DNA from: a virus
Taxonomy: Duplodnaviria > Heunggongvirae > Uroviricota > Caudoviricetes
Length of the DNA stretch: 64,000 bases
Direction: 5' to 3' (one strand)
IMG/VR virus record: IMGVR_UViG_3300012943_000386
Span: 37,662-101,661 of that record
Shown: positions 1 to 64,000 of the stretch, one piece after another
Position numbering within the stretch: the first letter of the stretch is position 1
Layout: the number at the start of each line of letters is the position of its first letter
Translations under genes and position numbers: made by a program
Notes under the pieces: generated by a model
Told to the model about the DNA's origin: nothing
The model's database searches: none
Seen by the model: the letters and a program-made list of their open reading frames with translations, nothing else

Positions 1-140
1 AAGAAGTGCTTCTTGATGCCTATCAGGGCAGCAAAATCATGCAGCTCCTGTAAAGTATCAGCGACCATGTGCGAGTACGTCTTGCGTGGCTTCTTCGAAG
101 CTGCCTTCGTCCAGATTGGCGCGTCGACGTACACTGTCAT
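1..140 (-). CDS. DUF4031-family protein, N-terminal ~46 codons only (gene continues past window start)
   Basis: Minus ATG at 138-140 overlaps upstream stop (ATGA). Translation MTVYVDAPIWTKAASKKPRKTYSHMVADTLQELHDFAALIGIKKHF matches the DUF4031 N-terminal signature (MxVYVDD...SHLxADTxEELHxFA). Not in ORF track because it runs off the edge. Confidence 0.45.
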   Translation of the reverse strand, partial: MTVYVDAPIWTKAASKKPRKTYSHMVADTLQELHDFAALIGIKKHF

Positions 141-283
141 GGGCAGACGTACTCAGTGCGCACGAACGTCCAGTAGCCGCGGACCTCTTTGAAGGTACCG
201 CCGATACCGGCTTCTGACAGGCGAAGCATCTCAGTATGATCAACGTAGGTGATCATGGCATCGCCCAGCCAGTATTCGTACAT
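137..283 (-). CDS. hypothetical small protein (48 aa)
   Basis: ATG 281-283, TGA 137-139 overlapping the next start. MYEYWLGDAMITYVDHTEMLRLSEAGIGGTFKEVRGYWTFVRTEYVCP. Below the ORF-track size cutoff. Replaces the implausible R/S-rich ORF 58..243. Confidence 0.25.
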   Translation of the reverse strand: MYEYWLGDAMITYVDHTEMLRLSEAGIGGTFKEVRGYWTFVRTEYVCP

Positions 284-294
284 GCGCTCCACTG

Positions 295-855
295 TTACTC
301 CCAGTGAACGCCCTTGGCCACGACCGAGCCAATGATCTTGAAGGCAACAACCTTCAGACCAGGCTTCAGCTTGGCAATGCGTTCGGCTTCATCCCTCCAC
401 GAGGCCTCGGTGAGGTGAAGCTTCGGCTTCGAACCAAAGACGAGGATGTCACCATCGACCGTGCCCAGCAGAACACCCTTGCGAGTGATGCCATCGTGAA
501 CACTTGGTGCGTGCGCACGCACGCCAGCCGGAATATCACCGAGGTGCAGGTCACGAATTGCTTCTGCGGTCTGCGCCACGGCGCGCTGCATCTGCACGTC
601 TTCACGCGTGATGCCGCTGGTGTGCGTGAGGAACTGCGCGTGTGCCTTCGCCTTGGCGAAGAGCTGGTCGTGACGGTAGGTGTTGGTCTTGAGCGTGTAG
701 TAGTGACCGCTTGAGGTGCGGGAACCGTTCAGCTGACGAAGAACACCTGTGGAACCATTTGTCGAGAAGACCGCGCCGTCTTTCGACATGTAGTACCCGT
801 CAAGGCTGAAGATGACCAGGCGAAGCGGGAAAAGGTGGCGTCCGTCGAGCAGCAT
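295..855 (-). CDS. hypothetical protein (186 aa)
   Basis: Clean ORF with ATG at 853-855, GGAGAA RBS and a sigma70-like promoter upstream. No recognisable family. Confidence 0.55.
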   Translation of the reverse strand: MLLDGRHLFPLRLVIFSLDGYYMSKDGAVFSTNGSTGVLRQLNGSRTSSGHYYTLKTNTYRHDQLFAKAKAHAQFLTHTSGITREDVQMQRAVAQTAEAIRDLHLGDIPAGVRAHAPSVHDGITRKGVLLGTVDGDILVFGSKPKLHLTEASWRDEAERIAKLKPGLKVVAFKIIGSVVAKGVHWE

Positions 856-887
856 GACAGGTTCTCCAACAACTGAATGTTGACAGA

Positions 888-916
888 TTATAACCTAGTG
901 TCGCTGCTCGGTACAA
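888..916 (-). promoter_or_regulatory. sigma70-like early promoter TTGTAC-N17-TATAAT
   Basis: Minus strand: -35 TTGTAC (plus 911-916), -10 TATAAT (plus 888-893), then GGAGAA RBS and ATG at 855. Confidence 0.4.
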
Positions 917-923
917 TCTAGCG

Positions 924-1349
924 TCAACCTGCCTTGGCAGCCTTGACTACTCGATTTCGAAGATCGGTCGTGCTGAAGGCGTGATCTCGACGGTTGTAGT
1001 ACGTCTCGATACCAAGGGTATCCGCCTCAGCCTTGCCTGTGAAGTCCTTGTCGATGTAGTCGGCCCCAATAATGCGCACATGAACCGGGATTGCCTTGAT
1101 GATCTCAAGCAGCTCTGCCTCGGTCTGATATGGGATGATCTCGTCAACAACGGAAAGCGCCTTCAGCTGAACGTAGCGCTCAACTAGGCTCTGAACTGGC
1201 TTGTTCTTCGTTGGGCGGTCCAGTGTCGGGTCTGTCTGTAGGCCAACTATCAGGTAGTCGCACTGCGTCTTCGCTTCCTGCAGCATCAGGCAGTGGCCCG
1301 CATGCAGAAGGTCGAACGCCCCAAATGTTATCCCAACTTTCTTGTTCAT
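924..1349 (-). CDS. cytidylyltransferase-superfamily nucleotidyltransferase (HldE domain II / TagD-like, HxGH motif)
   Basis: ITFGAFDLLHAGH...DYLIVGLQTD...KPVQSLVERYVQLKALSVVDEIIP...IIGADY...FSTTDL aligns with glycerol-3-phosphate cytidylyltransferase and ADP-heptose synthase domain II. NMN adenylyltransferase fold not excluded. Confidence 0.75.
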   Translation of the reverse strand: MNKKVGITFGAFDLLHAGHCLMLQEAKTQCDYLIVGLQTDPTLDRPTKNKPVQSLVERYVQLKALSVVDEIIPYQTEAELLEIIKAIPVHVRIIGADYIDKDFTGKAEADTLGIETYYNRRDHAFSTTDLRNRVVKAAKAG

Positions 1350-1491
1350 ATTCGGTCCTCACGTAATCCAGCTGATCAATGCAGCTGTTGAAAATATCAA
1401 CGAAACGAGTGTCAAGCTTGAAAGCTAAATTCAGCCCGCGCTCAAGCCGCCGCCGCATTATCTCAAGTTCTTCTACCAGCGTTGGGCTCAC
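1180..1491 (-). CDS. hypothetical ORF, first ~47 codons plausible; overlaps the nucleotidyltransferase gene by ~170 nt
   Basis: ATG overlaps stop of the DnaE-like C fragment (ATGA). N-part MSPTLVEELEIMRRRLERGLNLAFKLDTRFVDIFNSCIDQLDYVRTE is protein-like. Distal part is low-complexity inside another gene. Possible frameshifted remnant. Confidence 0.3.
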   Translation of the reverse strand: MSPTLVEELEIMRRRLERGLNLAFKLDTRFVDIFNSCIDQLDYVRTEYEQESWDNIWGVRPSACGPLPDAAGSEDAVRLPDSWPTDRPDTGPPNEEQASSEPS

Positions 1492-2069
1492 AGAATACTG
1501 GCTTCAATAAGGTGGAGCTGTAGAACAATGACCATCGCGTAGGCAATGGCGTGTGATTTCTTGAACGAGTAGCCGTTCTCATCCTTCGCGTAAAGGATGC
1601 GACGCGTAGCATCTCGCTGCGAGTTGTACAGCTTCGCGTACTGCTTCTTGCCGGGGCGGATGATCGCGAGAACGTCGGCAAGCTCCTCTATGTTCTTCGG
1701 CTTGACAGTGTTGAGGATGTCGCCATGCTTGGAAAGCTGAAACAGCTTCTTCTGCTCGTCGGGAACAGTCAGCAACCCCCAGTCCGGCTCACGCTCGAGA
1801 AGGGCGTCAATTTCTTCCCGCGTTTCGAAGTGATCATAGACATGCAGGTGAAGGAAGTCGATCTTAGCGTAGCCAACGTCCTCAGCGGCGTCATATGGAA
1901 TTGCCGAAAGGCCGGTGATCTTGTCAACAGGAATGTCCTGAGGATGCACACCGCATGGATGCGGTCGCAGCACCCCGTCCTTCGCGAGAGACGCGCGCGC
2001 CCATGGGAACAGTTTCGTTGGGTCGAAGTCTGTTCGAAGGTCAATGTCGACGTCGGCCGAAAAGCTCAA
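1488..2069 (-). CDS. DnaE/PolIII-alpha-like palm domain, C-terminal half (catalytic DxD and third Asp present)
   Basis: SADVDIDL (PDxDxDF), HPCGVHP (HAGGVVI), KIDFLHLHV (KxDFLGL), LFQLSKHG (FQLESRGM), IRPG (FRPGP), RDATRRI (GGADMLRRA), SFKKSHAIAYA (FNKSHSAAYA). Starts at TTG (2067-2069) overlapping the upstream stop. Ends shortly after the KSHAAAYA motif. Confidence 0.7.
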   Translation of the reverse strand: MSFSADVDIDLRTDFDPTKLFPWARASLAKDGVLRPHPCGVHPQDIPVDKITGLSAIPYDAAEDVGYAKIDFLHLHVYDHFETREEIDALLEREPDWGLLTVPDEQKKLFQLSKHGDILNTVKPKNIEELADVLAIIRPGKKQYAKLYNSQRDATRRILYAKDENGYSFKKSHAIAYAMVIVLQLHLIEASIL

Positions 2070-2257
2070 TCGACTACCTCTAGATCATTTGCCCCATTGA
2101 GCTCAGTGAATATCCTGAGCCAGCTTGAGGCAGCAACCCCACTGGGCCACAGGTACGCCTTCACTGGGTCGCTGGTGTAGAACGGTCCACGCCTGCTAGG
2201 ATCAGGCGTCTCCATTGGGATCGTCAAGTATCCGTATGTCGGTGAGTAAATTCTCAT
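2066..2257 (-). CDS. hypothetical protein (63 aa)
   Basis: ORF track. Stop overlaps TTG start of the DnaE-like C fragment. Overlaps the 3' end of the Bfd-like ORF by ~55 nt. Confidence 0.35.
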   Translation of the reverse strand: MRIYSPTYGYLTIPMETPDPSRRGPFYTSDPVKAYLWPSGVAASSWLRIFTELNGANDLEVVD

Positions 2258-2417
2258 TGTTCCTCTCTATCATGTGTTCAAGCATGTACGTGCAGCCAGT
2301 GCATCGATCACAAATTCCGATATGCTCTTGAAGCTGCTCGATGCTCTTCGCTTTCGTGCGTCTCAAGATGTTCACAATGACGTTCTCAGGAATGTCATTG
2401 CAGATGCAGATTATCAA
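2202..2417 (-). CDS. BFD-like [2Fe-2S]-binding domain protein
   Basis: MIICICNDIPENVIVNIL...IGICDRCTGC matches the bacterioferritin-associated ferredoxin pattern MxVCxCxxV...CGxC. Confidence 0.5.
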   Translation of the reverse strand: MIICICNDIPENVIVNILRRTKAKSIEQLQEHIGICDRCTGCTYMLEHMIERNNENLLTDIRILDDPNGDA

Positions 2418-3283
2418 AGCCTAACTTCCTTGACAATCGTTTTGATGTTCTCAATGGTCGAGCGCTCCTGCTGGAAGCGCTGTCCCCAATATGACGAGTT
2501 GACAACCGTGTTGAACGCTTTCAGGTGTCCCTTGTCCATGTCCTTCAGGAACTTACCAAACGAGGGTGCGCAGAACAACAGCCATGGTGACAAGCGGCGT
2601 TGGCGTACCAGCTGAATTACTTGCTGCTCACCAAGGTGCTTGAACACCCCTGAGATATCAACACCATCCTTGTCACAGATGTCCATCAGGTAGTTGATGG
2701 TCTCCTGCACCTGGTCGAGTGGATCTGAGAGCTTGTCCATCCAGCCGAGGTAGACTGAGTAGCACTGCTCACGACACCACAGGTGCGGTGAAACATCTGC
2801 CTCAACCATCAGCTCCATGTACTTGTCTGGTCGCGAGATGTTAGCATCGCGCACGAGGGTGGCAAATTTGATGAAGGCCCTGTAGAACGTTGAGCCCATG
2901 AAGGCAGCTGCTCCAGGGGCGCTGTACCTCTTCAGCTGCATCCACTCACGGTAGAAGCTGTAGGCACCCTGCCCTAGCGTGCTCTTGAACTCACCATGCC
3001 GGCGCTTCTCCTCACAGAAGTGCTTCATGTAACGCGCCTCACTGTGGAAGCGTCGCTCACAGAAGGTGCAGTGCCAATTTCCACGCGCATTCGCGGTCAG
3101 CACCTCAGCATCCTCTATCGGAACGCGGCGCTTCGCGATCTCCTCAGCGTTAAGAAGCTTCGGTTCCCGCGGCTCTTCGGAGGTTGACCTCTGTCTTTTC
3201 ACCATACCAGCTCCAGCCTGGAGACGTGGGTTCGCCGTGTGCTTTGAAGTCGGCGATGAACTTGCGAATGTAGTGCTCATCAA
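2414..3283 (-). CDS. C2H2 zinc-finger-containing hypothetical protein
   Basis: CTFCERRFHSEARYMKHFC is a C2H2 finger. True start is probably the internal Met (MVKRQRS, ~3205), because the first 26 codons overlap the upstream gene. Confidence 0.55.
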   Translation of the reverse strand: MMSTTFASSSPTSKHTANPRLQAGAGMVKRQRSTSEEPREPKLLNAEEIAKRRVPIEDAEVLTANARGNWHCTFCERRFHSEARYMKHFCEEKRRHGEFKSTLGQGAYSFYREWMQLKRYSAPGAAAFMGSTFYRAFIKFATLVRDANISRPDKYMELMVEADVSPHLWCREQCYSVYLGWMDKLSDPLDQVQETINYLMDICDKDGVDISGVFKHLGEQQVIQLVRQRRLSPWLLFCAPSFGKFLKDMDKGHLKAFNTVVNSSYWGQRFQQERSTIENIKTIVKEVRL

Positions 3284-3704
3284 TGTGTGGGGTATTTACC
3301 GTTGCGTAGAGACCAATGGCCACTCGCCCGTAGTCCTTCAGCTGGATGTAGGGGGTAATGGAGTAGCTCTTGTCTGGCGGGGCGTTCTTCAACCCGTTCA
3401 CGTAGCCTGCTTGGGCAGACCAATCGCCGGCGTACAACCTCTCAGCCTCGTCGAAGCACTCATCTTCGAACTTGTTGTACGCGTCGAACCACGTTGTGAT
3501 CATCGCTACGGCATAGTAGCGCTTTACGCGGGAATGGAAAAAGCGAAAGTCGATCCACTGCCATGGGTAGGCAGGATCATAGATGTGATCGCAGTAGAAG
3601 TCACCGTTGTAGGCGCACTCTGGGTAGCGCGTCATCTTGTTCTTTGCCCAGATGTAGCGCGCCTTTCTCTCTCTGCGATTTCTTTCGGGGCGACGGGTCT
3701 TCAT
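3150..3704 (-). CDS. hypothetical protein (184 aa)
   Basis: ORF track; Trp/Tyr-rich globular composition. No family recognised. Confidence 0.55.
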   Translation of the reverse strand: MKTRRPERNRRERKARYIWAKNKMTRYPECAYNGDFYCDHIYDPAYPWQWIDFRFFHSRVKRYYAVAMITTWFDAYNKFEDECFDEAERLYAGDWSAQAGYVNGLKNAPPDKSYSITPYIQLKDYGRVAIGLYATVNTPHIDEHYIRKFIADFKAHGEPTSPGWSWYGEKTEVNLRRAAGTEAS

Positions 3705-3739
3705 AGCACCATTCTACACTGGTTGAGCGTAGATTGAAA

Positions 3740-4066
3740 CTAGTAGCTGATCATCCAATTGATAAGCTCGACGCTCTCCGCGTCAGGTCTAAAGCGGGCG
3801 ATAGGTGAGCCCTTGTCCTGGTAGAAGTGCGGGTCGAGCCTGCCTCTGTTGTGCGCCAGCAGCATTGAGCTGCTGATGAAGCCCCTGTAGACGAGCAGCT
3901 TGTTACCCTCATAATTCTTGGCATCAGGGTAGTTGACAAGCAAGATGAGGAAACCATTCTGCGACCATTCGTCGATGATCTTGAACCGCTCAGGGTTTGG
4001 GTTTGAATTTGGTACAGCGTACGGACTGCTTGAACACGTGCGCCCTGAAAATGGTCCACAGCCCAT
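3740..4066 (-). CDS. hypothetical protein (108 aa)
   Basis: ORF track. The alternative frame 3751..4059 is low-complexity, so this frame is preferred. Confidence 0.45.
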   Translation of the reverse strand: MGCGPFSGRTCSSSPYAVPNSNPNPERFKIIDEWSQNGFLILLVNYPDAKNYEGNKLLVYRGFISSSMLLAHNRGRLDPHFYQDKGSPIARFRPDAESVELINWMISY

Positions 4067-4521
4067 TATGTAGCTTCCTTCTTCAGTTTGGCAATTTCAT
4101 CCTTGTCCCAGCCAAGTTGCTCAGCCATGGATAGGATCTCGCTCTCAGATGGTCGTGGGTTCATTAGCTTCACCTCACGCTCTGACATGTCGTAGAACTC
4201 TTGGATAACCCGCAGAGCTTCTGAATTTTTCTTTTTGCTTTTAACGCCGAGCCAGGAATACCGTTTGTTGGTTTTAGAATTGGCAGCCTGCATCAGCATC
4301 ATCAGAAGATGCGGGTGTTTACCAAGAGTGAACACATTTGGGTTCACAAACTCATTCAACAGCATGATCTGACGAGTGTCAGATGTGCCTGATGCCCATC
4401 GCATCACTACCAACGGTGCGAAACCCTTCTTCTCTTCATCTGTGAGGGCTGTATAGATATCGCCTTGCTTGGGGTCGTTTAGCCTTCCAAGCAAATCGAA
4501 GATGTCAAGTTTGAAACTCAT
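4066..4521 (-). CDS. hypothetical protein, tentatively clamp-loader small subunit (T4 gp62-like)
   Basis: 151 aa with weak resemblance to gp62 (KRYSWLGVKSKK vs KRYGKWAKL). Lies downstream of the gp44-like gene as in T4. Tentative. Confidence 0.35.
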   Translation of the reverse strand: MSFKLDIFDLLGRLNDPKQGDIYTALTDEEKKGFAPLVVMRWASGTSDTRQIMLLNEFVNPNVFTLGKHPHLLMMLMQAANSKTNKRYSWLGVKSKKKNSEALRVIQEFYDMSEREVKLMNPRPSESEILSMAEQLGWDKDEIAKLKKEAT

Positions 4522-4744
4522 GCTCTTTCAATAGCGATGCAATGATGGCGGCATCGATCTCTGCGCAGAGGATGTTTGAGTGGTCGCGCACAATCCTGCC
4601 GTATTCGATTTCTGGAGGGGCACCACGCCTGTGCTCCGTCTGACAGCGCTTACACCATACCAGCTCGTTCTCTCCAGGGTATTCCTTGTCGAGATAGTCA
4701 AAATTGAGCTCTTTGAGCGTGTCATTCAGTTCTATTGTCGGCAT
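4505..4744 (-). CDS. small Cys-rich (zinc-ribbon / degenerate HNH-like) protein
   Basis: WCKRCQTEH...NILCAEID; 79 aa. Confidence 0.4.
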   Translation of the reverse strand: MPTIELNDTLKELNFDYLDKEYPGENELVWCKRCQTEHRRGAPPEIEYGRIVRDHSNILCAEIDAAIIASLLKEHEFQT

Positions 4745-5081
4745 ATTTGGCCTTCATTTGCTCATCAACAAATTTGTCAACGGCTGCATAGAGAATTTTT
4801 CGCACATTTTCTGGGCCCATGCACTCATCATCTATTGCCCAATCATTGGCGTCTGGGTTTTTCCGCGCAAAGAATTCACCGAAGCCACAGCCAGCCCACG
4901 ACCAATTGAAATAGACGCTGAAGCGAATGAGCTCACCAATTTCTGGCTTGCTTGCGGCCATGAGCGCCTTGCGCTTCACCTCACGCTCCTGCATAGCAGC
5001 CAGCTGCTCAGGGGTTGGAGGGGTGCTTGGATCGTGTCGTTCAACTCGGGACATAGAGCTGCTTGAGGGTGTTGCCCTCAA
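4722..5081 (-). CDS. hypothetical protein
   Basis: ORF track. Probable start at internal Met (MSRVERH, ~5054), because the first codons overlap the upstream gene. Confidence 0.4.
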   Translation of the reverse strand: MRATPSSSSMSRVERHDPSTPPTPEQLAAMQEREVKRKALMAASKPEIGELIRFSVYFNWSWAGCGFGEFFARKNPDANDWAIDDECMGPENVRKILYAAVDKFVDEQMKAKYADNRTE

Positions 5082-5250
5082 TCTCGAAGTCTAGGGTTGG
5101 TCCATTCACGGTCATTGGGTGAATGTAGAAGCGCACCTTACCGTCACGCACTTCATGGCGAATGGCATGGTCGATGTAGTTTGCATCCTTGTCCCAAGGA
5201 GCGCCATCAACGTTGTTCCAACCGTTGCGAAAGTATTCTTCAAGGTTCAC
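5041..5250 (-). CDS. hypothetical protein (69 aa)
   Basis: ORF track; tightly coupled to flanking genes. Confidence 0.4.
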   Translation of the reverse strand: MNLEEYFRNGWNNVDGAPWDKDANYIDHAIRHEVRDGKVRFYIHPMTVNGPTLDFEIEGNTLKQLYVPS

Positions 5251-6168
5251 TTAGCACCTCGACAAAGAGATGAAGCAGGCAGCGAGGTTTATTTCCGTGT
5301 CAGCGCAGAGCGCATGTGAGCGGAGGTAGTCTGCAATCGTGATGATCGCTGTCTCCTTGTCCTTCACCTTCAGCTTGTCGATGTTCTGGTAGAGGAACGT
5401 GTAGACGTCCTCGTGCTCTTCACGGGTGGCCGTTTCGCAGACGAGCTTGCGAGCGGTCTTGAAGTCGCCGTTCGCGATGGTGTCCAGAAGACCGAGCTTC
5501 CAATCTGAGACTGTTGCTCCTGACGCATGAGGTGCCAGCAAATCCCCATTGTGAGAGTTCTGCTGGAGAAGCTGAATGATCTGACGAACACTTGGGTAGC
5601 CGAGGTCGATGTAGGTAAGGAGGTGATCTACCTCGAAGCCAACGCCCTCGGTGCCGAGAATTTCAGACGCGAGGAGCGCGACCTTGTCCTTGTCTGGAGC
5701 CCTGAAGTAGAAGCGCTGAAAGCGATCCTTCAGTGGTGGGATGACCTTGTTCTCGTAGTTGCAGGTGGCAATGAAGCGGCAGGTCGTTGAGGCCTGTTCG
5801 ATGAGACCGCGCAGCAGCGCCTGGCCATCGAGTGATAGGTAGTCGAGCTCTTCGAGCTGCACCACCTTGAACTTACCAAGCGGCATGGTCATTGCGAACG
5901 CGTCAACCTTACTGCGCATCGCGTCGATCTTGTCCTTGGAGCAGTTGATGCGGATGACGTCAGCACGGTCTACACCGAGGTCATTGATGAGCGCCTTGGA
6001 AACACTGGTCTTGCCAGTTCCCTGGATGCCAGTCATGAAAAGGTGTGGAATGTCACCATCAGCAACAAACTTTTCAAACTGCTTTTGCTGGCGCTCGTCC
6101 TGAAAGATGACGTCCTTAATGGACTTAGGACGATACCGCTCAACCCAAATCGATGGCTTCATTGTCAT
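5251..6168 (-). CDS. sliding-clamp loader large subunit (T4 gp44 / RFC small-subunit family AAA+ ATPase)
   Basis: RFC box ERYRPKSIKDVI, Walker A GIQGTGKTS, DEAD-like LEELD, SRC motif ATCNYENKVIPPLKDRFQ. ATG at 6166-6168. Confidence 0.85.
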   Translation of the reverse strand: MTMKPSIWVERYRPKSIKDVIFQDERQQKQFEKFVADGDIPHLFMTGIQGTGKTSVSKALINDLGVDRADVIRINCSKDKIDAMRSKVDAFAMTMPLGKFKVVQLEELDYLSLDGQALLRGLIEQASTTCRFIATCNYENKVIPPLKDRFQRFYFRAPDKDKVALLASEILGTEGVGFEVDHLLTYIDLGYPSVRQIIQLLQQNSHNGDLLAPHASGATVSDWKLGLLDTIANGDFKTARKLVCETATREEHEDVYTFLYQNIDKLKVKDKETAIITIADYLRSHALCADTEINLAACFISLSRC

Positions 6169-6221
6169 TCCTACGTGGAGTGTAGCTATCTTATCACACC
6201 ATGTTGTGGCGTAAACAGCGA

Positions 6222-7391
6222 TCAGCGCTCAGTGTAGCGCGTTGTGATCGCTGGTGGCGCTTCAATAGAATTGAGCGACATGACAACGTCTGCCCTACGC
6301 GCGTCAATGTGCTCAAGTGAAGAGCGTGGCGTCTGAAGCTGTGGCAGCGTGATCACATCTCGTTCAGCATCCTCACCCTTCTCTTCAGGAAGAGCAGGAC
6401 GAGAGGTTGACGCCGTGTACTCTTCAACGACTGGAGCTGGTGTGTCGAGCGGCATGTCATCAGGAACCTCAACAGTTGCGCCACCCGGGTGTGGGCCAAA
6501 AAAGATGTCCTTGTCACTATCAGGTGAGTATGCAGCTAGCGTGTCCATTCCTGCTGACAGCTCATCAGCATCAAAGCTTGATTTGAGAACAGCATCTGGA
6601 TCGGCGGCCTTCTCAACCTGTTCCTTGTAGTATTCATCTGTGGTGCCAGTCGTCGTCGTCATCAGCGGGCCTGTGACCTCGCCAACCACCATCACCGGCG
6701 CTGCAGGCTCGGGCTTCTTCCTACGTTCAATGAGGAAGTTACCGGCGATCAGCAGCACGATTGCAAACGGGTCGAACACGAAGATGATCGTGAGGATGAC
6801 GTATTTGACCGCCTTCTCAGGGGTGGTGTTGAACGCCTCAGCTACATAGAGGATTGGGCCGAGGTCAGCGCTTTGTTTGACGTTGGCAGACTTCAGCTGT
6901 GGAAGCTGCACATCAATTTCAACAAGGCGCTTGTTGATCCTATCTGTTTCAGGCGCGAACTCCTGCATTAGCTGGCGCCGCGCACGAGCATAATCAGCAG
7001 GAAGGTTTGCGATCTGCTTATCGATTTCCTGCTTGCGGGCCTGCAGCTTTGTCTGTTCACCCTCAAGCGATGTGATGATGATCGTGTCTTGATTGTTCGT
7101 GACGATGGCGTGCTGGAACTGCTGTGATAGGTAGCCGAACACACCAGTCGACGTGATGAGCATGAGAACCGCCGTCGCCGGGATCATGAACCCCTTCATC
7201 AGCAGCTTGATGTCCTTCCAGTACTTGTAGAGGAAGGAGACGCCAGCGACCTTACCAATGTCCAGCGCGATGGCCATCAAGATGATGACCGGGTTCATGT
7301 TGAAGAGGTGACCTAGGCCGGCGACGCTGATGTAGGTACCAATGCCTTCAATGAACAGAGCTGCAAATAGAACGAGGGCGATGAAGAACAC
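6222..7391 (-). CDS. membrane protein with 4 N-terminal TM helices, central coiled coil and acidic C-terminal tail
   Basis: Hydrophobic N-terminal 130 aa, heptad-like middle, D/E/P-rich tail. Confidence 0.55.
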   Translation of the reverse strand: MFFIALVLFAALFIEGIGTYISVAGLGHLFNMNPVIILMAIALDIGKVAGVSFLYKYWKDIKLLMKGFMIPATAVLMLITSTGVFGYLSQQFQHAIVTNNQDTIIITSLEGEQTKLQARKQEIDKQIANLPADYARARRQLMQEFAPETDRINKRLVEIDVQLPQLKSANVKQSADLGPILYVAEAFNTTPEKAVKYVILTIIFVFDPFAIVLLIAGNFLIERRKKPEPAAPVMVVGEVTGPLMTTTTGTTDEYYKEQVEKAADPDAVLKSSFDADELSAGMDTLAAYSPDSDKDIFFGPHPGGATVEVPDDMPLDTPAPVVEEYTASTSRPALPEEKGEDAERDVITLPQLQTPRSSLEHIDARRADVVMSLNSIEAPPAITTRYTER

Positions 7392-8143
7392 TAGACAGCT
7401 CCAATATGCTTGACGATTTCGGGCAGCACGTCAGCGGCTCTACCCTTTGCGAAAATGTAGTTCTTCCCAACATCACCGCAGCCAGAAAGATATGGCTTGA
7501 GATTTACCTCGACAACCTGCGCGCCGCGATTGAGCGGACCAATGACTAGGTCGGCGGCTGGAAATACGTTCAACGATGTTCCAACCGAAACGACAACGTC
7601 GGCATCCTTTGAAAAACCGATGGCTTCCATGAGGGCAGCAGGTGAAAGGTTTTCGAAGAACCATGTGATGCTTGGGCGGAGGTTTTCACTGCGACATTTT
7701 GGGCAAACAGGAACGCTCTCATTGACCCAGAGGTTTTCCTCAGTGGTGTAATCACACGTATCGAAGTTGATGCCGAAGCACTGAAACTTTGCGATGTTTC
7801 CATGAAGCTCGACGAGCTTCTTACTTCCAGCGGCCGCGTGAAGACCGTCAACGTTCTGTGTTGCTAGAAGGAATGGAACACCTTCAGCTTCACAGCGCTG
7901 CTCAATCTGAGCGATGGCAACATGACCGGCGTTTGGCTTGGCACCTGAGTAGGAAAGATAGCGGTCGCGATAGAACTTCCACACGAGCTGTGGGTCCTTC
8001 TGAAACGCCATAGGCGTGCAGACATCTTCAACGCGATGACCTTCCCATAGACCACCGTCTGTTCGAAAGGTTGGTAGGCCCGAGTCGGCCGATAGGCCGG
8101 CGCCGGTGAAGATCAGAACACCCTTCACTTTGACATCTCGCAC
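7391..8143 (-). CDS. Sir2-family NAD-dependent protein deacylase (CobB-like sirtuin)
   Basis: GAGLSADSGLPTFR NAD-binding motif, catalytic His in VELHGN, Zn ribbon CFGINFDTC...CPKC. Confidence 0.85.
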   Translation of the reverse strand: MRDVKVKGVLIFTGAGLSADSGLPTFRTDGGLWEGHRVEDVCTPMAFQKDPQLVWKFYRDRYLSYSGAKPNAGHVAIAQIEQRCEAEGVPFLLATQNVDGLHAAAGSKKLVELHGNIAKFQCFGINFDTCDYTTEENLWVNESVPVCPKCRSENLRPSITWFFENLSPAALMEAIGFSKDADVVVSVGTSLNVFPAADLVIGPLNRGAQVVEVNLKPYLSGCGDVGKNYIFAKGRAADVLPEIVKHIGAV

Positions 8144-8442
8144 TGTGAGAAGCTAGGGAACAGAGCATTAGCCTTTTCCAAGAACGCGGCACGATCTTCT
8201 ACAGAGTTGAACCAAAACTTGTACTGAAAACCGCCGCCAAGGTAGCTAGGTTTTTCACTGACGAGAAGAGCCTCAATCCCATGGAAGGCTCCATTTGGGG
8301 CCACCTCAATAGGCGAATTCTTGAACATAGCATGGACGCCAGTCCAGAAGGCAATCGTTCTTTCATTGTAAATGTCTGGGCGCTTGATGTCTATCCATGG
8401 CTTACCAAGCTGATCCCAGCGCTCTTCACCAGAGTAGATCAC
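8125..8442 (-). CDS. hypothetical protein (105 aa)
   Basis: ORF track; coupled to Sir2 stop. Confidence 0.45.
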   Translation of the reverse strand: MIYSGEERWDQLGKPWIDIKRPDIYNERTIAFWTGVHAMFKNSPIEVAPNGAFHGIEALLVSEKPSYLGGGFQYKFWFNSVEDRAAFLEKANALFPSFSQCEMSK

Positions 8443-8945
8443 GGCGTGAGCTCCGTATACGAGTTCAGCCAGATCTTACGACGAACTACCCACACGTCTG
8501 AGTTGTCCTCGCGATTGCGGGCGATGAAGTCACCAGGCTCGTATTCTTGAAGGTTCTGAATGTTGTCAACGGTTTCGCCCCACTTGCCGACAATGTATGA
8601 CGGGAGCATGGAGGCGCTGAGAGGAACCTCGTAGAACTCGACGCTGTTCTCAGCCTTCGGCTCGCACACCATCCAGCCATCCTTGTCAATGTCGATGACG
8701 TTGTACTTCTTGAGCAGCGTCTTTGGTGCCTGCTGCCAGGCGTCGTTGCCCTCACCAATGCAGAACATTGTGTTCTCGCCAATTGGCTCCTTGGCCTCAA
8801 GCGTGTCAATGAGGAACTTCGACATGACGGATCGATCAACAAGCAAGTTGATCATGGCCTTGGCACGAAGGCCCTTCGTCTTCTTGGCGACGCGCCATGC
8901 GTCAATGCTCTTAACGTCGAAGATGAAGAACTTTGCCTGGATCAT
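8439..8945 (-). CDS. hypothetical protein (~168 aa)
   Basis: ORF track 8439..9011. Start moved to internal Met (MIQAKFF) that abuts the upstream stop at 8942. Confidence 0.45.
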   Translation of the reverse strand: MIQAKFFIFDVKSIDAWRVAKKTKGLRAKAMINLLVDRSVMSKFLIDTLEAKEPIGENTMFCIGEGNDAWQQAPKTLLKKYNVIDIDKDGWMVCEPKAENSVEFYEVPLSASMLPSYIVGKWGETVDNIQNLQEYEPGDFIARNREDNSDVWVVRRKIWLNSYTELTP

Positions 8946-9343
8946 ACGCTGAGCCAGTTGTTGATGAACGCGAATGGGGAGTTGATGAACGGGATCGTCA
9001 ACACCAAGCACGTCATGTGAACGGCCTGATCAATGCCGATGACAGCAAAGAACCAGTGACGCTCATTCTTCTTCCACAGGTACGATGTTGCCCTAGATGA
9101 GAAGAAGTCGGTTGCCCAGTGGAGGGCGGCGTTGAGCAGCGCAAACTGCCAGCCGAGAAGAACTAGGAATGGAACGGTGTAAACGCTAACATGAATGCTT
9201 AGCCACTTCGCTGAGCCGCTCTTGCTCGTTGCCATCTTGTCCGTCTGGAGGAAGAAGTCATCAAAGAGGTGAAGCCATATCAAGACGATGAGCGTCTTGA
9301 TAACATTGAAGCCAGCATCTGCAGTCACAACGATCGTGTCCAT
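8942..9343 (-). CDS. small integral membrane protein (3-4 TM)
   Basis: Hydrophobic segments throughout; 133 aa. Confidence 0.5.
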   Translation of the reverse strand: MDTIVVTADAGFNVIKTLIVLIWLHLFDDFFLQTDKMATSKSGSAKWLSIHVSVYTVPFLVLLGWQFALLNAALHWATDFFSSRATSYLWKKNERHWFFAVIGIDQAVHMTCLVLTIPFINSPFAFINNWLSV

Positions 9344-9361
9344 GAAAGATCTCCTCAGTCA

Positions 9362-9685
9362 TCAATAGTTGTAGTCGTACGCCACCGTCTCATCGTCAGC
9401 GAGGGCGATGACCCATTCGTCATCTGATTTCCAAACCTTGACGCCGTCGTGCGTGAAGCCAACGGTCCACTTGCCAGGCTGGATAAGAACGATGCTGCCG
9501 TTCTTGAAGTCCTTCACGTCGTTGCCGACGGCCAAAACTTTGGCCCAGCGGGCATAGGTGCCCTGCTTATCAGTTTCCGGACGGGTGAGAAGAATGCGGC
9601 CCTTGTTCTTCTGAAGGAATTGACCCTCAGTGGTCTCATTGATAAACGCGAACAAAAAGGCATTACCAAGCGGTCTGATCGCCAT
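9362..9685 (-). CDS. groES: co-chaperonin GroES (Cpn10) homolog
   Basis: MAIRPLGN...LLTRPETDKQGTYARWAKVLAVGNDV...IVLIQPGKW...DDEWVIALADD parallels GroES MNIRPLHDRV...GGIVL...GEVLAVGNG...VLIMSESDILAIV. A late-promoter motif lies upstream. Confidence 0.7.
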   Translation of the reverse strand: MAIRPLGNAFLFAFINETTEGQFLQKNKGRILLTRPETDKQGTYARWAKVLAVGNDVKDFKNGSIVLIQPGKWTVGFTHDGVKVWKSDDEWVIALADDETVAYDYNY

Positions 9686-9717
9686 GTGTCGGATCTCCTA
9701 AGTTGTCTCTGTATCGC

Positions 9718-9972
9718 TTACTTGGCGGCCTGTGCTGAAGCATCGGCGGCTTCAGCTGCGACTGCCAATGGTGAACCTTCATCAGCGGCAACCTTCTTTG
9801 CAGGTGCTACGATGAAATTCTCCTTCGTCTTGATGCCATCCTTTTCGTCGATGAACTTGCGGCGCTGGTTAACGCTCACAGGCACTGGCGTGGTGGCAAG
9901 CTGTTGCTTGATTGCAAGCATGTCGAAGTCAACGACTTCTTGGCGGGCAGACGTTACGATTTTACGTGGCAT
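9718..9972 (-). CDS. hypothetical protein (84 aa)
   Basis: ATG at 9970-9972, GGAG RBS. GATAAATAC late-type motif ~50 nt upstream. Confidence 0.45.
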   Translation of the reverse strand: MPRKIVTSARQEVVDFDMLAIKQQLATTPVPVSVNQRRKFIDEKDGIKTKENFIVAPAKKVAADEGSPLAVAAEAADASAQAAK

Positions 9973-10019
9973 TAGGGAGCTCCAGAAGAGAATATCGGAT
10001 GTGATAGCTCTGTAGTGTG

Positions 10020-10028
10020 GTATTTATC
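10020..10028 (-). promoter_or_regulatory. T4-type late promoter motif GATAAATAC
   Basis: Plus gtatttatc; ~50 nt upstream of ATG 9972 (hypothetical protein, then GroES). Confidence 0.4.
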
Positions 10029-10049
10029 TTGCCCCGCCCAAAAACAGGT

Positions 10050-10316
10050 TCACGCTATGACCTTGATTTTGGCACCTTCTGGCGGTACCCAATCATCAGG
10101 TTGAGGAAACCTTGAGGTGAAGGTGTATTCTTCACGCTCCTCGCTGTCAAGGTCCTCTGCCTCAGGCCAGAACTGAAGGATCTGATCCTCATTGTCTGCA
10201 TACGCAACGACAACGCTGAACCCATCACCACCACCGGTGCACCACCATGGATGTGGGTATGGAACCTTGATTGGACGGCAATCGTCCTCATTTGCTTTGA
10301 AGCGACAGCGGATCAT
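10050..10316 (-). CDS. hypothetical protein (88 aa)
   Basis: ORF track; acidic. Confidence 0.45.
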   Translation of the reverse strand: MIRCRFKANEDDCRPIKVPYPHPWWCTGGGDGFSVVVAYADNEDQILQFWPEAEDLDSEEREEYTFTSRFPQPDDWVPPEGAKIKVIA

Positions 10317-10534
10317 TCTAGCTCCTTGTCAAGAAAATCAATTGCGAGTAGTCGTTGTGAAAGTTCAGCCTTCAACTGCTCAAGCTGCCATTCACCCCAC
10401 GGTGTAAAGAACCCATCGTAATCATCGCCTTTTGACGCTTCGATTGTCTCAGTAAGCAGGTCATTATTTGAAAGACCCCAAATGCGGTTTTGCTCACGCT
10501 CTGCATTAAGCTTTGACGGCTTTTTCTTTTTAGT
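10313..10534 (-). CDS. hypothetical protein (~73 aa)
   Basis: ORF track 10313..10639 trimmed to MTKKKKPSK. Its ATG overlaps the stop of the DnaE-like N fragment (ATGACTAA). Confidence 0.45.
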   Translation of the reverse strand, partial: TKKKKPSKLNAEREQNRIWGLSNNDLLTETIEASKGDDYDGFFTPWGEWQLEQLKAELSQRLLAIDFLDKELE

Positions 10535-11069
10535 CATGAAAGAATTCTTCCATTGCAATGCCATACTTGATCGGATCGACCTTGTGCAGACCGATAATGA
10601 ACAACACCAACGACGCGCACGAAGAACCACGGCCAACACCCCATACTGTCTTCGTCTCTTTTAGGGTGTCGATGACATAGATGAGCGTTTTCACCAACGG
10701 ATCCATGCCGCGAATTTGAATTTCTTCAAGCTCAACCTTCACTCGCTGCGCGTACTTTGCTGTTGTCTCGTAATCCCAGCGCTGCGCTAATGCCATTGTT
10801 CCAACGGCGTCGAGGACGTAGTTGGCAAGGTCAATATCTTGGTAGCTTTTCGGAACCTTCCACGCCATGTTGAGTGGACGGTTCTTGTCCTTACCTACCG
10901 TAAGCTGCTCCTCAGAAAACTGGTTGAACTGTCTCGTATCCTCACTCTCCTCATTGAGGGCGATGAGCTCTGGAGGGATACCGCCCAGGAAAAGACTTGG
11001 GACCAGCGCAGGATTTACCTGGCTGGTCCCATCGAACCACAGCGTTCTGTCGTTGAGCTCGGTCTTCAC
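10530..11069 (-). CDS. DnaE/PolIII-alpha-like palm domain, N-terminal half
   Basis: C-terminus VWGVGRGSSCASLVLFIIGLHKVDPIKYGIAMEEFFHD matches DnaE [34 protein letters not shown]. Ends exactly where PDIDIDF begins in the other fragment. GTG start at 11067-11069 coupled to the upstream stop. Confidence 0.7.
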   Translation of the reverse strand: MKTELNDRTLWFDGTSQVNPALVPSLFLGGIPPELIALNEESEDTRQFNQFSEEQLTVGKDKNRPLNMAWKVPKSYQDIDLANYVLDAVGTMALAQRWDYETTAKYAQRVKVELEEIQIRGMDPLVKTLIYVIDTLKETKTVWGVGRGSSCASLVLFIIGLHKVDPIKYGIAMEEFFHD

Positions 11070-11071
11070 GC

Positions 11072-11674
11072 TTAGAAGATCGTGGCGAGCCCGATCCAGG
11101 AGCCGATGATCAACACGACGGCGGCGATGATCAGGCGAGTGATCTTCCAGTCGTCGCTCTCTTCATATGACTTGAGCGCGCGGCGCTGCCACAGTCCCCA
11201 AAGGAACGGCTTGGTCTCATACTCAACGCGGCTCGCGAAGCGGGCACGGAAGAGCAGGTAGCCGGCAAGCATGTACACGAAGAGCAGGATACTGCAGCCG
11301 ACAACTACGCCGAGGATTTCCTGGCCGATCAGCTTGTAGACGACCACGCCGACGGTGACTTTGCCCAGCGGAGTTTCAGCGAACTCGTTGGCGGCAACGC
11401 CGATTTCCTTGGCAGCACCTACTACGGCGCGGCCCATGTTGGTTCCCATCTCACCCCATGCAGCCGCTTCAGTTCGCACTGTCTCGGAGATGTTGGCGGC
11501 AGGAACACCTTCAACGATGCCCTTGGCCTTGTCGGCCTTCATCTTGGCGATCTGAAGATTGATCTCTGCCTGCTGTGCGTCATTGAGCCCGCGGGTGTCG
11601 GCCGACTGTGCAAGCACGCCGGAAGTGAACAGCAACGCACATGTCGCTGCAAGTGCAATCATCGTCTTCTTCAT
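11072..11674 (-). CDS. secreted / membrane-anchored protein (signal peptide, C-terminal TM)
   Basis: MKKTMIALAATCALLFTSGVLAQS signal. Hydrophobic C-terminal segments. Confidence 0.5.
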   Translation of the reverse strand: MKKTMIALAATCALLFTSGVLAQSADTRGLNDAQQAEINLQIAKMKADKAKGIVEGVPAANISETVRTEAAAWGEMGTNMGRAVVGAAKEIGVAANEFAETPLGKVTVGVVVYKLIGQEILGVVVGCSILLFVYMLAGYLLFRARFASRVEYETKPFLWGLWQRRALKSYEESDDWKITRLIIAAVVLIIGSWIGLATIF

Positions 11675-11979
11675 GATTTCATCTCCTCTTGATGGATTTT
11701 CCAAACTATCTTCTCGATCTTTTTGACCGCCTCGAGCACCTTGATCTGCTCGGCAGATGGACTTTCAATGGCGACCGTCTCTTCTTCCCAGCGGTGCGAG
11801 CCATAGTACTCGACGGTCTCGCAGATCTTGCCATCCTTGACGTAGGCATCACTTGGGATACCGTGCTTGTCGAGAATTTCGCGCCTTACGGCTCCCCAGG
11901 CGGCGTCGAGAGATATGTCTATCTCGACGCTGCGGCTGATTTCTTCTGTTCCTTCAACCTTCACTTGATTGCCTCGCAC
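11671..11979 (-). CDS. hypothetical protein (102 aa)
   Basis: ORF track. Confidence 0.45.
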   Translation of the reverse strand: MRGNQVKVEGTEEISRSVEIDISLDAAWGAVRREILDKHGIPSDAYVKDGKICETVEYYGSHRWEEETVAIESPSAEQIKVLEAVKKIEKIVWKIHQEEMKS

Positions 11980-12521
11980 GTGAAATGATCCACTGGAACA
12001 CCGCGTAAGCGGAGAAACTGAATGCCCGCGTCATCGCGGTAGAGCTCATCGAACACGACGCGCTTGATGCCGCTCTGCCACATCAGCTTGGCGCACTCAA
12101 TGCACGGAGACATGGTGATGTAGACCGTGGCGCCGAAACACCCTTCACCACCATTCTTAGCAAGTTTGGCGATAGCGTTGCTCTCAGCGTGCAGAACCTC
12201 TGGCTTGGTGCGGAGAGTTGGTGGGATGTCGGTTAGCGAGAAGCCTTGCGGTTCTTGGTGCCAATACTCGCAGACGTCGTCCTTCTCGCCAGCCGGCATT
12301 CCGTTGTAGCCGTCTGAGATGATCTGATCACCCTTGACGATCAACGCTCCAACCTGCTTGCGATTGGCCTTTGAGCGCCGTGCCCACACGTAGGCCATGT
12401 TGATGTAGGCCTCGTCAAGCGAGAGACGATTTGGGTTGACGGTGAGTTCTTGGTTAGTGGATCGTGCTATCATCATCCAAGCCAGTGTCAGGAGTTCGGT
12501 TGAGGGCAAATTCTTCTTCAA
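11961..12521 (-). CDS. dCMP deaminase (cytidine/deoxycytidylate deaminase zinc-binding family)
   Basis: GALIVKGDQIISDGYNG, HAESNAI (HAE zinc ligand), SPCIECAKL (PCxxC). Confidence 0.85.
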   Translation of the reverse strand: MKKNLPSTELLTLAWMMIARSTNQELTVNPNRLSLDEAYINMAYVWARRSKANRKQVGALIVKGDQIISDGYNGMPAGEKDDVCEYWHQEPQGFSLTDIPPTLRTKPEVLHAESNAIAKLAKNGGEGCFGATVYITMSPCIECAKLMWQSGIKRVVFDELYRDDAGIQFLRLRGVPVDHFTCEAIK

Positions 12522-12783
12522 CGTCGAAGATCACCTCGGCGAGAAGCGCGAAAAACCCAAGGTTGCCAGCATCGATCTGCGAGACAAGCTCATGGTAGAG
12601 CCCGTCAGAAAGAAGGCCGTTGAGGCCAGCAACGTTCGTGTATGTTTGAAGGCCAAGGTCAGTGCGCTTCATGACCATGCAGACAACGGCATAGTCGGGG
12701 TCCTTCGTGAGTTCGGCGATCTTCGCCTGAACATCATCAGCGAACTGCACTAACTTTGGGTCTGTATCGTCAGGTTTATCCAT
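12454..12783 (-). CDS. hypothetical acidic protein (109 aa)
   Basis: ATG 12781-12783. Palindrome TATCAC-N11-GTGATA immediately upstream. Confidence 0.45.
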   Translation of the reverse strand: MDKPDDTDPKLVQFADDVQAKIAELTKDPDYAVVCMVMKRTDLGLQTYTNVAGLNGLLSDGLYHELVSQIDAGNLGFFALLAEVIFDVEEEFALNRTPDTGLDDDSTIH

Positions 12784-12793
12784 ACCAGCATTG

Positions 12794-12816
12794 TATCACG
12801 CGCGAGGCTGGTGATA
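12794..12816 (-). promoter_or_regulatory. operator-like palindrome TATCAC-N11-GTGATA
   Basis: In the 35-nt spacer immediately upstream of ATG 12783. Confidence 0.25.
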
Positions 12817-12818
12817 AA

Positions 12819-13208
12819 CTATGCAGGTTTGACATGCACCTTGATTGGTTGCGTCTCGATGCGGTAGAACCTGCCGTCTGCGCAAAGGGCTGGACCAATA
12901 CGCCCGAAGACGTCTTCGGCCTTGACATAATATCGTTCCTTGAAGAACACGCTTTTGTCAGCTGGAACTTTTGCTTGGATAAGGCGTCGACCGTTCACCC
13001 GCCGGGCCTTCGCCCAACCAAGCACGTTCAGCTTGCTGTCGTTGACCAGCGCAATTGCGTGATCCTCGTCAACAGCGAGGACAGGAACCTTAAGTGAGCG
13101 ATAGTCATACCATTTGCCAGCATAGACGTTTGCTGGAACGTGAACATAGAACAGGTTGTAGACCCTGCTCTTGATCGCCTCTTTGATCGTGTCAATGATG
13201 TTTTCCAC
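12819..13208 (-). CDS. hypothetical protein (129 aa)
   Basis: ORF track. Confidence 0.5.
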   Translation of the reverse strand: MENIIDTIKEAIKSRVYNLFYVHVPANVYAGKWYDYRSLKVPVLAVDEDHAIALVNDSKLNVLGWAKARRVNGRRLIQAKVPADKSVFFKERYYVKAEDVFGRIGPALCADGRFYRIETQPIKVHVKPA

Positions 13209-13218
13209 GTTTTTCTCC

Positions 13219-14901
13219 TTAGACCCTGATGGTCATCTTCATGGTGTCGAGGTGAATTCCGACCCTGTCGGTTTCCCTGAACTTCGCGAGCGCCTTTGGG
13301 ATCATCAGCACCGTGCAGTTCTGTTCGCGTCCTACTACCGCCAGGTGGGCGAGCTGCCCGCCGGTCTGGCAGATGAGGAGACCGCGGTCACCTCGCTCGT
13401 CCTCGCGGTTGGCGCTGATCATCGCGAGGTAGTACTTTGGTCCGGCGTTCGGCGCGATGGCGATGCTGCCCGGCGGAACTTCTTGATCTGGCTTGGCGAA
13501 CACGACGCTGCCGTACGCGTACGTTGTGTCGCCTTTCGCGAGGATGGAGAACTCAACACCTGTCCACTCTTCCACAAGATCGTGCTTGGCGCTGAATGAA
13601 GCATCGCGCACGCGCTCAGCCAGCGGGATGGCTTTCTTGTCCTCGGCATCAAAGTCGCGACCATACGTTTCACTCAGCGGGATGCCGGCACCGAGCATCC
13701 AGTCGGTGTGGTATGGATCGTCCATCGGCAGCTTCCAGCCGGAACCAGCGACGCATGGCCACTCGGGCTGAACCTTGCCGAAGTCTGCAAAGCGAAACCC
13801 GCGGAGCGCCCAGTTGATGAAGGCGTTCTTCGGCACCTTGATGAACGGTGGATCGTAGTCTGGGCAGTCCTCGTCGGTAAGCTTGAGCTCGTACCAACCG
13901 CCGATCACGTCGGCTTGGGCGCGAACGCGGTTAGCGTACATCTCTTCGATGTTCGTGCGAGCCTTCTTGAAGGCTTCCTCTCTCATGTCCCATACATCGT
14001 GTGGGACCGCATTCGTCTGCTCACGGGATTTGGTGAGGTGTGAGAAGGCATCCTCGTACTTCACCTCGACGGCGCGGATGGCAGCTGTATCTGCGGCCGC
14101 ATTGATGTCGATGATAAACTGCTGCGTCAGCTCACGTGACCTGGTGGCGATCTCGCGCTGCGTAAGCTCAACATCATCGGCACCTTCGTATTCCTTGGGA
14201 ACCGGTTTGGTACGTGATGGCTTGCGGTTGCTGATCGGCTCAAACACTGGCTCGACGTCGGCAGATCCGCGCTCAGAAAGGCTTAGCTTCTTGGCCTTGA
14301 TGAGGGCGTTGAGGTGCGCCACTGGGTCGTTCATCGGAACGTCAATCCAGATTGGCGGCATCGGTGCCTTCGCGCACAGCACGTCGGAGATTTCCTCAGG
14401 GCTGTTGTTGAGGCAGACAAGCATGTCGCTGCCATGGTTGTCAGCGTAGAAGAGGCTGCGCAGCGCGCCATTGGCGAAGCGGCTGTTGGAGCGAATGTCA
14501 CCGTTGATGATCAGGTACGGTCCCTGGTAGGAGCGCGCGAAGTCCATGTCCTCCTTGCACCAGCCCTGCACTGAAGCGTATGGCTTCCAGTAGTGATCCT
14601 TGTACTTGAAGGTGGTGCCATACGTGTAGTCGAGCTGCTTCTTCATGTCCTTGGCAACCTTACCTTTCGGTGAGAGCGTCTCCCAGCTGAGGGTGCTGTT
14701 CGGGTTACCAATCTCGGCATTGCCGACGAAGTTGGCCTCGCCCTTCAACAGCTGGATTGCCTGCTCATACGTGACGCCAGTGTCGTCGACGAGCATCTTG
14801 ATTGCTCGCTCCCACTTACCCTCGATGACCATCGTGCGGGCGAAGTCAGAGAGAAACCCACCGTCAATCGTAAAATACACGCGCTTGGCTTCAGCGTTCA
14901 T
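13219..14901 (-). CDS. large protein with C-terminal PEP-utilising-enzyme mobile (phosphohistidine swivel) domain
   Basis: C-terminus GSVVFAKPD...PGSIAIAPNAGPKYY...GLLICQTGGQLAHLAVVGREQNCTVLM...GIHLDT matches the swivel domain of PEP synthase/PPDK/rifampin phosphotransferase, including the His in the GGxxSHxAIVAREL position. N-terminal 450 aa unassigned. Confidence 0.7.
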   Translation of the reverse strand: MNAEAKRVYFTIDGGFLSDFARTMVIEGKWERAIKMLVDDTGVTYEQAIQLLKGEANFVGNAEIGNPNSTLSWETLSPKGKVAKDMKKQLDYTYGTTFKYKDHYWKPYASVQGWCKEDMDFARSYQGPYLIINGDIRSNSRFANGALRSLFYADNHGSDMLVCLNNSPEEISDVLCAKAPMPPIWIDVPMNDPVAHLNALIKAKKLSLSERGSADVEPVFEPISNRKPSRTKPVPKEYEGADDVELTQREIATRSRELTQQFIIDINAAADTAAIRAVEVKYEDAFSHLTKSREQTNAVPHDVWDMREEAFKKARTNIEEMYANRVRAQADVIGGWYELKLTDEDCPDYDPPFIKVPKNAFINWALRGFRFADFGKVQPEWPCVAGSGWKLPMDDPYHTDWMLGAGIPLSETYGRDFDAEDKKAIPLAERVRDASFSAKHDLVEEWTGVEFSILAKGDTTYAYGSVVFAKPDQEVPPGSIAIAPNAGPKYYLAMISANREDERGDRGLLICQTGGQLAHLAVVGREQNCTVLMIPKALAKFRETDRVGIHLDTMKMTIRV

Positions 14902-15085
14902 AGACCACCTTTCCGTTGATAAGCTGTGCAGGACTGGAGCGCCAAAGCTGGTTCACCCAGCCATGCTGCCCATGGAATTTCGCCGTTGGGAACTTGCGCT
15001 CAGGATCGTAGCCATCCTCGATGTGGTTGTGTTCCCACTCGATGGTGTCGCCCTTCTTGAAGCCAACTTCCCAGACCGTAATCAT
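14891..15085 (-). CDS. hypothetical protein (64 aa)
   Basis: ORF track. Confidence 0.4.
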   Translation of the reverse strand: MITVWEVGFKKGDTIEWEHNHIEDGYDPERKFPTAKFHGQHGWVNQLWRSSPAQLINGKVVYER

Positions 15086-15345
15086 CAGTGCGTTCCTTCT
15101 TCAAGACCGATGTGCATGTGACGGATCATCTCGCGCGCCGCCTCAGTAGAGCACTCACAGTTGCGGAGGTGACTGCCGATCTGGTACCACTGGTACTCAG
15201 GGCCAAAGCCTCCGAACGTCTTTCCAATCTCGGCCACCTTGACGAAGAACTTGGCCTGCTCGTCGTCATTGAGGTGGGCGAACGCCTTGGCCATGACGTC
15301 AAGGTCCATCTCGATCTCCGTCTCGGTTGTGATCTTGACCTTCAC
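15085..15345 (-). CDS. hypothetical protein (86 aa)
   Basis: GTG start overlapping upstream TGA. Confidence 0.4.
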   Translation of the reverse strand: MKVKITTETEIEMDLDVMAKAFAHLNDDEQAKFFVKVAEIGKTFGGFGPEYQWYQIGSHLRNCECSTEAAREMIRHMHIGLEEGTH

Positions 15346-15508
15346 GCATTCCTCGTGTTGATGATGATCGTGTCGAGCGACGCTTCATCAGTCTTGACGA
15401 CTGCGGTTCCACGGGCCATCATGGCCTGAACCATGGCCCGTTCATCTTCAGACAGATCATCGAGACCGATCTCTTGAACCTCAATGCCTTCGGCTGCGCG
15501 GTGCCTCA
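15342..15508 (-). CDS. hypothetical small protein (54 aa)
   Basis: ATG overlaps upstream stop. MRHRAAEGIEVQEIGLDDLSEDERAMVQAMMARGTAVVKTDEASLDTIIINTRNA. Below ORF-track cutoff. Confidence 0.25.
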
Positions 15509-15760
15509 TGCGTCTTCTCCAAGAGTTCCTTCAGCCCGGCGGCGGAGGCCAGGCTCCTGGTCGAGGAAGCGTTCGACGTCCTCTGCCGATGGAGCTTCAT
15601 TGGCTATCAGAGCATCGATGCCGTTCTCGATGATCTTGGCTGTGAGCTTGGCAGCGAGGATCTGCTTTTTCAGGTATTCCTCGGTGGCATTCGGCTCGAG
15701 ATCATTGAAGGATGACAGTGCACCCTTCAGTTCCAACAGCTTCTCACGTCGCGATTTCAT
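15506..15760 (-). CDS. hypothetical coiled-coil protein (~84 aa)
   Basis: ORF track 15506..15928 trimmed to internal Met (MKSRREK) that abuts the helicase stop. Confidence 0.4.
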   Translation of the reverse strand: MKSRREKLLELKGALSSFNDLEPNATEEYLKKQILAAKLTAKIIENGIDALIANEAPSAEDVERFLDQEPGLRRRAEGTLGEDA

Positions 15761-15768
15761 CTGGTTCC

Positions 15769-17370
15769 TCACTTCTGTTCCGAGGGAGCGGGCACATCGA
15801 TCAATTCTGACATCGCGCGGGTTATGGCGACGTACTCGAGATTGCGCTCCTGCTCCATCTGCCATTCCTTCTTGGCGTACGGAGAGGGCATGTACTTGGA
15901 CCGGCCAAGCAGGTAGACGCGTTGCCACTCACGACCCTTCGACTTGTGGACCGTGGAGAGCGTGAGCACCTTCGGCTGTTCGCCGTCTGGGGTGTTGCCG
16001 AACATCGTCTCGATGTCGGTGACCAGATCATCAATCATGTTCTTCTTCTGCAGCAAGCAGCGGTTGATCACCACTCGCAGGCAGTCGAGCTGGTCGACAA
16101 GGCGATCGAGCTTTTCTTCTTGACCCTTGGCGATGAACTTGGCGGTCTGCTTGGTCTGGAAGTCCTCAAGGCGGGTGAGCAGTTGATCGAGCGTCTTCAG
16201 CTTCCAGCGCCGTGCCAGCTTGATCAAGCCCGTACCAATTTCGCGACCTTCAACTCGGCAGGCGATGCCCTTCGCGATGAGCGTGTAGGCAGTCGTGACG
16301 AGCGGGGCCGTGTTGCGACAGAGGATCGCGTCGTTCTTGTTGAGCTGCTCAGCCTCAAGGCTGTCATACTCGATGGCGCGAACAACTCCCTGAGGAGCAT
16401 CTTCGTGAGCGACAAAGTCTGGAACTAGCCGCTTGGCCTGTTCAACCACCAGCTTAGGGCAGCGGCGAGTGACGTTCAGCGGGAGCGTGATGCCTTGGAC
16501 AGCTTCACGCAGCTGCGTCATTGAGTTGCTATCGGCTCCAGTGAAGCCGTAGATCGCCTGAGCAGGGTCGCCGACCAGGATCATGCGGCCGCCGTTCTTG
16601 TCGAGCATTGCCAGCGCGAGGGCGCGGCGAGCAGGGTTTGTATCTTGGGACTCGTCCACGAGCACCCACTTCTTCGGCCAGAACTTTGCCTTGAAGTAGA
16701 GCGGCGCGAGGATCATGTCGTCGTAGTCGATGACTTCGCGGCAGAGGCTGAGCGACCGCTTGTAGAGGCGGATGGCGATCTTGATGATCGCGAGTGGGTC
16801 AACGTCCTCAGTTACGTCGTCTTCAAGACCGAAGTGGTCCCACATGTCCAGCCATACCGACGTGTCGTCGATCGAGCCGGTGTAACCAAGGGCCCGCTGC
16901 TTTGCAAGGCCGCAGAGGCGCACGAGTGAAGCCTCGTTGTCGCTGATGAAGCGACCTTGCTCGTCTTCGCCATCTGAGAAGTAGAAGTTCTGAAGCTCTT
17001 TGACGAGGTTCCACATCTTGTCGTTGTCGACATTGACGTGAGGTGAGACCTTGCGCCATGCGCCGAAGCCGAATGAGTGGACCGTTCCAGCCATTGCCTG
17101 CTTCCAATCCAGCCCGAGTTCAGTAAGCTTGGCCTTGAGTTCGTCGGCGATCTTCTTGTTGTACGCCATCAGCGCAACATCGCCAAGTCCGCATGCAGCG
17201 ATTGCCTGCACGACCCTCATAAGAGTGAAGGTCTTGCCGCAACCGGCTCGAGCGAGCAGTTCGAGACTGCCCTTACCTTCAAGAACCCATCGAACTACAT
17301 CGATCTGCTGGTCAGAAAGAACGATGCCGTCCTTCTTGAAAATCTTCACAACTTTTTGCAACAGCGTCAT
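15769..17370 (-). CDS. UvrD/Rep-family SF1 DNA helicase
   Basis: Walker A AGCGKTF, VLVDESQDT, ILVGDPAQAIYGFTGAD, VTRRCP, LSTVHKSKGREW. ORF track extends to a GTG at 17424. ATG at 17368-17370 has an ideal GGAGGA RBS. Confidence 0.85.
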   Translation of the reverse strand: MTLLQKVVKIFKKDGIVLSDQQIDVVRWVLEGKGSLELLARAGCGKTFTLMRVVQAIAACGLGDVALMAYNKKIADELKAKLTELGLDWKQAMAGTVHSFGFGAWRKVSPHVNVDNDKMWNLVKELQNFYFSDGEDEQGRFISDNEASLVRLCGLAKQRALGYTGSIDDTSVWLDMWDHFGLEDDVTEDVDPLAIIKIAIRLYKRSLSLCREVIDYDDMILAPLYFKAKFWPKKWVLVDESQDTNPARRALALAMLDKNGGRMILVGDPAQAIYGFTGADSNSMTQLREAVQGITLPLNVTRRCPKLVVEQAKRLVPDFVAHEDAPQGVVRAIEYDSLEAEQLNKNDAILCRNTAPLVTTAYTLIAKGIACRVEGREIGTGLIKLARRWKLKTLDQLLTRLEDFQTKQTAKFIAKGQEEKLDRLVDQLDCLRVVINRCLLQKKNMIDDLVTDIETMFGNTPDGEQPKVLTLSTVHKSKGREWQRVYLLGRSKYMPSPYAKKEWQMEQERNLEYVAITRAMSELIDVPAPSEQK

Positions 17371-17396
17371 CAGCATGTCCTCCAAGATGGAGCCAT

Positions 17397-17424
17397 CGTA
17401 TACTGAATTCGCGCAAAAGTACAC
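17397..17424 (-). promoter_or_regulatory. early promoter variant GTGTAC-N16-TATACG upstream of helicase
   Basis: Minus strand; about 20 nt leader to GGAGGA and ATG 17370. Confidence 0.3.
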
Positions 17425-17431
17425 AGGTCAA

Positions 17432-17464
17432 GTTATGTTAACTGGGACCGTTATGTTAAATGGG
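17432..17464 (-). repeat. two direct copies of a 15-bp element (minus CCCAGTTAACATAAC / CCCATTTAACATAAC)
   Basis: Plus 17432-17446 gttatgttaactggg and 17450-17464 gttatgttaaatggg, 8 nt upstream of the -35 of the helicase promoter. Confidence 0.5.
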
Positions 17465-17764
17465 TTAGTAGAGGTGGGCTAGAGAGCGGACGTAGCAGCT
17501 ACCATTCAAGCGGTGGTAGAGCATGCACCACTGGTGTCCTTTGTTTTGGCGTGCCACGGTCACTGAGGCTTGCTCATCGCAGCCCGTACACCAGTGGTAC
17601 ACCTCTAAAAGATTTTTCGGAACATCGTCAACGCGCTCTGTGTAACAGAACACGCACTTCATCTGCACTCTGTCTTTTGGAATTCGTGCGAAAAAGTCTA
17701 TCACTTCCGACACTGCTCTTCCTCTATATTGAGAACACTCCAGTTGCATCGCCAAATTTTTCAA
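17465..17764 (-). CDS. hypothetical Cys-rich protein (99 aa)
   Basis: CVFCYTE...CTGCDEQ zinc-ribbon-like. Overlaps the end of the DUF1552 gene by 40 nt. Confidence 0.35.
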   Translation of the reverse strand: MKNLAMQLECSQYRGRAVSEVIDFFARIPKDRVQMKCVFCYTERVDDVPKNLLEVYHWCTGCDEQASVTVARQNKGHQWCMLYHRLNGSCYVRSLAHLY

Positions 17765-18971
17765 GCTCTACACCAGCCTTCTGCGCCATCGTCAGTAGGA
17801 TGTTCGCGTGTGGTGTATCCTTGGGCAAGGCGAGATGTTGATTGCCCTTGATACCACCGCCATGCCCAGCGATGAGCTGTGGTAGTGGATTGTTGTTGTG
17901 TAGATCGCTGTTAGCCATGTTCGAACCGAATAGGATAATTGAGCTGTCAAGGATGGAGCCACCGGCTTCCTTGGTTTCAGCAAGGCGCTTGATGAAGCGC
18001 GCGAAGCGCTCAGTGTGGTAGGCCTGCACTCGCACAAGTTTCTCATGCTTGCTAGGGTCCTCACCATGATGTGACAGTGGATGGAAGGCCTCGTCAACGT
18101 TGATCGTTGGATAGGTGCGCATACTCGCTTCCTTCACCATGCGCATCGAAGCAATGCGGGTCTGGTTCGTTTGGAAAGCAAGAGCAATCATGTCGAACTG
18201 AATGTCAAGCAGCTCAGTGAAGTCGTCAGGTGTACCAACTGGCGCGTTAGGCAGTTCTCCAAGTGAGCCCGCTTTCGCAATCAGCTTCTGCATGCGCAGC
18301 TCTACCTCGCGAACGTTCTCGAGGTAACTATCCACAAGAGCACGGTCTGCAGCACCCAACTTGCCGCTCAGGCTCTTGCTAGCCTCTGTGACGTAGTCAA
18401 GCAATGAACCAGTTGCCTGTAGGCGAGCGATGCGGTCAGCGTTGTTGTCACCAGCACCGAACATTGTGTAGAAGATCTTGCGAGGGTTGCCCTCAAGCGG
18501 GAGACCACTAGAACCGCGGTAGCTGATTGAACCACCTGGCTCGCCGCAAAGCTCAAGCGATGAGAGAGGTGTTGACTGGCCGATCTGCTTTGCAGCTATT
18601 TGATCGATTGTGGTACCATCGGTTGTGCGATCATCTGGGTTCTTGCATGAGAGCCAGGTCTGCTCAATGATGCCATGTGGGTTGGAGCTCTCGCCTGGCT
18701 TGTTGCGGAGGCCGCTTATCACGGTAATGTGCCCGCGTTGGCTTTCAAGCGGCTTGAGGATTGGAGAAAACTCGAAGTTGGTTCCAACCGTCTTAGGCGT
18801 CCAGAACTGCTGCACGGCCCCGTGTGGGAAATAGACGAAGGCTAGGCGAGATTGGGATTGTACGCTGGCACCAAAGGCTGGAACCATTGCGTCCAGCAGC
18901 GGCAGTGATATAGCAGCTCCTGCACCCTTGAGAACGGTGCGGCGGGAAAGCGCTTTCTTCGTAAGGTACAT
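17724..18971 (-). CDS. Tat-signal DUF1552-family protein (host-like, function unknown)
   Basis: MYLTKKALSRRTVLKGAGAAISLPLLDAM is the characteristic DUF1552 twin-arginine N-terminus. ILKPLESQRGHITVISGL and later blocks fit the family. Confidence 0.65.
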   Translation of the reverse strand: MYLTKKALSRRTVLKGAGAAISLPLLDAMVPAFGASVQSQSRLAFVYFPHGAVQQFWTPKTVGTNFEFSPILKPLESQRGHITVISGLRNKPGESSNPHGIIEQTWLSCKNPDDRTTDGTTIDQIAAKQIGQSTPLSSLELCGEPGGSISYRGSSGLPLEGNPRKIFYTMFGAGDNNADRIARLQATGSLLDYVTEASKSLSGKLGAADRALVDSYLENVREVELRMQKLIAKAGSLGELPNAPVGTPDDFTELLDIQFDMIALAFQTNQTRIASMRMVKEASMRTYPTINVDEAFHPLSHHGEDPSKHEKLVRVQAYHTERFARFIKRLAETKEAGGSILDSSIILFGSNMANSDLHNNNPLPQLIAGHGGGIKGNQHLALPKDTPHANILLTMAQKAGVELEKFGDATGVFSI

Positions 18972-18983
18972 TGCGCACCTCCT

Positions 18984-19274
18984 CTAGTTCTTCAGCAAGG
19001 ACACCAGAATGTTGCAGCGAGCAACGACAGAGCCTGAGGCATCTGTCGTGATGTTCGTCTTTGGGTTGTACGTCCCCATGAGCTTGCCAATCTTATTGAA
19101 GAGGCGCATGTTGCCCGCCTGCTGTCGCAGGGTTCCAATTAGCTTGCCGTCGGCATCTCTGAGGTAGGTTGCAGCCATGCAGTATTTACACCACTGCGCG
19201 CACTCTTGACACGAGAACCTCATACCCATTGAGGTAGCTACCAGAACAAAGATCAACGATACCAATCGGAGCAA
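18984..19274 (-). CDS. hypothetical protein (96 aa), hydrophobic N-terminus
   Basis: ORF track. Overlaps the 3' end of 19186..19698 in another frame. Confidence 0.3.
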   Translation of the reverse strand: MLRLVSLIFVLVATSMGMRFSCQECAQWCKYCMAATYLRDADGKLIGTLRQQAGNMRLFNKIGKLMGTYNPKTNITTDASGSVVARCNILVSLLKN

Positions 19275-19698
19275 CGACCGCTGGTTGCTTATCTGTTGCC
19301 TCGCGAATTAGAGTTCCAAGCACTAGATTGTATGGAATGCCAGATGCCCGGCAGGCCTGTAGAAGTTCAAGCTGAGATATTGCTAGCTTAACCGGCCCAT
19401 CTGTTTCAAGTTTCACTTCAGCTATTTCACTACCTAAGCAACCATCACACGCGTAGTTGAAATGCCGACCCGCCTTGATGTCGTGATTTTCGCGGATGAC
19501 ATTAGCAACCATGTCTGGCCACGGCATCGAGCTAAGCTCTGGTTCTTCAACCCACGGTAGGCCCACTTTAGCGCTTGCCCACTGAATGAGAAGTGGCTCG
19601 GCTACTCTCCCGTGCGCCGCTTTCCACGGGTCGCGGCACCCGCTTATGGGGTTCTTAAAGCAGAAGTCGACTTTATCAATTGGAAGTTCAAGCATCAC
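19186..19698 (-). CDS. hypothetical protein (170 aa)
   Basis: ORF track. Sits between the DUF1552 and Thg1-like genes. Confidence 0.45.
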   Translation of the reverse strand: MMLELPIDKVDFCFKNPISGCRDPWKAAHGRVAEPLLIQWASAKVGLPWVEEPELSSMPWPDMVANVIRENHDIKAGRHFNYACDGCLGSEIAEVKLETDGPVKLAISQLELLQACRASGIPYNLVLGTLIREATDKQPAVVAPIGIVDLCSGSYLNGYEVLVSRVRAVV

Positions 19699-20519
19699 GC
19701 AAAGAGCGCTCGCGCCCTGGTATCGTTCTTGATGTAGCCAAGATCCATGTTCACCACGCTGGTGCGCGCAACTGGGCCGGACGGACGATACTTCTCTGGG
19801 ATTTTCGCGAGCTGCTCTGCTGAGATTGGCCTCATCTGCGTTTCGCGACGAACGAACGTACCGCTCTTGAAGAACGTTGGCTCATCTTCCCACGGCTTGT
19901 TGAGCTCGCGCAGCAGCTGCTTCTTGCTCTCACTGTCCACCGCGTGAAGGCGCTTGTGCGAGAAGTGCGCCTGCGCGGCCATCGAGATGGAGTTTTTGAT
20001 CGCGTCATCCTGGCGCCAGAGGAAGTTCAGGAAGGCCTCGTGCTTTGTTGGCACGTTCCACACACGGCAATCGAACATTGCCAGCTGGTCAGCCTTTTCA
20101 GGGATGCGCTCAGGCAGGTAGCGCGTGAAGTAGGCGCTCGCCATAGCGGCGAGTACCGACGTCAGCTTCTGGATTTTGCCGTCGAAGAGGTAGGTGCTTT
20201 CGGCCGCCGGGTCATCGTTCCACCATACGAGGCTGATCTCGTCAGACTGAGTGTAGCCAACGCGTGCGTGCGTCTGCTCAACGAGGTACCTCGCGGTGTC
20301 GATCATGAGGCTGCTTAGGCGCACGTCGTACGGACGCGGCAGACCACGGGTGAAGGTGTGGAACGCCCGGCCATCGAGGCGAGCCATGAGAGGCGCACCG
20401 TGGTCGGCGCGACGGCCAGCCTCAACTTGCTCTTGCTGCTTGAGGCGATCGCCTAGGCTGTCTTTGGAAGGGGTCTGTTCGACTTCATTCATGGGGCTCA
20501 CCGATAGATTAGACCCCAT
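19695..20519 (-). CDS. Thg1-like protein (tRNA-His guanylyltransferase family, 3'-5' nucleotidyltransferase)
   Basis: MARLDGRAFHTFTRGLPRPYD (Thg1 VRLDGRNFHKF), GYTQSDEISLVW (YGQSDEYSF), FDCRVWNVPTKHEAFLNFLWRQDDAIKNSI and the C-terminal block align with Thg1/TLP. ATG 20517-20519. Confidence 0.7.
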   Translation of the reverse strand: MGSNLSVSPMNEVEQTPSKDSLGDRLKQQEQVEAGRRADHGAPLMARLDGRAFHTFTRGLPRPYDVRLSSLMIDTARYLVEQTHARVGYTQSDEISLVWWNDDPAAESTYLFDGKIQKLTSVLAAMASAYFTRYLPERIPEKADQLAMFDCRVWNVPTKHEAFLNFLWRQDDAIKNSISMAAQAHFSHKRLHAVDSESKKQLLRELNKPWEDEPTFFKSGTFVRRETQMRPISAEQLAKIPEKYRPSGPVARTSVVNMDLGYIKNDTRARALFA

Positions 20520-20527
20520 TCTATCAC

Positions 20528-20549
20528 CAGTTTACAGGTCAGTAAACTG
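20528..20549 (-). promoter_or_regulatory. hairpin CAGTTTAC-aggtca-GTAAACTG between the 2H phosphoesterase and Thg1-like genes
   Basis: 8-bp stem in the 33-nt intergenic spacer just upstream of the Thg1-like RBS; no U-tract. Confidence 0.3.
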
Positions 20550-20552
20550 TGA

Positions 20553-21008
20553 TTAGCTCCACTCAGTGTCCATCGCCTCGACATACTCCTGTCCGAGCAG
20601 GATCTGGAAGTCGATTGGCTTCAGCTTCTTCGGGTCACCGTAGAACGACATCGAGAGGGTGATGTGCGGCTGGAACGTTGGGAAGTCGTATGAGGCGCCG
20701 TGTTCAGCCATCAGCTTGATGTGGCGTGCCACAACTGATGGCGCGTTCAACTTGACGACCAGCACCGTGTCCTTGCCCTCGTCATGGTTCGTAAACAGCG
20801 CAAAGTCCTCAAAGCGCGCAATGTGCATCTCAGGATCAGGCACGATCAACGGACATGGCTTGCGGCTGTACAGGACAGTCGTGTGAAGACGACGGTCGAA
20901 GCTTGACTTGTTAACGAGGATGCCTGATTGGCGACAGAACTCGTAGAGCTTAGGGCCTGACGGTGGGAGAATTCTCAACCCAACGTAGGTTCCATTCTTA
21001 TGATCCAT
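20553..21008 (-). CDS. 2H phosphoesterase superfamily protein (two HxT/S motifs; LigT / Acb1-like)
   Basis: HTTVLYS (~res 42) and HITLSMS (~res 116) give the H-phi-T/S-phi pair with the spacing of 2H cyclic phosphodiesterases. 151 aa. Confidence 0.6.
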   Translation of the reverse strand: MDHKNGTYVGLRILPPSGPKLYEFCRQSGILVNKSSFDRRLHTTVLYSRKPCPLIVPDPEMHIARFEDFALFTNHDEGKDTVLVVKLNAPSVVARHIKLMAEHGASYDFPTFQPHITLSMSFYGDPKKLKPIDFQILLGQEYVEAMDTEWS

Positions 21009-21016
21009 ACGCTCTC

Positions 21017-21045
21017 ATTATATGCTATTTGATTAGGAGAGAAAA
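21017..21045 (-). promoter_or_regulatory. -10 TATAAT placed 8 nt before the ATG of the 2H phosphoesterase gene (leaderless transcript likely)
   Basis: Minus TATAAT = plus 21017-21022; ATG at 21008. Weak -35 TTTTCT 17 nt upstream. Confidence 0.35.
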
Positions 21046-21046
21046 C

Positions 21047-21493
21047 TTAATCTGCCTTCGCATTTCCCTTCGGTGCGTCGTCGTCGCCCTTGTTCTTCCC
21101 ACTAGAGCTGTCGCTCACGCCGTACTTGGCGCGCAGGAAGCGTGAGAAACCTTCAACCGACGCGACGTACGCGAGGTAGATGGCGAACAGGTCCCAGGTA
21201 AGTGCAGCCTGAAGAGTGAGCTTGACGATTGCGAATGATGCGACTATTCCACCAACGAGCTGCAGCGTCTTTGTAGTAGAGGCACGGTTGCGCTTGGTGT
21301 ACGGGTCATACGTGGTGATCATGTCCGTAAGGTCAAGATCACTGTCCTGGTTGCTGTGCAGCTTCCAGACGATGAATGCTATGAAAAGGAAAATGATCGT
21401 CACGGCAACACCATAGGCGTTGACCGAGAACTGACCGAAGGTCAGCATCGAATTTTCCAGCATTTCTTTGGCTTGTTCCACGGCGATACCCAT
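21047..21493 (-). CDS. integral membrane protein (3 TM)
   Basis: ORF track 21047..21568. Likely start MGIAVEQ (GAAGGAAAA RBS). Late-promoter motif upstream. Confidence 0.5.
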   Translation of the reverse strand: MGIAVEQAKEMLENSMLTFGQFSVNAYGVAVTIIFLFIAFIVWKLHSNQDSDLDLTDMITTYDPYTKRNRASTTKTLQLVGGIVASFAIVKLTLQAALTWDLFAIYLAYVASVEGFSRFLRAKYGVSDSSSGKNKGDDDAPKGNAKAD

Positions 21494-21583
21494 AGTTGGT
21501 TTTCCTTCTATCTCCATATTTGTTTTGCTATGGAGCTTAGGTAGCGTGAACAGACCCAGCCCAACCACCAGTAGTGGTCAGGC

Positions 21584-21592
21584 GTATTTATC
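21584..21592 (-). promoter_or_regulatory. late promoter motif GATAAATAC
   Basis: Upstream of the membrane-protein gene 21047..21493. Confidence 0.35.
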
Positions 21593-21607
21593 TAGAAGTC
21601 GCTGGTT

Positions 21608-21856
21608 TTACTTGCCGAGGTGAAGCTTTAGAGCGTCAAAGCCACCAATAAGCTGACCGTCCTTGAAAATCTGAGGCACGGTACGTACGTTTGGCACCAA
21701 GGTCTGCAGCTGTGGAATGGTGTAGTAGCTGACTGCGGCCTCTTTGATCTGACCTACGTCAAGAACGTGCTCGGTGAATGGAATGTCAAGTGAGGTCAGG
21801 AGGGTCTTTGCCTTGACGCAGGCACTACAGCCAGGCTTGGAATAGATGTCAAACAT
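21608..21856 (-). CDS. glutaredoxin-like protein (NrdH/Grx family)
   Basis: MFDIYSKPGCSACVKAK...thioredoxin-fold CxxC, adjacent to nrdAB. ORF track start 21895 trimmed to MFDIY. Confidence 0.55.
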   Translation of the reverse strand: MFDIYSKPGCSACVKAKTLLTSLDIPFTEHVLDVGQIKEAAVSYYTIPQLQTLVPNVRTVPQIFKDGQLIGGFDALKLHLGK

Positions 21857-22043
21857 TGAAAGATCCTGCGATAGCAAGGGTCTCAACAACGTCATTCATA
21901 AGACCTGGAGGTGCGACAGCTGGCTCAAAACCTTCACCGCGAGAGGCACGAAGATCGGCTTTTACCTTTTCCATGAGCTTGATTACTTCTGCTCTTGGAA
22001 GATCGCCAACGTCGATGTAGTAGACTTTTCTTGGTTCGTTCAT
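21849..22043 (-). CDS. hypothetical protein (64 aa)
   Basis: ORF track. Confidence 0.4.
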   Translation of the reverse strand: MNEPRKVYYIDVGDLPRAEVIKLMEKVKADLRASRGEGFEPAVAPPGLMNDVVETLAIAGSFNV

Positions 22044-22044
22044 T

Positions 22045-23154
22045 TCACATTTCCGGGAGGTCTTCGAACTGAATGTCGTTCGTCATTGAACCGATGATGT
22101 AGGCGACGCTCTCATTTTCCTGCAGCGCCGTCTGCTTCTTGCTGGTATTTAAGTGCTTGTTGAACCATGGAACTGGGGTTGAGCGGATGCCGGCATCGTA
22201 CTTGAAGCCGATATCCTTCAGGCGTGATTGAGCGGTCCAGTCAACGAAGTCAACCATTGTCTTCTCGTTAAGACCAATGACAGTACCTTCTGTGAAGAGG
22301 AACTTTGCCCATGACTTCTCTTCATCAACGATGCTCTTGAGCATCTCCATCGCCTCATTGTGGTTTTCCTTGGCGGCTCTCGCGAAGCGAGGATCGTCCT
22401 TGACAACAGTGTTTATGAGGTATGCGGTCCAGTCAACGTGCAACATCTCATCTGAAAGGATAAGCGCGATCTCGTTGCCATTGCCGATGAAGATCTTGTT
22501 CTCAACCATGCCAAGGCTGGTTGCAAAGGAGACCGTGAAGCGGATGGCCTCTAGACCGTAGGAGGCGATGAGCGCAAGGTAGATTGCCTTGACGTAATCC
22601 TGCTCGCTGACCTTCTGACCAACTTCTACCATTGAGTTGAGGTGGTGCAGCTTGTCGTAGTACTCACCGATGGAGCTCGTCATGGCGACGATCTCCTCGT
22701 TGTCGTGGATCTTGTTGAACTCATCCTTTGGCACGTTGTAGATGTTGCGGATGATGTGCGAGTAGGCGCGCGAGTGCAGGCTCTCAAACCAAGTCCACGT
22801 AAGCATGAGCGCTTCAAGCTCAGGAATTGAGATTACCGGCGTGAAGATCTGCGCGGGCGCGCGACCTTGAATGCTGTCAAGCGTTGTCTGTCGCAGAAGG
22901 TTCGACGTGAAGATGTGCTTCACTGCCTTCGACGCTTCCTTGAAGTCGATCTTGTCCTTGATCAGCGTGATCTCTTCAGGGATCCAGAACGCTGAGCGCT
23001 GTGTCTCATCAAACTTTGCGATCTTTGGGTAGGCGTACTCGTCAAAGCGCTGGGTCGTTACTGGCCCGGCCTTGTCGAGAAACATGTTGCGCTTCGAATA
23101 ATCTGGCGCCTTACTGAAGTCTCGCTTTGTGGTCATAGCACGCATGCTTCGCAA
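22045..23154 (-). CDS. nrdB: ribonucleotide reductase class Ia beta subunit
   Basis: 369 aa ferritin-like R2 protein. ORF-track start is TTG; an ATG lies 3 codons downstream. Confidence 0.9.
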   Translation of the reverse strand: MRSMRAMTTKRDFSKAPDYSKRNMFLDKAGPVTTQRFDEYAYPKIAKFDETQRSAFWIPEEITLIKDKIDFKEASKAVKHIFTSNLLRQTTLDSIQGRAPAQIFTPVISIPELEALMLTWTWFESLHSRAYSHIIRNIYNVPKDEFNKIHDNEEIVAMTSSIGEYYDKLHHLNSMVEVGQKVSEQDYVKAIYLALIASYGLEAIRFTVSFATSLGMVENKIFIGNGNEIALILSDEMLHVDWTAYLINTVVKDDPRFARAAKENHNEAMEMLKSIVDEEKSWAKFLFTEGTVIGLNEKTMVDFVDWTAQSRLKDIGFKYDAGIRSTPVPWFNKHLNTSKKQTALQENESVAYIIGSMTNDIQFEDLPEM

Positions 23155-25493
23155 TGCTCCTCAGCTCCGCTATCTGCGGGTGGTTCTTCGTTATGTGATG
23201 GATCTGTGATGACAGCTGAAACACCTGGTGACTTCAGCAGCTCCTTGGCTGCCTGCTTGTCACGAAGGTCGTAGTAGTGCGACTTGACGCCCCATTTGGC
23301 CGCCAGCATAAGGTTCTTGGCGATGAGCGTTGCTGGGATCTTTCCTTCTGGGAAGAAGCGACCCGAGTAGAACGTGTCAGATGAGATGCCCATGTCGACG
23401 TAGGCCTGAAGAACGGCAACTGTCTTCAGGTAGTTGACGCAGTCTGGCTGGTCCCACAGCAGCTGATAGTGCTTCTTCAGGCGCCGATATTCTGGTACCA
23501 CCTGAGCGAACTCACCGGCCTTTGACGACTTGATGGTGATGAGCTGCTTAGCAAGGTTGATGCCGTTCGTCGAGTTGATGACAACGGATGAGCTCTCAAC
23601 AGGCGCAATTGCCATTAGCGTTGAGTTGCGCACGCCGTGCTTCTTCATCTTCTCGCGCAGCGTCTCCCAATCGAGCTCTTCGTCTGGCGTGAAGTCGACG
23701 AGGTCGTCAACACCCTTGGCACGGCGCTCCCATGGGAACACACCCTGACCATAGAACGTCGACGATGAGAGCTCGCATGGTCCTTTTTCCTTGGCAAGGT
23801 TTACAGTCGCCTCGGTCAAGTAGAAGGCCTGGTGTTCCATCCAGCGCTTCACCTCTGCGAGGGCGTCGCTCTCACCGTACTTGAGCCGGCGCTTCGCGTG
23901 CCAGTAGGCAAGGTTCGTGATGCCAATGCCGAGCGGCTCGAACTCCTTGTTGTGCAGCCTTGACTGCACGGTCAGAAAGTCCTGATACTGAAGGAGGTTA
24001 TGCAGCGCGCGATGTAGCACTATGGCAGGGCGCTTCATGTCCTCTGGATTACGGAACGTTCCCCAGTTCATGGAGCCAAGAGTGCAAAGTGCGATGCGAC
24101 CATTGTCATCATCGACAGTCTTGAAGCCCCTTGTTGGCAGCATGATCTCTGTGCAGAGGTTCGTCTGGTAGATTGGCGTTTGCTTCACATCGAACGGTCC
24201 CTGGTTGGCGACGTTGTCGATATTGAGGATGTAGTAGCGACCAGTGTCACCACGCTCCTTGAGCAGCCAATCCTTGATGACCGTCTCAGCAGGCTCCACC
24301 TTGACGCGAAGGTCGGTGCGAGCCTCGTACATCACGTACAGCTCCTCGAACTTTTCGCTGTCAGTGTAGAAGGCCTCGTAAAGGTCGGGCACCTGGTTCG
24401 GGTCGAAGAACGTGATCTTGCCCTGCTCTTTGAAGCGGCGCCAGAAAAACTTGTTCATCACCACGCAGTAGTCGAGGTGACGAACGCGCGTCTCTTCTGT
24501 GCCCTGGTTGTTCTTAAGAACAATCAAGTCATCGAACTGATAATGCCAGATCGGGAAGTTGACAGTGGCTGAAGCGTTACGAATGCCACCCTGACTGCAT
24601 GAGCGGAGGTCGGCAAACCACTTTTTGAGAAATGGTATGAACCCTGTGTGCTTGACTTCACCACCTCTAATTGCTGCTCCAAGCGGGCGAAGTCGTCCAA
24701 CGTCAAGACCGATGCCAGCTCGCTTTGCGGCATAATCTGCCATGACTTGTCCCGAAGCGAAGATAGACTTAAGGTTGTCATCTGACTTGATAAGGACGCA
24801 AGAAGAGAATTGCTTAGTTCGCGTTCCAAGTCCCGCGAGAACCGGAGTTGCAAGCGTGAATAGGCCATCGCTTGCCGCGTTGTAGAAGTCTCTGACCCAG
24901 CGGAGACGATCCTTAGGTCCTTCTGCGTGAAACGCAGTAGCTGCGGCAATGGCGTAGCGGACCTGCGGACTTTCGACGACAGACCCAGACTTCGTACGAT
25001 CCTGGACCAGATATTTTTCAATGAGCTGTTCAACGGCTGCATATGGGAGCGCCTCATCTTTGTCGTGATCAATGAACTTGTCGATCTGATCCCACTCTTC
25101 CTCTGTGTACCACAGCAGAAGGTCAGGCGTGTAAAAGTTGTTCTCAACGTTCTTCTTGACGATGTCAAAAAGACGCGGTGGCTTATACTGGCCGTAAATG
25201 TCCTTGCGCAGCATTGAGATGCGCTGCTTACCAGCAGCATGCTGGTAATTGACGTTGCCAATATCTGGGTGCTCTTCCTCATCGATGAGGTCGATCATGG
25301 CGCGTAGCGCCATTTGGTCGAGCTCGCGTGTCGTCATTCCATCGTAGAGGTGGGCATGAGCGGAAATTTCGATCATTGATGGCGAAACACCATCAATGCC
25401 TTCACAAACTTTCGCAATCTGAGCTTGCCACTTTTCAATCTGCAGGGGGACACGAGCGCCATTTCTTTTGATGACGTGGATCTCGTCGGGCAT
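23133..25493 (-). CDS. nrdA: ribonucleotide reductase class Ia alpha subunit
   Basis: 786 aa with N-terminal ATP-cone, catalytic core and C-terminal CxxC (HCEACVL). ATG 25491-25493. Confidence 0.9.
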   Translation of the reverse strand: MPDEIHVIKRNGARVPLQIEKWQAQIAKVCEGIDGVSPSMIEISAHAHLYDGMTTRELDQMALRAMIDLIDEEEHPDIGNVNYQHAAGKQRISMLRKDIYGQYKPPRLFDIVKKNVENNFYTPDLLLWYTEEEWDQIDKFIDHDKDEALPYAAVEQLIEKYLVQDRTKSGSVVESPQVRYAIAAATAFHAEGPKDRLRWVRDFYNAASDGLFTLATPVLAGLGTRTKQFSSCVLIKSDDNLKSIFASGQVMADYAAKRAGIGLDVGRLRPLGAAIRGGEVKHTGFIPFLKKWFADLRSCSQGGIRNASATVNFPIWHYQFDDLIVLKNNQGTEETRVRHLDYCVVMNKFFWRRFKEQGKITFFDPNQVPDLYEAFYTDSEKFEELYVMYEARTDLRVKVEPAETVIKDWLLKERGDTGRYYILNIDNVANQGPFDVKQTPIYQTNLCTEIMLPTRGFKTVDDDNGRIALCTLGSMNWGTFRNPEDMKRPAIVLHRALHNLLQYQDFLTVQSRLHNKEFEPLGIGITNLAYWHAKRRLKYGESDALAEVKRWMEHQAFYLTEATVNLAKEKGPCELSSSTFYGQGVFPWERRAKGVDDLVDFTPDEELDWETLREKMKKHGVRNSTLMAIAPVESSSVVINSTNGINLAKQLITIKSSKAGEFAQVVPEYRRLKKHYQLLWDQPDCVNYLKTVAVLQAYVDMGISSDTFYSGRFFPEGKIPATLIAKNLMLAAKWGVKSHYYDLRDKQAAKELLKSPGVSAVITDPSHNEEPPADSGAEEHCEACVL

Positions 25494-25514
25494 GTTCTTC
25501 TTATTCTCCGAAAT

Positions 25515-25544
25515 ATCTATCTACCGGCGTTACACATTGTACAA
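25515..25544 (-). promoter_or_regulatory. early promoter TTGTAC-N18-ATAGAT upstream of nrdA
   Basis: Minus -35 TTGTAC (plus 25539-25544, inside palindrome TTGTACAA), -10 ATAGAT (plus 25515-25520), GGAGAA RBS, ATG 25493. Confidence 0.4.
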
Positions 25545-25579
25545 CACCGGAAACTTTCAATGCTAAAACTTTTTGCTAC

Positions 25580-26158
25580 TTAGGCGAGCTTACCGAGACA
25601 GTACTGCTTCACTTCATCGTTGCGGCGCAGCCAGCCCTTAAGGAACTTCGCCTGTGATGCATTGGCAGCAACGATTGCGTTGTAGCGTGCTTCACGTGCA
25701 GCTGCATACTTCTCAATGACGACCTTTGGGTCGGTGCAGTTGACGGCAGCAATAGTCTTTGGACCGATAGCACCATCTGGCTCAACACCAACGGCAGTCT
25801 GCAAAAACTTTGCAGCACGACCGGTACCCATGTTGACGGCGCAGTCAAAGTGCATGATTGAAACTGGGGAGACCAGCTGTTCGCACTTTGCAACGTTCCA
25901 GTACTTACGCTCATACACTTCCATCGCGCCAGCGAGGTCGAGATTTTGGATGTCGATCTCTGGATTGGCATTCTTAGCGACGCCATACTTTGTGAGACCG
26001 CCAGTATCTTCTTTGATGTTGACATAGCCAACCTTCTTCTTCTGTTCCTTGGTTTCGCAAAGGCCCGCGATAACTTCTGGATCATCAATGTTGAAGAAGG
26101 CACCGATCTCATAGATCATTGCATGCGCGAACGCATACTTGAACGCGTCTGAAGCCAT
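25580..26158 (-). CDS. GH108-family lysozyme-like protein with PG_binding_3 domain (endolysin candidate)
   Basis: GYVNIKEDTGGLTKYGV (GH108) and DGAIGPKTIAAV (peptidoglycan-binding). Late-type motif upstream. Confidence 0.7.
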   Translation of the reverse strand: MASDAFKYAFAHAMIYEIGAFFNIDDPEVIAGLCETKEQKKKVGYVNIKEDTGGLTKYGVAKNANPEIDIQNLDLAGAMEVYERKYWNVAKCEQLVSPVSIMHFDCAVNMGTGRAAKFLQTAVGVEPDGAIGPKTIAAVNCTDPKVVIEKYAAAREARYNAIVAANASQAKFLKGWLRRNDEVKQYCLGKLA

Positions 26159-26243
26159 TTGGAATTCTCCCTAGTGTGCGATGTAATTCGCACAACAAGA
26201 AAGATCTTGATGGCTGTGGTCTTATGCGTTATCTATGATGGAC

Positions 26244-26252
26244 GTATTTATC
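26244..26252 (-). promoter_or_regulatory. late promoter motif GATAAATAC
   Basis: ~90 nt upstream of the GH108 lysozyme start 26158. Confidence 0.4.
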
Positions 26253-26282
26253 GTGCCAAAAACAGCGATAGTGAAAACAGGT

Positions 26283-26810
26283 TCACCACGACAAAATGTC
26301 GCCGACTACCTTATTTCCGAGGAATTTGTAAAGGTCATGAGGACCGATCACAACTGAGAGCTGTATTTCCTTGCCCGTTCGCAGCTTTACTGGACCGACT
26401 GGATGCACAAGCGCCGTCTCTTTACTGATCATTGGGTGCACCAGCGACATCGGTTCATCATTTTTACCAACGAAGTCTACGATTTCAATATCGAGGGTGC
26501 GCAGATTGTTCTCATCCGGTGAAAAGCTAAAAGCCACATGCTTCTTCTTAGCACAGCTTTCAATGTCTACCGTGTCAATCTGGAGGGTTTCAAGGTCAGC
26601 GGTCAGGATGTGCCACTCGGCAGGGACCCAGAACTCGGTGCCGTTGATACGAACCTTGGCAGCCTCACCGGTCGTTTCCTCGAGATAGGTGATTGGGTTC
26701 AGCAGGAAGTCAAGGAGCGCCGCATTGAAGATCCAGTTGCGCTTGATCACTAGTGGTGATGTCAGCGTTTCAATGATGTACGGCTTGTTGTATTCGGGTA
26801 GGACTAGCAT
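26283..26810 (-). CDS. hypothetical protein (175 aa)
   Basis: ORF track. Confidence 0.5.
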   Translation of the reverse strand: MLVLPEYNKPYIIETLTSPLVIKRNWIFNAALLDFLLNPITYLEETTGEAAKVRINGTEFWVPAEWHILTADLETLQIDTVDIESCAKKKHVAFSFSPDENNLRTLDIEIVDFVGKNDEPMSLVHPMISKETALVHPVGPVKLRTGKEIQLSVVIGPHDLYKFLGNKVVGDILSW

Positions 26811-27085
26811 TAGAACCTCAAGAGCTTCTCTTGCTCTTTTTCTTGTAGTAGTTTGACAATTATATCACCATGGCATGTCTTCGGCTTACACCAGCACGCC
26901 AATGTTTTTCCTCTCAGCTCTTCGAGCTGGGCGAGAAGCTCATGATTATTTCTGAGCCACTCTTCATATTTTGCGATGACCTCTTCACGCGTTCCATCTT
27001 GACCGGGTCGAAATGGATTTCCCCACTTCGATGGTCGACCGATGTAAACGTCATGGGGTTGGTTCTTGTGGACCACCCTTGTCAT
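26810..27085 (-). CDS. DUF4326-family protein
   Basis: VYIGRPSKWGNPF...LACWCKPKTCHGD. ORF-track start 27256 trimmed to MTRVVHK. Confidence 0.55.
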   Translation of the reverse strand: MTRVVHKNQPHDVYIGRPSKWGNPFRPGQDGTREEVIAKYEEWLRNNHELLAQLEELRGKTLACWCKPKTCHGDIIVKLLQEKEQEKLLRF

Positions 27086-27608
27086 TCTTCGGTTTCCTGG
27101 TTGTTGCGCTGCCAACGGCCTCAAAGAAGCTTGTGAGCAGGCCTGTAAAATAGGCGCTGATCTTCGGCCAACCAAAGTCCATAGGAGCAGGAACGATGCG
27201 ACGTGGTGGCGGAGGCGGAGGCGTTGGACGTGGTGGCAGCGATGACCGCTTGTCATTGACCTTCAGTGGGATATATGGCGACTGAAGATCTCCAAGATTG
27301 ATGGTCTTCTTGCGCGCGGTCGGTTTTCTTGCAGCTCGCTTTCTGGGCGTGAAGGCGGCATCCATATCCTTACCCATCTGCTCCATGTCCTTGTCAAGCT
27401 TCTTCATGTCCTCATCAAGGCTCTTCATGGCGCGATCAAGCGTCTTCTGCGCTGTCTCTGTGATTTCACCGGCCACGCCATTGTCGTAGAAGATCTGGGT
27501 GCTCTGAGACCGGCTCACTGGCGGAATGCCTGCCAACCGGCGAAGATGATTGAGGTGCTCGCTTGGCTGTGTCATCGGGCGAATATCACCCATTGGCATT
27601 TTGGCCAT
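27051..27608 (-). CDS. proline-rich coiled-coil protein (spanin-like?)
   Basis: KKLDKDMEQMGKDMD repeats, then PPRPTPPPPPPRR. Confidence 0.45.
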   Translation of the reverse strand: MAKMPMGDIRPMTQPSEHLNHLRRLAGIPPVSRSQSTQIFYDNGVAGEITETAQKTLDRAMKSLDEDMKKLDKDMEQMGKDMDAAFTPRKRAARKPTARKKTINLGDLQSPYIPLKVNDKRSSLPPRPTPPPPPPRRIVPAPMDFGWPKISAYFTGLLTSFFEAVGSATTRKPKNDKGGPQEPTP

Positions 27609-27882
27609 CTCGCCTCCGCTTCAGGTACTTGTCAATGTTGATCGTTGCTACAGTCCCGAAGAACGTCGTGATGACGGCAACGGCAATGAGCCAGTAGTTG
27701 TGCAGCACTGAGATCGTGGCGATGATGCCCGACATGTAGATGCCGCTCGCCCACATTCCCGACTTCACAGCCGCACCCTCACCTACGCGCCGAACGTACA
27801 GCGCCCACGCTACATCGTTGACCAGGATGCAGCCGACGACGGCAAGGACTGACAGGATGGATGGGAATTCAGGTAGGGTCAT
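27586..27882 (-). CDS. small 3-TM membrane protein (holin-like?)
   Basis: 98 aa, three hydrophobic helices, charged C-terminus. Confidence 0.45.
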   Translation of the reverse strand: MTLPEFPSILSVLAVVGCILVNDVAWALYVRRVGEGAAVKSGMWASGIYMSGIIATISVLHNYWLIAVAVITTFFGTVATINIDKYLKRRRDGQNANG

Positions 27883-27894
27883 GCGCCAATTGTA

Positions 27895-28461
27895 TCACAG
27901 TTCGCTGCTACGCACAATCTTCAACCAATCCTTCCACCAAATTCTCTGACCAAAAACGTTTGGATAGAAACCCCAATCATCGCGACCGACCGCGTCATTC
28001 ACCTTGCGACCACGAATGAACAGGGTCCAGGTCTCAACGCCTTCAGGTAGCTCGATCCAGTGCGCGTTAGCTGGGATGCTCTTGAACTTTGGTGTGGGGT
28101 AAACAACGTTGTCAACCGTGACAAAGCTTTGCTCAATGAGCTTAGTGTGCTTGGTTTTATCTGACCTGATGATTGAACCAGGTCCGCGCCACGTTCGGAT
28201 GTCGGTACCATACTCGTTCGGCTTATGCTCCCAGTAGCCGCCTCTCAAAATGACTGTGAGGTAGCTAAACGGGTGGTCATGATAGACGGGGCTATCTGAC
28301 TTGTGGAAGTGATGCAGGAAAATGTTGCCAGGAATATCGGTGCGCTCACCGTCTACCTGGTCCTTGTACGCGAGGTAGTAGCGAGTGAGGTACGGTTCAC
28401 CCTTGTCATAGATGACGTACTTGCGCCCGGCTTTTTCAAGGCGGTCAAGAATGAAGCTCAT
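27895..28461 (-). CDS. cupin-like His-rich hypothetical protein
   Basis: ORF track 27895..28749 trimmed to MSFILDRLEKAG. HHFHKSD...HDHP metal-binding-like. Confidence 0.45.
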   Translation of the reverse strand: MSFILDRLEKAGRKYVIYDKGEPYLTRYYLAYKDQVDGERTDIPGNIFLHHFHKSDSPVYHDHPFSYLTVILRGGYWEHKPNEYGTDIRTWRGPGSIIRSDKTKHTKLIEQSFVTVDNVVYPTPKFKSIPANAHWIELPEGVETWTLFIRGRKVNDAVGRDDWGFYPNVFGQRIWWKDWLKIVRSSEL

Positions 28462-28462
28462 G

Positions 28463-29566
28463 TTAGACGTTCCACTGGCTAAGGCTGTCGTTGAGAACGC
28501 GATTGACGCGAACGAAGGTACCACACTTCGCCATGTCCTTAAGGCGACGGGCTCCAATGTAGGTGCAGGCGCTACGAATGCCGCCGAGGATCTCCTCAGC
28601 TGTCTTGCTAGCTGGTCCCTTGTATGGGACCTCAACGACCTTACCTTCACTGGCGCGGTAGTTGGCCTTGCCGCCATAGTGCTTGTCCATGGCAGCGCTC
28701 GATGACATGCCATAGAAGCGCATTTTCTTCTTGGCGATTGCTGCAGCAAGCGGCAGAAGCTGTGGCGGCATATCCTTCACATCACCAATCTCGGAGATGA
28801 TTTCACCTGCGCACTCATCATGACCGGCAAAGATGCCACCGGCCATGAGGAAGTCTGAACCAGCAGCAAAGCCTTTGGCAAAGTCACCAGCGTTCACGAG
28901 ACCACCATCACCGCAGATCTGACCGTCCACCTGATGCGCCGCATCCTGACATTCGATAATGGCGCTAAGCTGCGGGTAGCCGACACCAGTAAGCTTGCGC
29001 GTTGTGCACACGGAGCCTGGACCGATGCCAACCTTGACGATGTCAACTCCACGCTCAATGAGGTCATACACCGCGTCAGGCGACACAACGTTGCCAGCCA
29101 TGATGACAGCTGAGGTTTCGTCCCTGAGCCTCTCTACGAAGTTGACGAACTTGCGCGAGTAGCCGTTGGCCACGTCCACGCAGAGGAACTTGAGCATCTT
29201 GCCCTGCTCCGCGAGCCGCTGACTGACAGCATTGAATTTCTCAGTATCCGCGTCGGCTATCCCCATCGAATAAAAAGTGTGTGGGTTTGCATCGGCTGAG
29301 CAGAAATAGTCTACCAGCTCATCGGCCGAGTAAAATTTGTGCAGCGCCACGCTCATATGATAGGAAGTTAAGGCCCGCGCCATTTCCATCGTGCCAGGGT
29401 GGTCCATGTTGGCGACGATGATCGGCATGCCGGTGTAGTCAACCTTCGCGTGCTTGAACTTGAATGTCCTTAACACGTCAACCTTTGAGCGACTGTCCAG
29501 CGTTGAGCGCTTTGGGACAAGCAGGACGTCTTGGAAGTCGAGCTTGATGTCTTCGACGATTTTCAT
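28463..29566 (-). CDS. guaC: GMP reductase (IMPDH/GMPR family without CBS insert)
   Basis: Near-collinear with E. coli GuaC: IVKVGIGPGSVCTTR, GVGYPQLSAIIECQDAAH, FYGMSS, GGIRSACTYIGA. Confidence 0.85.
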   Translation of the reverse strand: MKIVEDIKLDFQDVLLVPKRSTLDSRSKVDVLRTFKFKHAKVDYTGMPIIVANMDHPGTMEMARALTSYHMSVALHKFYSADELVDYFCSADANPHTFYSMGIADADTEKFNAVSQRLAEQGKMLKFLCVDVANGYSRKFVNFVERLRDETSAVIMAGNVVSPDAVYDLIERGVDIVKVGIGPGSVCTTRKLTGVGYPQLSAIIECQDAAHQVDGQICGDGGLVNAGDFAKGFAAGSDFLMAGGIFAGHDECAGEIISEIGDVKDMPPQLLPLAAAIAKKKMRFYGMSSSAAMDKHYGGKANYRASEGKVVEVPYKGPASKTAEEILGGIRSACTYIGARRLKDMAKCGTFVRVNRVLNDSLSQWNV

Positions 29567-29766
29567 GCTGCCTTCCTTGAGTTCTGCTTTGCCGTACGAA
29601 GGGCTTCACGCATGAACGGGCTCATTGTTCCAATGTAATGACGGGCTGTCTGCATCCAGGTGCGTTCACCTCGGATAAGTGGTGAATTCAACACCTCACC
29701 ACCAGTACAGCGTTCTAATGTTTCACACATGGTACCGATTGGTTCTTCAACGTATTCTGGTTTCAT
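29563..29766 (-). CDS. hypothetical protein (67 aa)
   Basis: ORF track. Confidence 0.4.
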   Translation of the reverse strand: MKPEYVEEPIGTMCETLERCTGGEVLNSPLIRGERTWMQTARHYIGTMSPFMREALRTAKQNSRKAA

Positions 29767-31229
29767 AGCTGCTTTACCTTGATTGCCAGCTTCTTGAGGA
29801 TTGGGTAGCCCGCTTCAGCGTAGTGCTTGGCGCGCTCTTTTGCGTGCTTCTTTGCCCACTTGAGCTTTGAGTGCACGTCAACAACATGAACGGCGTCCTT
29901 GTCATGACCGCGTCGCAGACCACGACCGATCGATTGGATGGCCTTGATGAATGACTTACCTGGGTCGATAAGCATCATGCAGAAGATGCGGTCGATGGAG
30001 ATGCCGGTCGACGCGATGCCCGAGGACGCAATGACGATGAGCTCGTCCTGCTGCTCGAACATGTCGTAGTGTTCCTTGCGAAGGTCAGATGGACTTTCAC
30101 CGTAGAGGAATACTGCACCCTTAATGAGTGACGCAAGCTTCTTACCAAAGTCAATGCTATTCACCAGTACGAGCGTGTTGCCGTGGGTTGCACACTCAGA
30201 GATGATGAGGTCGGCGATCTTCTCCATGCGGTGCGGCGACTTGCTGAGGAATGAGCGCTCAGCATCGTAGTCCGTGAAGTCCTCATCGATGTAGGTCTCG
30301 TTGATTTCAATCGGTTGGATCTCGACCTTTGCGAGGTAGCCATTGTCGATGAGCCACTTGGCTGGCACCTCATGGAGGATAGGGCCTACCGTGGCGATGA
30401 GCGACATCTTGTCGCACTCTGGCTTTGGGAACGTGCCCGTCACGCCAAAGCGGAATGGAATGTGCTTGCCGTTTTCGTTGAGCAGCTTCTGAGCGATTGA
30501 CGCCTTGATGCCATGCGCCTCGTCCCAGATCAGGCAGTTGAATTCTTTGAGGATGCCTGGATTGTGCTGCAGCGCCTGCCACGTGGCAACGACGTTTGGA
30601 TGGTCAATGTCCTTTGACGAGCCCGAGTAGACGCCCGTGTCAAGCTGCAGCGCCTCATACGTGGCAACAGTCTGCTTCACGAGGTCATCTGATGGAACGA
30701 TGGTGATGGTCTTGTGACCAACAAGCGTGTAGAGGTATGAGATGCCGGCGGTGATGAAGGTCTTGCCTGCACCGGTTCCAGCGATGATGAAGCCGGATCC
30801 AGCCTCCACGGCCTTCTGAACGCACTCGAGCTGGTATGGGTGCAGCAGCGCCTTCTTTCCGTTCGGCATTGTGATGTCGCCGAAGATGTCAACACCCTCT
30901 GCCTTGACGGCGATACCGTTGGCATCGATCTGCATGATGCGACCAGGGTTGATCGGCTGCTCATGCGCAAGTCGGTTGTCGGTCAGCTCGATCTCATATC
31001 CCCATTTCTCGATGAATGGAAGGATCTTGTCGAGCAGGCGCATGTACGTTTTGCCAGTCTTCTCGAAGAAGCGGATGCGCCCGTCCCACCTACCAAGCTT
31101 GTAGGCTGGCATGAAAAAGTAACCGTCGACGTGCGGCGCGAACTCCTTCCAAAGGGTCTCATTGTGAGCAGGTGTCAGCCCACCAAAGTGGCACCATACC
31201 TCATCACGAATAGAGAGATAGCACTTCAT
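29763..31229 (-). CDS. uvsW: SF2 DNA helicase, T4 UvsW-like
   Basis: Walker A AGTGAGKT, DEAH (LIWDEAH), motif VI; near uvsX/gene-32 homologs. Confidence 0.75.
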   Translation of the reverse strand: MKCYLSIRDEVWCHFGGLTPAHNETLWKEFAPHVDGYFFMPAYKLGRWDGRIRFFEKTGKTYMRLLDKILPFIEKWGYEIELTDNRLAHEQPINPGRIMQIDANGIAVKAEGVDIFGDITMPNGKKALLHPYQLECVQKAVEAGSGFIIAGTGAGKTFITAGISYLYTLVGHKTITIVPSDDLVKQTVATYEALQLDTGVYSGSSKDIDHPNVVATWQALQHNPGILKEFNCLIWDEAHGIKASIAQKLLNENGKHIPFRFGVTGTFPKPECDKMSLIATVGPILHEVPAKWLIDNGYLAKVEIQPIEINETYIDEDFTDYDAERSFLSKSPHRMEKIADLIISECATHGNTLVLVNSIDFGKKLASLIKGAVFLYGESPSDLRKEHYDMFEQQDELIVIASSGIASTGISIDRIFCMMLIDPGKSFIKAIQSIGRGLRRGHDKDAVHVVDVHSKLKWAKKHAKERAKHYAEAGYPILKKLAIKVKQL

Positions 31230-31606
31230 TCTTTCGGGTCGAAGAGAGAAATGTAGAAAGTGTCAGTGTTCTGCTCACCTTCCATCAACTGAAAGTGACG
31301 CTCAATGCCAAGATCCTTAATGATCTTGGACCACTCTGGCGAATTGTCCCATCCACCACCCATCGCGTACATCTGAATGAGACAGATAAACTGACAGAGG
31401 TTGATGACGTTGGACGGTGTTGGTACGTCTGGAGCCAGCTTGTAGGTTTTACCATCGGCCTTAACGAGAAGGTACGCGACCTTTTTAACCCGGCGCGGCT
31501 CGAGGCGGCAAATGCCACTGCCATATGCTGTCAGCGTTGGGGTTGCGCAGATCTCGCTGCTAAACTCGATGACGCCTTCTTGTTCTTTGTCGTTAGAGGA
31601 CTGCAT
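31226..31606 (-). CDS. hypothetical protein (126 aa)
   Basis: ORF track. Confidence 0.45.
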   Translation of the reverse strand: MQSSNDKEQEGVIEFSSEICATPTLTAYGSGICRLEPRRVKKVAYLLVKADGKTYKLAPDVPTPSNVINLCQFICLIQMYAMGGGWDNSPEWSKIIKDLGIERHFQLMEGEQNTDTFYISLFDPKE

Positions 31607-32054
31607 CTTGTAGCTCCGCGACGCGCAGCTTCGTCATGTGACCGATCATCCAGCCAAGCTGCTTAATGGCTTCGACGATGGAGGCGAGGTGGTTCTTGAT
31701 GAGCACCACCTCGATCTGAATTTGGTTGATCTCGACGATCTCTTGATCCGAGCCAATGTACGCTTGAATGTCCTTCGCCGTAAGCTGACGCGAGTAGCCC
31801 TCGGTGTACTTCTTCCACAGCTTGCCGACCTTCTTGTCTTTGAGGACAGTCAGCCATTCCTCAACCGCCTTGATGTCCTGCAGCGATTGATCGTATGAAC
31901 CTTGGTAGTGAGGCAGCGTACGAGCCACCTCCTCAAGCCGGCGACCCTCAATCTTGAAGATCGGCTCAGCCGCCTTCACCTTCTCCTGGTACTTTTCAAG
32001 CACAGGAATAATGTCAGCGAGCTTGCTTTCGTCAAGCGTGAGGGTGAGCGACAT
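31593..32054 (-). CDS. hypothetical protein, tentatively UvsY-like recombination mediator
   Basis: C-terminal block KDIQAYIGSDQEIVEINQIQIEVVLIKNHLASIVEAIKQLGWMIGHM loosely parallels T4 UvsY. Adjacent to uvsW as in T4. Confidence 0.35.
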   Translation of the reverse strand: MSLTLTLDESKLADIIPVLEKYQEKVKAAEPIFKIEGRRLEEVARTLPHYQGSYDQSLQDIKAVEEWLTVLKDKKVGKLWKKYTEGYSRQLTAKDIQAYIGSDQEIVEINQIQIEVVLIKNHLASIVEAIKQLGWMIGHMTKLRVAELQDAVL

Positions 32055-32302
32055 TAGCCGTTCCTCAGCTCTCGCACGATGAGAATTTGGCCAGTGTGAA
32101 CGTAGGTTGTCGTGAACTGCCCACCGCTCATCTGCGCTACTTCTCTTTCGTTCTCGCCGTTTGGGCTGGCCTCGTAGACTGCTATGACGCGATCATCGCC
32201 CTGATCACAGTTGGTGATTTTTACTTGGATGGTCATGGTTTTTCCAGGTTGTGAAGATGAACTCGGCACATGCAGCCTCATAGTCAAGTGAGGCGCTTTC
32301 AA
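32054..32302 (-). CDS. hypothetical protein
   Basis: ORF track; likely start internal (MTIQVK). Confidence 0.35.
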   Translation of the reverse strand: MKAPHLTMRLHVPSSSSQPGKTMTIQVKITNCDQGDDRVIAVYEASPNGENEREVAQMSGGQFTTTYVHTGQILIVRELRNG

Positions 32303-32498
32303 AAAGCCGGAACGTCTTTAGATCGGTGAAGATTTTTGGTGTTGTTTCGAGTATTATACACCCAACTGGCAGCTTTGAAAACGTCAGCGTGATGTCAAAG
32401 CCTCTAGAGGTTGAGCTTAAAAGAACCCCGGCTGCGTCGTTGTCCCTAATCAAGCGGCGCAGCCGGTTCTTTGCTACTACAGTCAGATAGCTGCTCAA
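32205..32498 (-). CDS. hypothetical protein (97 aa)
   Basis: ORF track. Confidence 0.35.
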   Translation of the reverse strand: MSSYLTVVAKNRLRRLIRDNDAAGVLLSSTSRGFDITLTFSKLPVGCIILETTPKIFTDLKTFRLFESASLDYEAACAEFIFTTWKNHDHPSKNHQL

Positions 32499-32504
32499 GC
32501 GAGC

Positions 32505-32717
32505 TTACTCTGACTTGTCTTTCTCATCTTCAGCCACCAGACTGAGTGAGGAAAGAACTTCACGTACCTTCGCTTGTAGCTTGCGAGGTGATGTGAACAC
32601 CTCACGCACCTGCGTCCAGTACTCTGCACCTGCAGGTTCATTTTCCTTCACTGGGTAGTGAAGAACGAAACCGCCCTTGATGATCTCGATCGTGATGTTT
32701 GCGTCAAACGTGTTCAT
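32505..32717 (-). CDS. hypothetical protein (70 aa)
   Basis: ORF track. Confidence 0.4.
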   Translation of the reverse strand: MNTFDANITIEIIKGGFVLHYPVKENEPAGAEYWTQVREVFTSPRKLQAKVREVLSSLSLVAEDEKDKSE

Positions 32718-32720
32718 CGT

Positions 32721-33785
32721 TTACTCCTTGTCTTCGTCGTCGGCTTCAACTACGATCTCAGGTTCGCCCTGATCTCTGATCGGTGTTGCCTTGGGGTGTT
32801 TGAACAGCTTTGCGCACAGCTCGTGCGTCAGGTCGCCGTCCTTGAATGCCAGCTTCTCGCCATCGACAACGCTGACCCACTTCTGCTTCTCGCCTGGCTG
32901 CGTGCCCTTGGCAATAACGCCGAGGCCCTCAAGCAGATCAACAAGCCCAGAGAATGGGCTCAGGCCACTGTTGTATGGGATCGCCAGTTCGACCTTCGTT
33001 CCAAGCTTCGCGAAGCGAGACTTGTACGTTTCGAAGCGCATGCGAACACCAACGATGTCGCCCTCTTCCTTCAACTTCAGCTTCGTGATGATGCCGATGA
33101 TTGAGGATGAGAACTTCGTGCTGTTGGTGATTGCCCACGCACCGTCGCCCATCATGATGTCCTGAGGGTAGACGTGGTCGGTTGCAACGAACGCGATCGG
33201 CAGGCGGCTGATCTGATTGACGATCAGTCGCAGCATCGCCTTGCGGCGCTTTGCGAGCTGACCTTGGTCACCCTTGATCACACCTGACGTCTCGTAGTTC
33301 TCCAGCTCCGTGGCCGAGCTAAGCATGGCCAAGCTGTCGAGAACGATGAGGGTCTTCGGCGCTTCCTTGTTGTCCTTTCCATACGCTGTCGTGTAGTTGG
33401 AGAAGAACTCAGAGAGCACCTTGTTGACGTCCTCGATCATCGCCACCTGGATGTAGGTGAGCTTCTCAGCGCTGGTGTCAACGCCGATCTTGTTGAGGTA
33501 GTCGATGTCCAGCGCGTTCTCACTGTCAAGCGCCAGAATGTGGTAGCCCATCTTCTGTGCCTGAGACATGATGTTCGCTGAGATGAAGGACTTGCCAGAT
33601 CCAGCTGGACCAGCCCAAAGGCTGATGCGGCTGAGTGGAATGCCCCTTGCGAAGTCGCCAGAGATGGCGTAGTTCAGCGCGTAGTTGCCAGTGGACAGCC
33701 ATTCGTCGGGACGCGCAATCCCGATGTTGACGGTTTGGACCTTTGACAGGTCCTTCTTGAACTTCTCAAGGAATGAGAGAGCCAT
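32721..33785 (-). CDS. uvsX: RecA-like recombinase UvsX
   Basis: WAGPAGSGKSF Walker A, LALDSE Walker B, UvsX-like organisation. Confidence 0.85.
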   Translation of the reverse strand: MALSFLEKFKKDLSKVQTVNIGIARPDEWLSTGNYALNYAISGDFARGIPLSRISLWAGPAGSGKSFISANIMSQAQKMGYHILALDSENALDIDYLNKIGVDTSAEKLTYIQVAMIEDVNKVLSEFFSNYTTAYGKDNKEAPKTLIVLDSLAMLSSATELENYETSGVIKGDQGQLAKRRKAMLRLIVNQISRLPIAFVATDHVYPQDIMMGDGAWAITNSTKFSSSIIGIITKLKLKEEGDIVGVRMRFETYKSRFAKLGTKVELAIPYNSGLSPFSGLVDLLEGLGVIAKGTQPGEKQKWVSVVDGEKLAFKDGDLTHELCAKLFKHPKATPIRDQGEPEIVVEADDEDKE

Positions 33786-33836
33786 GTGAACCTCCTAGTT
33801 GTAGGAAGTGGGGAGCCGTGAAGCTCCCCAACTTCA

Positions 33837-34757
33837 TTACTCAGCCGTCGCAGCTGCGGCAGCCTTGGCCTTTGAGCGGGCCTTCAGCTGTTCGAGCACG
33901 TTGCTGGTCTTGGAGGCAACAGCGGCAACAGCAGGGCTCGTAGCCGGAGCTGGAGCATCTTCAGTCTTCACTGTGGCTGGAGCTGCCTTTGCAGCCGCAG
34001 GAGCGGTTGCAGCTGGAGCAGCGTCGGTAGCGGCAGCAGGAGCATCACCTTCTGAGCCATCATCGTACGACTGACCGGTCTGGTCGGCGACGAGGAGGGC
34101 CTCAACCGTTGCTGCGTCCACCTTCTTGGAGCGGTAGTCGACAAGGTTGTACAGCGTGATGGCCTCGATCACTTCATCATCGAGATCAGTCTGCTTCGGG
34201 GCGAAGCTTGAGGTGTTGTACGAGGCGTACTGACCCGACTTGGTCTTCTTGATGCGGAAGTTGTAGCCACCCTTGAACTCGTATGGGGCTTCCTCGAGAT
34301 CGCCGGACTGGAACGCCGCCTGGATCTGCTTGAACACGGCAGGGCCGAATTCGATGAGCTTCACGAGAGCCTGCTGGTCATGCTCGATCGGGCTTTCAAC
34401 CACGATCACCTGGCCAATGTAGCTCTTCTTGCGGTAGTAGCGCTTGCCCATGTCTTCGTTCTTCTCGTCGTAGAACTTACGCGAGAGATTGCAGATTGGG
34501 CAGTCGTCGCCGTGCATCTTGAGGCATGGAACCTTTTTCTTCTGACCATTGACAACAAGCTCGTGCTGGAGGTTTTCCACCAGAAAGCCGAGGCTGTTTT
34601 CTTCGTCGAGGTCAGGGAGGAAGCGGACTACAGCGGTGCTGTCGTCAGGCATTTTCCAGAATGGATAAAAGAGCTTCCAGTTTTGGTCTCCGCCTGCGTT
34701 TCCCTTTTTGGCAAAGTTGGCCTTCAGGGTATCGAGACGGTTCTTTACGTTAGACAT
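33837..34757 (-). CDS. ssDNA-binding protein, T4 gp32 family
   Basis: AVVRFLPD (T4 AVIRFLP), Zn site HGDDCPIC, acidic Ala/Pro-rich C-tail. ORF track starts at TTG 34784. ATG 34755-34757 with GGAGAA RBS is preferred. Confidence 0.8.
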   Translation of the reverse strand: MSNVKNRLDTLKANFAKKGNAGGDQNWKLFYPFWKMPDDSTAVVRFLPDLDEENSLGFLVENLQHELVVNGQKKKVPCLKMHGDDCPICNLSRKFYDEKNEDMGKRYYRKKSYIGQVIVVESPIEHDQQALVKLIEFGPAVFKQIQAAFQSGDLEEAPYEFKGGYNFRIKKTKSGQYASYNTSSFAPKQTDLDDEVIEAITLYNLVDYRSKKVDAATVEALLVADQTGQSYDDGSEGDAPAAATDAAPAATAPAAAKAAPATVKTEDAPAPATSPAVAAVASKTSNVLEQLKARSKAKAAAAATAE

Positions 34758-34817
34758 GTTGTTATTCTCCAAAGTGTAAATCAAAAACGATCAAATACAA
34801 AACGTGCTTGAGGCACG
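34758..34817 (-). promoter_or_regulatory. gene-32 5' leader: short hairpin plus ~40-nt U-rich unstructured tract (candidate translational operator)
   Basis: Minus RNA from the late promoter: CGUGC-cucaa-GCACG hairpin (plus 34803-34817), then UUUUGUAUUUGAUCGUUUUUGAUUUACACUUU before GGAGAA-ATG. Confidence 0.3.
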
Positions 34818-34820
34818 CAG

Positions 34821-34829
34821 GTATTTATA
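34821..34829 (-). promoter_or_regulatory. late promoter motif TATAAATAC
   Basis: Exact T4 TATAAATA; 64 nt upstream of gp32 ATG 34757. Confidence 0.45.
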
Positions 34830-34957
34830 CGCGACGCAACCAAAAACCACTTTGGTTGGCGTGTGTTCAGCGGGAGGTTGGAATGAGGAGCCTTTGGCTC
34901 TCTTATTTTCAGCGTGTAGCCAATACTAAATTGGCTGAGCAGTTATGTAAACTTCAA

Positions 34958-35212
34958 TCAGTCTGGTGGTCGCCGTTTGTACCACGTGTAAGGTTGACCA
35001 TTTGGCAGCTTGCCGTCTTTCACAATGTCGCCGGGCTGATTGTGATGGCTCGTGCTCGTGATGAACATTTTGCCCTCATCACGGAGCTTTGCGCAGAACG
35101 CGAGGAGCTTGCTTAACTGACCTTCACCTTCTGGAAACTGTTCGACGCATGGAACCAGCGCCTCACCTTCAAGCTCACACCAGTAGACAATCATTCCTTC
35201 ACGGTTCATTCG
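34958..35212 (-). CDS. hypothetical protein
   Basis: ORF track 34958..35323 trimmed to MNREGMIVYW. The upstream part is R/S/T low-complexity. Confidence 0.35.
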   Translation of the reverse strand, partial: RMNREGMIVYWCELEGEALVPCVEQFPEGEGQLSKLLAFCAKLRDEGKMFITSTSHHNQPGDIVKDGKLPNGQPYTWYKRRPPD

Positions 35213-35495
35213 GTAGTTCCGGCAACACGACCCCGAACTCGATGACCTTCTGCATCTCGCCCTTGTCGTCCTTGAAATAGTAGTTGTCGTAGATGTTGCG
35301 TAGCAGGTTGTTGCGGTGCACATTTACGCCGAGCAGGCAGTAGTGCATCTCAACGATGTGCTTGCCAACCTTGAACAGCTGGCACTTCTCGCATTCCTTC
35401 TTGTTGCAGCGGCACCCGCCGTTCAACTTCGTGAGGAGCTCCAGCGTCGGCTTGGTATCTTCAAGCAGCTTGACAGTGTCATTCACGGTGCTCAT
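35199..35495 (-). CDS. hypothetical Cys-rich protein
   Basis: ORF track 35199..35684 trimmed to MSTVNDTV. CRCNKKECEKC. Confidence 0.4.
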   Translation of the reverse strand: MSTVNDTVKLLEDTKPTLELLTKLNGGCRCNKKECEKCQLFKVGKHIVEMHYCLLGVNVHRNNLLRNIYDNYYFKDDKGEMQKVIEFGVVLPELPNEP

Positions 35496-35706
35496 GATAC
35501 TCCTCAATGTGCGGCGCATCTCTGCAAACGTGGCACTTCGTGCAGCGCTCACCGTCGTAGTAGGTCTGCGTTCCAGGACCAATGGTGATCCACCCGCTGC
35601 CCTTGACCCAATCATGGTCACAGGCATCCGCATGGGCGCGATAGATGTAGATCGCAATCGCAGCGAGGATGAGAAGAATACCAATGAAGGTGAACGTGTT
35701 CAGCAT
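35479..35706 (-). CDS. small membrane-anchored Cys/His-rich protein
   Basis: N-terminal TM FIGILLILAAIAIYIY, then CDHD...CTKCHVC. Confidence 0.4.
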   Translation of the reverse strand: MLNTFTFIGILLILAAIAIYIYRAHADACDHDWVKGSGWITIGPGTQTYYDGERCTKCHVCRDAPHIEEYHEHRE

Positions 35707-36266
35707 GGTCCGGCCATCCCTTCAACAGCCACGACTGGCTGGTCAGTGTCCACAAACATGACGCTGTCGACCTCTGCTCCAAGGAGCAGGCCTTGCTGGC
35801 TCATGTACATATTGCGCACGACGCCATCCGGCACGCTCTTGTCGCCGCGCGTCTTCTGGCGGTCAAGCACGGTCTGCAGCTTGCACATCACCTCAACGCC
35901 GATAACGTAGAACCCCTTCTGCCGCGCCTCCTGTATCCAGCGAGCACGACCCTTCTTGGTGAAGTTCGTGTTGTCAACGAACAGATTGTCGGTCTCGAGC
36001 GCCTTTGACCAGGCCTCAGCAATGAAGACGTTGAACTCCTTCTCGTGGTTCTTGGCGTACTCGAAGGTCGCGTTGTACATGTCTGCGTCGGTATCATTGT
36101 CCGACCACCACTGGCCCGGGTGTTGCGCACACATAAACTTGTAGCGGCACGTGTCCAGCGAGAAAACGTTGTAGCTCTCGATCCGGAAAAGATCGATCAG
36201 CGTCTTGCGCACAGTCGTCTTTCCGGCACCAGAAGGTCCAACCATTAGGTAGCACTTCTTCATCAA
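35700..36266 (-). CDS. P-loop kinase, polynucleotide 5'-kinase (T4 Pnk N-domain)-like
   Basis: Walker A MVGPSGAGKTT. KLQTVLDRQKTRGDKSVPDGVVRNMYMS parallels T4 Pnk [25 protein letters not shown]. No phosphatase domain. Confidence 0.65.
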   Translation of the reverse strand: MMKKCYLMVGPSGAGKTTVRKTLIDLFRIESYNVFSLDTCRYKFMCAQHPGQWWSDNDTDADMYNATFEYAKNHEKEFNVFIAEAWSKALETDNLFVDNTNFTKKGRARWIQEARQKGFYVIGVEVMCKLQTVLDRQKTRGDKSVPDGVVRNMYMSQQGLLLGAEVDSVMFVDTDQPVVAVEGMAGPC

Positions 36267-36577
36267 CGCACCTCGATAGTAGTAATGCCGTTGTCTTTTC
36301 GCAACTCAGCACTGTGCTGTTGTGAAGCGTCAACACATTTGAACTGAATTTGCGCGCGCGGGTCTGGTGTTCGTGTTGAGTTAATGGACATTACTTCAAT
36401 AACTTTACCATGAGATTGACAAAACTGCCCAGCTTTTTCAAGGGCTGGCACTTCAGGTGCAGACCATGGTACACCGTGTGTAGACAACAAATAAGTATCG
36501 CGGCCAGTAGATACTGGGTGCGATACTGTTGTACAGCCAGAAATGAGGGCGACTACAAAAACGAATGTCTTCTTCAT
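36263..36577 (-). CDS. lipoprotein
   Basis: MKKTFVFVVALISGCTT lipobox signal peptide. Confidence 0.5.
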   Translation of the reverse strand: MKKTFVFVVALISGCTTVSHPVSTGRDTYLLSTHGVPWSAPEVPALEKAGQFCQSHGKVIEVMSINSTRTPDPRAQIQFKCVDASQQHSAELRKDNGITTIEVR

Positions 36578-37176
36578 ACAGCCTCCCAAGCGATCATCCA
36601 CTCAGCCACGTCAGCGAGCTTCTTGGGCTGATCGTCCGATGTGCGGCCATGCTGGTCGCTGTTGAGCAGGTCCAACCATGCCTGGTGTCCTGCCGGACCC
36701 ATGCGGTTGATGAACGCGTCCTTCAGGGCCTTGCGCTTCTGCTTGTCCTTCAGCGCGAACGGCACGTGGTGCTCAAGCATCAGCGCAACGTTTGAGATGT
36801 CAGCGAGTGAGAAGCCGGTCAGCTCAGTAACGAGTGCTCGGTTCGTCAGCGCGTAGTCCACCCACATGCGAGCTGAAACCTGCTCATGGCCATGGTAGGC
36901 GCGGTAGTTGCCGCGTTCCTCGGAGAACTTGAGGATCTCTGCTGGCGGCTTGCCGACATCGTGAAACAGGCAGCTGACCAGCGAGAGCATGCGCTGCGTC
37001 TCTGAGCGGTGCTCGTAGAAGTTTGCCATGTAGTAGTCAAGCAGCATCTGCGTATGAACGGCAACATTTGCCTCGCGATGCCATGGCGAATTCTCGACCG
37101 TACGCACCATCGCGGCCCACTCAGGCGTCTGCTTGAATGCCGCGTGGAGAGCTGTGAATTGTGCGTAGGCGCTCAT
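36574..37176 (-). CDS. HD-domain phosphohydrolase
   Basis: H...HD motif (VAVHTQM ... SCLFHDVGKP), 200 aa. Confidence 0.7.
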   Translation of the reverse strand: MSAYAQFTALHAAFKQTPEWAAMVRTVENSPWHREANVAVHTQMLLDYYMANFYEHRSETQRMLSLVSCLFHDVGKPPAEILKFSEERGNYRAYHGHEQVSARMWVDYALTNRALVTELTGFSLADISNVALMLEHHVPFALKDKQKRKALKDAFINRMGPAGHQAWLDLLNSDQHGRTSDDQPKKLADVAEWMIAWEAV

Positions 37177-37577
37177 GCTGATTTCCCGAGCAGTTGCTGT
37201 AGCTTGATGACCTGGCGCTGCTTCGCTGCCTTCTTGCGCGCCGCCAACTGACGAGCCTTCTTGAGACGAGCCTTCTTCTCGACTGCGTTCTCAGGACGCG
37301 TGATACTGAGGACAAGCGTATCAAGACCTTCGTAGTCTGGGCCGTCGAAGGAAATGGTAGCCGCACCACCGTACTTTTCCTTCCACACTCGCACGGCTGG
37401 CTCGAACGCTTCAAGGGCCTGGCCGCCAAGGTCGCTAAGATCGATCCGCTCGACCTCTTCAACCACAAGGTGAATTTTTTTGCTCATGTTAGTCTGGTAT
37501 GAACTTCGAAATAGTGAGGTAGGGAACTCCATGGCCATCAGTGTAAGCGTCGATCTCGTAGACGTTTCCGCTGTCAT
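37173..37577 (-). CDS. hypothetical basic protein (134 aa)
   Basis: ORF track. Confidence 0.4.
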   Translation of the reverse strand: MTAETSTRSTLTLMAMEFPTSLFRSSYQTNMSKKIHLVVEEVERIDLSDLGGQALEAFEPAVRVWKEKYGGAATISFDGPDYEGLDTLVLSITRPENAVEKKARLKKARQLAARKKAAKQRQVIKLQQLLGKSA

Positions 37578-37686
37578 CCTCGATGACCAGCTGGTTCACA
37601 GCTGACGCGTCAATCGACTTGATCTTCCGACCCTTGAGCACCTTGAAGGCGTCTTCGCGGGCGGACTTCTTTCGCTTCTTGGCCAT
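37489..37686 (-). CDS. hypothetical protein (65 aa)
   Basis: ORF track. Confidence 0.3.
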   Translation of the reverse strand: MAKKRKKSAREDAFKVLKGRKIKSIDASAVNQLVIEDDSGNVYEIDAYTDGHGVPYLTISKFIPD

Positions 37687-37739
37687 CTCTTCTCCTGTTT
37701 CAGGAAGAGATTATATCATGATTGCACGTCGAATGAAAC

Positions 37740-37889
37740 TTACTCAGCGTCCATCACCGAATACCAGCCGCGCTCCCATTCGGTGGCCTGCTTGTCGGTA
37801 TAGTTGGCTGGAATATCATCGAGACTTTCGCCGCGCTTCGCGGCAGAAGACCCAGCCCTGAAAGCGTCTGCTTGCTGCCGCTTGTCCAT
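37740..37889 (-). CDS. hypothetical small protein (49 aa)
   Basis: Distal part of ORF 37740..38123 from Met MDKRQQ, which overlaps the upstream stop. The upstream portion of that ORF is an overlap artifact. Confidence 0.3.
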   Translation of the reverse strand: MDKRQQADAFRAGSSAAKRGESLDDIPANYTDKQATEWERGWYSVMDAE

Positions 37890-38263
37890 CAGTCGATCCT
37901 CGATACGGCGGTGGCGTTGATGCCGTAGCGCTGAAGGGTCTGCGCGAAAGCCAGGGCGCCGATGTACTTGGCGTCCATCCACTGGGTCATGTTGTCGCTC
38001 GGATTGTAGACGCACCACCCACCGTAGGTGCCAATGTGCCCGATTTTGTTTACCTTCAGGAAAGCGACGAAGGGGCCACGAGCTGGCTTGATGTCCACCC
38101 AGGCGAAGCCGCATGGGTACCACTGATCAGGGTTTTCATCGATGTGCCGCTGGCATGCCACCATCGCATTCGAGTGGGCCTCGCGATAGATCAGTTCGAT
38201 CGCCTTGATCTGTTCATCTTTCGACGGCATCGTCTGTTCCTCAGAATGAAGGATTGCGTTCAT
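37889..38263 (-). CDS. hypothetical protein (124 aa)
   Basis: ORF track. Confidence 0.45.
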   Translation of the reverse strand: MNAILHSEEQTMPSKDEQIKAIELIYREAHSNAMVACQRHIDENPDQWYPCGFAWVDIKPARGPFVAFLKVNKIGHIGTYGGWCVYNPSDNMTQWMDAKYIGALAFAQTLQRYGINATAVSRID

Positions 38264-38708
38264 TGATGTGACCAGCGCAGAGCGACCAGGTGCCGCCTGC
38301 CATCACCCAGCGCGACGTCTCTTTGCGGCGCAGGTACTTGTGGCCGCCTGAAGTCGTGATCTGGTGGGTCTTCGTGATCTTGACGATCTCGCCGTCAGGG
38401 TAGTAGTCGCCATTGAAGCCGTACGATACCTTGTCGCCGACCTTCCAGGGCTCGATGATGGAGAAGCGAGGCGAGACGTTCTCGCTCTCGTCGACGGCCA
38501 GGAACTTCTGCTTGGTCGTAGCTTCCAGCAGCCGCGCGATCTTCTTCACCTGCGCGAAGGACTTCCAATCGCTGCGTGACTGCCACTCGTCACCTACGAC
38601 GGTGTAGCGGTGTTCGACACCCTCGTGTACATAGACAACCGGCTTTTCCTTCGGCGGATCGTACGAGACGGCCACCGGGATTTCACCATGGAATTTCACG
38701 TAGAGCAT
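38241..38708 (-). CDS. hypothetical protein (155 aa)
   Basis: ATG 38706-38708. Confidence 0.5.
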   Translation of the reverse strand: MLYVKFHGEIPVAVSYDPPKEKPVVYVHEGVEHRYTVVGDEWQSRSDWKSFAQVKKIARLLEATTKQKFLAVDESENVSPRFSIIEPWKVGDKVSYGFNGDYYPDGEIVKITKTHQITTSGGHKYLRRKETSRWVMAGGTWSLCAGHINERNPSF

Positions 38709-38824
38709 GTTGACCTCGTTTGCTTGTCACGCAGATCGCGAACACGCTTGGAACCATTTCGACCAGCCTTCTTGTAAGACCGGCCCTTCCAGGCTTTGCG
38801 TTCGGGGTTGTGCTTCGTAGTCAT
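38696..38824 (-). CDS. hypothetical very basic small protein (42 aa)
   Basis: MTTKHNPERKAWKGRSYKKAGRNGSKRVRDLRDKQTRSTCST. ATG at 38822-38824 sits ~7 nt downstream of a TTGTAC-N18-TAGAAT promoter, so the transcript would be leaderless. Confidence 0.25.
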   Translation of the reverse strand: MTTKHNPERKAWKGRSYKKAGRNGSKRVRDLRDKQTRSTCST

Positions 38825-38830
38825 GGGCGC

Positions 38831-38880
38831 ATTCTAACCTGCGTCCTAGAAGAAGTACAATCCTACATTATGTTAACTGG
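38831..38880 (-). promoter_or_regulatory. early promoter TTGTAC-N18-TAGAAT with upstream CCAGTTAACATAA element
   Basis: Minus -35 TTGTAC (plus 38855-38860), -10 TAGAAT (plus 38831-38836), upstream element plus 38868-38880. ATG of the 42-aa ORF lies 7 nt past the -10. Confidence 0.4.
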
Positions 38881-39284
38881 TCATCGTACCGGCGGATCAG
38901 TACAGCCTGCTCTTTTAGAGCCTGGATCTCCCATGGTCGCTGGCTGAATGGGATCTTCGCAAACTCGTATCGCTTACCTCTCCATAAAACTGCACGAGCG
39001 CTTTGCTTGAGAAGCCCTCTCGCGAACTGCTTCACGTGAACAAACTCATGAGTGATGGTGGTGCCAAGCTCTGATGGTGGGATCTTGATGAGGTTGAGCA
39101 TGACGAAGATGTGATCCTTCTTCGTCTGAGCGGTGCAGGCAAACACCTTTGATCGCTTCGGTGCCGCGAACACAACAACGTTGTAGCGGCTGTTCGTCAG
39201 GCCAAGCTGCTCAACGCAGAACTCGCTGACCGACTTGATGTACCGCGCGCGGTAGTCTTTACCGCAGGCGACCGTAAGCTTCAT
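38868..39284 (-). CDS. putative zinc metallopeptidase (HExxH)
   Basis: ITHEFVHVKQ HExxH motif; 138 aa. Confidence 0.45.
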   Translation of the reverse strand: MKLTVACGKDYRARYIKSVSEFCVEQLGLTNSRYNVVVFAAPKRSKVFACTAQTKKDHIFVMLNLIKIPPSELGTTITHEFVHVKQFARGLLKQSARAVLWRGKRYEFAKIPFSQRPWEIQALKEQAVLIRRYDDQLT

Positions 39285-39287
39285 CCC

Positions 39288-39467
39288 TCAACCCTCAACC
39301 CACACAAGTGAAAGCTTGAACTTTCCCTTTGGAATTCCGAACTCGTCACATGGAACTTCAGCGGCGGCACCATTGTAGTGTGGATCGAGAGCCTCCATAA
39401 GGTCTCGTTCCATATCAACGATGGCCTCACCGTCGTAATCATATTCAAGAAGCGTGATAGTTTTCAT
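39288..39467 (-). CDS. hypothetical small protein (59 aa)
   Basis: ATG 39465-39467 with GAGGGA RBS directly after an intrinsic terminator. MKTITLLEYDYDGEAIVDMERDLMEALDPHYNGAAAEVPCDEFGIPKGKFKLSLVWVEG. Below ORF-track cutoff. Confidence 0.4.
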   Translation of the reverse strand: MKTITLLEYDYDGEAIVDMERDLMEALDPHYNGAAAEVPCDEFGIPKGKFKLSLVWVEG

Positions 39468-39481
39468 TGTTCTTATCCCTC

Positions 39482-39509
39482 AAAAGGAGGGGCCCTTTCG
39501 AGCCCCTCC
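39482..39509 (-). terminator. rho-independent terminator downstream of the SPFH gene
   Basis: Minus RNA: GGAGGGGC-ucgaaagg-GCCCCUCC (8-bp GC stem; plus 39486-39509) followed by UUUU (plus aaaa 39482-39485). SPFH stop at 39526. Confidence 0.55.
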
Positions 39510-39525
39510 AGCCGTTGTCAACCAC

Positions 39526-40905
39526 TTACGCGGTTGGTGTGTTTTCCTTTCCACTCGTGGCCTTACCGACCGCGACGAGCTTGTCAAAGATCGCAGCGCC
39601 AGCAGGGGTCTGCTTGAGGGCCTCGATCATTCCACCAATGTTGGTGCCACCCTTCGTGGTAAAGAGGTCCATGAGGCTCTTCACACCGCCGCTGACGTCG
39701 CCTGAATTTGCGATGACCTTGAGGTCGCCCTTGGCAAGAGCTTCTGCCTGCGCGATACCGACGGCCTGGTCCTTCTCGACGGTCTTGACACCAATGAGGT
39801 ACTTCTGGTAGCCATCGTTCGAACCGATCTCCTTGGCGAGCGAGATCTGCGTGTCGACTGGGGCCTGCATGATGGCGCGCTCAGCCGCACCGCGTGCAAT
39901 ACCTTCAGCCTCGATACCCTGGGCGTTGAGCTTGGCCTTCTCGAGATCGCCCTGAGCGATTGTGATGGCAGACTTCTTGTGACCTTCGGCCTCGATGACC
40001 TTGGTCTGAGCTTCCTGCTCGGCGACGACGATGCTGACGTCCTTGTTGATTTCGGCCTGGCGAACTTCGTTCACCTTCTTGACGGCCATGTCCTTCTCAG
40101 CTGTGGTCGCCTCTTCAGACGCGATCTGCTGCAGCGACTTCTGCGCTGCGATACCGACCTGCTGCTCCTTCTCGGCAGTACGGATACCGACCTGCTGCTG
40201 AGCTTCCTGATCGCGAAGCTGAACGGTCTGCTTAGCGGCAATTTCTGCCAGCTCAGCTTCACGCTTGTTGTTCGCCACCTGAACGCGCGACTGCATTTCG
40301 ATTTCCGACTTCTTCTTCTCCATGATCTGCTTGATCACCTGAGAGTTGCCGCTGTCGTTGATGTTCATGAACTCGATGTTCTTGACTGTCGTAACACCCC
40401 AATTCTTGAGGTTGTTGTTCACTTCCTGCGTGAACGCTTCACCAAACTCGCTGCGGCCCTCGAGGATCTGCTCGATCTCAGACTTGGCGAGAATTGAACG
40501 GCAAGCGCCCTGCAGAATACCAACGAGCTGAGCGTTCAGCTGCTGGAAGTCGCTGATGCGCTGGGCGGCCAGAACCGCATCTTCAATGCGGAAGAACGCC
40601 ATCACGTCAACAACGAATGGCAGACGACCCTTGTCGTACGCTTCGTAGTCCTTCAGGGTCACCTGAAAGTTGGAGACAGGCAGCTTGATTGAGGTCACGC
40701 CGAGAACCGGCAGCCATGACGGCCATGAATAGTACACGTTGCCTGACTGTTGGTCCTTACCGTAAACGGTGGACTTCTTCTTTGACTGCACGATGTGCAC
40801 GTCATTCGTCGAAACGACGGTACGGAAGCTGATCGCAACGATCAGCGTGATGATCACGAGGGCAGCAATGCCCGCGGTAATCATCCAAACTGGAATACCA
40901 AACAT
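39526..40905 (-). CDS. SPFH/Band-7 (flotillin/YqiK-like) membrane protein
   Basis: N-terminal TM, PHB/SPFH domain, then long Ala/Glu-rich coiled coil with AEAEG-type repeats. Confidence 0.75.
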   Translation of the reverse strand: MFGIPVWMITAGIAALVIITLIVAISFRTVVSTNDVHIVQSKKKSTVYGKDQQSGNVYYSWPSWLPVLGVTSIKLPVSNFQVTLKDYEAYDKGRLPFVVDVMAFFRIEDAVLAAQRISDFQQLNAQLVGILQGACRSILAKSEIEQILEGRSEFGEAFTQEVNNNLKNWGVTTVKNIEFMNINDSGNSQVIKQIMEKKKSEIEMQSRVQVANNKREAELAEIAAKQTVQLRDQEAQQQVGIRTAEKEQQVGIAAQKSLQQIASEEATTAEKDMAVKKVNEVRQAEINKDVSIVVAEQEAQTKVIEAEGHKKSAITIAQGDLEKAKLNAQGIEAEGIARGAAERAIMQAPVDTQISLAKEIGSNDGYQKYLIGVKTVEKDQAVGIAQAEALAKGDLKVIANSGDVSGGVKSLMDLFTTKGGTNIGGMIEALKQTPAGAAIFDKLVAVGKATSGKENTPTA

Positions 40906-40923
40906 CTTTTTCTCCTTACAAAG

Positions 40924-41226
40924 TTACAAATCGTTCAAAACAACGGCTCTGAGCTTGCTGAGCTGGCCATCTGGAGCCTCGGCGTGGAACACCCACTTGA
41001 CGAAGCGGTCATCATCAGCCCTTTCGGCTTCTTTCAAAACGAAAAACAAAACACGACCGGTTTTACCCGATCGAATACCAAACCCAATATCGAGAGCATC
41101 TCCCCACAATGTTCGTAGGGCGCCAGGTACCTTTTTGATTGTTGACGTGAAGGTACCCGCTGCAGCATCGTACGTGAAGTCACTTGATGCGTAGATTTTG
41201 CCGGCGATTAGCCTACGCTGTTCCAC
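40924..41226 (-). CDS. hypothetical protein, paralog of 44368..44997
   Basis: Shares DFTYDAAAGTF...LWGDALDIGFGIRSGKTGRVLFF...LKAVVLND with the 209-aa protein upstream of the terminase. Confidence 0.45.
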   Translation of the reverse strand: MEQRRLIAGKIYASSDFTYDAAAGTFTSTIKKVPGALRTLWGDALDIGFGIRSGKTGRVLFFVLKEAERADDDRFVKWVFHAEAPDGQLSKLRAVVLNDL

Positions 41227-41488
41227 GCTGCGACCTACGAAGGTAGATCAGCATGCTGATCCATACCATGTTGGCAGCCATTATAGCAAGACCGCCAATG
41301 AATGAAAACCACTGGTCAAGGTGAGGGTAGAAAAACAAGTTCCACACCCCCCACGCCGCAAAGAAGATTGTAGACAGGATAGAGACACCGTGTGCCTGCT
41401 TGGATTTCCAGAGCACGCGACAGTGGTTGAGAATGAACAATGAGCCTAGCGCTTCGAAGGCGCCATTCACGAGGTCAGGGGTTGCCAT
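41213..41488 (-). CDS. small membrane protein (91 aa)
   Basis: ATG 41486-41488; three hydrophobic segments. Confidence 0.45.
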   Translation of the reverse strand: MATPDLVNGAFEALGSLFILNHCRVLWKSKQAHGVSILSTIFFAAWGVWNLFFYPHLDQWFSFIGGLAIMAANMVWISMLIYLRRSQRGTA

Positions 41489-41491
41489 TTA

Positions 41492-41513
41492 GATCTTCTT
41501 ATGATAGAAGATC
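41492..41513 (-). promoter_or_regulatory. perfect 8-bp-stem hairpin (GATCTTCT-tatgat-AGAAGATC) abutting the start codon of gene 41213..41488
   Basis: Palindromic on both strands. Lies between the terminase stop (41557) and ATG 41488, 3 nt from the ATG. No U-tract, so not a terminator. Confidence 0.35.
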
Positions 41514-41556
41514 CAATTGTAGCCTAAGCGCAACCTTGAATACAACCACGCATCAA

Positions 41557-43209
41557 TCAGAGGAATGTAAATGGTACAGGTTCATCGCCGAATTGGTCAT
41601 CGCCTTCCTTGATCACGTCGCTATCAGGGTCAACGCTCTCATAGACGATCTTGCGAGCACGCTCGTCGTAACCTGCAACGCGACCGAGCACCTTCATCAC
41701 GATGATCATTGCCATGATCGCGTCATCGGTAGTTCCTGCTTTCGCTTGGTACGTACCGCCCTTCGCTACGAAGTTCTGCAGCTCAAATAGCAGAAGGTCA
41801 GAATTGATCTTGATACCAAGCTCTGGACCTTTCTCGATGAGGTTCTTGAGCTGCATACATGAGAGGAGCTTTGTCTTGCCTGTAGTGTAGCAGCCTAGGC
41901 GCTTATCGCTCTCATTGAAGAGATCGACACCGTCAAGGTAGACGCCGCCATCCATAGCATCGTCGTTCTGGATCATGGCGACCAAGCTTTCACCTACGCC
42001 GTTGCGCTCGAACGACCACACGATGTCGGCCTTACCACCCTGCTGCCCTGTCTTTCTAAGGTACTTGAACAGCCACTTGAGCTTGGCGTAGATGAGCGGG
42101 ATGTTGACTGAGTTCAGGCGCAGCTCGGCCACCTGCTCCATCTTCGGGAACTCAACCACCTGGATGACCGTGAAGTCCTGACCGTTGCCTGTTCCAGGGT
42201 CGACGCCGACCATGTATGTCTTGCTGCGACCACCAATCTCCTCGTCGGTTCTCCAGAAGCGGAAGCCCATGTTCTTTGAAACAGGGGTGCGCGCCTTGAG
42301 GAACGAGAGCTTGAAGCTGTCGATAAGCATTGCGTCTGACGAGATGAACTCGCACAGCACTTCCTGACGGAAGCCGATTGGGCCAAGCTCGGCCTGCATC
42401 TGACGCAGGTAATTCTGGCCACGGTCTGGATGGCGGCTCCATGGGTAGAAGACCGGCTTGAAGGTGGTAACAGGCGTGCTGTCGGTGTCCTTCTTGGCCA
42501 TCTCTTCCGCTGGAATTTCAGTGACAGCGTCTGGGCCATTCTCATCGGCCTCGGAAACGTTGGCATTGCGCCACAGCGTTGCGAACAGATCGGTATCGCC
42601 GTTCGGTGTTGATGAGATGATGGCCTCACCACCGGTAGACAGCGTTGGTGCCAGCGAACGCCACATGGCGGTCTGAATGCGTGGGTTGATGAACGCCAAC
42701 TCGTCAAGGTACAGCTTGGAGATTGCGAGACCACGACCCGTCTTTTCGGTTGTGGCCTCTGATTTGATGCGCGAGCCGTTGTCAAACTCAATGTTGTGCT
42801 TGTTGTAGTAGCGACAACCGGCCTTGAGCCAGTGCGGCACTTCCTCGTACGCGAAGCGAATACGGTCCATGATTTCCATAGCGTGCGAGTTGTTCTTCGA
42901 CGCGATGACGATAGTCTTGTCCTTATGGAACATTGAGTACCAAAGGAGGAACATGGAGATTGTTTGCGTCTTACCCATCTGACGCGAGATGAGAGCGATA
43001 ACTCTCTTCTCTTCGTGGATCATCTTTACGAGCTCTTCCTGGTAGTCGTAAAGGTTGAAGAGCATCTTGCCCTTCGTTGGGTGCTGGAGCCAGACGTAGT
43101 TGCGGATGAAGTAAACCGGATCCTTCTGACAGCGTATCAGCTCTTGGATCTTGTCTGGAGTGTACTCGCTTTCGGCGTACGCTCGCTTGATGAGGTTGTT
43201 TCCGGCCAC
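41557..43209 (-). CDS. terminase large subunit (T4 gp17-like)
   Basis: Walker A ISRQMGKTQ, ATPase coupling, C-terminal RNaseH-like nuclease. ATG 43207-43209. Confidence 0.85.
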   Translation of the reverse strand: MAGNNLIKRAYAESEYTPDKIQELIRCQKDPVYFIRNYVWLQHPTKGKMLFNLYDYQEELVKMIHEEKRVIALISRQMGKTQTISMFLLWYSMFHKDKTIVIASKNNSHAMEIMDRIRFAYEEVPHWLKAGCRYYNKHNIEFDNGSRIKSEATTEKTGRGLAISKLYLDELAFINPRIQTAMWRSLAPTLSTGGEAIISSTPNGDTDLFATLWRNANVSEADENGPDAVTEIPAEEMAKKDTDSTPVTTFKPVFYPWSRHPDRGQNYLRQMQAELGPIGFRQEVLCEFISSDAMLIDSFKLSFLKARTPVSKNMGFRFWRTDEEIGGRSKTYMVGVDPGTGNGQDFTVIQVVEFPKMEQVAELRLNSVNIPLIYAKLKWLFKYLRKTGQQGGKADIVWSFERNGVGESLVAMIQNDDAMDGGVYLDGVDLFNESDKRLGCYTTGKTKLLSCMQLKNLIEKGPELGIKINSDLLLFELQNFVAKGGTYQAKAGTTDDAIMAMIIVMKVLGRVAGYDERARKIVYESVDPDSDVIKEGDDQFGDEPVPFTFL

Positions 43210-43261
43210 TATGTCTCCTATGGCGGGGACACGTCTGACGTTTTACCTAACCCGCAGGTTA

Positions 43262-43270
43262 GTATTTAAT
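43262..43270 (-). promoter_or_regulatory. late-like motif ATTAAATAC (weaker)
   Basis: ~55 nt upstream of the terminase ATG 43209. Confidence 0.25.
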
Positions 43271-43276
43271 CAGCGC

Positions 43277-43555
43277 TCAACCTAAGAGTACGTCGGAGCC
43301 ACCGATTTCAAGCGTGGCGGCAGTCTTGACATCGCGCCGGACGACGGCGTAGCGCGTGAGCTCCTTCTGGAGGAACTTTACCTGTTCTGGTTTTGGTTGC
43401 ACCTTGTGCTTAGCAACGTAGCGCTCAACGGCTGACTTCGTCATGTGGTCGATAACATCGCTGTAGTGCTGAACGCGAGCCTGATCGACAGTTGCGTGCA
43501 TGCGAATTGGTCTGCCCTCATCGTCATGAACGCCAATGCCGTCAATCCGGTTCAT
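43277..43555 (-). CDS. hypothetical protein (92 aa), possible small terminase-associated
   Basis: ORF track; immediately upstream of the large terminase. Confidence 0.35.
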   Translation of the reverse strand: MNRIDGIGVHDDEGRPIRMHATVDQARVQHYSDVIDHMTKSAVERYVAKHKVQPKPEQVKFLQKELTRYAVVRRDVKTAATLEIGGSDVLLG

Positions 43556-43914
43556 AGTGCTTTGGTGATCTTTTTCTCAGTTGCCTGGAGTGAGCGCAGT
43601 GCGCCCTTCGTCTTGAGATGGCGGTACGCCCATGTCTTGCGGCTTAGTTCACCAATGAGCGCGCGAACCTGCTCATCTGAGACGCACTCTGACAGCTCTT
43701 CAGCCAGCATGTACTCTTCAAACGAGATGCCTTCTTTCTTGATGCCCATCATCTTCTTGGTGATACCGACAACAAGTGCCCAGAACTTTGGGCTCTTTTC
43801 CTTGTGCTTGTATTCCTTGCGGACGATCTCTTTGGCCTTTTCCCAGTAATGTTCAGCCTTTGACATTGGAATGTCGGCCTGGGCTGCGAGGGATTTTAGT
43901 GATGCTGCTGGCAT
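43552..43914 (-). CDS. hypothetical basic protein (120 aa)
   Basis: ORF track. Confidence 0.4.
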   Translation of the reverse strand: MPAASLKSLAAQADIPMSKAEHYWEKAKEIVRKEYKHKEKSPKFWALVVGITKKMMGIKKEGISFEEYMLAEELSECVSDEQVRALIGELSRKTWAYRHLKTKGALRSLQATEKKITKAL

Positions 43915-43917
43915 GGC

Positions 43918-44358
43918 TTACTGGCGGCAGAGTTGCTTCCAGATGACGAGCGGCATCTGGGCAATGTCAGTGTAGAGCTTGTCACCGCCACGGCGGAGAA
44001 CCACCTGCTCATTTGGCAGAAGGATTACCTTGTAGTCGCCAGCCTTTGAGATGACCTTTGGATCGTCGGTGCCTTCGGCCTCGGCATCAGCGTCTTCGCC
44101 TTGCTCAGTGATGTCAGCATCCTCAAGCGTTGGAACATGGTGAAGCTTGATGACGTTCCTAAGCGCCTCGTCGCTGAGTGCCTTCGTGATACCGTCCTTG
44201 TCATCTTTCCTGAGCTGCTGCACGATCTGAGCTACTTCAACATCAGTGAAAGTGCGCTTCTTTTTGAGGCGATCATTGAGGTGAACGAGGTCAGCAATGC
44301 GCTTGGCAGTTGTGTCGCCATCAGCGACTAGCCCGTGAAGTTCTTTTAGAATAGACAT
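43918..44358 (-). CDS. hypothetical acidic protein (146 aa)
   Basis: ORF track. Confidence 0.4.
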   Translation of the reverse strand: MSILKELHGLVADGDTTAKRIADLVHLNDRLKKKRTFTDVEVAQIVQQLRKDDKDGITKALSDEALRNVIKLHHVPTLEDADITEQGEDADAEAEGTDDPKVISKAGDYKVILLPNEQVVLRRGGDKLYTDIAQMPLVIWKQLCRQ

Positions 44359-44367
44359 GGTTTGCCC

Positions 44368-44997
44368 TTAATCGTTGAAGATCACGGCCTTCAGACCGTG
44401 AAGCGCTGGATCGTTCTTTGGGTTGAAGACCGTAAATGACCAATGCGTGATGTCATCATCCCTGTCGCGATGCGTTTGGTCCTGCGTAAACAGCACAACG
44501 TTTCCGGTGTTCTGAGACTTGATACCAAAGCCGCTGTCCGCTGCATCGTTCCACAGCTGACCAAATGCATGATGTCCAAGGCTGCTGTCTTCTGCAGAGA
44601 ATGTTTTTGTCGCGGCGTCATAGGTGAACTGACGCGATGAGTGAATTGGGCCGATAACATTGTGCGCCACTGCCTCACCAACAACCGACGTGATTACCTG
44701 CTCAGCAACCTCAGCAGTGTCATTGATGAAGAAGTACGTTGACTTGCGGTTGAGCTCCCTTGGCGGGGTGGCTCGTGCAAATTCCTTACCGTTGTACGTG
44801 AACAGCTCAACAACCCATGGGCCTTCAGGCGTGTCGACAAACTTATGTGACATGCGCTTCGCCTTCATGAGCGTCGTTGTATCGACCTCAGAGGTATCAT
44901 GGAGCTCATCTGTTCCTAGCACGTGCTGAGCGGCCTTGAGAACTCTGCTCTCAACAGCTGCTTCAGAAACGAACGCCTTAAATGAAAGTCTGCTCAC
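44368..44997 (-). CDS. hypothetical protein, paralog of 40924..41226
   Basis: QFTYDAATKTF...LWNDAADSGFGIKSQNTGNVVLF...LKAVIFND. Confidence 0.5.
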   Translation of the reverse strand: MSRLSFKAFVSEAAVESRVLKAAQHVLGTDELHDTSEVDTTTLMKAKRMSHKFVDTPEGPWVVELFTYNGKEFARATPPRELNRKSTYFFINDTAEVAEQVITSVVGEAVAHNVIGPIHSSRQFTYDAATKTFSAEDSSLGHHAFGQLWNDAADSGFGIKSQNTGNVVLFTQDQTHRDRDDDITHWSFTVFNPKNDPALHGLKAVIFND

Positions 44998-45305
44998 TCG
45001 CCGCCTCCACCTTCACCACCGCCATCACCAGCAGGCGCTGAAAAGCTGCCTGGAGCCGGTGGAGGTGGTGGACCGTCTGGAGCCGGCTGAGTGCCGTGCG
45101 CATGGCAATTGTGGCCAATGCCACCAGCCCATGGACGACCAGGAATGAAGCGAGGTCCCAGCCAACCCATGTAGTACGGTGGGTACTTTGGTGTGGCTGA
45201 TTTCTTTTTCTTCTTGGCCTTCTTCTTTTTCTTCTTGGCCTCGCTCAAAAGATCTTCAGGCGTACCATCGATTTCGAGGTACTCTTTGAATGTTGTGTTA
45301 TCCAT
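44994..45305 (-). CDS. low-complexity Lys-rich / Pro-Gly-rich protein
   Basis: ORF track 44994..45398 trimmed to MDNTTFKEY. EAKKKKKKAKKKKKSATPK...PPPPPAPG...GGGEGGGGE. Coding DNA contains a direct repeat (tttttcttcttggcc x2). Confidence 0.4.
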   Translation of the reverse strand: MDNTTFKEYLEIDGTPEDLLSEAKKKKKKAKKKKKSATPKYPPYYMGWLGPRFIPGRPWAGGIGHNCHAHGTQPAPDGPPPPPAPGSFSAPAGDGGGEGGGGE

Positions 45306-47991
45306 ACAGGTTCCCAGCTGGTTCCTCAGAAATTGTACCGCTATCCCACACCACTTCATACGCATCATCGAGGACGTCTTGAACGATGCCGTATTCACCT
45401 TTGTGCTTACCGGCTATCCCTTCAACCTTATCGCCAATTCGAAATGTTGCGTCGAGGGTTTCACTCAACACTTTACCTTCGTTGGTGCTTTCGTCCCACT
45501 CACCAAACACCTTGTCTCCAAGTGAGGCGATGACTGTGGTCTTCTCACCTTCCATCTTGGCGCGGAACTTGATGTCCTTGGCCTGCGCAGGGAACGAGAG
45601 CCTGATTGTTTGCTTCCAGTCAGAGTAGTTCGTGTAGACTGAATTCTCCTTCACGTCACCAACTGGTACCACCTTTGCGTCGACAACGCTTGGGAAGAAG
45701 GCGCCCTTGTCAGTGTAGACACGACCCGTGCTGGCCTCAGTGTGGCCTGGAACCCAGTCATTGACTGTGTGTTCATCGCCGCGGAAGTCCTTACGCTTGT
45801 CACCGACCTTGATTACCTTACCGGTGTTGATGTCAACAAGCTTGTGGGTCTTCTGGAAGTTGGCCTCAACGATCGTAGTAGGAACAGCCACAAAGCGCTC
45901 ACCATGGTTGAGCTCCCAGCGGGCGTTGCTGTCTTTAGCGATCTCGTCTGCGTCTTCCTTTGACTTGAAGCGATATGCATCCTTTGGCTCTGGCACTAGG
46001 TCCTCATCATCGCCGGCAAAGTAACCTTTGATTGTGGAGCCATCGCGCAGAGCGAGAATGTGAGTATCGCTCACCTCTTCATTGAGCGACTTGAGGAAGT
46101 CAAGGACCTGCTCTTCAGTTCCATGAGTGCGTGAGTGATGTGCGTAGCGACGCCATTCTTCGAGCGTCTCTTCTTCTGGACCCCAACCGCCCGACCAGCT
46201 CTTATAGTTGGCGACGATCTCTTTTTTCTGCTTGAAGGTCAGAGGCTTTGATAGATCCTCTGCTTCCTTGATTTTCTTGACTTCATGGCAGAGCGGGGTG
46301 ATAAGGCCACCATCGTCTAGCTCAACGAAGAACTGCGAGGTGCCGCCGTGGTTGCTCACCATCGCGGTTTTTACAACCCTGCCGGTCTTGCCTACGTGGG
46401 CGGCGATGCCGTGTGTCTGAACGCGGTCCTTCTTGGAAGGCTTGATCACCTTGACGCGATCGCTGACCTTGATCTGGCCCTCATCGAGGTTCTCTTCCTT
46501 GAGACCGAGGACCTTGTCTGCAAACTCTTCAGCGGTCTTGCCACTGTTGATTGCCTCAAGGGCGCGACGAGAAAGAAAAGGTTTGATTTTGTTGAGTGCC
46601 TCAATGGCGCGCTCAATGAGCTCTTCATCTTCCGACTGAAGCGCGTAATCATAGTCTGAGTAGAGCTTCTGAAGGCGCTTTGCCTTTGATGGCATGCCTT
46701 CGCTTACAGAACGCACGGCCTCTTGCAGCTTGCCCCAGTTGTGGGCAACATGCTCTTCAGCTTCTTGTGCGTTGTAGAACGGACCTTCAATCTCCACGCT
46801 GCGTGGGTAGCTGCGGCCGATAGTGGCGCGAATATCATCAGGCGAAAGGAACGCCTCGTATGAATGGCCCCAACGATATTCAGGCTTGCCCTTGTGCGGC
46901 TTCTCGTGCCACTTACCGCCGTGCTCTTTGCTGACAAGGCCGATCCATGGACGCTCTTCGTCGTGGTCGTAGAACGCAAGGAAGAACTTCGTTGGCTCTG
47001 ATGGAGCAACAGTCTCCTGCTCGCGTGCCTCGCGCTCAGTAACATCTGATGAATGGAATGAGTGTTCACCACCGTCATCAAGCTTGACGACAACGAACTT
47101 CTTGTCCTTGCCGAAGCGCGCGACGGTACCTGGTTCACCCTTGAAGTTCACATGGCCGGTGATGACAACCTTATCACCAAGCTCAAGCTGATCAGCGGTG
47201 CGGCCGCCCTTTGCAGGGCGAATAATCTCTGGCTCTCCCTCAATGTCGGCAGCGACGGCGTGAAGCTCTGATGCTTCAGCGACGGCCTGATGAGTGTGGA
47301 GCGAGTGTGGGTGTGAAACGTTGTTGTGGGCGAGGAGCTTGTTGATCGCCTCGTCCTTATTCTTCAGGAACTCGAACTTCTTCTTGGTACCGTCATCAAC
47401 GGCATTCCAGCTTCCCTTTCTGTTGAACACGTGGCCTAGGTGACGACCCTTGTAGCTGACGTTGAAGCCTTGAGCGGCACCGTCAGAGATGATCTTGACA
47501 TGCGGGCTCTGTGTTGCCTCGCCAACTGCCTTTCTTAGGACAAGCTGAATGAACTTACGTTCGTATGGCAGCGTCATGAAGTTATCACCGCCAAGGTAGA
47601 TCTTATCGCCATCAACGCGCTTCACTTCCATTCGCTCGCCATATGTTGAGCGACTTGGATCTTGGGCAACTACGACATCGCCAGCATTTAGCTTCTCAGT
47701 AGAGCCAAGCTTTGCCTCGCCAACCGAGGCGCGCGATGGTGCTGCGTCGGTGCGAACGGATGTTGCTGGGGTAATCGTCTTCCTACCTTCTGCAAAGCCA
47801 GCGTCATATGCGGCACGCAGGGACTTTTCCATGTTCGTCGTGTCGATCGCGCTGCCACCTTCGCTACCATGCTTGTAGCCAGCATTGTACGTGCGGGCAT
47901 GAGCCAGGTCCTTGGTGAACTCAGCAGGAATGTGATGAGTTCCTTCCCGGATCAGGTTGAGAAGATCGGACAGTTCTCTAAGCAATTTCAT
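45298..47991 (-). CDS. large hypothetical protein (897 aa) with >=5 KOW/SH3-like repeats
   Basis: Repeated GDxVxVxxxxxxxGxxGxVxxV units (AGDVVVAQDP..., LGDKVVITGHV..., SDRVKVIKPS..., VGDKRKDF..., IGDKVEGIAGKHKGEYGIVQDV...). Late motif upstream. Not coiled-coil, so not a tape-measure type. Confidence 0.55.
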   Translation of the reverse strand: MKLLRELSDLLNLIREGTHHIPAEFTKDLAHARTYNAGYKHGSEGGSAIDTTNMEKSLRAAYDAGFAEGRKTITPATSVRTDAAPSRASVGEAKLGSTEKLNAGDVVVAQDPSRSTYGERMEVKRVDGDKIYLGGDNFMTLPYERKFIQLVLRKAVGEATQSPHVKIISDGAAQGFNVSYKGRHLGHVFNRKGSWNAVDDGTKKKFEFLKNKDEAINKLLAHNNVSHPHSLHTHQAVAEASELHAVAADIEGEPEIIRPAKGGRTADQLELGDKVVITGHVNFKGEPGTVARFGKDKKFVVVKLDDGGEHSFHSSDVTEREAREQETVAPSEPTKFFLAFYDHDEERPWIGLVSKEHGGKWHEKPHKGKPEYRWGHSYEAFLSPDDIRATIGRSYPRSVEIEGPFYNAQEAEEHVAHNWGKLQEAVRSVSEGMPSKAKRLQKLYSDYDYALQSEDEELIERAIEALNKIKPFLSRRALEAINSGKTAEEFADKVLGLKEENLDEGQIKVSDRVKVIKPSKKDRVQTHGIAAHVGKTGRVVKTAMVSNHGGTSQFFVELDDGGLITPLCHEVKKIKEAEDLSKPLTFKQKKEIVANYKSWSGGWGPEEETLEEWRRYAHHSRTHGTEEQVLDFLKSLNEEVSDTHILALRDGSTIKGYFAGDDEDLVPEPKDAYRFKSKEDADEIAKDSNARWELNHGERFVAVPTTIVEANFQKTHKLVDINTGKVIKVGDKRKDFRGDEHTVNDWVPGHTEASTGRVYTDKGAFFPSVVDAKVVPVGDVKENSVYTNYSDWKQTIRLSFPAQAKDIKFRAKMEGEKTTVIASLGDKVFGEWDESTNEGKVLSETLDATFRIGDKVEGIAGKHKGEYGIVQDVLDDAYEVVWDSGTISEEPAGNLYG

Positions 47992-48017
47992 GTGAAAGAA
48001 GCTCCTATCATTGCCTT

Positions 48018-48026
48018 CTATTTATC
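48018..48026 (-). promoter_or_regulatory. late promoter motif GATAAATAG
   Basis: 27 nt upstream of the 897-aa gene start 47991. Confidence 0.4.
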
Positions 48027-48056
48027 TCGGCTGCGGTCGGTCAGTCTACCCGGAGC

Positions 48057-48530
48057 TCAAACCGGCTTCTTTTCACCATCGACAGACACCATCTTGAGGA
48101 TCTCTTCACGGCTGGCGATCACCACGTTAGTCGTGCTGCGCCCGGCGCCACCATGAGGGATGAAAACCTGGTTGGCGCGCTTGCGGTCGACCTTTACCTT
48201 CGACCGACCCATCGTTGCCTGTAGGGCCAAGCCGAGGAAGTTGGCTGCCACCTCCGCGTTACGGGCGGCGTATCGAGGGTCAATGATTTCAATGTGCGCG
48301 GTCTGATTTTGATAGGCCTCGAGAGCTGCCTCATACACTGTGTCTAGGCGCTGGTCAACGATGATGTCGTCAGCGTCCTTTGGATCTGGCGGTGCTTCAA
48401 TTGGTGCACCAGGCGCGGCCACTGCCTGTGCCGATGGCGGCAGCTCAGCGATAGCGTACTCTGCTTCAATATCGATCGCGTCATCAGCGTCGACGTTGAA
48501 CACCTTATCAAGTGGGTGCTGTTGTGTCAT
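48057..48530 (-). CDS. hypothetical protein (157 aa)
   Basis: ORF track. Confidence 0.45.
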   Translation of the reverse strand: MTQQHPLDKVFNVDADDAIDIEAEYAIAELPPSAQAVAAPGAPIEAPPDPKDADDIIVDQRLDTVYEAALEAYQNQTAHIEIIDPRYAARNAEVAANFLGLALQATMGRSKVKVDRKRANQVFIPHGGAGRSTTNVVIASREEILKMVSVDGEKKPV

Positions 48531-49003
48531 CTCGTTCCTCCTGTCTTACGAGCAGGTTTTGTGCCTTTGGTTCGCTTGGTCTGCTTTGTAGACCTATGGC
48601 GGTAAAGCTGCTTCTCTGTTATGATCCTAAACCTTGCGCCGATGGACTTCGCAAAGCGGTCGGCGGCCTGCCACTTTGCGGCGTTCTTCACTAGCTCAAG
48701 CTTGTCGTACGTTGACCCTGCATGCTCAAGCACTGCCTCTTTTAGCGGCTTGATCTCGACAAGGTCAATTGATCCATCACGATACTGAATGAGAAAATCT
48801 GGCCAGTAACTGTGCACCTTACGATCGATAGGGCTGACGTAGTTGATATTTAGCGTCTTCGGCTCACTCACCCATTTGTTTACCAACGTCGAGGTGTCTA
48901 GCGCCTGCATGTAAATCAGCTCAAGCTTCGAGCGAGCTGAAATGCGGCGAGGATCACCAGCGTACTTGCTTGGGTTCCTAGGGGTGTAGAGATACTTTCC
49001 CAT
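48527..49003 (-). CDS. PD-(D/E)xK nuclease, T7 endonuclease I (Holliday-junction resolvase)-like, paralog A
   Basis: HSYWPDFLIQYRDGSIDLVEIKP matches T7 endo I HTYTPDFLLPNGIFVETKG (PD...E-x-K). Confidence 0.5.
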   Translation of the reverse strand: MGKYLYTPRNPSKYAGDPRRISARSKLELIYMQALDTSTLVNKWVSEPKTLNINYVSPIDRKVHSYWPDFLIQYRDGSIDLVEIKPLKEAVLEHAGSTYDKLELVKNAAKWQAADRFAKSIGARFRIITEKQLYRHRSTKQTKRTKGTKPARKTGGTR

Positions 49004-49483
49004 TTACTTCCATGGATTTGGTTCTGCTACTACCTTACCATCCTTGACGGTGTAGAACGCGCTGTGGTGCGGCTGCTTGCCGGCGGCAAGCTCGCGCTTG
49101 GCATCACTGATGTTATCGCGTGCCGTGTCAGCCCATGCGCTGACGAGATATCCGTTGTAGCTTGTGCCGTAGCGCTTGCGCATGACACGGTCAACGTCCT
49201 TGATCGAAAGATTGTGGTGCTCAAGGAAGTTGATGAAGTGATCCATCGGATCACCATCAGGGAACGACGTTGAAATGGCGGCCTCAACCTTGCTCAACAG
49301 CACAGTGTCAAGGTGCTCGCGGTGTTCTGCCTTAGACTTTTTCGCTGGCTTTTCAGCTGCCGGCTTCTTCACCTTCAACGCCTTCAGCTTGGCCTTGTTC
49401 TCGGCTGCCCATTGCTTGAACGTGGTGCTCTCACATAGCTCTTGTAGCTTCATTGATCTTCTCCAGCTTGCGCTTCTTCTCAC
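49004..49483 (-). CDS. hypothetical basic protein
   Basis: ORF track; likely start MKLQEL. Confidence 0.4.
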   Translation of the reverse strand: MRRSASWRRSMKLQELCESTTFKQWAAENKAKLKALKVKKPAAEKPAKKSKAEHREHLDTVLLSKVEAAISTSFPDGDPMDHFINFLEHHNLSIKDVDRVMRKRYGTSYNGYLVSAWADTARDNISDAKRELAAGKQPHHSAFYTVKDGKVVAEPNPWK

Positions 49484-49898
49484 CTTGGTAGAAGAGCGAT
49501 TTTTCAGTTAGTACCATGAACCCGAGGCCGTGCTGCTCACAGAATATCTGTGCTGCCTTCCACTTAGCATCATTGACGCCTACTGCCTCAATTGCCCTGT
49601 CGTGCTTGGCCTTCTTTATGTCCGTCTCGTGCAGCGGCTTGATCTCAAGCAACCACTTCTTAACCGTTCCATCCCTATCCTTAATCTCAGCGAAAAAGTC
49701 CGGGATGTAAGTGTGGACCCTTCCGTCTGTTGGCTTGATGTAGGCGATCTGAATTTCTTCACTCCCCCACTTCAGCACCGAAGATCTGCTGTCAAGCCAC
49801 CTCATCGCATAGTGCTCCCATGAGGAGCGCCACATAATCCTGTCTACGTCTCCAACGTACTTATCAGGAAACCGCGGGATGAAGCGACCGTATGCCAT
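49431..49898 (-). CDS. PD-(D/E)xK nuclease, T7 endonuclease I-like, paralog B
   Basis: HTYIPDFFAEIKDRDGTVKKWLLEIKP. Collinear with paralog A. Confidence 0.5.
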   Translation of the reverse strand: MAYGRFIPRFPDKYVGDVDRIMWRSSWEHYAMRWLDSRSSVLKWGSEEIQIAYIKPTDGRVHTYIPDFFAEIKDRDGTVKKWLLEIKPLHETDIKKAKHDRAIEAVGVNDAKWKAAQIFCEQHGLGFMVLTEKSLFYQGEKKRKLEKINEATRAM

Positions 49899-51190
49899 TA
49901 TGACTGCGACGTTGTTGAACCACCTGAGCTGTTGTCGGCGACAGGCGGTGGCTTAGGAGCAATGATGCCATCAGCAATGCCGTTTCCAGCTGTCTTCAGC
50001 GTCCTCGCTGCCTGCGTTCCCAGCGTTCCAGAGATGAGTGACGTAGCATTTGCTAGCTCACCACCAAAGGCTGAGCCGATGCCTGACTTATGGATCTGAT
50101 TTGCGAGCGTGGTCTGGACCATGCGCGCACCCTGATTGGCGATGATGTTGATGAACGGTGATGCTTGATTTCCACCAAGACCGCCAGGCTGTGATGGTCC
50201 GCGTACCAGCGTGCCACCGTCAGCGCCAAATCCAGACAGAATATCGTTGAGCTCCATGAGACCAGTCTCTGACCGCTCAAGATCATCAGCGATGATGCCT
50301 GTCTTCATGAACAGCGCGTCAAAATCAAACTGACAGTCCATCATGTTTGGAGCGCCGCCGCTCTCATGGTCCTGATCCTGCAGCGTAAAGCCAGAGATGC
50401 GAGGGTTGGTGAACGTAAAGGTGTTGACGTAAATTGATTGGCGGATCTGTTGACCCTTTAGGTTGGCGCTTTCACCACGGTTGAGATAATACTGCTCGAT
50501 CGTAAGCGCACGAAGAATATCCTTCGCCTCACGTCCATCGACGGTCTTGATGGCAGCTCGCATCGATGTGTCAATGCCCTGAAGGTTGTCAGCGAACGCA
50601 AAGCCGAAGTCCTCAAGCGGCGTACCTGTTGACCAGTTTTGGCGCGCCAGTGGCTGAAGGATCTGGAGGTACACGTTCATAAACTTGATGGCGTTGTTCG
50701 CAACGTCATCGTAGAAAACAAAGCTGAGCGCCTGGTGATTGATGCGCTTCAGAATTTTGGTTCTGAAGTTGTACATGTTCACCTCTTCGTACTCAAGCTC
50801 GTACTTAGGCATGTCGATTTGCTTGACGACGTACGTAAGGTTGCGATCGAGTGAATGCTCAGTGTCAAGACCTAGCGATGCGGCTATGCGCTTCGCGGCG
50901 TCGTTGAACTCAAAGCGAACCTTGAAGAGAAACTTGGTTTTTGGATCAAAGCCACCAGCGCCAGATGCCATAGTGGCTGCGTAAGGCGTGACGTCCCAGT
51001 CACCATGGCTGGAGAAATTCCCAGGAGGGACAGGGTTGACGCTTTGATTTATTCGCGTGCCAGGCTGAGAGCTGAAGATGCTGTTGAGAACATTGCCCGA
51101 TTGATTTGCGACGGCGGCACCAAACGTACGGTACGCCTGAGCCTCCAGCGCTACGCCGGTGGAACCGATGATACCTGAAATGTCTGCCAT
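49898..51190 (-). CDS. virion structural protein (430 aa), G/S/N-rich C-terminus
   Basis: Late motif 27 nt upstream; position after tube/Ig genes. Confidence 0.5.
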   Translation of the reverse strand: MADISGIIGSTGVALEAQAYRTFGAAVANQSGNVLNSIFSSQPGTRINQSVNPVPPGNFSSHGDWDVTPYAATMASGAGGFDPKTKFLFKVRFEFNDAAKRIAASLGLDTEHSLDRNLTYVVKQIDMPKYELEYEEVNMYNFRTKILKRINHQALSFVFYDDVANNAIKFMNVYLQILQPLARQNWSTGTPLEDFGFAFADNLQGIDTSMRAAIKTVDGREAKDILRALTIEQYYLNRGESANLKGQQIRQSIYVNTFTFTNPRISGFTLQDQDHESGGAPNMMDCQFDFDALFMKTGIIADDLERSETGLMELNDILSGFGADGGTLVRGPSQPGGLGGNQASPFINIIANQGARMVQTTLANQIHKSGIGSAFGGELANATSLISGTLGTQAARTLKTAGNGIADGIIAPKPPPVADNSSGGSTTSQS

Positions 51191-51216
51191 GAGAGTGCCT
51201 TGCCTCAGCTGCTCAG

Positions 51217-51225
51217 GTATTTATA
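51217..51225 (-). promoter_or_regulatory. late promoter motif TATAAATAC
   Basis: Exact T4 consensus; 27 nt upstream of ATG 51190. Confidence 0.45.
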
Positions 51226-51280
51226 CGTGCCAGAAATGACAAAGGGCTCCGAAGAGCCCTTTGTTTCAACTTGACGTTGA

Positions 51281-51952
51281 TTAAGCGACTGGGCCGAGAC
51301 CGTTCGATACTGCTGGCGAAGATGCGCCAGCCGCGTTCGTTGCGGTGACCGTAGCCGTGATCGTGGCACCGAGATCGGCGACATCGAGCAGGTACGTTGA
51401 CGCGGTTGCAAGGGCGATTGGGCTGCCATTGCGTTCCCACACGTAGGTGTAAGCAATTGAGCCACCACCAGTCCACGTACCATTCGTAACAGACAGGGTC
51501 TGACCAACGGTTGCGGTACCAGAGGCGACTGGAGCGACGGTGTTGACTGGAACAGCGATGATTGCTGGTGGTGAGTTCGACGTAGCCGATGCTGCACCCT
51601 CAGTGTTCGTTGCTGTGACAGTGCAGGTGATCGTTGCACCAAGGTCGGCGGTAACGAGCAGGTACGTTGACGCAGTTGCGAGTGCGATTGGCGTGCCGTT
51701 GCGCTTCCAGACGTAGGTGTACGTTGGGGTTGGGTTACCAGTCCAAGTGCCGTTAGTGACCGAGAGGGTCTGACCAACGTAAGGTGTACCAGAAACTACT
51801 GGTGCAACTGAATTGACAGGTGCTGCGCCAGCTGCGCCGCCCGGAACATCATCCCAATCGTTCTTGTAGTCTGCCTTAACAGTTCCTGTGAGGGCGACAT
51901 AGTCAGCCTTCAGACCAGGAATTGAAGCGTAAAGATCAGCAATGTTAGCCAT
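51281..51952 (-). CDS. Ig-like domain protein with two tandem ~88-aa repeats
   Basis: VAPVVSGTPYVGQTLSVTNGTWTG...YTYVWKRNGTPIALATASTYLL...TATN duplicated at protein and DNA level. Confidence 0.6.
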   Translation of the reverse strand: MANIADLYASIPGLKADYVALTGTVKADYKNDWDDVPGGAAGAAPVNSVAPVVSGTPYVGQTLSVTNGTWTGNPTPTYTYVWKRNGTPIALATASTYLLVTADLGATITCTVTATNTEGAASATSNSPPAIIAVPVNTVAPVASGTATVGQTLSVTNGTWTGGGSIAYTYVWERNGSPIALATASTYLLDVADLGATITATVTATNAAGASSPAVSNGLGPVA

Positions 51953-51968
51953 GAAAATCTCCTAAATG

Positions 51969-52559
51969 TTAGAGCTGACCAGCAAGGGCAGTGCCGTAGC
52001 CCTGACCCGTGAGGATCTGGCGGGCGTGGTCAAAGCGAATTGAAAGTTCGATAGTGACCGCGTCGCTTGACGAGCTCTCGAGCTGACCGTAGTTTGCGGA
52101 CTTGATGAAGCAGCCTTCAACGAGCCACTTTTCAACAACGCCCTCATTACCGTCGAGCTGCTCGAGGGACATGCCGAACTTGTAGTCAGAACCGGTAGCG
52201 GCGCTGTTGAGCCACTGACCAGGAAGATCGCCACCAATGAGGCGCTGCTGCGTCTCAAGCTGACCCTGAATTGCGGCTGAGGCGAGACCGGTAAGGTCGT
52301 CCTCAACAGTGAGAGCAAGAGCTTCCCACGTGTACTTGCCTGCAACATAGGCGGTGCTGTTGTAGCGGTGAATTGGAACTTCTTCGAACGAAAGCTGAGG
52401 ACGATCAATTACCGTCGCCTGACGAGTAAGATCGCGGGACGACACTGCCGGCACAAGGCGTGCGAGGTTGGTGAACGTCACCTGCCAGCGGTACTTCTGC
52501 TTTGGGTGCAGAATACCGAACCCGGCCTGTGGTACACCCATCTGTGAAAGAGTTGCCAT
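51969..52559 (-). CDS. tail tube protein (gp19/Hcp-like)
   Basis: Immediately downstream of the sheath gene. KYRWQVTFTNL pattern. Late motif upstream. Confidence 0.55.
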   Translation of the reverse strand: MATLSQMGVPQAGFGILHPKQKYRWQVTFTNLARLVPAVSSRDLTRQATVIDRPQLSFEEVPIHRYNSTAYVAGKYTWEALALTVEDDLTGLASAAIQGQLETQQRLIGGDLPGQWLNSAATGSDYKFGMSLEQLDGNEGVVEKWLVEGCFIKSANYGQLESSSSDAVTIELSIRFDHARQILTGQGYGTALAGQL

Positions 52560-52608
52560 TGTGTCTCCTTAGTTCAATTCTTGAGTGGACGTCGCCACTC
52601 GTTCTTTT

Positions 52609-52617
52609 CTATTTATG
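52609..52617 (-). promoter_or_regulatory. late promoter motif CATAAATAG
   Basis: 50 nt upstream of the tail tube ATG 52559. Confidence 0.4.
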
Positions 52618-52629
52618 CAGGTCATCAGA

Positions 52630-54486
52630 TTATGGCATCTGCGCGCCAGTGCTCAACACGCGGATCGGGATGTAGATGAACTCTGCGGCCTTTACTGGCT
52701 TGAGAGCTACGTCCATGATCAGCTGGTTGTTGTCGATGACAGCAGGGGTGTTGTTTGAAGTGTCGCACAGCGTTACGAAGTCGTAGAGACCGCGCTTTGC
52801 CATGACGTCGTTCAGGAAGCTGTCAGCAGCAGCCTTGAGGTTGTCGCGAGTGATCTTGTCATTCGGCTCGAAGACGAATGGGAAGGCACCCTTGCGGAGG
52901 GAGCGCTTGATGTACATGACTTCACGTACAACGTTGACACGATCAAGAGCCGAGGCGGCACCAGCAGAGGTCTTCTGACCCCAGACGATGAGACCCTGGC
53001 CAGGGAAGAACACAATCGGGTTGATGTTCTTGTAGCTTTCGTACAGAATGTCGCGCTGACCATTGTTGAGGTTGAGCTCAACGAAGGTGGTTGGCTGACC
53101 GAGCGTGCCTGAGACGTAGCCGACGCGTGCAACGCCAGTAACCGAACCGCGTGACACACCTGCTGGAGCAAACCAGACGTATGAGAGCTGATCGCTGTAG
53201 GCGTACGTGCGAAGCGCGATGCCAGAAGCGGCGATCGTTACTTCGGCGCCATCGAGGTTCGACGCGAGGCCTGCTGGGTAGTAGTACGCAACGCTTGTGC
53301 CAGACTTGCGGCCAGTCGTAACTGCCCATGCGGCGGTCTGCTCAGCGTTGAGGTTGTTTGGCGTGTCAGCAATGACGAAGGCTTCGTCGTTGATGTCAGT
53401 CGAGAGCGCGAGCAGCTCGTCGACAACTTCTGGATAACCAGGAGCGACGATGAGGTTGTACTCGAAGATCTCAGAGCGAACTTCAGTGTTGCTGTTGATT
53501 GCGGCCGAAAGAGCGGTCGTGATGGCGACGCGCTTTGCAGCGTCATCGGCACCGAGTGGGTTGAACACGTTGATCTCGGAGAGGTCAAGCGTGAACTGCG
53601 AACCACCAATACCACCAAGGAACGGCGTAGTGCCGGCCGTGATGAGGAACGTAATGTGGCTGGTGCCGTCAGAGAACGTGGTGCCGACAGTACCGGTGCC
53701 AAGTGGACCGGAAACCGAACCCTCAACTGTGAATGCAGTAGAAGAGGTGAAGTCAACGGTGATCGTCTCTGCGATAGCATCAACGAGCGGCGAGATGTTG
53801 GTCATCGTGCCGTTGCCGACAAGTGGACCAGTCGTTGCTGCATACACGAGGTCGAAGTCAAAGTAATCGCCAGCAACGAAGAGCGTGCCGCCCTGCGTTA
53901 CGGTGAAGTTGACCTTGCTCGAGGTGAATGGAGTACCGACGGTGCCGAAGCCGATGATGCCTGAAACTGAACCTTCAACTGTGAACGCAGTTGGAGAAGT
54001 CAGAATGACGCTGATGGTTTCTGGCTTTACAAACGCTGAGGTTGCGGTGATTGAGCCGATGGTGCCGTTACCGACGCCAACGAACACACCACCTGAAGTC
54101 ACTGGAACGCCGATACCGATGAAGGTCTCTGCTGCGTCAGTGAGGTCAACGTTGGCGCGTACCACGTAGGCGACGTTACCAACACCAAGGAACTGGTTGA
54201 GGGCGAAGAGACCGTACTCGTTGCGAGCATCGCCGTGGAACGGGTTGCCAGCGTTGTCGGTCCAGAAGTATGGAACACCATAGAGCTGCACTGACTGACC
54301 GATCGACGTTACCGTGCGAACGATGTTGCTCTCCTGCGTACCTGCGGCTGGAGTTACGTCATCAGGCTGTGTCTTGTTGGCGCGCGTAGCTACGAACAAC
54401 AGTGGAACTGTTGGAGCTGCGGCTGGGATGTAAAAGCTTTCGTTGATAACGGTAACGCTTACACCTGGGCTTACGAGGGTTGCCAT
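52630..54486 (-). CDS. contractile tail sheath protein (gp18-like)
   Basis: N-terminus MATLVSPGVSVT... and conserved C-terminal IVWGQKT block. 618 aa. Late motif upstream. Confidence 0.85.
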   Translation of the reverse strand: MATLVSPGVSVTVINESFYIPAAAPTVPLLFVATRANKTQPDDVTPAAGTQESNIVRTVTSIGQSVQLYGVPYFWTDNAGNPFHGDARNEYGLFALNQFLGVGNVAYVVRANVDLTDAAETFIGIGVPVTSGGVFVGVGNGTIGSITATSAFVKPETISVILTSPTAFTVEGSVSGIIGFGTVGTPFTSSKVNFTVTQGGTLFVAGDYFDFDLVYAATTGPLVGNGTMTNISPLVDAIAETITVDFTSSTAFTVEGSVSGPLGTGTVGTTFSDGTSHITFLITAGTTPFLGGIGGSQFTLDLSEINVFNPLGADDAAKRVAITTALSAAINSNTEVRSEIFEYNLIVAPGYPEVVDELLALSTDINDEAFVIADTPNNLNAEQTAAWAVTTGRKSGTSVAYYYPAGLASNLDGAEVTIAASGIALRTYAYSDQLSYVWFAPAGVSRGSVTGVARVGYVSGTLGQPTTFVELNLNNGQRDILYESYKNINPIVFFPGQGLIVWGQKTSAGAASALDRVNVVREVMYIKRSLRKGAFPFVFEPNDKITRDNLKAAADSFLNDVMAKRGLYDFVTLCDTSNNTPAVIDNNQLIMDVALKPVKAAEFIYIPIRVLSTGAQMP

Positions 54487-54548
54487 CTATGTGTCTCCTT
54501 GAAATATCTCTATTCGACAGGCAAGCAGTAAGTTGCTTTCGTCTGACA

Positions 54549-54557
54549 GTATTTATC
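54549..54557 (-). promoter_or_regulatory. late promoter motif GATAAATAC
   Basis: 63 nt upstream of the tail sheath ATG 54486. Confidence 0.45.
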
Positions 54558-54575
54558 CCAGGACCGGGTCCGGGC

Positions 54576-55625
54576 TTAGTTTTGACTGACTTCGATTGTG
54601 GCTGGTGTAGGGTTGTTCACGACCGTAAAGGCAAACTTGTCCCCAGGGGCAAATGGTGTAGTTCCAGCACCAACTAGGATGGTCATTACCTCAGATATGA
54701 ACTCAATGTCGACCGTCCCGGTGCCCAATACGAGTGTCGTGCTTGGCTGGTTAGGGGTCGTAAGGTACGAAACCGTGTATTCAGTTGGTGACGTGAATTG
54801 GACTATGTACTGCTGAAGGTTGGTGTTAGGCTTCACGCTTACGGAGATGGTGCCGTTGCCCATGCCGGTGAAGACCGGTACTGAGATAGTTCTTGCACTC
54901 ATGAAATCATATGGCTCAAAGGCCGACAGGTTGCCCTCGCTGTCAAACTCCTGCACGCTGAAGCTGCTCATGTCGCTGAGGCGGATCAAGATGGTGCGCA
55001 CGAGCTCGTTGCGAACGTCAAGCGGCATTGAAAGGTAGATTGGCATGTCGAAGTTGAGCGTCCAAACAATCGTACGACGATCTCCGCCAGGAGCGTAGTT
55101 CTCCTCATTGTTCAAGGCCGTCAGCTCAACGGTGGTGATCTTGGTCCAGTCAAAGGCCGCGTCGGTCTTCTGCAGCTGAATGGTTGGGTCAAAGAGCACC
55201 AGGATCTGCTCCAGGATCTGGTGCAGCTGCTGAGTGTTCGAGGCATACAGCGCCAGCTCGAGCGACATCATGTATGGAACTGGCATGACGCGCGTGATAG
55301 TCTTGATGTCATTCGGCCACACACCGCCGTCTGGAAGGTAGGCGCGACGATCAACAGTGCCAACACCCTTACGCATCTGCGGCGCAAGCGATAGGCCAGT
55401 CATCTGCGCTGCCATCATTGGCAGCGAGAATGGGCGACCCTGCGTGTTGCCCGCCTCGATGGCGGCCACGACGCGGTCCTTGCTGCCAATGCGGATAGGC
55501 ACTGACATGAACTCAGGAACCTCGCACTCACCCTTACCAGTCTGTACGCTCAGCCCAGCGAAGATGTTGCAGAACTGAAGCAGGTACTTTCTGAGCTGTT
55601 CGTCGTAGAAATAAAACTTGATCAT
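54576..55625 (-). CDS. virion protein (349 aa), possibly tail completion / sheath stabiliser
   Basis: Position directly upstream of the sheath gene. Confidence 0.35.
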   Translation of the reverse strand: MIKFYFYDEQLRKYLLQFCNIFAGLSVQTGKGECEVPEFMSVPIRIGSKDRVVAAIEAGNTQGRPFSLPMMAAQMTGLSLAPQMRKGVGTVDRRAYLPDGGVWPNDIKTITRVMPVPYMMSLELALYASNTQQLHQILEQILVLFDPTIQLQKTDAAFDWTKITTVELTALNNEENYAPGGDRRTIVWTLNFDMPIYLSMPLDVRNELVRTILIRLSDMSSFSVQEFDSEGNLSAFEPYDFMSARTISVPVFTGMGNGTISVSVKPNTNLQQYIVQFTSPTEYTVSYLTTPNQPSTTLVLGTGTVDIEFISEVMTILVGAGTTPFAPGDKFAFTVVNNPTPATIEVSQN

Positions 55626-56731
55626 TAGACACCAAAGTCGCGCTTGAATTTGATGCGCGTTGCGTGGTCATTACCGAAGAACTTGTCGGCATCCGTTCCA
55701 TGAACGGCGGCCTGACGGATCACCTGCCTGGCAAAGCGCAGCTCAGTAGGATCAAGCGATGAGTTGCGGTTCTTGGCGGTGCGACTGAGGATATTTACAA
55801 GCACAAGTGCCTCATCGCGGCCACTGCCGCTTTCACTTGCCTTCTGGAAATTCTTCCAAGCGATGGCAACCTCTGGCTCGTGGCGATAAAAGCGCATGAG
55901 CTCATCTGGTACCTTCATGTCAGAGGTTGGTACGAGGACCGCATCTCCACCAGGGTTAAGGAGGGTTGCGAGGCGCTTTACATACTCACCCTTCTCAATG
56001 CCATGGTGGCTTGCGGTTTCAACTGCGTTAGAAATTCTGTTGACCCTTTTGGCGATCGCCTCGGCGTCATGTTCATAGCCAGCGCCACCGGCAACCTTAA
56101 GCTCAATGAGCCCATCCTCAAGCCGCTCCAGGTTTGTGTGACCATCTGGGCGCTTACCAAGGTATGTAAGCGCGGCCTTGTTGAAGCCATCGGCAGATGA
56201 TGGCATGCGCCCAGTGCTCTTCACCTTGTGGATGATCACCTCAATCTGCGATGGGGTGAGAGTGCGGTTCTGACGCGCGAAGGCTGTTGCCCCGCCTTGT
56301 GGGTCAAGAAAGAGCACGAGCTTCACTGGGTCCAGCTTGTCGCTGAGACCGCTAACATGCGGCGATACGGTAAGGTAATCACCGTCGGCCGTGTGCATGC
56401 CATTCTGGCTCATCCAGCTGGAAAGCTGCTCAGTGGCGTCGAGCACCTTTGAAGTTGGCATAAGTGGTGATGAGATCTCCACACCGCTTTCCTTGCCTGG
56501 TTGAACTGACCACTTAGTTTTCGAGCGACGGTTGCGCTGTGAGTGCGCATCAACCTTATCACCGACAAGCGCTGAGAGCGATGCAGCAACCTTTTCGGTC
56601 ATGTCGCCTGCCGCGTCATCTAGCAGTGAGTTGCCAGCAAGCGAGGAGCCAGTCGGAACTTGCATCCTAAAGGTTAGCGCCACCTTCGGTGAGGCGGAAG
56701 ATGCCTCAGTAATGTACTGTCTAAACCTCAC
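55625..56731 (-). CDS. virion protein (368 aa)
   Basis: ORF track; within the late operon. Confidence 0.45.
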   Translation of the reverse strand: MRFRQYITEASSASPKVALTFRMQVPTGSSLAGNSLLDDAAGDMTEKVAASLSALVGDKVDAHSQRNRRSKTKWSVQPGKESGVEISSPLMPTSKVLDATEQLSSWMSQNGMHTADGDYLTVSPHVSGLSDKLDPVKLVLFLDPQGGATAFARQNRTLTPSQIEVIIHKVKSTGRMPSSADGFNKAALTYLGKRPDGHTNLERLEDGLIELKVAGGAGYEHDAEAIAKRVNRISNAVETASHHGIEKGEYVKRLATLLNPGGDAVLVPTSDMKVPDELMRFYRHEPEVAIAWKNFQKASESGSGRDEALVLVNILSRTAKNRNSSLDPTELRFARQVIRQAAVHGTDADKFFGNDHATRIKFKRDFGV

Positions 56732-56910
56732 TGGTAGTACCTCGCGTTAGAGACACCATTGATTGGTGGTGCTCCATCATTATTACCCTGCGCGGCGCGC
56801 TCAGTCGATGCTGCACCGTAGCGCTTGTGTTGAAGCTGCGCCTTGACGTGCTGGCGCTTTAGGATTGCCCCCGCGCTGTTCCTTAGGAACTGACTGAATG
56901 AGGTCTTCAC
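56728..56910 (-). CDS. hypothetical small protein (60 aa)
   Basis: ORF track. Confidence 0.3.
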   Translation of the reverse strand: MKTSFSQFLRNSAGAILKRQHVKAQLQHKRYGAASTERAAQGNNDGAPPINGVSNARYYQ

Positions 56911-58826
56911 GTTAGCTTCTTCCCAATTGACTGATTGCTGTCGGACTGTAGAATTCTCTGAACAGACGGCTTGTGCGAGTTGTACTCACCACGGCGATCA
57001 GTCTGCTGGTAAATCCAGCGGTTCTTGACGATCGAAAAGCGGTGCAGGCGCGGCGCGATTTTGTACTCAGGTGCGTAGCATAGGCGGAACCAATCGCCAT
57101 CAGCTGGACCAGGAATTGGTGGTAGCGCAAAGCCCTCGCCATATGGCTGACCATCTGGTGGGATGCCAGCCTCGATGAGATAGTTTGGGTGCGCCGACGG
57201 TGAAGGGTTCGAGAGCGCTGCTGGCTGCCCCCTCACGTTTGCAGGCGGCAAGGCCTGGCGAGTTGGTACTGCGGCGACTGAGCGAGCATCATCGCTGCCC
57301 ACCTCGGGCACGTAGTCAGCCGCCTCGCTACCAATCTCTTCTGCGACAGTAAGCGGGACTGTGTTGATCTGCTCGCCGATACCGTCCATAAGGATGGCGT
57401 CTGGAACGAGGTACTTCTGCGTGTCGATGGTGCCAAAGAGGTCGCGAGTTTCCTGCGACGGAATGGCGATCTGCGCATTGATACGATACGTAAGAGGTTT
57501 GTTGGCAGGGTTGAAGCCGGTGGAGGCCCAACCGGCATCGCTCACCTCAAGGAACTTGCGGACTGGCAGCAGGTTCTGGTCGTACTGCATCTCGGGGATG
57601 ACCTCGATGATGTCGCCGATAACGATCGGGCGACCGAGCGCGAACACCATCTGAGCAAACGAGAAGATGAACACGTACTGATCGAGAATGCTGAAGCCAA
57701 GCTTGCTGAGATCGGTGACGCTGTCAGACGGTGTGTACTGCGCCTTTAGGCGAACTGGTGTCTTGCCATAGTCACGGTCCCTGTTCTCATTGAAGAAGAG
57801 GTCCTGAATAACGTTGATGTCACCAGCCTGCGGCGCATCGAGAACGTCTAGCGCATCTACTTCCCAATTGTTGGCGCCGGTGAATAGCGTTGGTGTTACG
57901 CGAACGGCCTTCACCTTGACAGCGGCCTGGAAGTTTAGCACCTGCGGCGATGGAGACTGGATTACGTTGAACAGCGCAACGCGCGTCCATACGTAGCTCA
58001 CGACAACCTGAAATGCGTCACCACCAGTAAATGGTGTTGGACCAGCGGTGATGGTAAAGTTGACGTAGGTGCTGTTGAACGGTACACCGACGGTCGCCGT
58101 GCCGAGACCAATGACCGTGCTGTCTGGCAGCGTGGCGTACACGTTGAATGTGGTCGATGTAATCGCAATAGCCGTAAGAACGCCCTGCGTGGCGTCTGAG
58201 CCGGCGCCGTTCAGCGTCATAATGCCATCGCCAGTCCCTGAGAAGGCTGGTGCAGAGGCGGTGACCGGACCGGTGGCGATCTCAACCTTTACCTGCTGCG
58301 CAAAGTAGCCAGGCAGGTTTGACTGTGTTAGCACTACGGCGCCAACGTCAGTCCACTTCTGCTTCTGCGGCTCATACTCGCTGTCACCGCCTGGTGTCAG
58401 CTTGATACCAAAATCAACGCCGACATACGCGCTGCCAACGACAGATGATCCTGAAGACAGCGAGCGCCATGTTGACGGGCCGTTGATGCCTGTGGCTGGG
58501 TAGCCAGGGAATGAAGGCGATGTGATGATGCGTGCGCTTGGGCTGAGCACCGAACCATTTCCCTGCTGGTGAATACCAAGCAGCGGAAAGATGTTGATCG
58601 GCACGCCCGAAATGTTGAGCGTTTCAGCGATGTACTGCTCCTGATTGTTCTGCTCGTTCTGCGCGCAGTGGTCAGGAGAGACGTCGCTGATCTCCCAGTC
58701 GCCAGTCGGTATGTCCTTAGGAACATAAGGAGCAAGCGGCGGATCTGGCGGCGTGATGTTGACGCTGCCGATTTGATCAGCGCACGCTAGTTCAGGTGGC
58801 TTTGTCGGCTGCGGAGGAGTTGGCAT
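56907..58826 (-). CDS. large virion structural protein (639 aa), baseplate/tail-associated
   Basis: Pro-rich N-terminus, beta-rich T/G/S-rich body. Confidence 0.5.
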   Translation of the reverse strand: MPTPPQPTKPPELACADQIGSVNITPPDPPLAPYVPKDIPTGDWEISDVSPDHCAQNEQNNQEQYIAETLNISGVPINIFPLLGIHQQGNGSVLSPSARIITSPSFPGYPATGINGPSTWRSLSSGSSVVGSAYVGVDFGIKLTPGGDSEYEPQKQKWTDVGAVVLTQSNLPGYFAQQVKVEIATGPVTASAPAFSGTGDGIMTLNGAGSDATQGVLTAIAITSTTFNVYATLPDSTVIGLGTATVGVPFNSTYVNFTITAGPTPFTGGDAFQVVVSYVWTRVALFNVIQSPSPQVLNFQAAVKVKAVRVTPTLFTGANNWEVDALDVLDAPQAGDINVIQDLFFNENRDRDYGKTPVRLKAQYTPSDSVTDLSKLGFSILDQYVFIFSFAQMVFALGRPIVIGDIIEVIPEMQYDQNLLPVRKFLEVSDAGWASTGFNPANKPLTYRINAQIAIPSQETRDLFGTIDTQKYLVPDAILMDGIGEQINTVPLTVAEEIGSEAADYVPEVGSDDARSVAAVPTRQALPPANVRGQPAALSNPSPSAHPNYLIEAGIPPDGQPYGEGFALPPIPGPADGDWFRLCYAPEYKIAPRLHRFSIVKNRWIYQQTDRRGEYNSHKPSVQRILQSDSNQSIGKKLT

Positions 58827-58829
58827 CTA

Positions 58830-60707
58830 TTATCCCATGAAGAATGAGGTATTGCCGAAGTTGACACCACCATTGCCAACCTCGAAGTCATTCACCTGAC
58901 GAACGAGATCAGTCTTTTGTTCCGTGCTACGAGCTAGCAGCGTATCACCGTTGAGGGTGAGGCCGCCTTGCGCGCCAGGAAGGGTGCCGTACTTTGAGCG
59001 GATCATGCCAAGTTGTTCCATGGCGTCGGCATATGCCCAGCCCTGGATCCACATCTTTGTCCAGCGGTCGTTGATGAGCTCCTGCTCTTCACGCTCCATG
59101 ACAACCTCAAGCACAACGCGCTCGGTCTGCTGGAGCAGGCGACGATGGATCTGCAGCTCACGACGAGCCTCGTTCCACGTGAAGGCGATGCTGCCAGCGA
59201 AGATACGCTCATACAGCTCTGAGAGCTGGTTCATAAGGTGGATCGACAGCACGTCAACGTTTGAGCCCTGATAGAGCTGGTTGAAGAACGCCTGCGCATA
59301 GAGGCCTGTCTCAGATGAGAGCGATGAGATGCCAAGCTGGTTGATGCGGTGGATCTTGATGATGTTCACGACCTTGTCGGTCTTGTCGCGAGGGTCGTTG
59401 AGGTAGTAGGTATCCTGACCGCCTGGAATTCCACCCTTCAGCGTGAATGAGATGAAGCGTGGTTCGTACGCGTTGTCAAGGCGGCGACGTGCCTCGCCTA
59501 GGGCATTGTTAATGGCAACCTCAAAGTTTCGCTGGTCAAGCTCAACGCAGATGGCTGGATAACCAAGCTGGGTCTTGACCGTCTGCGTGAGCTGCAGTCG
59601 GGCTGCGGCGGTACCATCTGTACCAACGCCGACCTTCTCTTGAAGCGGAACACCCTGTTCAGCGGTGTCGGCGCGCGTCCAACCAGATCCTGTCCACACG
59701 AGCAGCTCACGTGATGAGGTCTCATAGAAGAAGTCACCAACGTTTGGAACAACCGGAAGGAATGGGCCAAAGATGCTGTCATACGAAGGTGGTGAGATTG
59801 GAACCCAGTCACCGCCGAAGAACACGTTGACCATGTCAGGTGTTGGATTATACCACTGGCCAACGCTTGAGAGCTTGATGTAGAACGTCTTAGGTGCCGA
59901 GATGGCGGCCTGATACGTGATGAAGATGAAGTCGCCGGTTACTGGGCTCGCTGGGTAATCAACGGCCTCGACGATGCTGGTGAATGGCGCCCATGTGCCG
60001 CCCATCTTGACGCGCGTGTTTGCACCAGTGCAGAGCACCCATGAAGTGCCATCGAAGAACTTGAGCTGGTTGGTTCCTGGAACGTAGAACAGCTGAGCAG
60101 GCGCAATCTTTGGAACTGGACCAGTTGAGACTGGAAGCTGGTTCGCCTTGAGCCATGCGCTCTGCGCGTTGTTCCAAACGAGCACCGTGTTGGTGGTTGG
60201 ATCGTAGTAAAGCTGACCCTCGGCTGGGTTCTGCGGTGGAACAGTTGCCTGAGGAATTGAGCCAGCGAACGGGCTGGACTTGCGCACCTGAGGATCGTTG
60301 GCCTCAAGCGGGTATGACTGCACGCCTAGCGTGTAGTACTGAAGGATGTTTGACGCGGCATGGATCGACGCGTAGTAGACCTTGTTTGGGTCAAGCGTGT
60401 TGACCGTGACAGAGGTCTGGGTGATGTTGTCGCCGAAGAACCCGTAGAACGCGGCAACCACCTGAGCCTTACCAATCTTGTCGACTGGCGTTCCCCATGC
60501 GAGGGAGCCGTTGTAGCGAGTACCGTCGATTGGAAAGTCTTGGGCTGTAAGTGGCTCTTCAGACAGGAGAACCACGGCACCATCATATGCGATGGGCGCG
60601 GTTGGCAGCGTCCAGGTAATCTGCAGCGTGGTCGGCGTCGGCTTGACAGCAGTCAAGGTCATTGCGCGACCGTCAGTCCAGAGATCAAGTGTCGTAAGCT
60701 GTGTCAT
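58830..60707 (-). CDS. large virion structural protein (625 aa), baseplate-wedge-like
   Basis: Late motif 27 nt upstream. Size and composition fit a baseplate component. Confidence 0.5.
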   Translation of the reverse strand: MTQLTTLDLWTDGRAMTLTAVKPTPTTLQITWTLPTAPIAYDGAVVLLSEEPLTAQDFPIDGTRYNGSLAWGTPVDKIGKAQVVAAFYGFFGDNITQTSVTVNTLDPNKVYYASIHAASNILQYYTLGVQSYPLEANDPQVRKSSPFAGSIPQATVPPQNPAEGQLYYDPTTNTVLVWNNAQSAWLKANQLPVSTGPVPKIAPAQLFYVPGTNQLKFFDGTSWVLCTGANTRVKMGGTWAPFTSIVEAVDYPASPVTGDFIFITYQAAISAPKTFYIKLSSVGQWYNPTPDMVNVFFGGDWVPISPPSYDSIFGPFLPVVPNVGDFFYETSSRELLVWTGSGWTRADTAEQGVPLQEKVGVGTDGTAAARLQLTQTVKTQLGYPAICVELDQRNFEVAINNALGEARRRLDNAYEPRFISFTLKGGIPGGQDTYYLNDPRDKTDKVVNIIKIHRINQLGISSLSSETGLYAQAFFNQLYQGSNVDVLSIHLMNQLSELYERIFAGSIAFTWNEARRELQIHRRLLQQTERVVLEVVMEREEQELINDRWTKMWIQGWAYADAMEQLGMIRSKYGTLPGAQGGLTLNGDTLLARSTEQKTDLVRQVNDFEVGNGGVNFGNTSFFMG

Positions 60708-60733
60708 TTAGAAAGCCCAGGGTGTGCCATCGA

Positions 60734-60742
60734 GTATTTATG
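60734..60742 (-). promoter_or_regulatory. late promoter motif CATAAATAC
   Basis: 27 nt upstream of the 625-aa virion gene ATG 60707. Confidence 0.4.
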
Positions 60743-60782
60743 CTGATTGGGAGTGCCGCCTAAATATCGAAAAGGAGAGCAC

Positions 60783-61046
60783 ATGGCAGTCCCACGAGCA
60801 CGCCCAAAGGTCATTCCGCACCTGCTGATGCCAGGAGAGACCATCACTGGGGCCATCAAAAAGTACAACCTATACGATGTTTCGAAGGATGAGATGACTG
60901 GGCTGCTAAGAACGTTCAACACCACCAACACGGCTAACGTGTTTCGGCCTGGTAACAGGGTGATGGTGCCAATCCTTGAGCGCCATCAAGAGGCCGTGTT
61001 CAATCTGCCTCAGCCGTCCAAGAACTCTGACAGCACGTCGATCTGA
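60783..61046 (+). CDS. small LysM-domain protein (only convincing plus-strand gene)
   Basis: ATG 60783-60785 with AAGGAG RBS 5 nt upstream. HLLMPGETITGAIKKYNLYDVSKDEMTGLLRTFN...VFRPGNRVMVPI fits LysM (YxVxxGDTLxxIAxKY...L...N...L..GQxLxIP). ORF-track start 60747 is TTG. Confidence 0.55.
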   Translation: MAVPRARPKVIPHLLMPGETITGAIKKYNLYDVSKDEMTGLLRTFNTTNTANVFRPGNRVMVPILERHQEAVFNLPQPSKNSDSTSI

Positions 61047-61279
61047 GCTTCAAGCTCAACCTTTTTAGCCTTGAGATTTGACACTGCAGCGCCGACAACA
61101 TCGGCTCCATGCTGACGCGCCTGGCGTGGCCAGTCGGTCGTGGTAAGGCGGGTGATGGAGGTTGACACGAGCTTGTGCTCATTGATCAGCTTCTGACGGT
61201 ATTCGTCGGAGAATTGCTGCATGATGGTTTCCTTATTCGATGATTTCTTTGATGATAATATTCTAGCGAGCCACTTCAC
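61010..61279 (-). CDS. hypothetical coiled-coil protein
   Basis: ORF track; 3' end overlaps the LysM gene convergently. Confidence 0.4.
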   Translation of the reverse strand: MKWLARILSSKKSSNKETIMQQFSDEYRQKLINEHKLVSTSITRLTTTDWPRQARQHGADVVGAAVSNLKAKKVELEAQIDVLSEFLDG

Positions 61280-61281
61280 GG

Positions 61282-61704
61282 CTATTCCTCTTGAGGTTCT
61301 GTACTCTGTGCTGCGTTGATGCTCTTTTCAATTGTCTTGAACTGCGGAAGATCGTGGCCGCAGGCACGCATCCATTTTATGTCTTCAGCTGCTGAGCCTG
61401 GCCTACCGTCTCTCACCTTCCAGAGAATACCTCTCAGCACCTCAGGAATGGCGACCTTTATGATCTCATCGCGATGCTCAGCCCACTCTGCCTCTGACTT
61501 CTTGTCTGCCGTAGCAGCATCAGTTGTTCCATCGCTGTGAAACAAAACGTTGACGCCATGGTAGTCCTCGCCGTATGAGCTGTCATCATGCTCATTTGCG
61601 ACAACGAGCGCCATAATGTAATCGTCTTGTTTCTCAACATCAGTGCATGCAAAGCTAAGCTTCCTGGCCTCTGTGAGAACGAGAAGTTCTCTAAGAAGGC
61701 TCAT
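61282..61704 (-). CDS. hypothetical acidic protein (140 aa)
   Basis: ORF track. Confidence 0.45.
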   Translation of the reverse strand: MSLLRELLVLTEARKLSFACTDVEKQDDYIMALVVANEHDDSSYGEDYHGVNVLFHSDGTTDAATADKKSEAEWAEHRDEIIKVAIPEVLRGILWKVRDGRPGSAAEDIKWMRACGHDLPQFKTIEKSINAAQSTEPQEE

Positions 61705-62285
61705 ACCTTTGCGCCGAGGCGGTTGATAACCTTGTTAAGCTGATTGCGAACCACATTCATGTTGGTTAGGATCAGTGAGAAGTGCTTCTTCTTTTGAACA
61801 GGATCCTTAAGCTTGTGTGCCAGCGTGAGGCCGCGACGAGATGCCGCTAGGCGGGTCTCAAGCGTCTCAAGCGCGTCAGCAAGCGAGATGGCGGTAAGAT
61901 CAAGCGCGCCAGTCTTCTCAACTATAACACCCTCATCAACGTGCTGCGCCCTGAGCGTGCAAGTGTGCAGGCCGGCGAGCTCATCAATGTGCTCAGCAAG
62001 GTCGCGCAGGCTCTTGAAGCTGTTTAGTGGAATGTAGTAGGTGTGACCGTCAGTCTTGTCGCCGTGGTGCAGCTTGACCTCAACAACGAGCTTGTCGTTC
62101 TCTAGCGATAGCTTGGCCTCGCCGACGCAGTCCATGTCGTGGAAGCTGATCGTCGCTGAGTTAGCGTCAACCTTGCCGTCATGAAAGTTAGTCTGCCAGC
62201 CGTGCTCCTCGAGAGCGTCGACTATCTGCCGCAGCGTAGCTCCGCCAGCGGTCTCAGAAATTGCGACGAGTTCTTGAATAAGCAT
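61701..62285 (-). CDS. hypothetical protein (194 aa)
   Basis: ATG 62283-62285; late-like motif upstream. Confidence 0.45.
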   Translation of the reverse strand: MLIQELVAISETAGGATLRQIVDALEEHGWQTNFHDGKVDANSATISFHDMDCVGEAKLSLENDKLVVEVKLHHGDKTDGHTYYIPLNSFKSLRDLAEHIDELAGLHTCTLRAQHVDEGVIVEKTGALDLTAISLADALETLETRLAASRRGLTLAHKLKDPVQKKKHFSLILTNMNVVRNQLNKVINRLGAKV

Positions 62286-62304
62286 GTTCGCTCCTTTGCA
62301 GCCT

Positions 62305-62312
62305 GTATTTAG
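62305..62312 (-). promoter_or_regulatory. late-like motif CTAAATAC (weaker)
   Basis: ~20 nt upstream of ATG 62285. Confidence 0.25.
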
Positions 62313-63281
62313 TTACAGCCGCTCAACCTTGATTAGCTTCCAGCTGCTGAGACCTGGACGATCTGGGAAGCTGGTCTTTGACAGGCGCCGCACGGCACTG
62401 CGAAAAAGCTCCTCATCGTCAGCATCTCCAGCGCCGCTGACATCAACGTGACCATCATAGAGCTCCCATTGACCAGGAACGCTCTTGAGGTGGACGCGGT
62501 AGATGTTCTCGTTAAGCGCCTCGTCAATGCCCATCTTGTAGTTGTGCGAGCGGGCAGTGTCGATGAAAATTGAGCCTGGGCGCTCCTCACTGTATGGGTC
62601 GGCGTCGTGCCCCTGGTATGTGAGGCGATGATCGCCCTTCACAAACTCAGTCTTGAACATGTCAGAATGCTCGGCAGCCGGGTGCTGCTTGAAACCGAGG
62701 GTGCCAGCGATCTCCTTGAACTTTTCAAACTTCACACCGTCGTGCTTCAGCCACGTCTTGAAGGCGCCCTGTGTGGTTTCCTTGCTGTTCTGCGTGAAGC
62801 CGTGCCCCTTGAGCTGGCGCACCATGTCGTTGTGCAAGTTGAGCTTGCTTACCTTTGGAGCTGCGGCCTCCATGAAGCCGAGGCGCTTCATGAGGTCCTC
62901 ATAGGTATCAGCCTCATCATCGAGGCCATGCTTTGGCATCTTCGCGCCAAGCTCTTGGAACAGCTCTTCAGCGAAGTAGTCGAAAATGTCTGGGTCCCTA
63001 GAGGCGAAGCTGCGCCACACCTTGGCGAACTCATGTTCGCCTTCAAGCGCGCCAGCCTTCAGCTTAGGCTCCCATTCCTTGATGACCTCAACAGCGTATT
63101 CGCTGATTGGACCGCGACGCGGCTGCTTCTCGCGCTCCTCGCCATCCCATCTAGCACTTGCAACAATGTCGGAGCGCATGGTGTTTTTTCTGACGACCTT
63201 TGAGATCGCGTTGTAAAGCTTCTGCTGAGCAGCCGTAATCTTCTGCTCATTGAGCGAAATTAGTTCATTGATGAGCTTCAT
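62313..63281 (-). CDS. hypothetical protein (322 aa)
   Basis: ORF track. Confidence 0.5.
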   Translation of the reverse strand: MKLINELISLNEQKITAAQQKLYNAISKVVRKNTMRSDIVASARWDGEEREKQPRRGPISEYAVEVIKEWEPKLKAGALEGEHEFAKVWRSFASRDPDIFDYFAEELFQELGAKMPKHGLDDEADTYEDLMKRLGFMEAAAPKVSKLNLHNDMVRQLKGHGFTQNSKETTQGAFKTWLKHDGVKFEKFKEIAGTLGFKQHPAAEHSDMFKTEFVKGDHRLTYQGHDADPYSEERPGSIFIDTARSHNYKMGIDEALNENIYRVHLKSVPGQWELYDGHVDVSGAGDADDEELFRSAVRRLSKTSFPDRPGLSSWKLIKVERL

Positions 63282-63538
63282 AGGTGTTCTTCTACCATGT
63301 CATGTAGTTCATCCATCACAGACATAAACTGGATGGCGGAAATGTCGTGCTTGCCGGCAACGAGGTGCGACATACGATCGAGGATGTACTCGATCTGGTC
63401 GGCGCGATTGCCATGCGTTTCTTTCGCTGTAGCAAAGAGCTGCTTCTGCACATACTCACTGTTGAAGACCTCGTTAGCGATCTTCTCAGGGTTGAAGCGA
63501 TCAATCATGCGGTGCAGTTCTTGAAGTAGGGTTGTCAT
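63278..63538 (-). CDS. hypothetical protein (86 aa)
   Basis: ORF track. Confidence 0.4.
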   Translation of the reverse strand: MTTLLQELHRMIDRFNPEKIANEVFNSEYVQKQLFATAKETHGNRADQIEYILDRMSHLVAGKHDISAIQFMSVMDELHDMVEEHL

Positions 63539-63963
63539 TATTCCTCATCCTCATGGTCCTCGTCTTCATCCTCGTCTTCACGAGGCTTCTTCCTACCAGC
63601 ATGAGTTGAATTGACGCTCTTCTCAATGGCGTCAAGCTCGGGGTAGTTGAAGCCGGCGCCACGCGCCAGCTGAATAAGGGTGTGAGCGTAGTGCGTGCTG
63701 TGTTGCTTCACTAGCAACAGGAGGTGCTTGATGAAGTCCTCCTTCATGCTCTTCTGAATTGCGGAGAAACCAGGGTAGTTGTGACCAGCATCGCGCACCA
63801 GCTTGATAAGGTGGAGGACCTGCTCAGTGATCCCGTGCGACCCAGTGTTTCTCACCATTGAGAGAAGGTGCTTGACGACAGCGGTCTCGTCGAAGAAGTA
63901 CGGCTTGACGATGGCTGCGCCAGCGTGATAGTCATTGTCGAGGATGACGTGATTGGCGACCAA
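63538..63963 (-). CDS. hypothetical protein with internal helical repeat and poly-acidic C-terminus
   Basis: Repeat L..LI.L.R.AG.NYP...AI.KS occurs twice. Ends EDEDEDEDHEDEE. May extend past the window end. Confidence 0.4.
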   Translation of the reverse strand: MVANHVILDNDYHAGAAIVKPYFFDETAVVKHLLSMVRNTGSHGITEQVLHLIKLVRDAGHNYPGFSAIQKSMKEDFIKHLLLLVKQHSTHYAHTLIQLARGAGFNYPELDAIEKSVNSTHAGRKKPREDEDEDEDHEDEE

Positions 63964-64000
63964 GAGCTTCTTCAGCGCCTTCTCATCGCCGTGATGGCCG

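Follow-up and report, generated by a model that had tools for sequence, protein, structure and literature searches.

Two separate ORFs match adjoining parts of Pol III alpha

The window analyzed here, a 64,000-nucleotide stretch of DNA from an uncultured phage, carries two ORFs on its minus strand that we call the N-half and the C-half, as the putative N and C subunits of a mini Pol III alpha. The N-half (10530..11069) encodes 179 amino acids from a GTG start and the C-half (1488..2069) 193 amino acids from a TTG start. Positions, shared orientation, and quoted peptides in the initial annotation are exact for both. Its statement that each start codon overlaps the preceding stop applies to the C-half, where the TTG overlaps the upstream stop (aTTGA), but not to the N-half, whose GTG lies 2 nt past an upstream TAA.

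The N-half matches Pfam PF07733 (DNA_pol3_alpha; E=6.9e-13, profile positions 9-95 of 260) and, over its full length, PHROG 11127 (E=1.9e-36, residues 3-177 of 179). The C-half matches PF17657 (DNA_pol3_finger; E=1.4e-5, profile positions 21-104 of 166) and, also over its full length, PHROG 11778 (E=1.2e-58, residues 5-192 of 193). All of these scores are far above chance, and when Escherichia coli DnaE was compared with the whole window by tblastn, these two ORFs were the only matches. At the level of sequence comparison, this confirms that the ORFs are homologous to adjoining parts of the DnaE/Pol III alpha catalytic core.

A palm divided between its nucleotide-binding loop and its metal-binding strand

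The first part of the palm occupies residues ~74-179 of the N-half. A family HMM aligns residues ~99-176 to E. coli DnaE 314-391, and the invariant G144-x-G146-R147-G148-S149-S150 constitutes the nucleotide/triphosphate-binding (GS) loop. Residues 1-~50 make up an additional small alpha/beta module, in which D13-G14 (“LWFDGT”) is invariant and which the Pfam palm profile does not cover. The remainder of the palm lies in the C-half, which carries the catalytic D6-x-D8-x-D10, H37/G40, and K69-x-D71; in the motif register, D6/D8/D10 correspond to E. coli D401/D403/D405 and K69/D71 to K553/D555. The spacing from D10 to H37 is ~26 residues, compared with ~105 in E. coli, and the thumb, located in E. 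coli between the DxD and HxGG strands (433-510), is missing from the C-half. The fingers are heavily trimmed, with HMM alignment to E. coli DnaE 600-644 and 752-773 and to nothing past residue 773. Part of the fingers is retained, since FQLSKHG, IRPGK, and FKKSHAIAYA, which belong to these stretches, are fingers motifs. The initial annotation assigned all three to the palm; its equation of GGADMLRRA with RDATRRI is backed by no alignment, and the segment is not conserved in XacN1, GAP32, and Atu_ph07.

Neither ORF gave a Pfam match to the PHP domain, and E. coli DnaE residues 1-270 had no tblastn match anywhere in the window. The two-chain core also lacks complete fingers, the beta-clamp-binding motif, and the C-terminal OB domain of a single-polypeptide enzyme. 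The earlier view that no PHP, fingers, beta-clamp-binding, or OB domain is encoded next to either half needs correction for the fingers, which are partly retained.

The exact site of the split is the stretch that separates the GRGSS loop from the metal-binding DxD strand. Past its last DnaE-aligned residue the N-half continues for 2-3 residues, and the C-half begins 5 residues ahead of the DxD motif; the DnaE alignment and the motif register place the N-half end near E. coli residue 394 and the C-half start near 396. Said originally to abut within about 5 residues, the halves in fact abut within 1-2, with none lost. Across both, the Pol beta-type palm is complete with GS loop, DxD, and third catalytic Asp, whereas neither half holds the full nucleotidyltransferase motif set, because the GS loop is found only in the N-half and all the carboxylates only in the C-half. 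All catalytic Asp residues are retained, as had been noted, and in 124-125 sequences, those of RsoM2USA, XacN1, GAP32, and Atu_ph07 among them, invariance at the active-site positions is 98% or more. Each half folds confidently alone in AlphaFold (pLDDT 93.9 for the AF2 model of the C-half). Fold searches returned C-family DNA polymerases as the only structural neighbors of either half, and all of the top 14 Foldseek matches of the C-half (14/14) were Pol III alpha.

Another reading, for which only analogies speak, is that the halves are joined covalently after expression, either by a split intein or by RNA trans-splicing. In cyanobacteria, a split intein unites the products of dnaE-n and dnaE-c. 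A further analogy is offered by PA5oct-like jumbo phages, which have an intein-split PolB (PMC6892783). In the window, however, the N-half ends in EEFFHD directly before its stop codon and the C-half begins with MSFSADVDID, and no unaligned sequence is left at either junction. With nothing to spare, let alone room for fragments of ~100 and ~35 amino acids, an intein is impossible, and neither N- nor C-terminal intein fragments were found at the break, in line with the original remark that the junctions look free of inteins. Nor does the junction offer a Cys/Ser/Thr +1 context, and the rare natural fusions of the halves (see below) have a connector of only 7 residues. We consider covalent joining highly improbable.

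Distribution and natural single-chain forms

About 96 cultured jumbo phages carry both genes separately, at distances of 4-34 kb and with either half first; metagenomes add hundreds of clusters in which the halves, at ~190 amino acids, are intact. Searching with a fused N+C query gave matches at 186 places in 96 phage records, none of them contiguous, the halves being separate, non-adjacent genes in these isolates. Among metagenomic contigs, homologues sit on sequences of up to 368 kb, and both halves are found together on the same contigs. The nearest isolate, RsoM2USA, shares 51% and 38% identity with the window halves. In Rak2-like phages the gene order is reversed, with the C-half ~30 kb upstream and adjoining a primase; in GAP32, the clamp loader lies ~1 kb downstream of the N-half and the C-half adjoins a primase.

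Two natural single-chain forms retain the active-site residues: P0334, a 375-amino-acid chain in N-to-C order, and P0373, a 398-amino-acid chain in permuted C-to-N order, which overlaps a DnaB/RecA-like AAA_25 gene. Although each form is one observation on a short contig (2.4 and 3.4 kb), fusions in both orders support, as Rosetta-stone evidence, a joint function of the halves. It could be argued that the two proteins are independent, each with its own function and without a joint active site, given the distances between their genes, the different neighborhoods in Rak2-like phages, and the confident folding of each half alone. This is hard to reconcile with their near-perfect co-occurrence, with the fusions in both orders, and with the incomplete motif set of either half, and we regard it as very unlikely.

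Genes between the halves and selection

In the window, 8.46 kb with 19 co-oriented ORFs separate the halves, close to the 8.4 kb and about 20 genes given initially. A conserved backbone runs from the N-half through the clamp loader to the C-half, with seven genes, the clamp loader included, between the halves; the genes described here all lie on the minus strand. As the initial annotation had recognized, the gene at 5251..6168 encodes a gp44/RFC-like clamp-loader large subunit (PHROG 168, E=1.5e-74; Pfam AAA); its synteny is shared with RsoM2USA and XacN1, and GAP32 likewise keeps it linked to the N-half. Directly after it lies a gene for a 151-amino-acid protein (4066..4521; PHROG 11758, E=4.5e-21) conserved in RsoM2USA, XacN1, and L007, a candidate for the small (gp62-like) clamp-loader subunit. 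A 389-amino-acid ORF conserved by synteny (6222..7391), upstream of the clamp loader, is read as a putative membrane protein from its hydrophobic N-terminal half. The backbone gene at 2414..3283 (PHROG 11058), whose true start is probably internal, precedes the C-half in three of three related phages. Two further backbone genes are an 84-amino-acid ORF downstream of the N-half (9718..9972; synteny) and a syntenic gene for a 107-amino-acid GroES/gp31-like protein (9362..9685), whose match to GroES is weak and has PHROG 931 (E=1.8e-6) as its sole basis. The Sir2-family gene that had also been noticed here (7391..8143; PF02146, E=6e-40) does not belong to the system; neither the close relative L007 nor the RsoM2USA backbone has it, and judging from this comparison it is a lineage-specific insertion.

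Such insertions, together with the exact abutment of the halves, would fit a recently broken or decaying dnaE interrupted by an 8.4-kb cassette, and both a large-cassette split and a decaying remnant had been offered as options. As a recent event, the cassette split is rejected by the ~96 phages that carry the split at 4-34 kb and in both orders, the order in Rak2-like phages being the reverse, by the hundreds of metagenomic clusters with intact halves, and by the conserved seven-gene backbone. Both halves are under strong purifying selection: pN is far below pS in each, and dN/dS was 0.096 for the N-half, 0.059 for the C-half, and 0.156 for the clamp loader, values that are approximate, with dS near saturation. 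A dN/dS of ~0.06-0.10, invariant active-site residues, and hundreds of intact homologues lead us to reject decay as well, and we attach practically no probability to a broken gene.

The window also encodes a UvsW_N + ResIII helicase, a UvsX-like recombinase, a gp32-like SSB, RNR, a T4-type terminase, and tail sheath and tube proteins. It thus contains the RFC-like clamp loader, UvsW-type helicase, and OB-fold SSB that characterize T4-like (group 2) jumbo phages. Because no family B DNA polymerase was found in the 64 kb, its presence in this genome is assumed from relatives; RsoM2USA, the nearest cultured one, has a separate 808-amino-acid DNA polymerase. That true polymerase gene lies ~185 kb from the halves, and the proposed analogy to the position of T4 gene 43 applies to the window's sub-lineage only, failing in Rak2-like phages, where the C-half lies beside a primase.

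A putative two-subunit accessory polymerase

Profiles, structure prediction, fold searches, co-occurrence, and rare fusions support the original proposal that the ORFs are complementary, intein-free halves of one miniaturized DnaE core. We think it likely that each encodes one subunit of the “minimal, split DNA polymerase III alpha” typical of T4-like group 2.2 jumbo phages. Of the options first considered, the favored one is a two-piece minimal Pol beta-fold polymerase that may cooperate with the clamp loader: judging from sequence, the pair is probably a non-covalent two-subunit nucleotidyltransferase that serves as an accessory DNA polymerase. For this pair we infer heterodimer formation, catalytic activity, substrate, and replication role; the literature searched yielded no biochemical or genetic test.

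In the proposed mechanism, the N subunit would supply the first strand and helix of the Pol beta-type palm, with its GRGSS loop holding the triphosphate of the incoming nucleotide. The C subunit would contribute the strands with the three metal-binding carboxylates (D6, D8, D71) and K69, as well as a trimmed version of the fingers module through which Pol III alpha contacts template and nucleotide. The active site of either protein alone is incomplete. Made as separate translation products, without intein or splicing, the chains would assemble into a non-covalent core of ~370 amino acids, in which PHP, thumb, clamp-binding, and OB domains are missing. Its role would most likely be that of an accessory DNA polymerase in gap filling, primer extension, or repair, acting beside the phage family B replicase and the clamp/clamp-loader machinery.

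With no thumb, clamp-binding motif, or proofreading domain and with most of the fingers gone, the complex is not assured of processive templated synthesis. Alternatively, the complex may be real but not a templated DNA polymerase, its Pol beta-type fold serving a different purpose, for example tailing without a template, production of a nucleotide signal, or the transfer of nucleotides to protein or in DNA modification. Pol beta-fold enzymes are functionally very diverse, and both the missing domains, PHP and OB included, and the separate full-size DNA polymerase in the nearest cultured relatives would be compatible with such a role. However, FQLxxHG, IRPGK, and FKKSH are nearly invariant fingers motifs of Pol III alpha, the structural neighbors are solely C-family DNA polymerases, and the gene neighbors are a clamp loader, a primase, and a DnaB-like ATPase. 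Another nucleotidyltransferase function is therefore unlikely in our view, though it deserves some weight beside the accessory polymerase.

Comparison with known systems

Like the split beta/beta' RNA polymerases of phiKZ-like jumbo phages, the pair would build one active site from separate polypeptides (PMC7824862). Those enzymes, however, belong to the double-psi beta-barrel superfamily and to phage group 1 and have been characterized experimentally, whereas the window pair is known from sequence and predicted structure.

With bacterial DnaE/Pol III alpha and PolC (PF07733 + PF17657; PDB 2HNH, 2HPI, 3E0D, 5FKU, and 3F2B), the pair shares the Pol beta-type palm, GS loop, DxD, and third Asp, and the bacterial fingers motifs FQLES-GM, FRPGP, and FNKSH have counterparts in the window. 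Yet bacterial C-family polymerases are single chains of ~1100-1450 amino acids with PHP, thumb, full fingers, beta-clamp-binding, and OB domains; the window core has ~370 amino acids in two chains, without those domains and with fragments of the fingers only. Cyanobacterial DnaE is likewise a C-family catalytic subunit made from two distant genes, but its halves carry intein fragments and are spliced to one full-length chain. The window halves have no intein, their break point is a different one, inside the minimal nucleotidyltransferase fold, and their product is presumably a non-covalent heterodimer.

The closest counterpart was described by Iyer, Anantharaman, Krishnan, Burroughs, and Aravind (Iyer et al. 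2021, Viruses 13:63; PMC7824862), for whom a “minimal” Pol III alpha, split between genes that lie far apart, is a signature of the group 2.2 jumbo phages. The initial annotation knew of no described phage split mini-DnaE; since exactly such a system appears in that paper, the window pair is not a new finding but a correct rediscovery, and PHROG 11127 and PHROG 11778 already contain the two halves. As in the window, the group 2.2 system consists of two stand-alone proteins of ~170-200 amino acids from distant genes, the N unit being the NTP-binding and the C unit the Mg2+- and template-binding subdomain, in T4-like jumbo phages with an RFC-like clamp loader, UvsW, and a gp32-type SSB. Nothing essential differs, although the window halves lie closer together (8.5 kb) than in most relatives, flanking the clamp-loader module. 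What the present analysis adds is the conserved backbone that ties the halves to this module and the two single-chain forms, N-to-C and C-to-N.

Two ORFs represent adjacent parts of a Pol III alpha catalytic core

Both ORFs named in the initial annotation exist on the minus strand: one of 179 amino acids at 10530-11069(-), ending in ...GVGRGSSCASLVLFIIGLHKVDPIKYGIAMEEFFHD (here called the N-half), and one of 193 amino acids at 1488-2069(-), starting with MSFSADVDIDL (the C-half). Profile searches assign them to adjacent parts of the catalytic core of bacterial DNA polymerase III alpha (DnaE), and the main interpretation, two halves of one miniature DnaE-type core, is supported. The N-half matched Pfam family PF07733 (E=6.9e-13) at profile positions 9-95 of 260 only, and the C-half matched the fingers family PF17657 (E=1.4e-5), while over their full lengths they matched two short phage families, PHROG 11127 (171 positions; E=1.9e-36) and PHROG 11778 (197 positions; E=1.2e-58), respectively. 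When the sequences of solved structures were compared directly with each half, Pol III alpha provided the sole meaningful matches. A tblastn search with E. coli DnaE against the entire 64-kb window returned only the two ORFs, with no further DnaE pieces and nothing resembling the PHP, thumb, beta-binding, or OB regions.

The predicted structures point to the same family. AlphaFold2 models of the separate halves, built from 80-sequence alignments, were confident (pLDDT of 93.4 for the N-half and 93.9 for the C-half), and Foldseek comparison with the PDB yielded 12 and 14 credible matches, respectively, all of them to Pol III alpha chains (Taq, E. coli, and M. tuberculosis DnaE1). The N-terminal ~45 to 50 residues of the N-half form an extra small, strand-rich module with an invariant D13-G14, outside the part matched by the Pfam palm profile.

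To place the break, family hidden Markov models (HMMs) from 120 homologues per half were aligned to E. coli DnaE. N-half residues ~99-176 fall on DnaE 314-391, and C-half residues ~100-142 and 164-185 on DnaE 600-644 and 752-773, while the motif register equates D6, D8, and D10 of the C-half with D401, D403, and D405 of E. coli DnaE and K69 and D71 with K553 and D555. The HMM and motif mapping therefore puts the end of the N-half at about DnaE 394 and the start of the C-half at about 396. The break is clean, without residue loss, and separates the GS loop from the DxD strand within the minimal Pol beta-type nucleotidyltransferase fold. The junction sequences, in which no intein fragments could fit, rule out an intein or trans-splicing. 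The thumb (DnaE 433-510) has been deleted, so that D10 and H37 are separated by ~26 residues versus ~105 in E. coli, and the fingers in the C-half are cut down to three fragments, each bearing a motif. Since FQLSKHG, IRPGK, and FKKSH are fingers motifs, the initial annotation was mistaken both in labeling them as palm motifs and in reporting the fingers as absent; its equation of RDATRRI with GGADMLRRA finds no support in the alignment, and the motif is not conserved in distant members. It had also described each start codon as overlapping the previous stop, which holds for the TTG of the C-half (aTTGA) but not for the GTG of the N-half, located 2 nucleotides past the upstream TAA.

The halves are conserved as separate genes across jumbo phages

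By tblastn, the C-half is present in 96 cultured phage records, and the N-half turns up in the same phage groups, including Rak2/121Q/GAP32-like phages, XacN1, Xoo-sp13, RsoM2USA (the nearest cultured phage), Stenotrophomonas phages CM1/RAS14, Atu_ph07, Phosso, PA5oct-like phages, SCTP-2, and one Vibrio phage. In these isolates the halves always occur together in the genome and always as separate genes. Two arrangements are found. The N-half lies 4 to 15 kb upstream of the C-half in RsoM2USA (4.2 kb), the window (8.5 kb), Xoo-sp13 (13.7 kb), CM1/RAS14 (14.1 kb), and XacN1 (14.9 kb), and the C-half lies 29 to 34 kb upstream of the N-half in GAP32, Serratia phage BF, Erwinia phages, EJP2, SP27, and the Vibrio phage. 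Metagenomic relatives at 90% clustering number 1396 for the C-half (almost all 189-197 amino acids) and 165 for the N-half (148-196 amino acids); homologues of both halves are found on contigs as long as 368 kb, and many of these homologues already carry the JGI label "DNA polymerase III alpha subunit."

Alignments of 124-125 sequences, including those of RsoM2USA, XacN1, GAP32, and Atu_ph07, show which residues are at least 98% invariant: G144, G146, R147, G148, S149, and S150 in the N-half, and D6, D8, D10, H37, G40, K69, and D71 in the C-half, together with its fingers motifs F110-Q111-L112, H115, R138-P139-G140-K141, F169-K170, and H173. Relative to L007, a close metagenomic relative, both halves are far less diverged at non-synonymous than at synonymous sites, with dN/dS ratios (0.096 for the N-half, 0.059 for the C-half, and 0.156 for the clamp loader) that are approximate because dS is near saturation. 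These ratios and the comparative data exclude the earlier suggestion of a decaying DnaE remnant.

Two metagenomic proteins join the halves in opposite orders

When 1.84 billion cluster representatives were searched with a C-half profile, 583 matched at E<=1e-3, and the best 150 of them measure 76-231 amino acids, with two exceptions. The first, P0334 (375 amino acids; locus L011, 1066-2193), is a contiguous N-to-C protein with a 7-residue connector; its residues 26-181 match the N-half HMM (E=1e-33) and its residues 189-374 the C-half HMM (E=5e-38). The second, P0373 (398 amino acids; locus L010, 871-2067), is a circularly permuted C-to-N fusion, in which residues 6-194 match the C-half HMM (E=5e-29) and residues 232-308 the N-half palm part (E=6e-13); a DnaB/RecA-like AAA_25 gene follows, its start overlapping the P0373 stop. 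Both retain the active-site residues. Each is a one-member cluster seen once on one short contig, no relatives of either were found in IMG/VR, and P0373 matched only itself among 5.8 billion proteins. As a query, P0334 aligned at 186 places in 96 phage records, never at one contiguous place. As Rosetta-stone evidence, the two proteins suggest joint action of the halves; they are not established variants.

Genomic neighborhood

A seven-gene backbone is common to the window, RsoM2USA, and XacN1, running from the N-half through an 84-amino-acid ORF, a GroES-like protein, a 389-amino-acid ORF with a hydrophobic N-terminal half, a gp44-like clamp loader, a 151-amino-acid protein, and a PHROG 11058 protein to the C-half. 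It is compact in RsoM2USA and enlarged by lineage-specific insertions in the window and XacN1. In GAP32, the clamp loader still lies ~1 kb from the N-half, and the C-half adjoins a primase gene. Given the shared backbone and the GAP32 arrangement, the 8.4 kb between the halves is not a recent cassette that broke one gene, as had been considered; the split is older than the divergence of these lineages.

The PHROG 11058 protein (2414-3283(-)), which has a CxxC...H...C motif, and the 151-amino-acid PHROG 11758 protein (4066-4521(-)) are constant companions of the clamp loader between the halves, and the latter may be a gp62-like small clamp-loader subunit. Two genes upstream of the C-half is a BFD-like [2Fe-2S]-binding protein of 71 amino acids (2202-2417(-); PF04324, E=8.5e-8), whose position is kept in the loci L007-L009. 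A Sir2-family gene between the halves (7391-8143(-); PF02146, E=6e-40) is absent at the corresponding position in L007 and RsoM2USA and is therefore a lineage-specific acquisition, possibly linked to NAD+ metabolism or counter-defense. Promoter and terminator scans of window positions 1-13000 stayed at chance level and were uninformative on co-transcription.

The window carries a T4-like gene set (UvsW, UvsX, gp32-like SSB, RNR, T4-type terminase, and tail sheath and tube genes) and no tRNAs. Pfam and PHROG detected no family B polymerase within its 64 kb. Its largest ORF (897 amino acids; 45298-47991(-)), considered as a candidate, has no Pfam or PHROG match and is probably structural, since it lies between terminase and tail genes. 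In RsoM2USA, genes for an 808-amino-acid DNA polymerase and for a DnaQ-like exonuclease lie ~185 kb away from the two halves (PMC8504454). Other genes of the window include a Thg1-like protein of 274 amino acids (19695-20519(-); PF04446, E=2e-27) from the tRNA-His guanylyltransferase/3'-5' polymerase family and a DUF1552/HXXSHH protein of 415 amino acids with a weak TAT-signal match (17724-18971(-); PF07586, E=4e-74), an unusual cargo for a phage replication region. An SPFH/Band-7 protein (39526-40905(-)), a polynucleotide-kinase-like P-loop protein (35700-36266(-)), and a dCMP deaminase (11961-12521(-)) are typical jumbo-phage auxiliary functions.

Proposed function and relation to known systems

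The evidence best supports a nucleotidyltransferase of two non-covalently associated subunits, in which the putative heterodimer would reconstitute the palm from both halves: the N subunit would contribute the triphosphate-binding GS loop, and the C subunit the metal-binding residues along with a pared-down module for binding template and nucleotide. Its location among replication genes and the Pol III-specific motifs kept in its fingers make a role as an accessory DNA polymerase beside PolB most likely. Alternatively, since the thumb, the clamp-binding motif, and the proofreading domain are all missing, it is possible that the predicted pair is a non-replicative nucleotidyltransferase. A further, rather unlikely reading is that the pair is an obligate heterodimer with catalytic activity as a C-family DNA polymerase, which at ~370 amino acids would be the smallest known. 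It would share a replisome with a family B polymerase and with clamp machinery of the T4/PCNA type, for instance as a dedicated lagging-strand or primer-extension enzyme, and its chain connectivity would be free. If so, the N-to-C and permuted C-to-N forms, each seen once, would show that two units that fold autonomously can build a Pol beta-type palm whatever their order, in line with the proposal of Iyer et al. that the split enzyme models an ancestral bacterial replicase as it was before fusion.

An active pair would constitute the smallest known C-family polymerase core, naturally in two pieces; it would help to establish the least that a bacterial replicase fold requires, bear on the debated question of how jumbo phages came to combine bacterial-type with archaeo-eukaryotic-type replication parts, and offer a possible split-enzyme scaffold. 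No experimental characterization of the split enzyme was found in the literature searched.

The feature itself is already known: the initial annotation took it to be undescribed, but exactly this split "minimal" Pol III alpha was published by Iyer et al. (2021; Viruses 13:63, PMC7824862) for group 2.2 jumbo phages and is annotated in phage databases, so that the instance in the window adds comparative detail only. Those authors suggested that the split enzyme may cooperate with PolB, in one-strand synthesis or repair, and that it is a model for an ancestral form. The "split polymerase" of MIJ3, in contrast, is an intein-split PolB and thus a different gene.

What the first reader, a model, noticed from the sequence alone, without database searches (positions are those of the whole stretch)
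13219..14901. 560-aa protein with a PEP-utilising-enzyme phosphohistidine swivel domain attached to an unknown 450-aa N-terminal region
The last ~100 residues (GSVVFAKPD...PGSIAIAPNAGPKYY...GLLICQTGGQLAHLAVVGREQNCTVLMIPKA...GIHLDT) match the mobile His domain of PEP synthase/PPDK/rifampin phosphotransferase, including the phospho-accepting His position. No ATP-grasp or PEP/pyruvate-binding domain is recognisable. A phage protein that shuttles a phosphoryl group via a swivel His suggests an unusual phosphotransfer. The target could be nucleic acid ends, a small molecule, an antibiotic-like compound or a host protein. It sits in an early/middle gene block next to small hypotheticals and the UvrD-like helicase.
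Basis: partly seen in the sequence, partly recalled or inferred. Interest (0 to 1): 0.6.

Follow-up and report, generated by a model that had tools for sequence, protein, structure and literature searches.

The report
Phage phospho-histidine swivel enzyme, novel body
A 560-residue phage protein joins the phosphate-carrying "swivel" histidine domain of PEP synthase and rifampin phosphotransferase to a conserved 450-residue body that resembles no solved structure, and it belongs to a large, unstudied phage family that probably carries out a phosphotransfer reaction nobody has described.

Summary

No partner gene is conserved nearby, and no canonical ATP-grasp was found in the carrier genomes tested.

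Best reading: a self-contained His-swivel phosphotransferase with a new catalytic body. Donor and acceptor are unknown. It is a new variant of a known kind. Some GenBank homologues are already labelled "PEP-utilizing enzyme", but I found no functional study of the family.

The parts
13219..14901 (-). Complete ORF, 560 aa plus stop codon. The ATG at 14901 is preceded by a GGAAAGGTGG Shine-Dalgarno-like stretch. The gene overlaps the stop of the upstream 64-aa ORF by 11 nt.
   Evidence: A 100% identical protein (P0001) lies on a 198-kb metagenomic contig, and there are 23 homologues, with E-values down to 1e-221 for the closest non-identical one.
14260..14901 (-). N-domain, residues 1-214. Alpha/beta fold. 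Near-invariant residues: F10, G14, R22, G54, G60, P107, D118, R148, Y152, P183.
13906..14259 (-). Variable region, residues 215-332: a disordered linker (about 215-243) followed by a helical insert. Length ranges from 31 to 153 aa across the family. Only the C-terminal end of the last helix (Q329, A330) is conserved.
   Evidence: pLDDT below 50 for 215-243 and helices at 248-332. Insert length statistics. The spurious S20/SMC coiled-coil hits map here.
13552..13905 (-). Middle region, residues 333-450. It packs with the N-domain into one confident unit and ends in the long helix (427-447) that leads into the swivel domain.
13699..13734 (-). The most conserved motif of the family, K390-L-P-M-D-D-P-Y-H-T-D-W401. 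Counts over 142 members: K390 139, D394 141, H398 141, T/S399 141, D400 142. Inferred to be the second active site or swivel-docking site.
   Evidence: The motif is also kept in short and rearranged family members.
13222..13551 (-). PEP-utilising-enzyme mobile (swivel) phosphohistidine domain, residues 451-560.
13345..13347 (-). His519 codon, the putative phospho-accepting histidine within C511-Q-T-G-G-Q-L-A-H519. The family consensus is T-E-x-G-G-x-L-A-H.
   Evidence: The T/S-x-x-G-G-x-x-x-H signature is described in PMC12167813.

Best explanation
The gene encodes a stand-alone phosphohistidine-swivel phosphotransferase of a phage-specific family.

Shown:
- The C-terminal 110 residues are a homologue of the mobile His domain of PEP synthase, PPDK, Enzyme I and rifampin phosphotransferase, and the catalytic-position His (His519) is conserved.
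- The remaining 450 residues are a conserved body, well predicted but structurally unprecedented. It has its own near-invariant polar cluster (K390, D394, H398, D400, plus R22, D118, R148, Y152).

Inferred:
- His519 is transiently phosphorylated, and the domain swings on its flanking linker (helix 427-447) to deliver the phosphoryl group to a substrate bound at the K390/D394/H398/D400 site. This parallels RPH and HpeH, where the domain immediately N-terminal to the swivel binds the acceptor.
- The protein has no ATP-grasp or PEP-binding barrel, and no partner gene is conserved. The phosphoryl donor is therefore either bound by the novel body itself, with the N-domain sitting where RPH has its ATP-grasp, or supplied in trans by a host PEP-utilising enzyme.
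- The acceptor is more likely a small molecule or a protein than DNA or RNA, because all non-swivel modules are net acidic.
- Its position among replication and nucleotide-metabolism genes, and in the early-gene arm of phage Seuss, suggests it acts during host takeover or nucleotide/metabolite handling.
For: Swivel homology and His alignment:
- Family profile against the PDB gives E=3.5e-13 to 5e-12, with tGGklaHLavvgre aligned on GGRTCHAAIIARE and GGLMTHGAVIAREYG.
- PF00391 is hit by 19/19 close homologues and above the gathering score in P0020, P0021, P0016 and P0008.

Conservation:
- His519 is kept in 140/142 members, G514 in 141 and G515 in 137.
- The residue at His-2 is Leu or Met in 119/142, as in RPH/HpeH rather than the regulatory Thr of PEPS/PPDK/EI.
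- The second site is near-invariant: D400 142/142, D394 141, H398 141, K390 139, R22 140.

Family and body:
- The body alone retrieves 1,159 representatives, 419 of them at E<=1e-30, almost all 440-600 aa long.

No partner:
- No neighbouring gene family occurs in more than 4 of 30 loci.
- No PpsA-type ATP-grasp was found in any carrier phage by tblastn, nor by phmmer in the complete Seuss genome and this window.

Precedent: a swivel plus substrate-domain polypeptide without an ATP-grasp exists as HpeH, which by itself catalyses phosphotransfer between substrates (PMC12167813).
Against: - There is no biochemical evidence of any kind.
- The window protein alone is below Pfam's threshold, and it has Cys instead of the usual Thr/Ser at position 511.
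- No donor-binding motif is recognisable: no P-loop or Rossmann motif and no ATP-grasp.
- Retaining the His motif does not prove catalysis. The swivel-like C-terminal domain of Geobacillus pyruvate kinase keeps GG-x-TSH, and to my knowledge no phosphocarrier role has been demonstrated for it.
- I could not inspect model coordinates, so the proximity of His519 to the K390-D400 site is untested.
- The body model used an engineered deletion of residues 215-311.
Confidence: 0.5

Rival explanations
1. It is one half of a two-component dikinase. The protein would be the HpeH-like subunit (acceptor-binding body plus swivel), charged by a separate ATP-grasp subunit. That subunit could be encoded elsewhere in the phage genome, be too divergent to detect, or come from the host.
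For: The HpeH/HpeI, CreH/CreI and phenylphosphate synthase precedent (PMC12167813). The domain order, body then C-terminal swivel, is the same. The His-2 residue is Leu/Met, as in HpeH/RPH. Only 64 kb of the ~198-kb genome is visible in this window.
Against: No gene family co-occurs within +/-10 kb in 30 loci. tblastn with the E. coli PpsA ATP-grasp finds no carrier phage among 50,697 records. phmmer finds nothing better than E~0.2-0.8 in the complete 85-kb Seuss genome or in this window. None of the 30 larger window ORFs that I scanned has a Pfam PPDK_N hit. The body is not homologous to the RPH/HpeH substrate domain. These sequence searches are single-sequence and of limited sensitivity.
Confidence: 0.2
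2. It is a phosphoryl interceptor or decoy. The swivel domain would dock onto the host's Enzyme I, PEP synthase or PPDK catalytic domains, either draining or blocking their phosphoryl flux or taking their phosphate for a phage-specific acceptor, and so rewire host carbon or PTS signalling during infection.
For: Both donor domains and any phage-encoded partner are absent. The hosts of cultured carriers, Caulobacter and Vibrio, are expected to encode PEP-utilising enzymes (my own background knowledge, not tested here). The family is spread across unrelated phage types, which suggests a universal host target.
Against: This is inference only. The large, highly conserved body with a near-invariant polar cluster looks like an enzyme active site rather than a decoy scaffold. 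No interaction data exist.
Confidence: 0.12
3. The swivel-like domain is non-catalytic. As I understand to be the case for the extra C-terminal domain of Geobacillus and Staphylococcus pyruvate kinases, it would serve as a regulatory, ligand-binding or oligomerisation module, and whatever chemistry the protein performs would reside entirely in the novel body.
Against: His519 is kept in 140/142 members across sequences only 23-30% identical, together with G514, G515 and E526. That is a level of conservation typical of catalytic residues.
Confidence: 0.13

Closest known systems
Rifampin phosphotransferase (RPH; PDB 5hv1, 5fbs) and the HpeH subunit of two-component phenolic dikinases
   Different: There is no ATP-grasp, either fused as in RPH or as a detectable partner as with HpeI. 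The body shows no structural similarity to the rifampin/phenol-binding domain or to anything else in the PDB. The family is viral.
PEP synthase and pyruvate phosphate dikinase
   Same: These give the best sequence-profile matches to the swivel domain (2ols E=3.5e-13, 8a8e 4.5e-13), with the His aligned.
   Different: Both the N-terminal ATP-grasp and the C-terminal PEP/pyruvate TIM barrel are missing. The regulatory Thr at His-2 is absent.
Pyruvate kinase with an extra C-terminal swivel-like domain (Geobacillus 2e28, S. aureus 3t05)
   Different: There are no pyruvate kinase barrel or other pyruvate kinase domains. As far as I know, no phosphocarrier role has been shown for the pyruvate kinase domain.
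PTS Enzyme I N-terminal domain, and DhaM
   Different: There is no inserted HPr-binding helical subdomain and no PEP-binding C-domain.

Membership tests
PEP-utilising enzyme mobile (swivel) domain, PF00391 | Significant sequence match to the domain profile | tested here: met
   The window protein alone is below the gathering score (12.7 vs 23.1 bits, E=0.097). Homologues P0020, P0021, P0016 and P0008 pass it, 19/19 close homologues match, and the family profile hits solved swivel domains at E=3.5e-13.
PEP-utilising enzyme mobile (swivel) domain, PF00391 | Swivelling beta/beta/alpha fold | tested here: met
PEP-utilising enzyme mobile (swivel) domain, PF00391 | Conserved phospho-accepting His in a T/S-x-x-G-G-x-x-x-H motif | tested here: met
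   H519 is kept in 140/142, G514 in 141 and G515 in 137 members. Position 511 is T in 70, S in 4 and C in 30; the window protein has Cys. The His aligns with the GGxxxH motif His of PEPS and RPH. The motif definition comes from PMC12167813.
PEP-utilising enzyme mobile (swivel) domain, PF00391 | His is actually phosphorylated and the domain moves between two sites | not testable with these tools
   This needs 32P labelling or mass spectrometry, plus structures.
PEP synthase / PPDK dikinases | N-terminal ATP-grasp (PPDK_N) nucleotide-binding domain | tested here: not met
PEP synthase / PPDK / Enzyme I | PEP/pyruvate-binding TIM-barrel domain | tested here: not met
   Same searches as above. The protein ends right after the swivel domain.
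RPH / HpeH-type small-molecule dikinases | Substrate-binding domain homologous to the rifampin-binding domain | tested here: not met
RPH / HpeH-type small-molecule dikinases | ATP-grasp fused or encoded as a partner subunit | tested here: inconclusive
   It is not fused. No conserved neighbour was found. No PpsA-like ATP-grasp was found in carrier phages by tblastn or phmmer. These searches were single-sequence only, and the rest of this 198-kb genome was not visible.
RPH / HpeH-type small-molecule dikinases | Hydrophobic residue (Met) instead of the regulatory Thr at His-2 | tested here: met
   Position 517 is L in 94, M in 25 and V in 12 of 142 members. The criterion comes from PMC12167813.
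PTS Enzyme I | HPr-binding alpha-helical subdomain inserted in the swivel domain | tested here: not met
   The swivel domain is contiguous (residues 452-560) with no helical insertion. The EI matches cover only the alpha/beta part.

The most novel reading that the evidence does not exclude
The 450-residue body is a new enzyme fold with its own phosphoryl-donor and acceptor chemistry, centred on K390/D394/H398/D400. That would make this family a fourth class of His-swivel phosphotransferase, after the ATP-grasp/TIM-barrel dikinases, Enzyme I and the RPH/HpeH kinases. Phages of many lineages would be using it to phosphorylate a host or phage metabolite, signalling molecule or protein, for example to inactivate an anti-phage small molecule or an immune signal.
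Probability: 0.3. Interest if true: 0.85.

Novelty: new variant of a known kind. Interest (0 to 1): 0.62.

Why it matters
Every characterised swivel-His phosphocarrier domain that I know of is attached to an ATP-grasp, a PEP-binding barrel, or both, or works with such a domain as a partner. Here the same domain, with its catalytic His conserved, is attached to a large and confidently predicted body with no structural relative.

The family has more than a thousand sequence clusters and spans T4-like myoviruses, phiCbK-type giant siphoviruses, Ackermannviridae and small vibriophages. That breadth implies a generally useful phage function that nobody has studied.

Identifying the donor and acceptor would add a new branch to a well-studied enzyme superfamily. 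It could also reveal a new way for phages to manipulate host metabolism or immunity. Cultured, genetically tractable carriers exist: phiCbK and Seuss on Caulobacter, and VAP7-like phages on Vibrio.

Tried and rejected
1. Single-sequence searches of the window protein against the PDB gave only noise.
2. Profile hits of the body to ribosomal protein S20, SMC and ATP synthase b map to the variable helical insert. I rejected them as coiled-coil or compositional matches.
4. PADLOC defence-system models gave no meaningful hits.
5. NCBIfam hits fell only on swivel segments.
6. Guilt by association failed. The flanking small ORFs are conserved only in the closest relative, and clustering 1,031 neighbouring ORFs from 38 loci found nothing shared beyond close kin.
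7. Variants in bacterial genomes with C-terminal extensions (L039, L040) gave no Pfam domain in the extension. Their neighbours, HipA and TnpB, point only to mobile elements.
8. A hunt for a separate ATP-grasp or PEP-binding partner, using E. coli PpsA fragments as probes, found nothing in carriers.
9. Literature searches found no study of the phage family.

Full report
OBSERVATION

An ORF spans window 13219-14901 and encodes 560 aa, but it is on the minus strand; the plus-strand frame is full of stops. The ATG at 14901 follows a GGAAAGGTGG purine-rich stretch and overlaps the stop of the upstream 64-aa ORF. The gene is clearly real. An identical protein sits on a 198-kb metagenomic contig, and 22 further homologues were found (E from 1e-221 to 7.5e-6), many on 200-370 kb viral contigs.

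IS THE C-TERMINUS A SWIVEL HIS DOMAIN?

On its own the window protein gives only a marginal PF00391 match: E=0.097, 12.7 bits, against a gathering score of 23.1. At family level the evidence is strong:
- All 19 full-length homologues match PF00391, best E=3.6e-8.
- Several members exceed the gathering score.
- NCBIfam hits of family members fall only on the swivel segments of PEP synthase, RPH, pyruvate kinase, Enzyme I and DhaM.
- A 142-sequence family profile hits solved PEP synthases (2ols E=3.5e-13; 8a8e 4.5e-13), Geobacillus pyruvate kinase (4.9e-12) and Listeria rifampin phosphotransferase (5e-12).

In those alignments the family's tGGklaHLavvgre lies column for column on GGRTCHAAIIARE, GGRTSHAAIVSRE and GGLMTHGAVIAREYG. 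His519 (codon 13345-13347) therefore occupies the His of the canonical GGxxxH motif. That this motif His is the phospho-accepting residue is taken from PMC12167813 and from general knowledge of these enzymes.

Across 142 members only 23-64% identical to the query, His519 is present in 140, G514 in 141 and G515 in 137. The test does not refute.

A recent paper on two-component dikinases defines the swivel signature as T/S-x-x-G-G-x-x-x-H. It also notes that the residue two before the His is the regulatory Thr in PEPS/PPDK/EI but Met in RPH/HpeH (PMC12167813). This family has T/S/C at position 511 (Cys in the window protein) and Leu/Met at 517 in 119/142 members, so its swivel is of the RPH/HpeH type.

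WHAT ARE THE OTHER 450 RESIDUES?

A profile of residues 1-450 alone, searched against 1.84 billion representatives, retrieved 1,159 proteins at E<=1e-3 and 419 at E<=1e-30. Nearly all are 440-600 aa long. The body plus swivel is therefore one conserved architecture in a very large family.

The model divides into four parts:
- An alpha/beta N-domain, residues 1-214.
- A disordered linker plus helical insert, residues 215-332, whose length varies from 31 to 153 aa in the family.
- A middle region, residues 333-450.
- The swivel domain.

The middle region holds the most conserved motif of the whole protein, K390-x3-D394-D-P-x-H398-T-D400-W. D400 is kept in 142/142, D394 and H398 in 141, and K390 in 139. 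Near-invariant R22, D118, R148, Y152 and P183 lie in the N-domain.

Profile searches of the body against the PDB gave only coiled-coil noise within the insert.

The body is therefore not an ATP-grasp, not a PEP/pyruvate TIM barrel, not the RPH/HpeH substrate domain and not a GAF domain. The weak GAF hits vanished. It has no solved structural relative. It has no P-loop or Rossmann motif, and all its modules are net acidic, with median charge -5 to -6.

CONTEXT AND DISTRIBUTION

The window is a T4-like myovirus segment, essentially all on the minus strand. It carries gp32, UvsX, UvsW, large terminase, tail sheath and gp15. The gene sits among dCMP deaminase, UvrD helicase, a Thg1-like enzyme and ribonucleotide reductase.

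Homologues occur in:
- All phiCbK-type Caulobacter siphoviruses (gp239).
- Brevundimonas phage Bajun.
- Caulobacter phage Seuss (gp102, in the early-gene arm).
- Ackermannviridae vibriophages (VAP7, VP-1).
- 57-80 kb vibriophages.

Most are annotated 'hypothetical protein', and two are annotated 'PEP-utilizing enzyme'. A few copies lie in bacterial assemblies next to HipA or TnpB, and some of these have rearranged architectures.

The neighbours differ from locus to locus. The immediately adjacent small ORFs are conserved only in the closest relative. Clustering 1,031 ORFs from 38 loci found the target in 30 loci but no other family in more than 4.

A separate ATP-grasp partner, as in HpeI, was sought with the E. 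coli PpsA ATP-grasp as probe. tblastn found 11 phage records, none of them a carrier. phmmer over all reading frames of the complete Seuss genome, this window and the partial loci gave nothing better than E~0.2 for either the ATP-grasp or the PEP-binding domain. PADLOC gave nothing. Literature searches found no study of this family.

MECHANISM

Shown: a homologous swivel domain with the catalytic-position His conserved; a conserved body of novel fold with a near-invariant Lys/Asp/His/Asp cluster; absence of both canonical partner domains; and absence of any conserved partner gene.

Inferred (confidence about 0.5):
- His519 carries a phosphoryl group, and the domain swings on the 427-447 helix/linker to the K390-D400 site of the body, where an acceptor is phosphorylated. 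This parallels RPH/HpeH, where the domain just upstream of the swivel binds the acceptor, and HpeH alone can shuttle phosphate between substrates.
- The donor site is unknown. It is either in the novel body, with the N-domain occupying the position of RPH's ATP-grasp, or in a host enzyme.

Rivals:
- An undetected or host ATP-grasp partner (0.2).
- Interception of phosphate from host EI, PpsA or PPDK (0.12).
- A non-catalytic swivel-like domain, as I understand to be the case in Geobacillus pyruvate kinase, which also keeps the His motif (0.13).

The acidic body argues weakly against DNA or RNA ends as the substrate. The substrate cannot otherwise be narrowed down.

COMPARISON AND NOVELTY

By sequence, fold and motif, the C-terminal domain is a member of the PF00391 swivel superfamily. 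The protein is not a PEP synthase, PPDK, Enzyme I, RPH or HpeH-type enzyme, because the defining additional domains were tested and are absent.

It is best described as a new architectural variant of the His-swivel phosphotransferases, built on a body with no structural precedent. It is widespread in phages, uncharacterised in the literature I could search, and only occasionally labelled by its one recognisable domain.

CAVEATS
- No coordinates were available, so the geometry between His519 and the motif is untested.
- The body model used an engineered internal deletion.
- Only the PDB was searched with the body model, not AFDB.
- The partner searches were single-sequence.
- Only 64 kb of a ~198-kb genome was visible.

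Noticed in passing
window 17724-18971 (-): A 415-aa protein with a twin-arginine signal and a full-length DUF1552/HXXSHH domain (Pfam E=3.7e-74). From memory, this family is typical of Planctomycetes-type bacteria and would be unusual in a phage. Homologues of the target gene also lie on Planctomycetota and Phycisphaerae MAG contigs (L036, L037), which may hint at the host.
   Followed up: no
window 19695-20519 (-): A Thg1-like (tRNA-His guanylyltransferase family) gene (Pfam E=2.3e-27), two genes upstream of the UvrD helicase on the coding (minus) strand. It could be a phage tRNA 5'-end repair or 3'-5' polymerase function.
   Followed up: no
window 7391-8143 (-): A phage-encoded Sir2-family protein (Pfam E=6e-40). 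It sits beside an AAA+ clamp-loader-like gene (5251-6168) and a 389-aa ORF with no Pfam hit (6222-7391).
   Followed up: no
window 10530-11069 (-): A 179-aa ORF that matches only positions 9-95 of the DNA polymerase III alpha NTPase-domain profile (E=7e-13). It may be a fragment or a split piece of a Pol III alpha-like gene.
   Followed up: no
window 28463-29566 (-) and 39526-40905 (-): An IMPDH/GMP-reductase family gene (E=1e-59) and an SPFH/Band-7 protein (E=5e-16) lie inside an otherwise T4-like replication and structural region (gp32, UvsX, UvsW, TerL, sheath, gp15).
   Followed up: no
L039 10076-11374 (Acidiphilium sp. C61) and L040 9731-11506 (Pararhizobium sp. BT-229): In these bacterial-genome copies of the family, the DDxxHTD motif and the swivel lie near the N-terminus and are followed by a 240-310 aa extension with no Pfam match. 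In L039 the neighbours include a HipA kinase and a TnpB/Cas12f-like gene, which suggests a mobile element; the L040 neighbours scanned had no Pfam hit.
   Followed up: partly
L004/L005 1922-9810 (331-kb viral contig): In this relative the gene is flanked by a DNA ligase, a Metallophos phosphoesterase, an HNH nuclease and an RNA ligase, which looks like a nucleic-acid end-repair neighbourhood. The arrangement is not conserved in other loci.
   Followed up: partly

Follow-up and report, generated by a model that had tools for sequence, protein, structure and literature searches.

The 64,000-nucleotide stretch of phage DNA analyzed here (hereafter, the window) encodes a Thg1-like protein (TLP), preceded by an Acb1-family 2H phosphodiesterase gene and followed by a 170-aa open reading frame (ORF), with a DUF1552/HXXSHH gene nearby and two further genes for putative nucleic acid end-processing enzymes elsewhere in the window (Table 1). 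An earlier reading of the same DNA, made from its letters and ORFs (hereafter, the sequence-only reading), had drawn attention to the TLP gene on the basis of the motifs ARLDGRAFHTF and TQSDEISLVW, which we locate at residues 46-56 and 90-99, respectively. The longest ORF is not the most plausible coding sequence; the ATG at position 20492, corresponding to Met10 and yielding a product of 265 aa, is the probable start, favored both by gene prediction done independently (P0001, 265 aa) and by where homologous proteins begin. TLP carries approximately 19 additional N-terminal residues with respect to the B. thuringiensis TLP (BtTLP), modeled with low confidence by AF2, and a C-terminal region with the clade-conserved motif IPExHRPxGPVxR. 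Comparison with an 85%-identical ortholog yielded a dN/dS of ~0.09, revealing purifying selection on the gene.

Table 1. Genes, spacer element and TLP active-site residues at the locus (window coordinates; residues in TLP numbering).
Feature	Position	Strand	Remarks
Thg1-like protein (TLP) gene	19695..20519	minus	ORF of exactly 274 codons plus stop
TLP catalytic residues (predicted)	D49, D93, E94		alignment to BtTLP
TLP NTP-site residues (predicted)	E30, R47, K118, R152, R169
TLP activation-site residues (predicted)	S92, R62
Acb1-family 2H phosphodiesterase gene	20553..21008	minus	151 aa; PF23474
Inverted repeat	20528..20549	none	perfect 8 bp, 6-nt loop (CAGTTTAC-N6-GTAAACTG); in the 33-nt Acb1-TLP spacer
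170-aa ORF	19186..19698	minus	start overlaps TLP stop by 4 nt
DUF1552/HXXSHH gene	17724..18971		E=3.7e-74
P-loop kinase gene, resembling polynucleotide 5'-kinases	35700..36266	minus	AAA_33, 1.8e-12
HD-domain phosphohydrolase gene	36574..37176	minus	HD, 3.7e-4

The 2H phosphoesterase gene and the DUF1552 gene that the sequence-only reading had placed near TLP are both real, and the former, 33 nt upstream of TLP, can be assigned more narrowly. Its product matches the PF23474 (Acb1) profile (91.9 bits versus a cutoff of 27, E=4e-26) and the Acb1 structure PDB 7T26 (E=2e-12), and both H-x-T motifs (H42-T-T44 and H115-I-T117) are present and invariant in 14 homologs, identifying it by sequence as a member of the Acb1 (anti-CBASS) family. 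On the other side of TLP, the short overlap between the TLP stop and the start of the 170-aa ORF suggests translational coupling. This ORF evolves rapidly (27% identity to its ortholog in the close relative L009, versus 85% for TLP), occurs only in the window and in its closest relatives, L005 and L009, matched nothing in family searches and yielded an unusable AF2 model (pLDDT 34). Similarly placed ORFs in the relatives L006 and L007 were considered as its counterparts and rejected, as they show no homology to it. The inverted repeat in the Acb1-TLP spacer, which overlaps in position with a weak match to a sigma-70-type promoter (TTTACT-17-TAGAAT), occurs once in the window. A scan for promoters and terminators around TLP returned counts at chance level, with four promoter-like elements found against 3.1 expected. 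Across the clade, TLP and the gene of the anti-CBASS enzyme Acb1 keep a conserved operon-like order, with fast-evolving accessory ORFs around them.

Family searches assign TLP to the Thg1/TLP superfamily, agreeing with the core of the sequence-only reading, a Thg1-like 3'-5' nucleotidyltransferase, which both the profile match and the aligned catalytic Asp and Glu residues predict. The Pfam Thg1 profile (PF04446) gives TLP a score of 95.9 bits (gathering cutoff 29.2; E=2.3e-27), spanning residues 32-157 and positions 7-130 of 130 in the profile. The PHROG 4717 profile, labeled 'tRNA-His guanylyltransferase', matches with E=4e-73, and BtTLP (PDB 4KGK) aligns to residues 20-226. The Pfam Thg1 C-terminal domain, for which the sequence-only reading had proposed a search, gave no match to TLP at E<=0.01; the C-terminal half of the protein aligns to BtTLP in both sequence and model, and PF04446 is the sole family listed in the precomputed Pfam annotation of 120 TLP homologs. 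Searches with NCBIfam and PADLOC returned nothing for TLP or its small neighbors.

The catalytic acids to which the earlier reading had pointed are intact: D49, D93 and E94 align with D30, D75 and E76 of BtTLP (D29, D76 and E77 of hTHG1) and are unchanged across 77 phage TLPs. In BtTLP, these carboxylates form the catalytic set, R28 and R131 bind the triphosphate of the incoming NTP, and E12 makes a salt bridge (PMC3701042). We mapped the residues with described roles in BtTLP onto the phage protein (E12 to E30, R28 to R47, D30 to D49, S74 to S92, D75 to D93, E76 to E94, R131 to R152, R147 to R169 and M158 to M180) and examined their invariance in sets of 13, 45 and 77 sequences. All of them, together with K118, are invariant in the 77 phage TLPs. 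K118 aligns with the Q-K of BtTLP NNLQKI, and from its position in the motif we regard it as the equivalent of hTHG1 K95. The predicted triphosphate-binding set of R47, R152, E30 and K118, the counterpart of hTHG1 R27/K95/R130, is thus invariant throughout. Among residues associated with the activation step, S92 is conserved (BtTLP S74, which contacts N7), and the position of BtTLP K43 is occupied by R62 in TLP and by Arg in 74 of the 77 phage TLPs. BtTLP K43 contacts N3 of ATP, and its replacement by Ala slows adenylylation ~10-fold and does not slow guanylylation (PMC3701042); the nucleotide preference of the phage enzymes at the activation step may therefore differ.

The AF2 model of TLP (pLDDT 91.7, pTM 0.85) predicts a Thg1/TLP fold. 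All 32 significant Foldseek matches to the model in the PDB are Thg1 or TLP structures, the best being BtTLP, with an rmsd of 1.9 A over 208 columns, 38% identity and a TM-score, normalized to the target, of 0.8-0.89.

Within the superfamily, sequence comparison points to a bacterial-type TLP and not to a true tRNA-His guanylyltransferase. The match to BtTLP (E=6.7e-38) far exceeds those to Candida Thg1 (4.4e-9) and to the Methanosarcina TLP 5AXK (3.6e-6), with eukaryotic Thg1s as a whole falling between 4e-9 and 8e-5. TLP lacks the HINNLYN motif, presenting AIKNSISM at the aligned place (WRQDDAIKNSISM in TLP versus WRQVDCHINNLYN in Candida Thg1). HINNLYN reads the anticodon, its His stacking on the anticodon base G36 (PMC6471195), and in its absence non-templated addition of G-1 opposite A73 is not expected of TLP.

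Templated addition of G-1 is a separate matter, and TLP might act as a tRNA-His maturation enzyme that adds G-1 to phage or host tRNA-His opposite C73. BtTLP carries out this reaction in vitro, TLPs depend on Watson-Crick pairing (PMC6471195), six of the seven phage tRNA-His genes located beside TLPs have C73, and many GenBank records name these proteins 'tRNA-His guanylyltransferase'. However, all seven of these tRNA-His genes already encode G at -1, as in bacteria, so that de novo addition is not required. The missing anticodon-recognition motif, which is specific to Thg1, also weighs against this role, as do the composition of the tRNA arrays beside TLPs, most of which hold many tRNA species and several of which have no tRNA-His, and the absence of a tRNA-His gene from the window and the flanks scanned. 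We consider this role decidedly unlikely.

A phage-borne Thg1-like protein, as described in the sequence-only reading, is not new as an idea. TLP homologs are carried by 162 phage genomes deposited in GenBank, many annotated as 'tRNA-His guanylyltransferase'; the family is represented by PHROG 4717, and Thg1 has been listed among the RNA-repair genes of jumbo phages, with a role in RNA repair proposed for it (Iyer et al., 2021; PMC7824862). We found no experimental test of a phage TLP in the literature. A nucleotide search with the 6 kb around TLP against 50,697 phage records gave no match. The description of the genome as T4-like fits loosely: it holds for the T4-type core genes (gp32, UvsX, UvsW, gp13 and gp15) and not for the nearest relatives, which are jumbo myoviruses, as is the source phage itself. 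Among isolates, RsoM2USA is nearest to it (terminase 44%), and its closest relatives include contigs of 340-370 kb.

To place TLP and its neighbors in context, we compared 76 non-redundant TLP loci, 13 from the clade of this phage and 63 from outside it, with 80 Acb1 loci gathered by an alignment-based scan (a single-sequence scan gave none). At each of the 13 clade loci the two genes share a strand, with Acb1 upstream and the stop and start codons often overlapping or nearly touching, and several members hold one or two unrelated ORFs between the two genes. Outside the clade, the pairing is missing at 62 of the 63 TLP loci, and it is also missing from most of the Acb1 loci; tight Acb1-TLP adjacency is limited to this clade. 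The block Nrd-Grx-membrane protein-Acb1-TLP-UvrD is syntenic as a whole in the clade. In a second, distinct clade TLP lies 3-4.5 kb upstream of Acb1, with genes for thymidylate synthase, DHFR and DNA ligase between them. The synteny of the whole block and the intervening genes therefore indicate joint residence in a nucleotide-metabolism module, and a widespread two-gene cassette was rejected in favor of synteny at the level of this module.

The same observations bear on whether TLP and Acb1 form a functional pair. Such a pair could be an RNA end-healing and repair cassette, in which the 2H enzyme would open 2',3'-cyclic phosphates and TLP would rebuild 5' ends, or it could provide a second anti-signaling activity, in which the GGDEF/Cas10-related palm of TLP would act on nucleotide messengers or their breakdown products. 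The invariant order in the 13 clade loci and the TLP kept 3-4.5 kb from Acb1 in the second clade are consistent with a pair, the Acb1 neighbor matches PHROG 755, labeled 'RNA ligase' (LigT-like), and removal of 2',3'-cyclic RNA ends has been suggested as a possible further role of 2H enzymes (Iyer et al., PMC7824862); for the second version, the Thg1 palm is related to those of GGDEF and Cas10. On the other hand, the Acb1 identity of the 2H neighbor means that a role as RNA end-healing partner cannot be assumed, and rebuilding a 5' end chemically needs no 2',3'-cyclic phosphodiesterase. Together with the rarity of the pairing elsewhere, the block-wide synteny, the unrelated ORFs inserted in several members and the three genes that intervene in the second clade, this makes a functional pair, in either version, very improbable.

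Outside the clade, TLP genes are frequently found near tRNA genes. At 28 of the 63 outside loci tRNA genes lie within 10 kb of TLP, with at least five tRNAs at 18 loci, and at 15 loci a tRNA gene lies within 1 kb, all of these being raw counts of loci. In RsoM2USA a nine-tRNA array is located ~3 kb downstream of TLP. CCA-adding enzymes and RNA ligases (PF09414) are each encoded within 10 kb of TLP at 6 of the 76 loci. In contrast, we detected no tRNA genes in the 64-kb window, in ~10 kb beyond it on the left (L089), in an 11-kb contig that shares sequence with its right end (L091) or at any of the 13 clade loci, so that, as far as seen, the association with tRNA arrays does not hold for this phage.

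We parsed the acceptor stems of 285 phage tRNAs encoded beside TLPs using a register search. A need for mitochondrial-style 5' editing was rejected, as a 1:72 mismatch was present in just 12 of the 285 tRNAs, mostly tRNA-Met, and a general need arising from tRNA-His genes without an encoded G-1 was likewise discarded on the seven genes described above. Four loci with a tRNA(CUA) beside TLP gave no signal of TAG recoding.

The lack of nearby tRNA genes in this clade leaves room for action on RNAs other than tRNA, for example through mending or reshaping phage transcripts or small RNAs at the 5' end, or through the formation of cap-like 5'-App/Gpp ends that would alter stability. TLPs recognize RNA more broadly than Thg1, without reading the anticodon (PMC6471195), the first chemical step yields 5'-adenylylated or guanylylated RNA, and one Dictyostelium TLP is reported to have a role apart from the tRNA-directed ones of other TLPs (PMC5041481). 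The strongest recurrent context of TLP in other phages, however, consists of tRNA arrays, CCA-adding enzymes and RNA ligases, and beside TLP we saw no conserved structured RNA save one short hairpin. We give this alternative little credence.

Genes that may act on tRNA ends are present in this phage at a distance from TLP. A CCA-adding-type tRNA nucleotidyltransferase (phrog_2244, 9e-90) and a second nucleotidyltransferase are encoded ~21 kb from TLP, and in the relative L007 these two are fused and lie 1 kb from TLP. The P-loop kinase matches the PHROG 505 polynucleotide kinase profile (3.4e-14) and, far under the curated cutoff, the kinase region of bacterial Pnkp (5e-7), which makes it a candidate member of the same RNA-end repair toolkit, unlinked to TLP. 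The HD-domain phosphohydrolase and the kinase match the two halves of phrog_6931 (profile positions 21-158, with 6.5e-13, and 184-338, respectively); the former is a weak candidate for a 3'-end healing enzyme.

We favor, with somewhat more belief than doubt, the reading of TLP as a catalytically competent bacterial-type enzyme that acts in tRNA 5'-end repair or quality control, in line with the RNA-repair suggestion made for phage Thg1 by Iyer et al. (2021; PMC7824862). TLP would bind an RNA with a shortened 5' strand, activate its 5'-monophosphate with ATP or GTP, or use an existing 5'-triphosphate, and then, using two-metal catalysis through D49 and D93 with E94 in a supporting role, extend the strand 3'-to-5' by one nucleotide at a time. 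Watson-Crick pairing with the facing 3' strand in the acceptor stem of the tRNA would template each addition. In the infected cell, TLP would most likely mend or quality-control the 5' ends of host tRNAs, phage tRNAs or both, as one of a dispersed set of enzymes for tRNA-end maintenance, in which the CCA-adding enzyme would serve the 3' end and the Pnk-like kinase and the HD phosphohydrolase might also take part. From its place in a block of nucleotide-metabolism and replication genes, we infer that TLP would be expressed early, and the presumed benefit would be sustained translation in the infected cell, perhaps in the face of a host nuclease.

The sequence-only reading had also raised host tRNA-targeting defenses, by analogy with T4 Pnk/Rnl. 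The anti-phage tRNases that we found described target the anticodon loop, the T-loop or the region of the variable loop, or else act at the CCA tail or on the 3' acceptor strand, and none of them cuts the 5' strand, which leaves the analogy without a known target. It is unlikely, in our estimation, that the TLP of this clade is a counter-defense enzyme rebuilding tRNA 5' ends cut by an undescribed type of host nuclease, or that it serves a non-tRNA substrate. If either were true, a physiological role would be established for the first time for bacterial-type TLPs, and the cognate host nuclease, if it exists, would represent a new class of tRNA-directed defense. Phages offer a tractable setting for work on the in vivo role of bacterial-type TLPs: the gene is dispensable for the host, is under strong purifying selection and, in phages at large, has tRNA arrays and genes for CCA-adding enzymes and RNA ligases as neighbors. 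The present finding adds one more divergent member to an annotated family and documents a clade-specific Acb1-TLP arrangement.

Conceptually, the proposed role resembles that of T4 Pnk/Rnl1, which repairs the anticodon loop against PrrC, as a phage-encoded tRNA repair that restores translation capacity, and this phage likewise has a Pnk-like kinase candidate. Unlike T4, this phage showed no RNA ligase in the scanned window ORFs and is not known to face a cognate host nuclease; the predicted chemistry is 3'-5' polymerization in place of end healing and ligation, and the lesion would be missing 5' nucleotides instead of a nick. The phage TLPs of PHROG 4717, which include BcepSauron gp334 (Burkholderia), RsoM2USA gp183 (Ralstonia), the 201phi2-1 'putative Thg1' (Pseudomonas) and that of CcrColossus (Caulobacter), share 41-51% identity with TLP over 77-95% of length and likewise reside in large or jumbo tailed phages. 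TLP is, however, less than 60% identical to the homolog of any deposited phage genome, and many of those homologs lie in or beside tRNA arrays, whereas its own locus has no tRNA gene close by and shows a conserved Acb1-TLP order. Eukaryotic Thg1s (human THG1L, yeast and Candida), which add G-1 to tRNA-His, have the same palm fold and two-metal active site, but their similarity to TLP is weak (~21% identity in structural alignment). The closest known protein in both sequence and structure is BtTLP (PDB 4KGK/4KGM), a bacterial TLP that mends 5'-truncated tRNAs in vitro and has in common with TLP the three carboxylates, the arginines and glutamate of the NTP-transfer site and the motif WRQxDAxKNSISM. 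The protein described here differs from it in being phage-encoded and in replacing the ATP N3-contacting Lys43 with Arg62, as is typical of phage TLPs.

The open reading frame that the sequence-only reading had described as a phage Thg1-like protein (TLP) was found exactly as reported, spanning 274 codons on the minus strand, with the motifs ARLDGRAFHTF and TQSDEISLVW at residues 46-56 and 90-99. The proposed nucleotidyltransferase identity was borne out by matches to the Pfam Thg1 profile (PF04446; 95.9 bits, cutoff 29.2) and to PHROG 4717, 'tRNA-His guanylyltransferase' (4e-73). The closest solved relative is the Bacillus thuringiensis enzyme BtTLP (PDB 4KGK; E=6.7e-38), with eukaryotic Thg1s and one archaeal TLP giving far weaker matches (4e-9 to 8e-5). 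Active-site residues were mapped by combining the query-4KGK alignment with the published residue roles of BtTLP, in which D30 and D75 bind metal, E76 is the third carboxylate, and E12, R28 and R131 belong to the nucleotidyl-transfer site (PMC3701042). The three carboxylates correspond to D49, D93 and E94 in the query, the transfer-site residues to E30, R47 and R152, and BtTLP S74, R147 and M158 to S92, R169 and M180. Every one of these query residues, the intact catalytic acidic residues included, is invariant across three alignments, of 13, 45 and 77 phage TLPs. The mapped residues differ at a single position: in BtTLP, K43 forms a hydrogen bond with N3 of the activating ATP (PMC3701042), whereas the query has Arg62 there and 74 of the 77 phage TLPs likewise have Arg. 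The segment holding HINNLYN, the anticodon-reading motif of true Thg1 (PMC6471195), reads AIKNSISM in the query, as in BtTLP, and a Pfam search for the Thg1 C-terminal profile, a check proposed in the earlier reading, gave no match. Both features identify a bacterial-type TLP rather than a strict tRNA-His guanylyltransferase.

An AlphaFold model built with 45 homologs as input (pLDDT 91.7, pTM 0.85) returned 32 significant PDB matches, all of them Thg1 or TLP structures, the best being BtTLP (rmsd 1.9 Å over 208 columns, 38% identity). The gene's dN/dS of 0.09 against an ortholog of 85% identity indicates that it is functional. Gene calls in the source metagenome (P0001, 100% identical, on a 198-kb contig) start at Met10, giving a 265-aa product, and homolog N-termini agree with this start. 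A weak sigma-70-like promoter match overlaps a hairpin in the spacer upstream of the gene, and its -10 box spans the first ATG of the long frame, a placement that would fit Met10 as the true start.

The G+C content of the window is 54%, and nearly all its genes lie on the minus strand. Its products include a T4-type large terminase, tail sheath, tail tube and gp13- and gp15-like proteins, as well as gp32, UvsX/RecA, UvsW, a DnaB-type helicase, class I ribonucleotide reductase, glutaredoxin, dCMP deaminase and an IMPDH/GMP-reductase-family protein. The large terminase shares 44% identity with that of the 344-kb Ralstonia phage RsoM2USA and ~40% with those of PA5oct, Atu_ph07 and XacN1, and no nucleotide-level match to deposited phages was found. 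Given these terminase relatives alongside T4-type core genes, the earlier label 'T4-like' holds for core-gene ancestry only; the genome is that of a jumbo myovirus lineage known so far only from metagenomes. We are nearly certain of the enzyme class, a bacterial-type TLP, intact and under selection in this jumbo myovirus. Further genes in the window include an SPFH/Band 7 protein, a cytidylyltransferase-like protein and a Sir2-family protein, the last without a match in a PADLOC search and hence unlike the defence-system Sir2 effectors in that library. Six other phage loci have NAMPT genes no more than 4 kb from the TLP. Two short frames ~8.5 kb apart match separate domains of bacterial DNA polymerase III alpha; they are either pieces of a polymerase gene that is split or fragmented, or small proteins derived from its domains.

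Features of the window and of related TLP loci
Feature	Location	Strand	Remarks
TLP	19695-20519	-	274 codons
Acb1-family 2H phosphodiesterase	20553-21008	-	directly upstream of TLP; PF23474, PDB 7T26
Hairpin	20528-20549		perfect 8-bp stem, 6-nt loop; inside 33-nt Acb1-TLP spacer; single occurrence in window
orf170	19186-19698	-	170 aa; start overlaps TLP stop by 4 nt
DUF1552 (HXXSHH) protein	17724-18971	-	415 aa; weak TAT-signal match
Polynucleotide-kinase-like P-loop kinase	35700-36266	-	C-terminal half of PHROG 6931
HD-domain phosphohydrolase	36574-37176	-	N-terminal half of PHROG 6931
SPFH/Band 7 protein	39526-40905	-	459 aa; 5e-16; just downstream of terminase on coding strand
Sir2-family protein	7391-8143	-	Pfam SIR2 6e-40; PHROG 2162
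Cytidylyltransferase-like protein	924-1349	-	best match RfaE domain II, heptose-1-phosphate adenylyltransferase (4e-23, below cutoff); weaker NMN adenylyltransferase matches
Polymerase III alpha NTPase-domain ORF	10530-11069	-
Polymerase III alpha finger-domain ORF	1488-2069	-
CCA-adding/repair-type tRNA nucleotidyltransferase (376 aa), then second nucleotidyltransferase (346 aa, phrog_388)	L089:12364-14536		~1.5 kb past window's left end
CUA tRNAs	L023:12297-12373, L026:11731-11806, L040:16190-16264, L088:10948-11022		0.1-5.3 kb downstream of TLP

On the coding strand, the TLP lies in the order NrdA-NrdB-glutaredoxin-small membrane protein-Acb1-TLP-orf170-orf96-DUF1552-orf99-UvrD-like helicase. 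The neighbour previously read as a 2H phosphoesterase does adjoin the TLP and belongs more exactly to the Acb1 family (PF23474, 91.9 bits, cutoff 27; PDB 7T26, 2e-12), with both H-x-T motifs present and invariant among homologs and a predicted anti-CBASS function. We compared 76 non-redundant phage TLP loci with 10-kb flanks, 13 of which form the query clade (TLP identity at least ~55%). In 13 of 13 clade loci the TLP is directly preceded on its own strand by Acb1, whose stop often overlaps or nearly touches the TLP start; in some, one or two unrelated frames intervene. This arrangement is in line with functional coupling of the two proteins. Such coupling is nonetheless improbable, since 62 of the 63 non-clade loci lack an Acb1 homolog within their flanks (in the exception it lies 6 kb off) and, in a second, distinct clade, thymidylate synthase, DHFR and NAD-dependent DNA ligase genes intervene between the TLP and an Acb1 gene 3-4.5 kb downstream. 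A reverse survey of 80 Acb1 loci recovered the tight pair in the query clade only. This clade restriction and the intervening genes point to an early nucleotide-metabolism module common to both genes in two lineages, not to a dedicated cassette. In 11 of the 80 Acb1 loci, from other phages and including KVP40-sized genomes, Acb1 sits beside a tRNA array.

On the other side of the TLP, orf170 gave no match in family profile searches and an unusable AF2 model, and its identity is as low as 27% between two phages that share 85% identity in TLP, 87% in DUF1552 and 78% in Acb1, as expected of a fast-evolving accessory gene. Different, unrelated frames fill the slots flanking the TLP in different clade members, and the surroundings are an accessory, fast-turnover stretch amid conserved core genes. 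The DUF1552 gene, correctly placed in this region by the first reading, is confined among clade loci to the window and the relative nearest to it (L005/L009); its dN/dS of 0.075 indicates purifying selection.

Context in related phages links TLPs to tRNA. In raw counts, tRNA genes occur within 10 kb of the TLP in 28 of 63 non-clade loci, at least five of them (maximum 32) in 18 loci, and within 1 kb in 15; several of these TLPs are embedded inside tRNA arrays, and RsoM2USA, the nearest isolate, carries nine tRNA genes ~3 kb downstream of its TLP. CCA-adding-enzyme homologs and RNA ligases (PF09414) each occur within 10 kb in 6 of the 76 loci, adjacent to the TLP in L023 and L088, respectively. 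A CCA-type nucleotidyltransferase on L089, a contig of the same phage (phrog_2244, 9e-90; NCBIfam CCA addition/repair head domain, 2e-79, below equivalog cutoff), is followed by a second nucleotidyltransferase; in clade member L007 the two are fused (724 aa) 1 kb downstream of the TLP. Within the window, a kinase and an HD protein separated by a 112-aa frame look like a split HD-kinase protein, possibly a candidate RNA end-healing enzyme. These associations fit a phage toolkit for keeping both tRNA ends. Through two-metal, template-dependent 3'-5' addition, the TLP would restore 5' nucleotides that tRNAs have lost, serving repair or quality control in the infected cell; we favor this role with moderate confidence. 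In four divergent TLP loci the lone tRNA gene has a CUA (amber-suppressor-type) anticodon, and in L023 and L026 the TLP is closely preceded by a CCA-adding enzyme gene. A crude test based on ORF length detected no TAG recoding at the four loci.

Other observations run against particular versions of a tRNA-directed role. A check of the phage tRNA repertoire, which the first reading had proposed, found no tRNA gene in the window, in any query-clade locus, in ~10 kb beyond the left end (L089) or in an 11-kb contig that overlaps the right end (L091). Mismatches at 1:72 occur in just 12 of 285 phage tRNAs beside TLPs, mostly tRNA-Met, where such a mismatch is a normal initiator feature. Phage tRNA-His genes beside TLPs encode G-1 in 7/7 cases, with C73 opposite in 6/7. 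A need for 5' editing of these neighboring tRNAs is ruled out by the rarity of mismatches and the encoded G-1, which, with AIKNSISM in place of HINNLYN, also makes dedicated G-1 addition to tRNA-His unlikely. As for host tRNA-cleaving toxins, PrrC, VapC, PARIS and Cas13 cut the anticodon loop, Retron-Eco7 PtuAB the variable-loop region after U47, Cash the T-loop, retron Eco2 the 3' acceptor strand, and Cas12a3 and HEPN-MNT the CCA tail. None of these anti-phage tRNases removes 5' nucleotides, which leaves the suggested counter-defence role without a recognised opponent. We give little credence to a non-tRNA substrate; the TLP finding would gain in interest only if such a substrate or a cognate 5'-directed host nuclease turned up.

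A tblastn search recovered homologs from 162 of 50,697 deposited phage records, every one below 60% identity. Most belong to large or jumbo phages infecting Bacillus, Caulobacter, Brevundimonas, Burkholderia, Erwinia, Vibrio, Pseudomonas and other hosts, and many already bear the annotation 'tRNA-His guanylyltransferase' or 'putative Thg1'. In IMG/VR, at least 366 viral stretches carry a homolog, and a 5.8-billion-protein collection holds 7,234 (E<=1e-10), many of the closest on 290-370-kb contigs. A 2019 review of the TLP field does not mention phages, and no experimental work on a phage TLP turned up in the literature. The reading of phage Thg1 as an RNA-repair enzyme is sound, yet the prediction is already in print (Iyer et al.); two features alone had no precedent in the literature surveyed, namely the Acb1-TLP arrangement specific to this clade and, at the position that contacts ATP, a Lys-to-Arg change that is nearly universal in phage TLPs.

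Among known systems, T4 shares core-gene ancestry with this phage. True Thg1 has both HINNLYN and the C-terminal profile, whereas the query has neither. BtTLP is nearest in sequence and structure and shares AIKNSISM, but contacts ATP through K43 where the query has Arg62.
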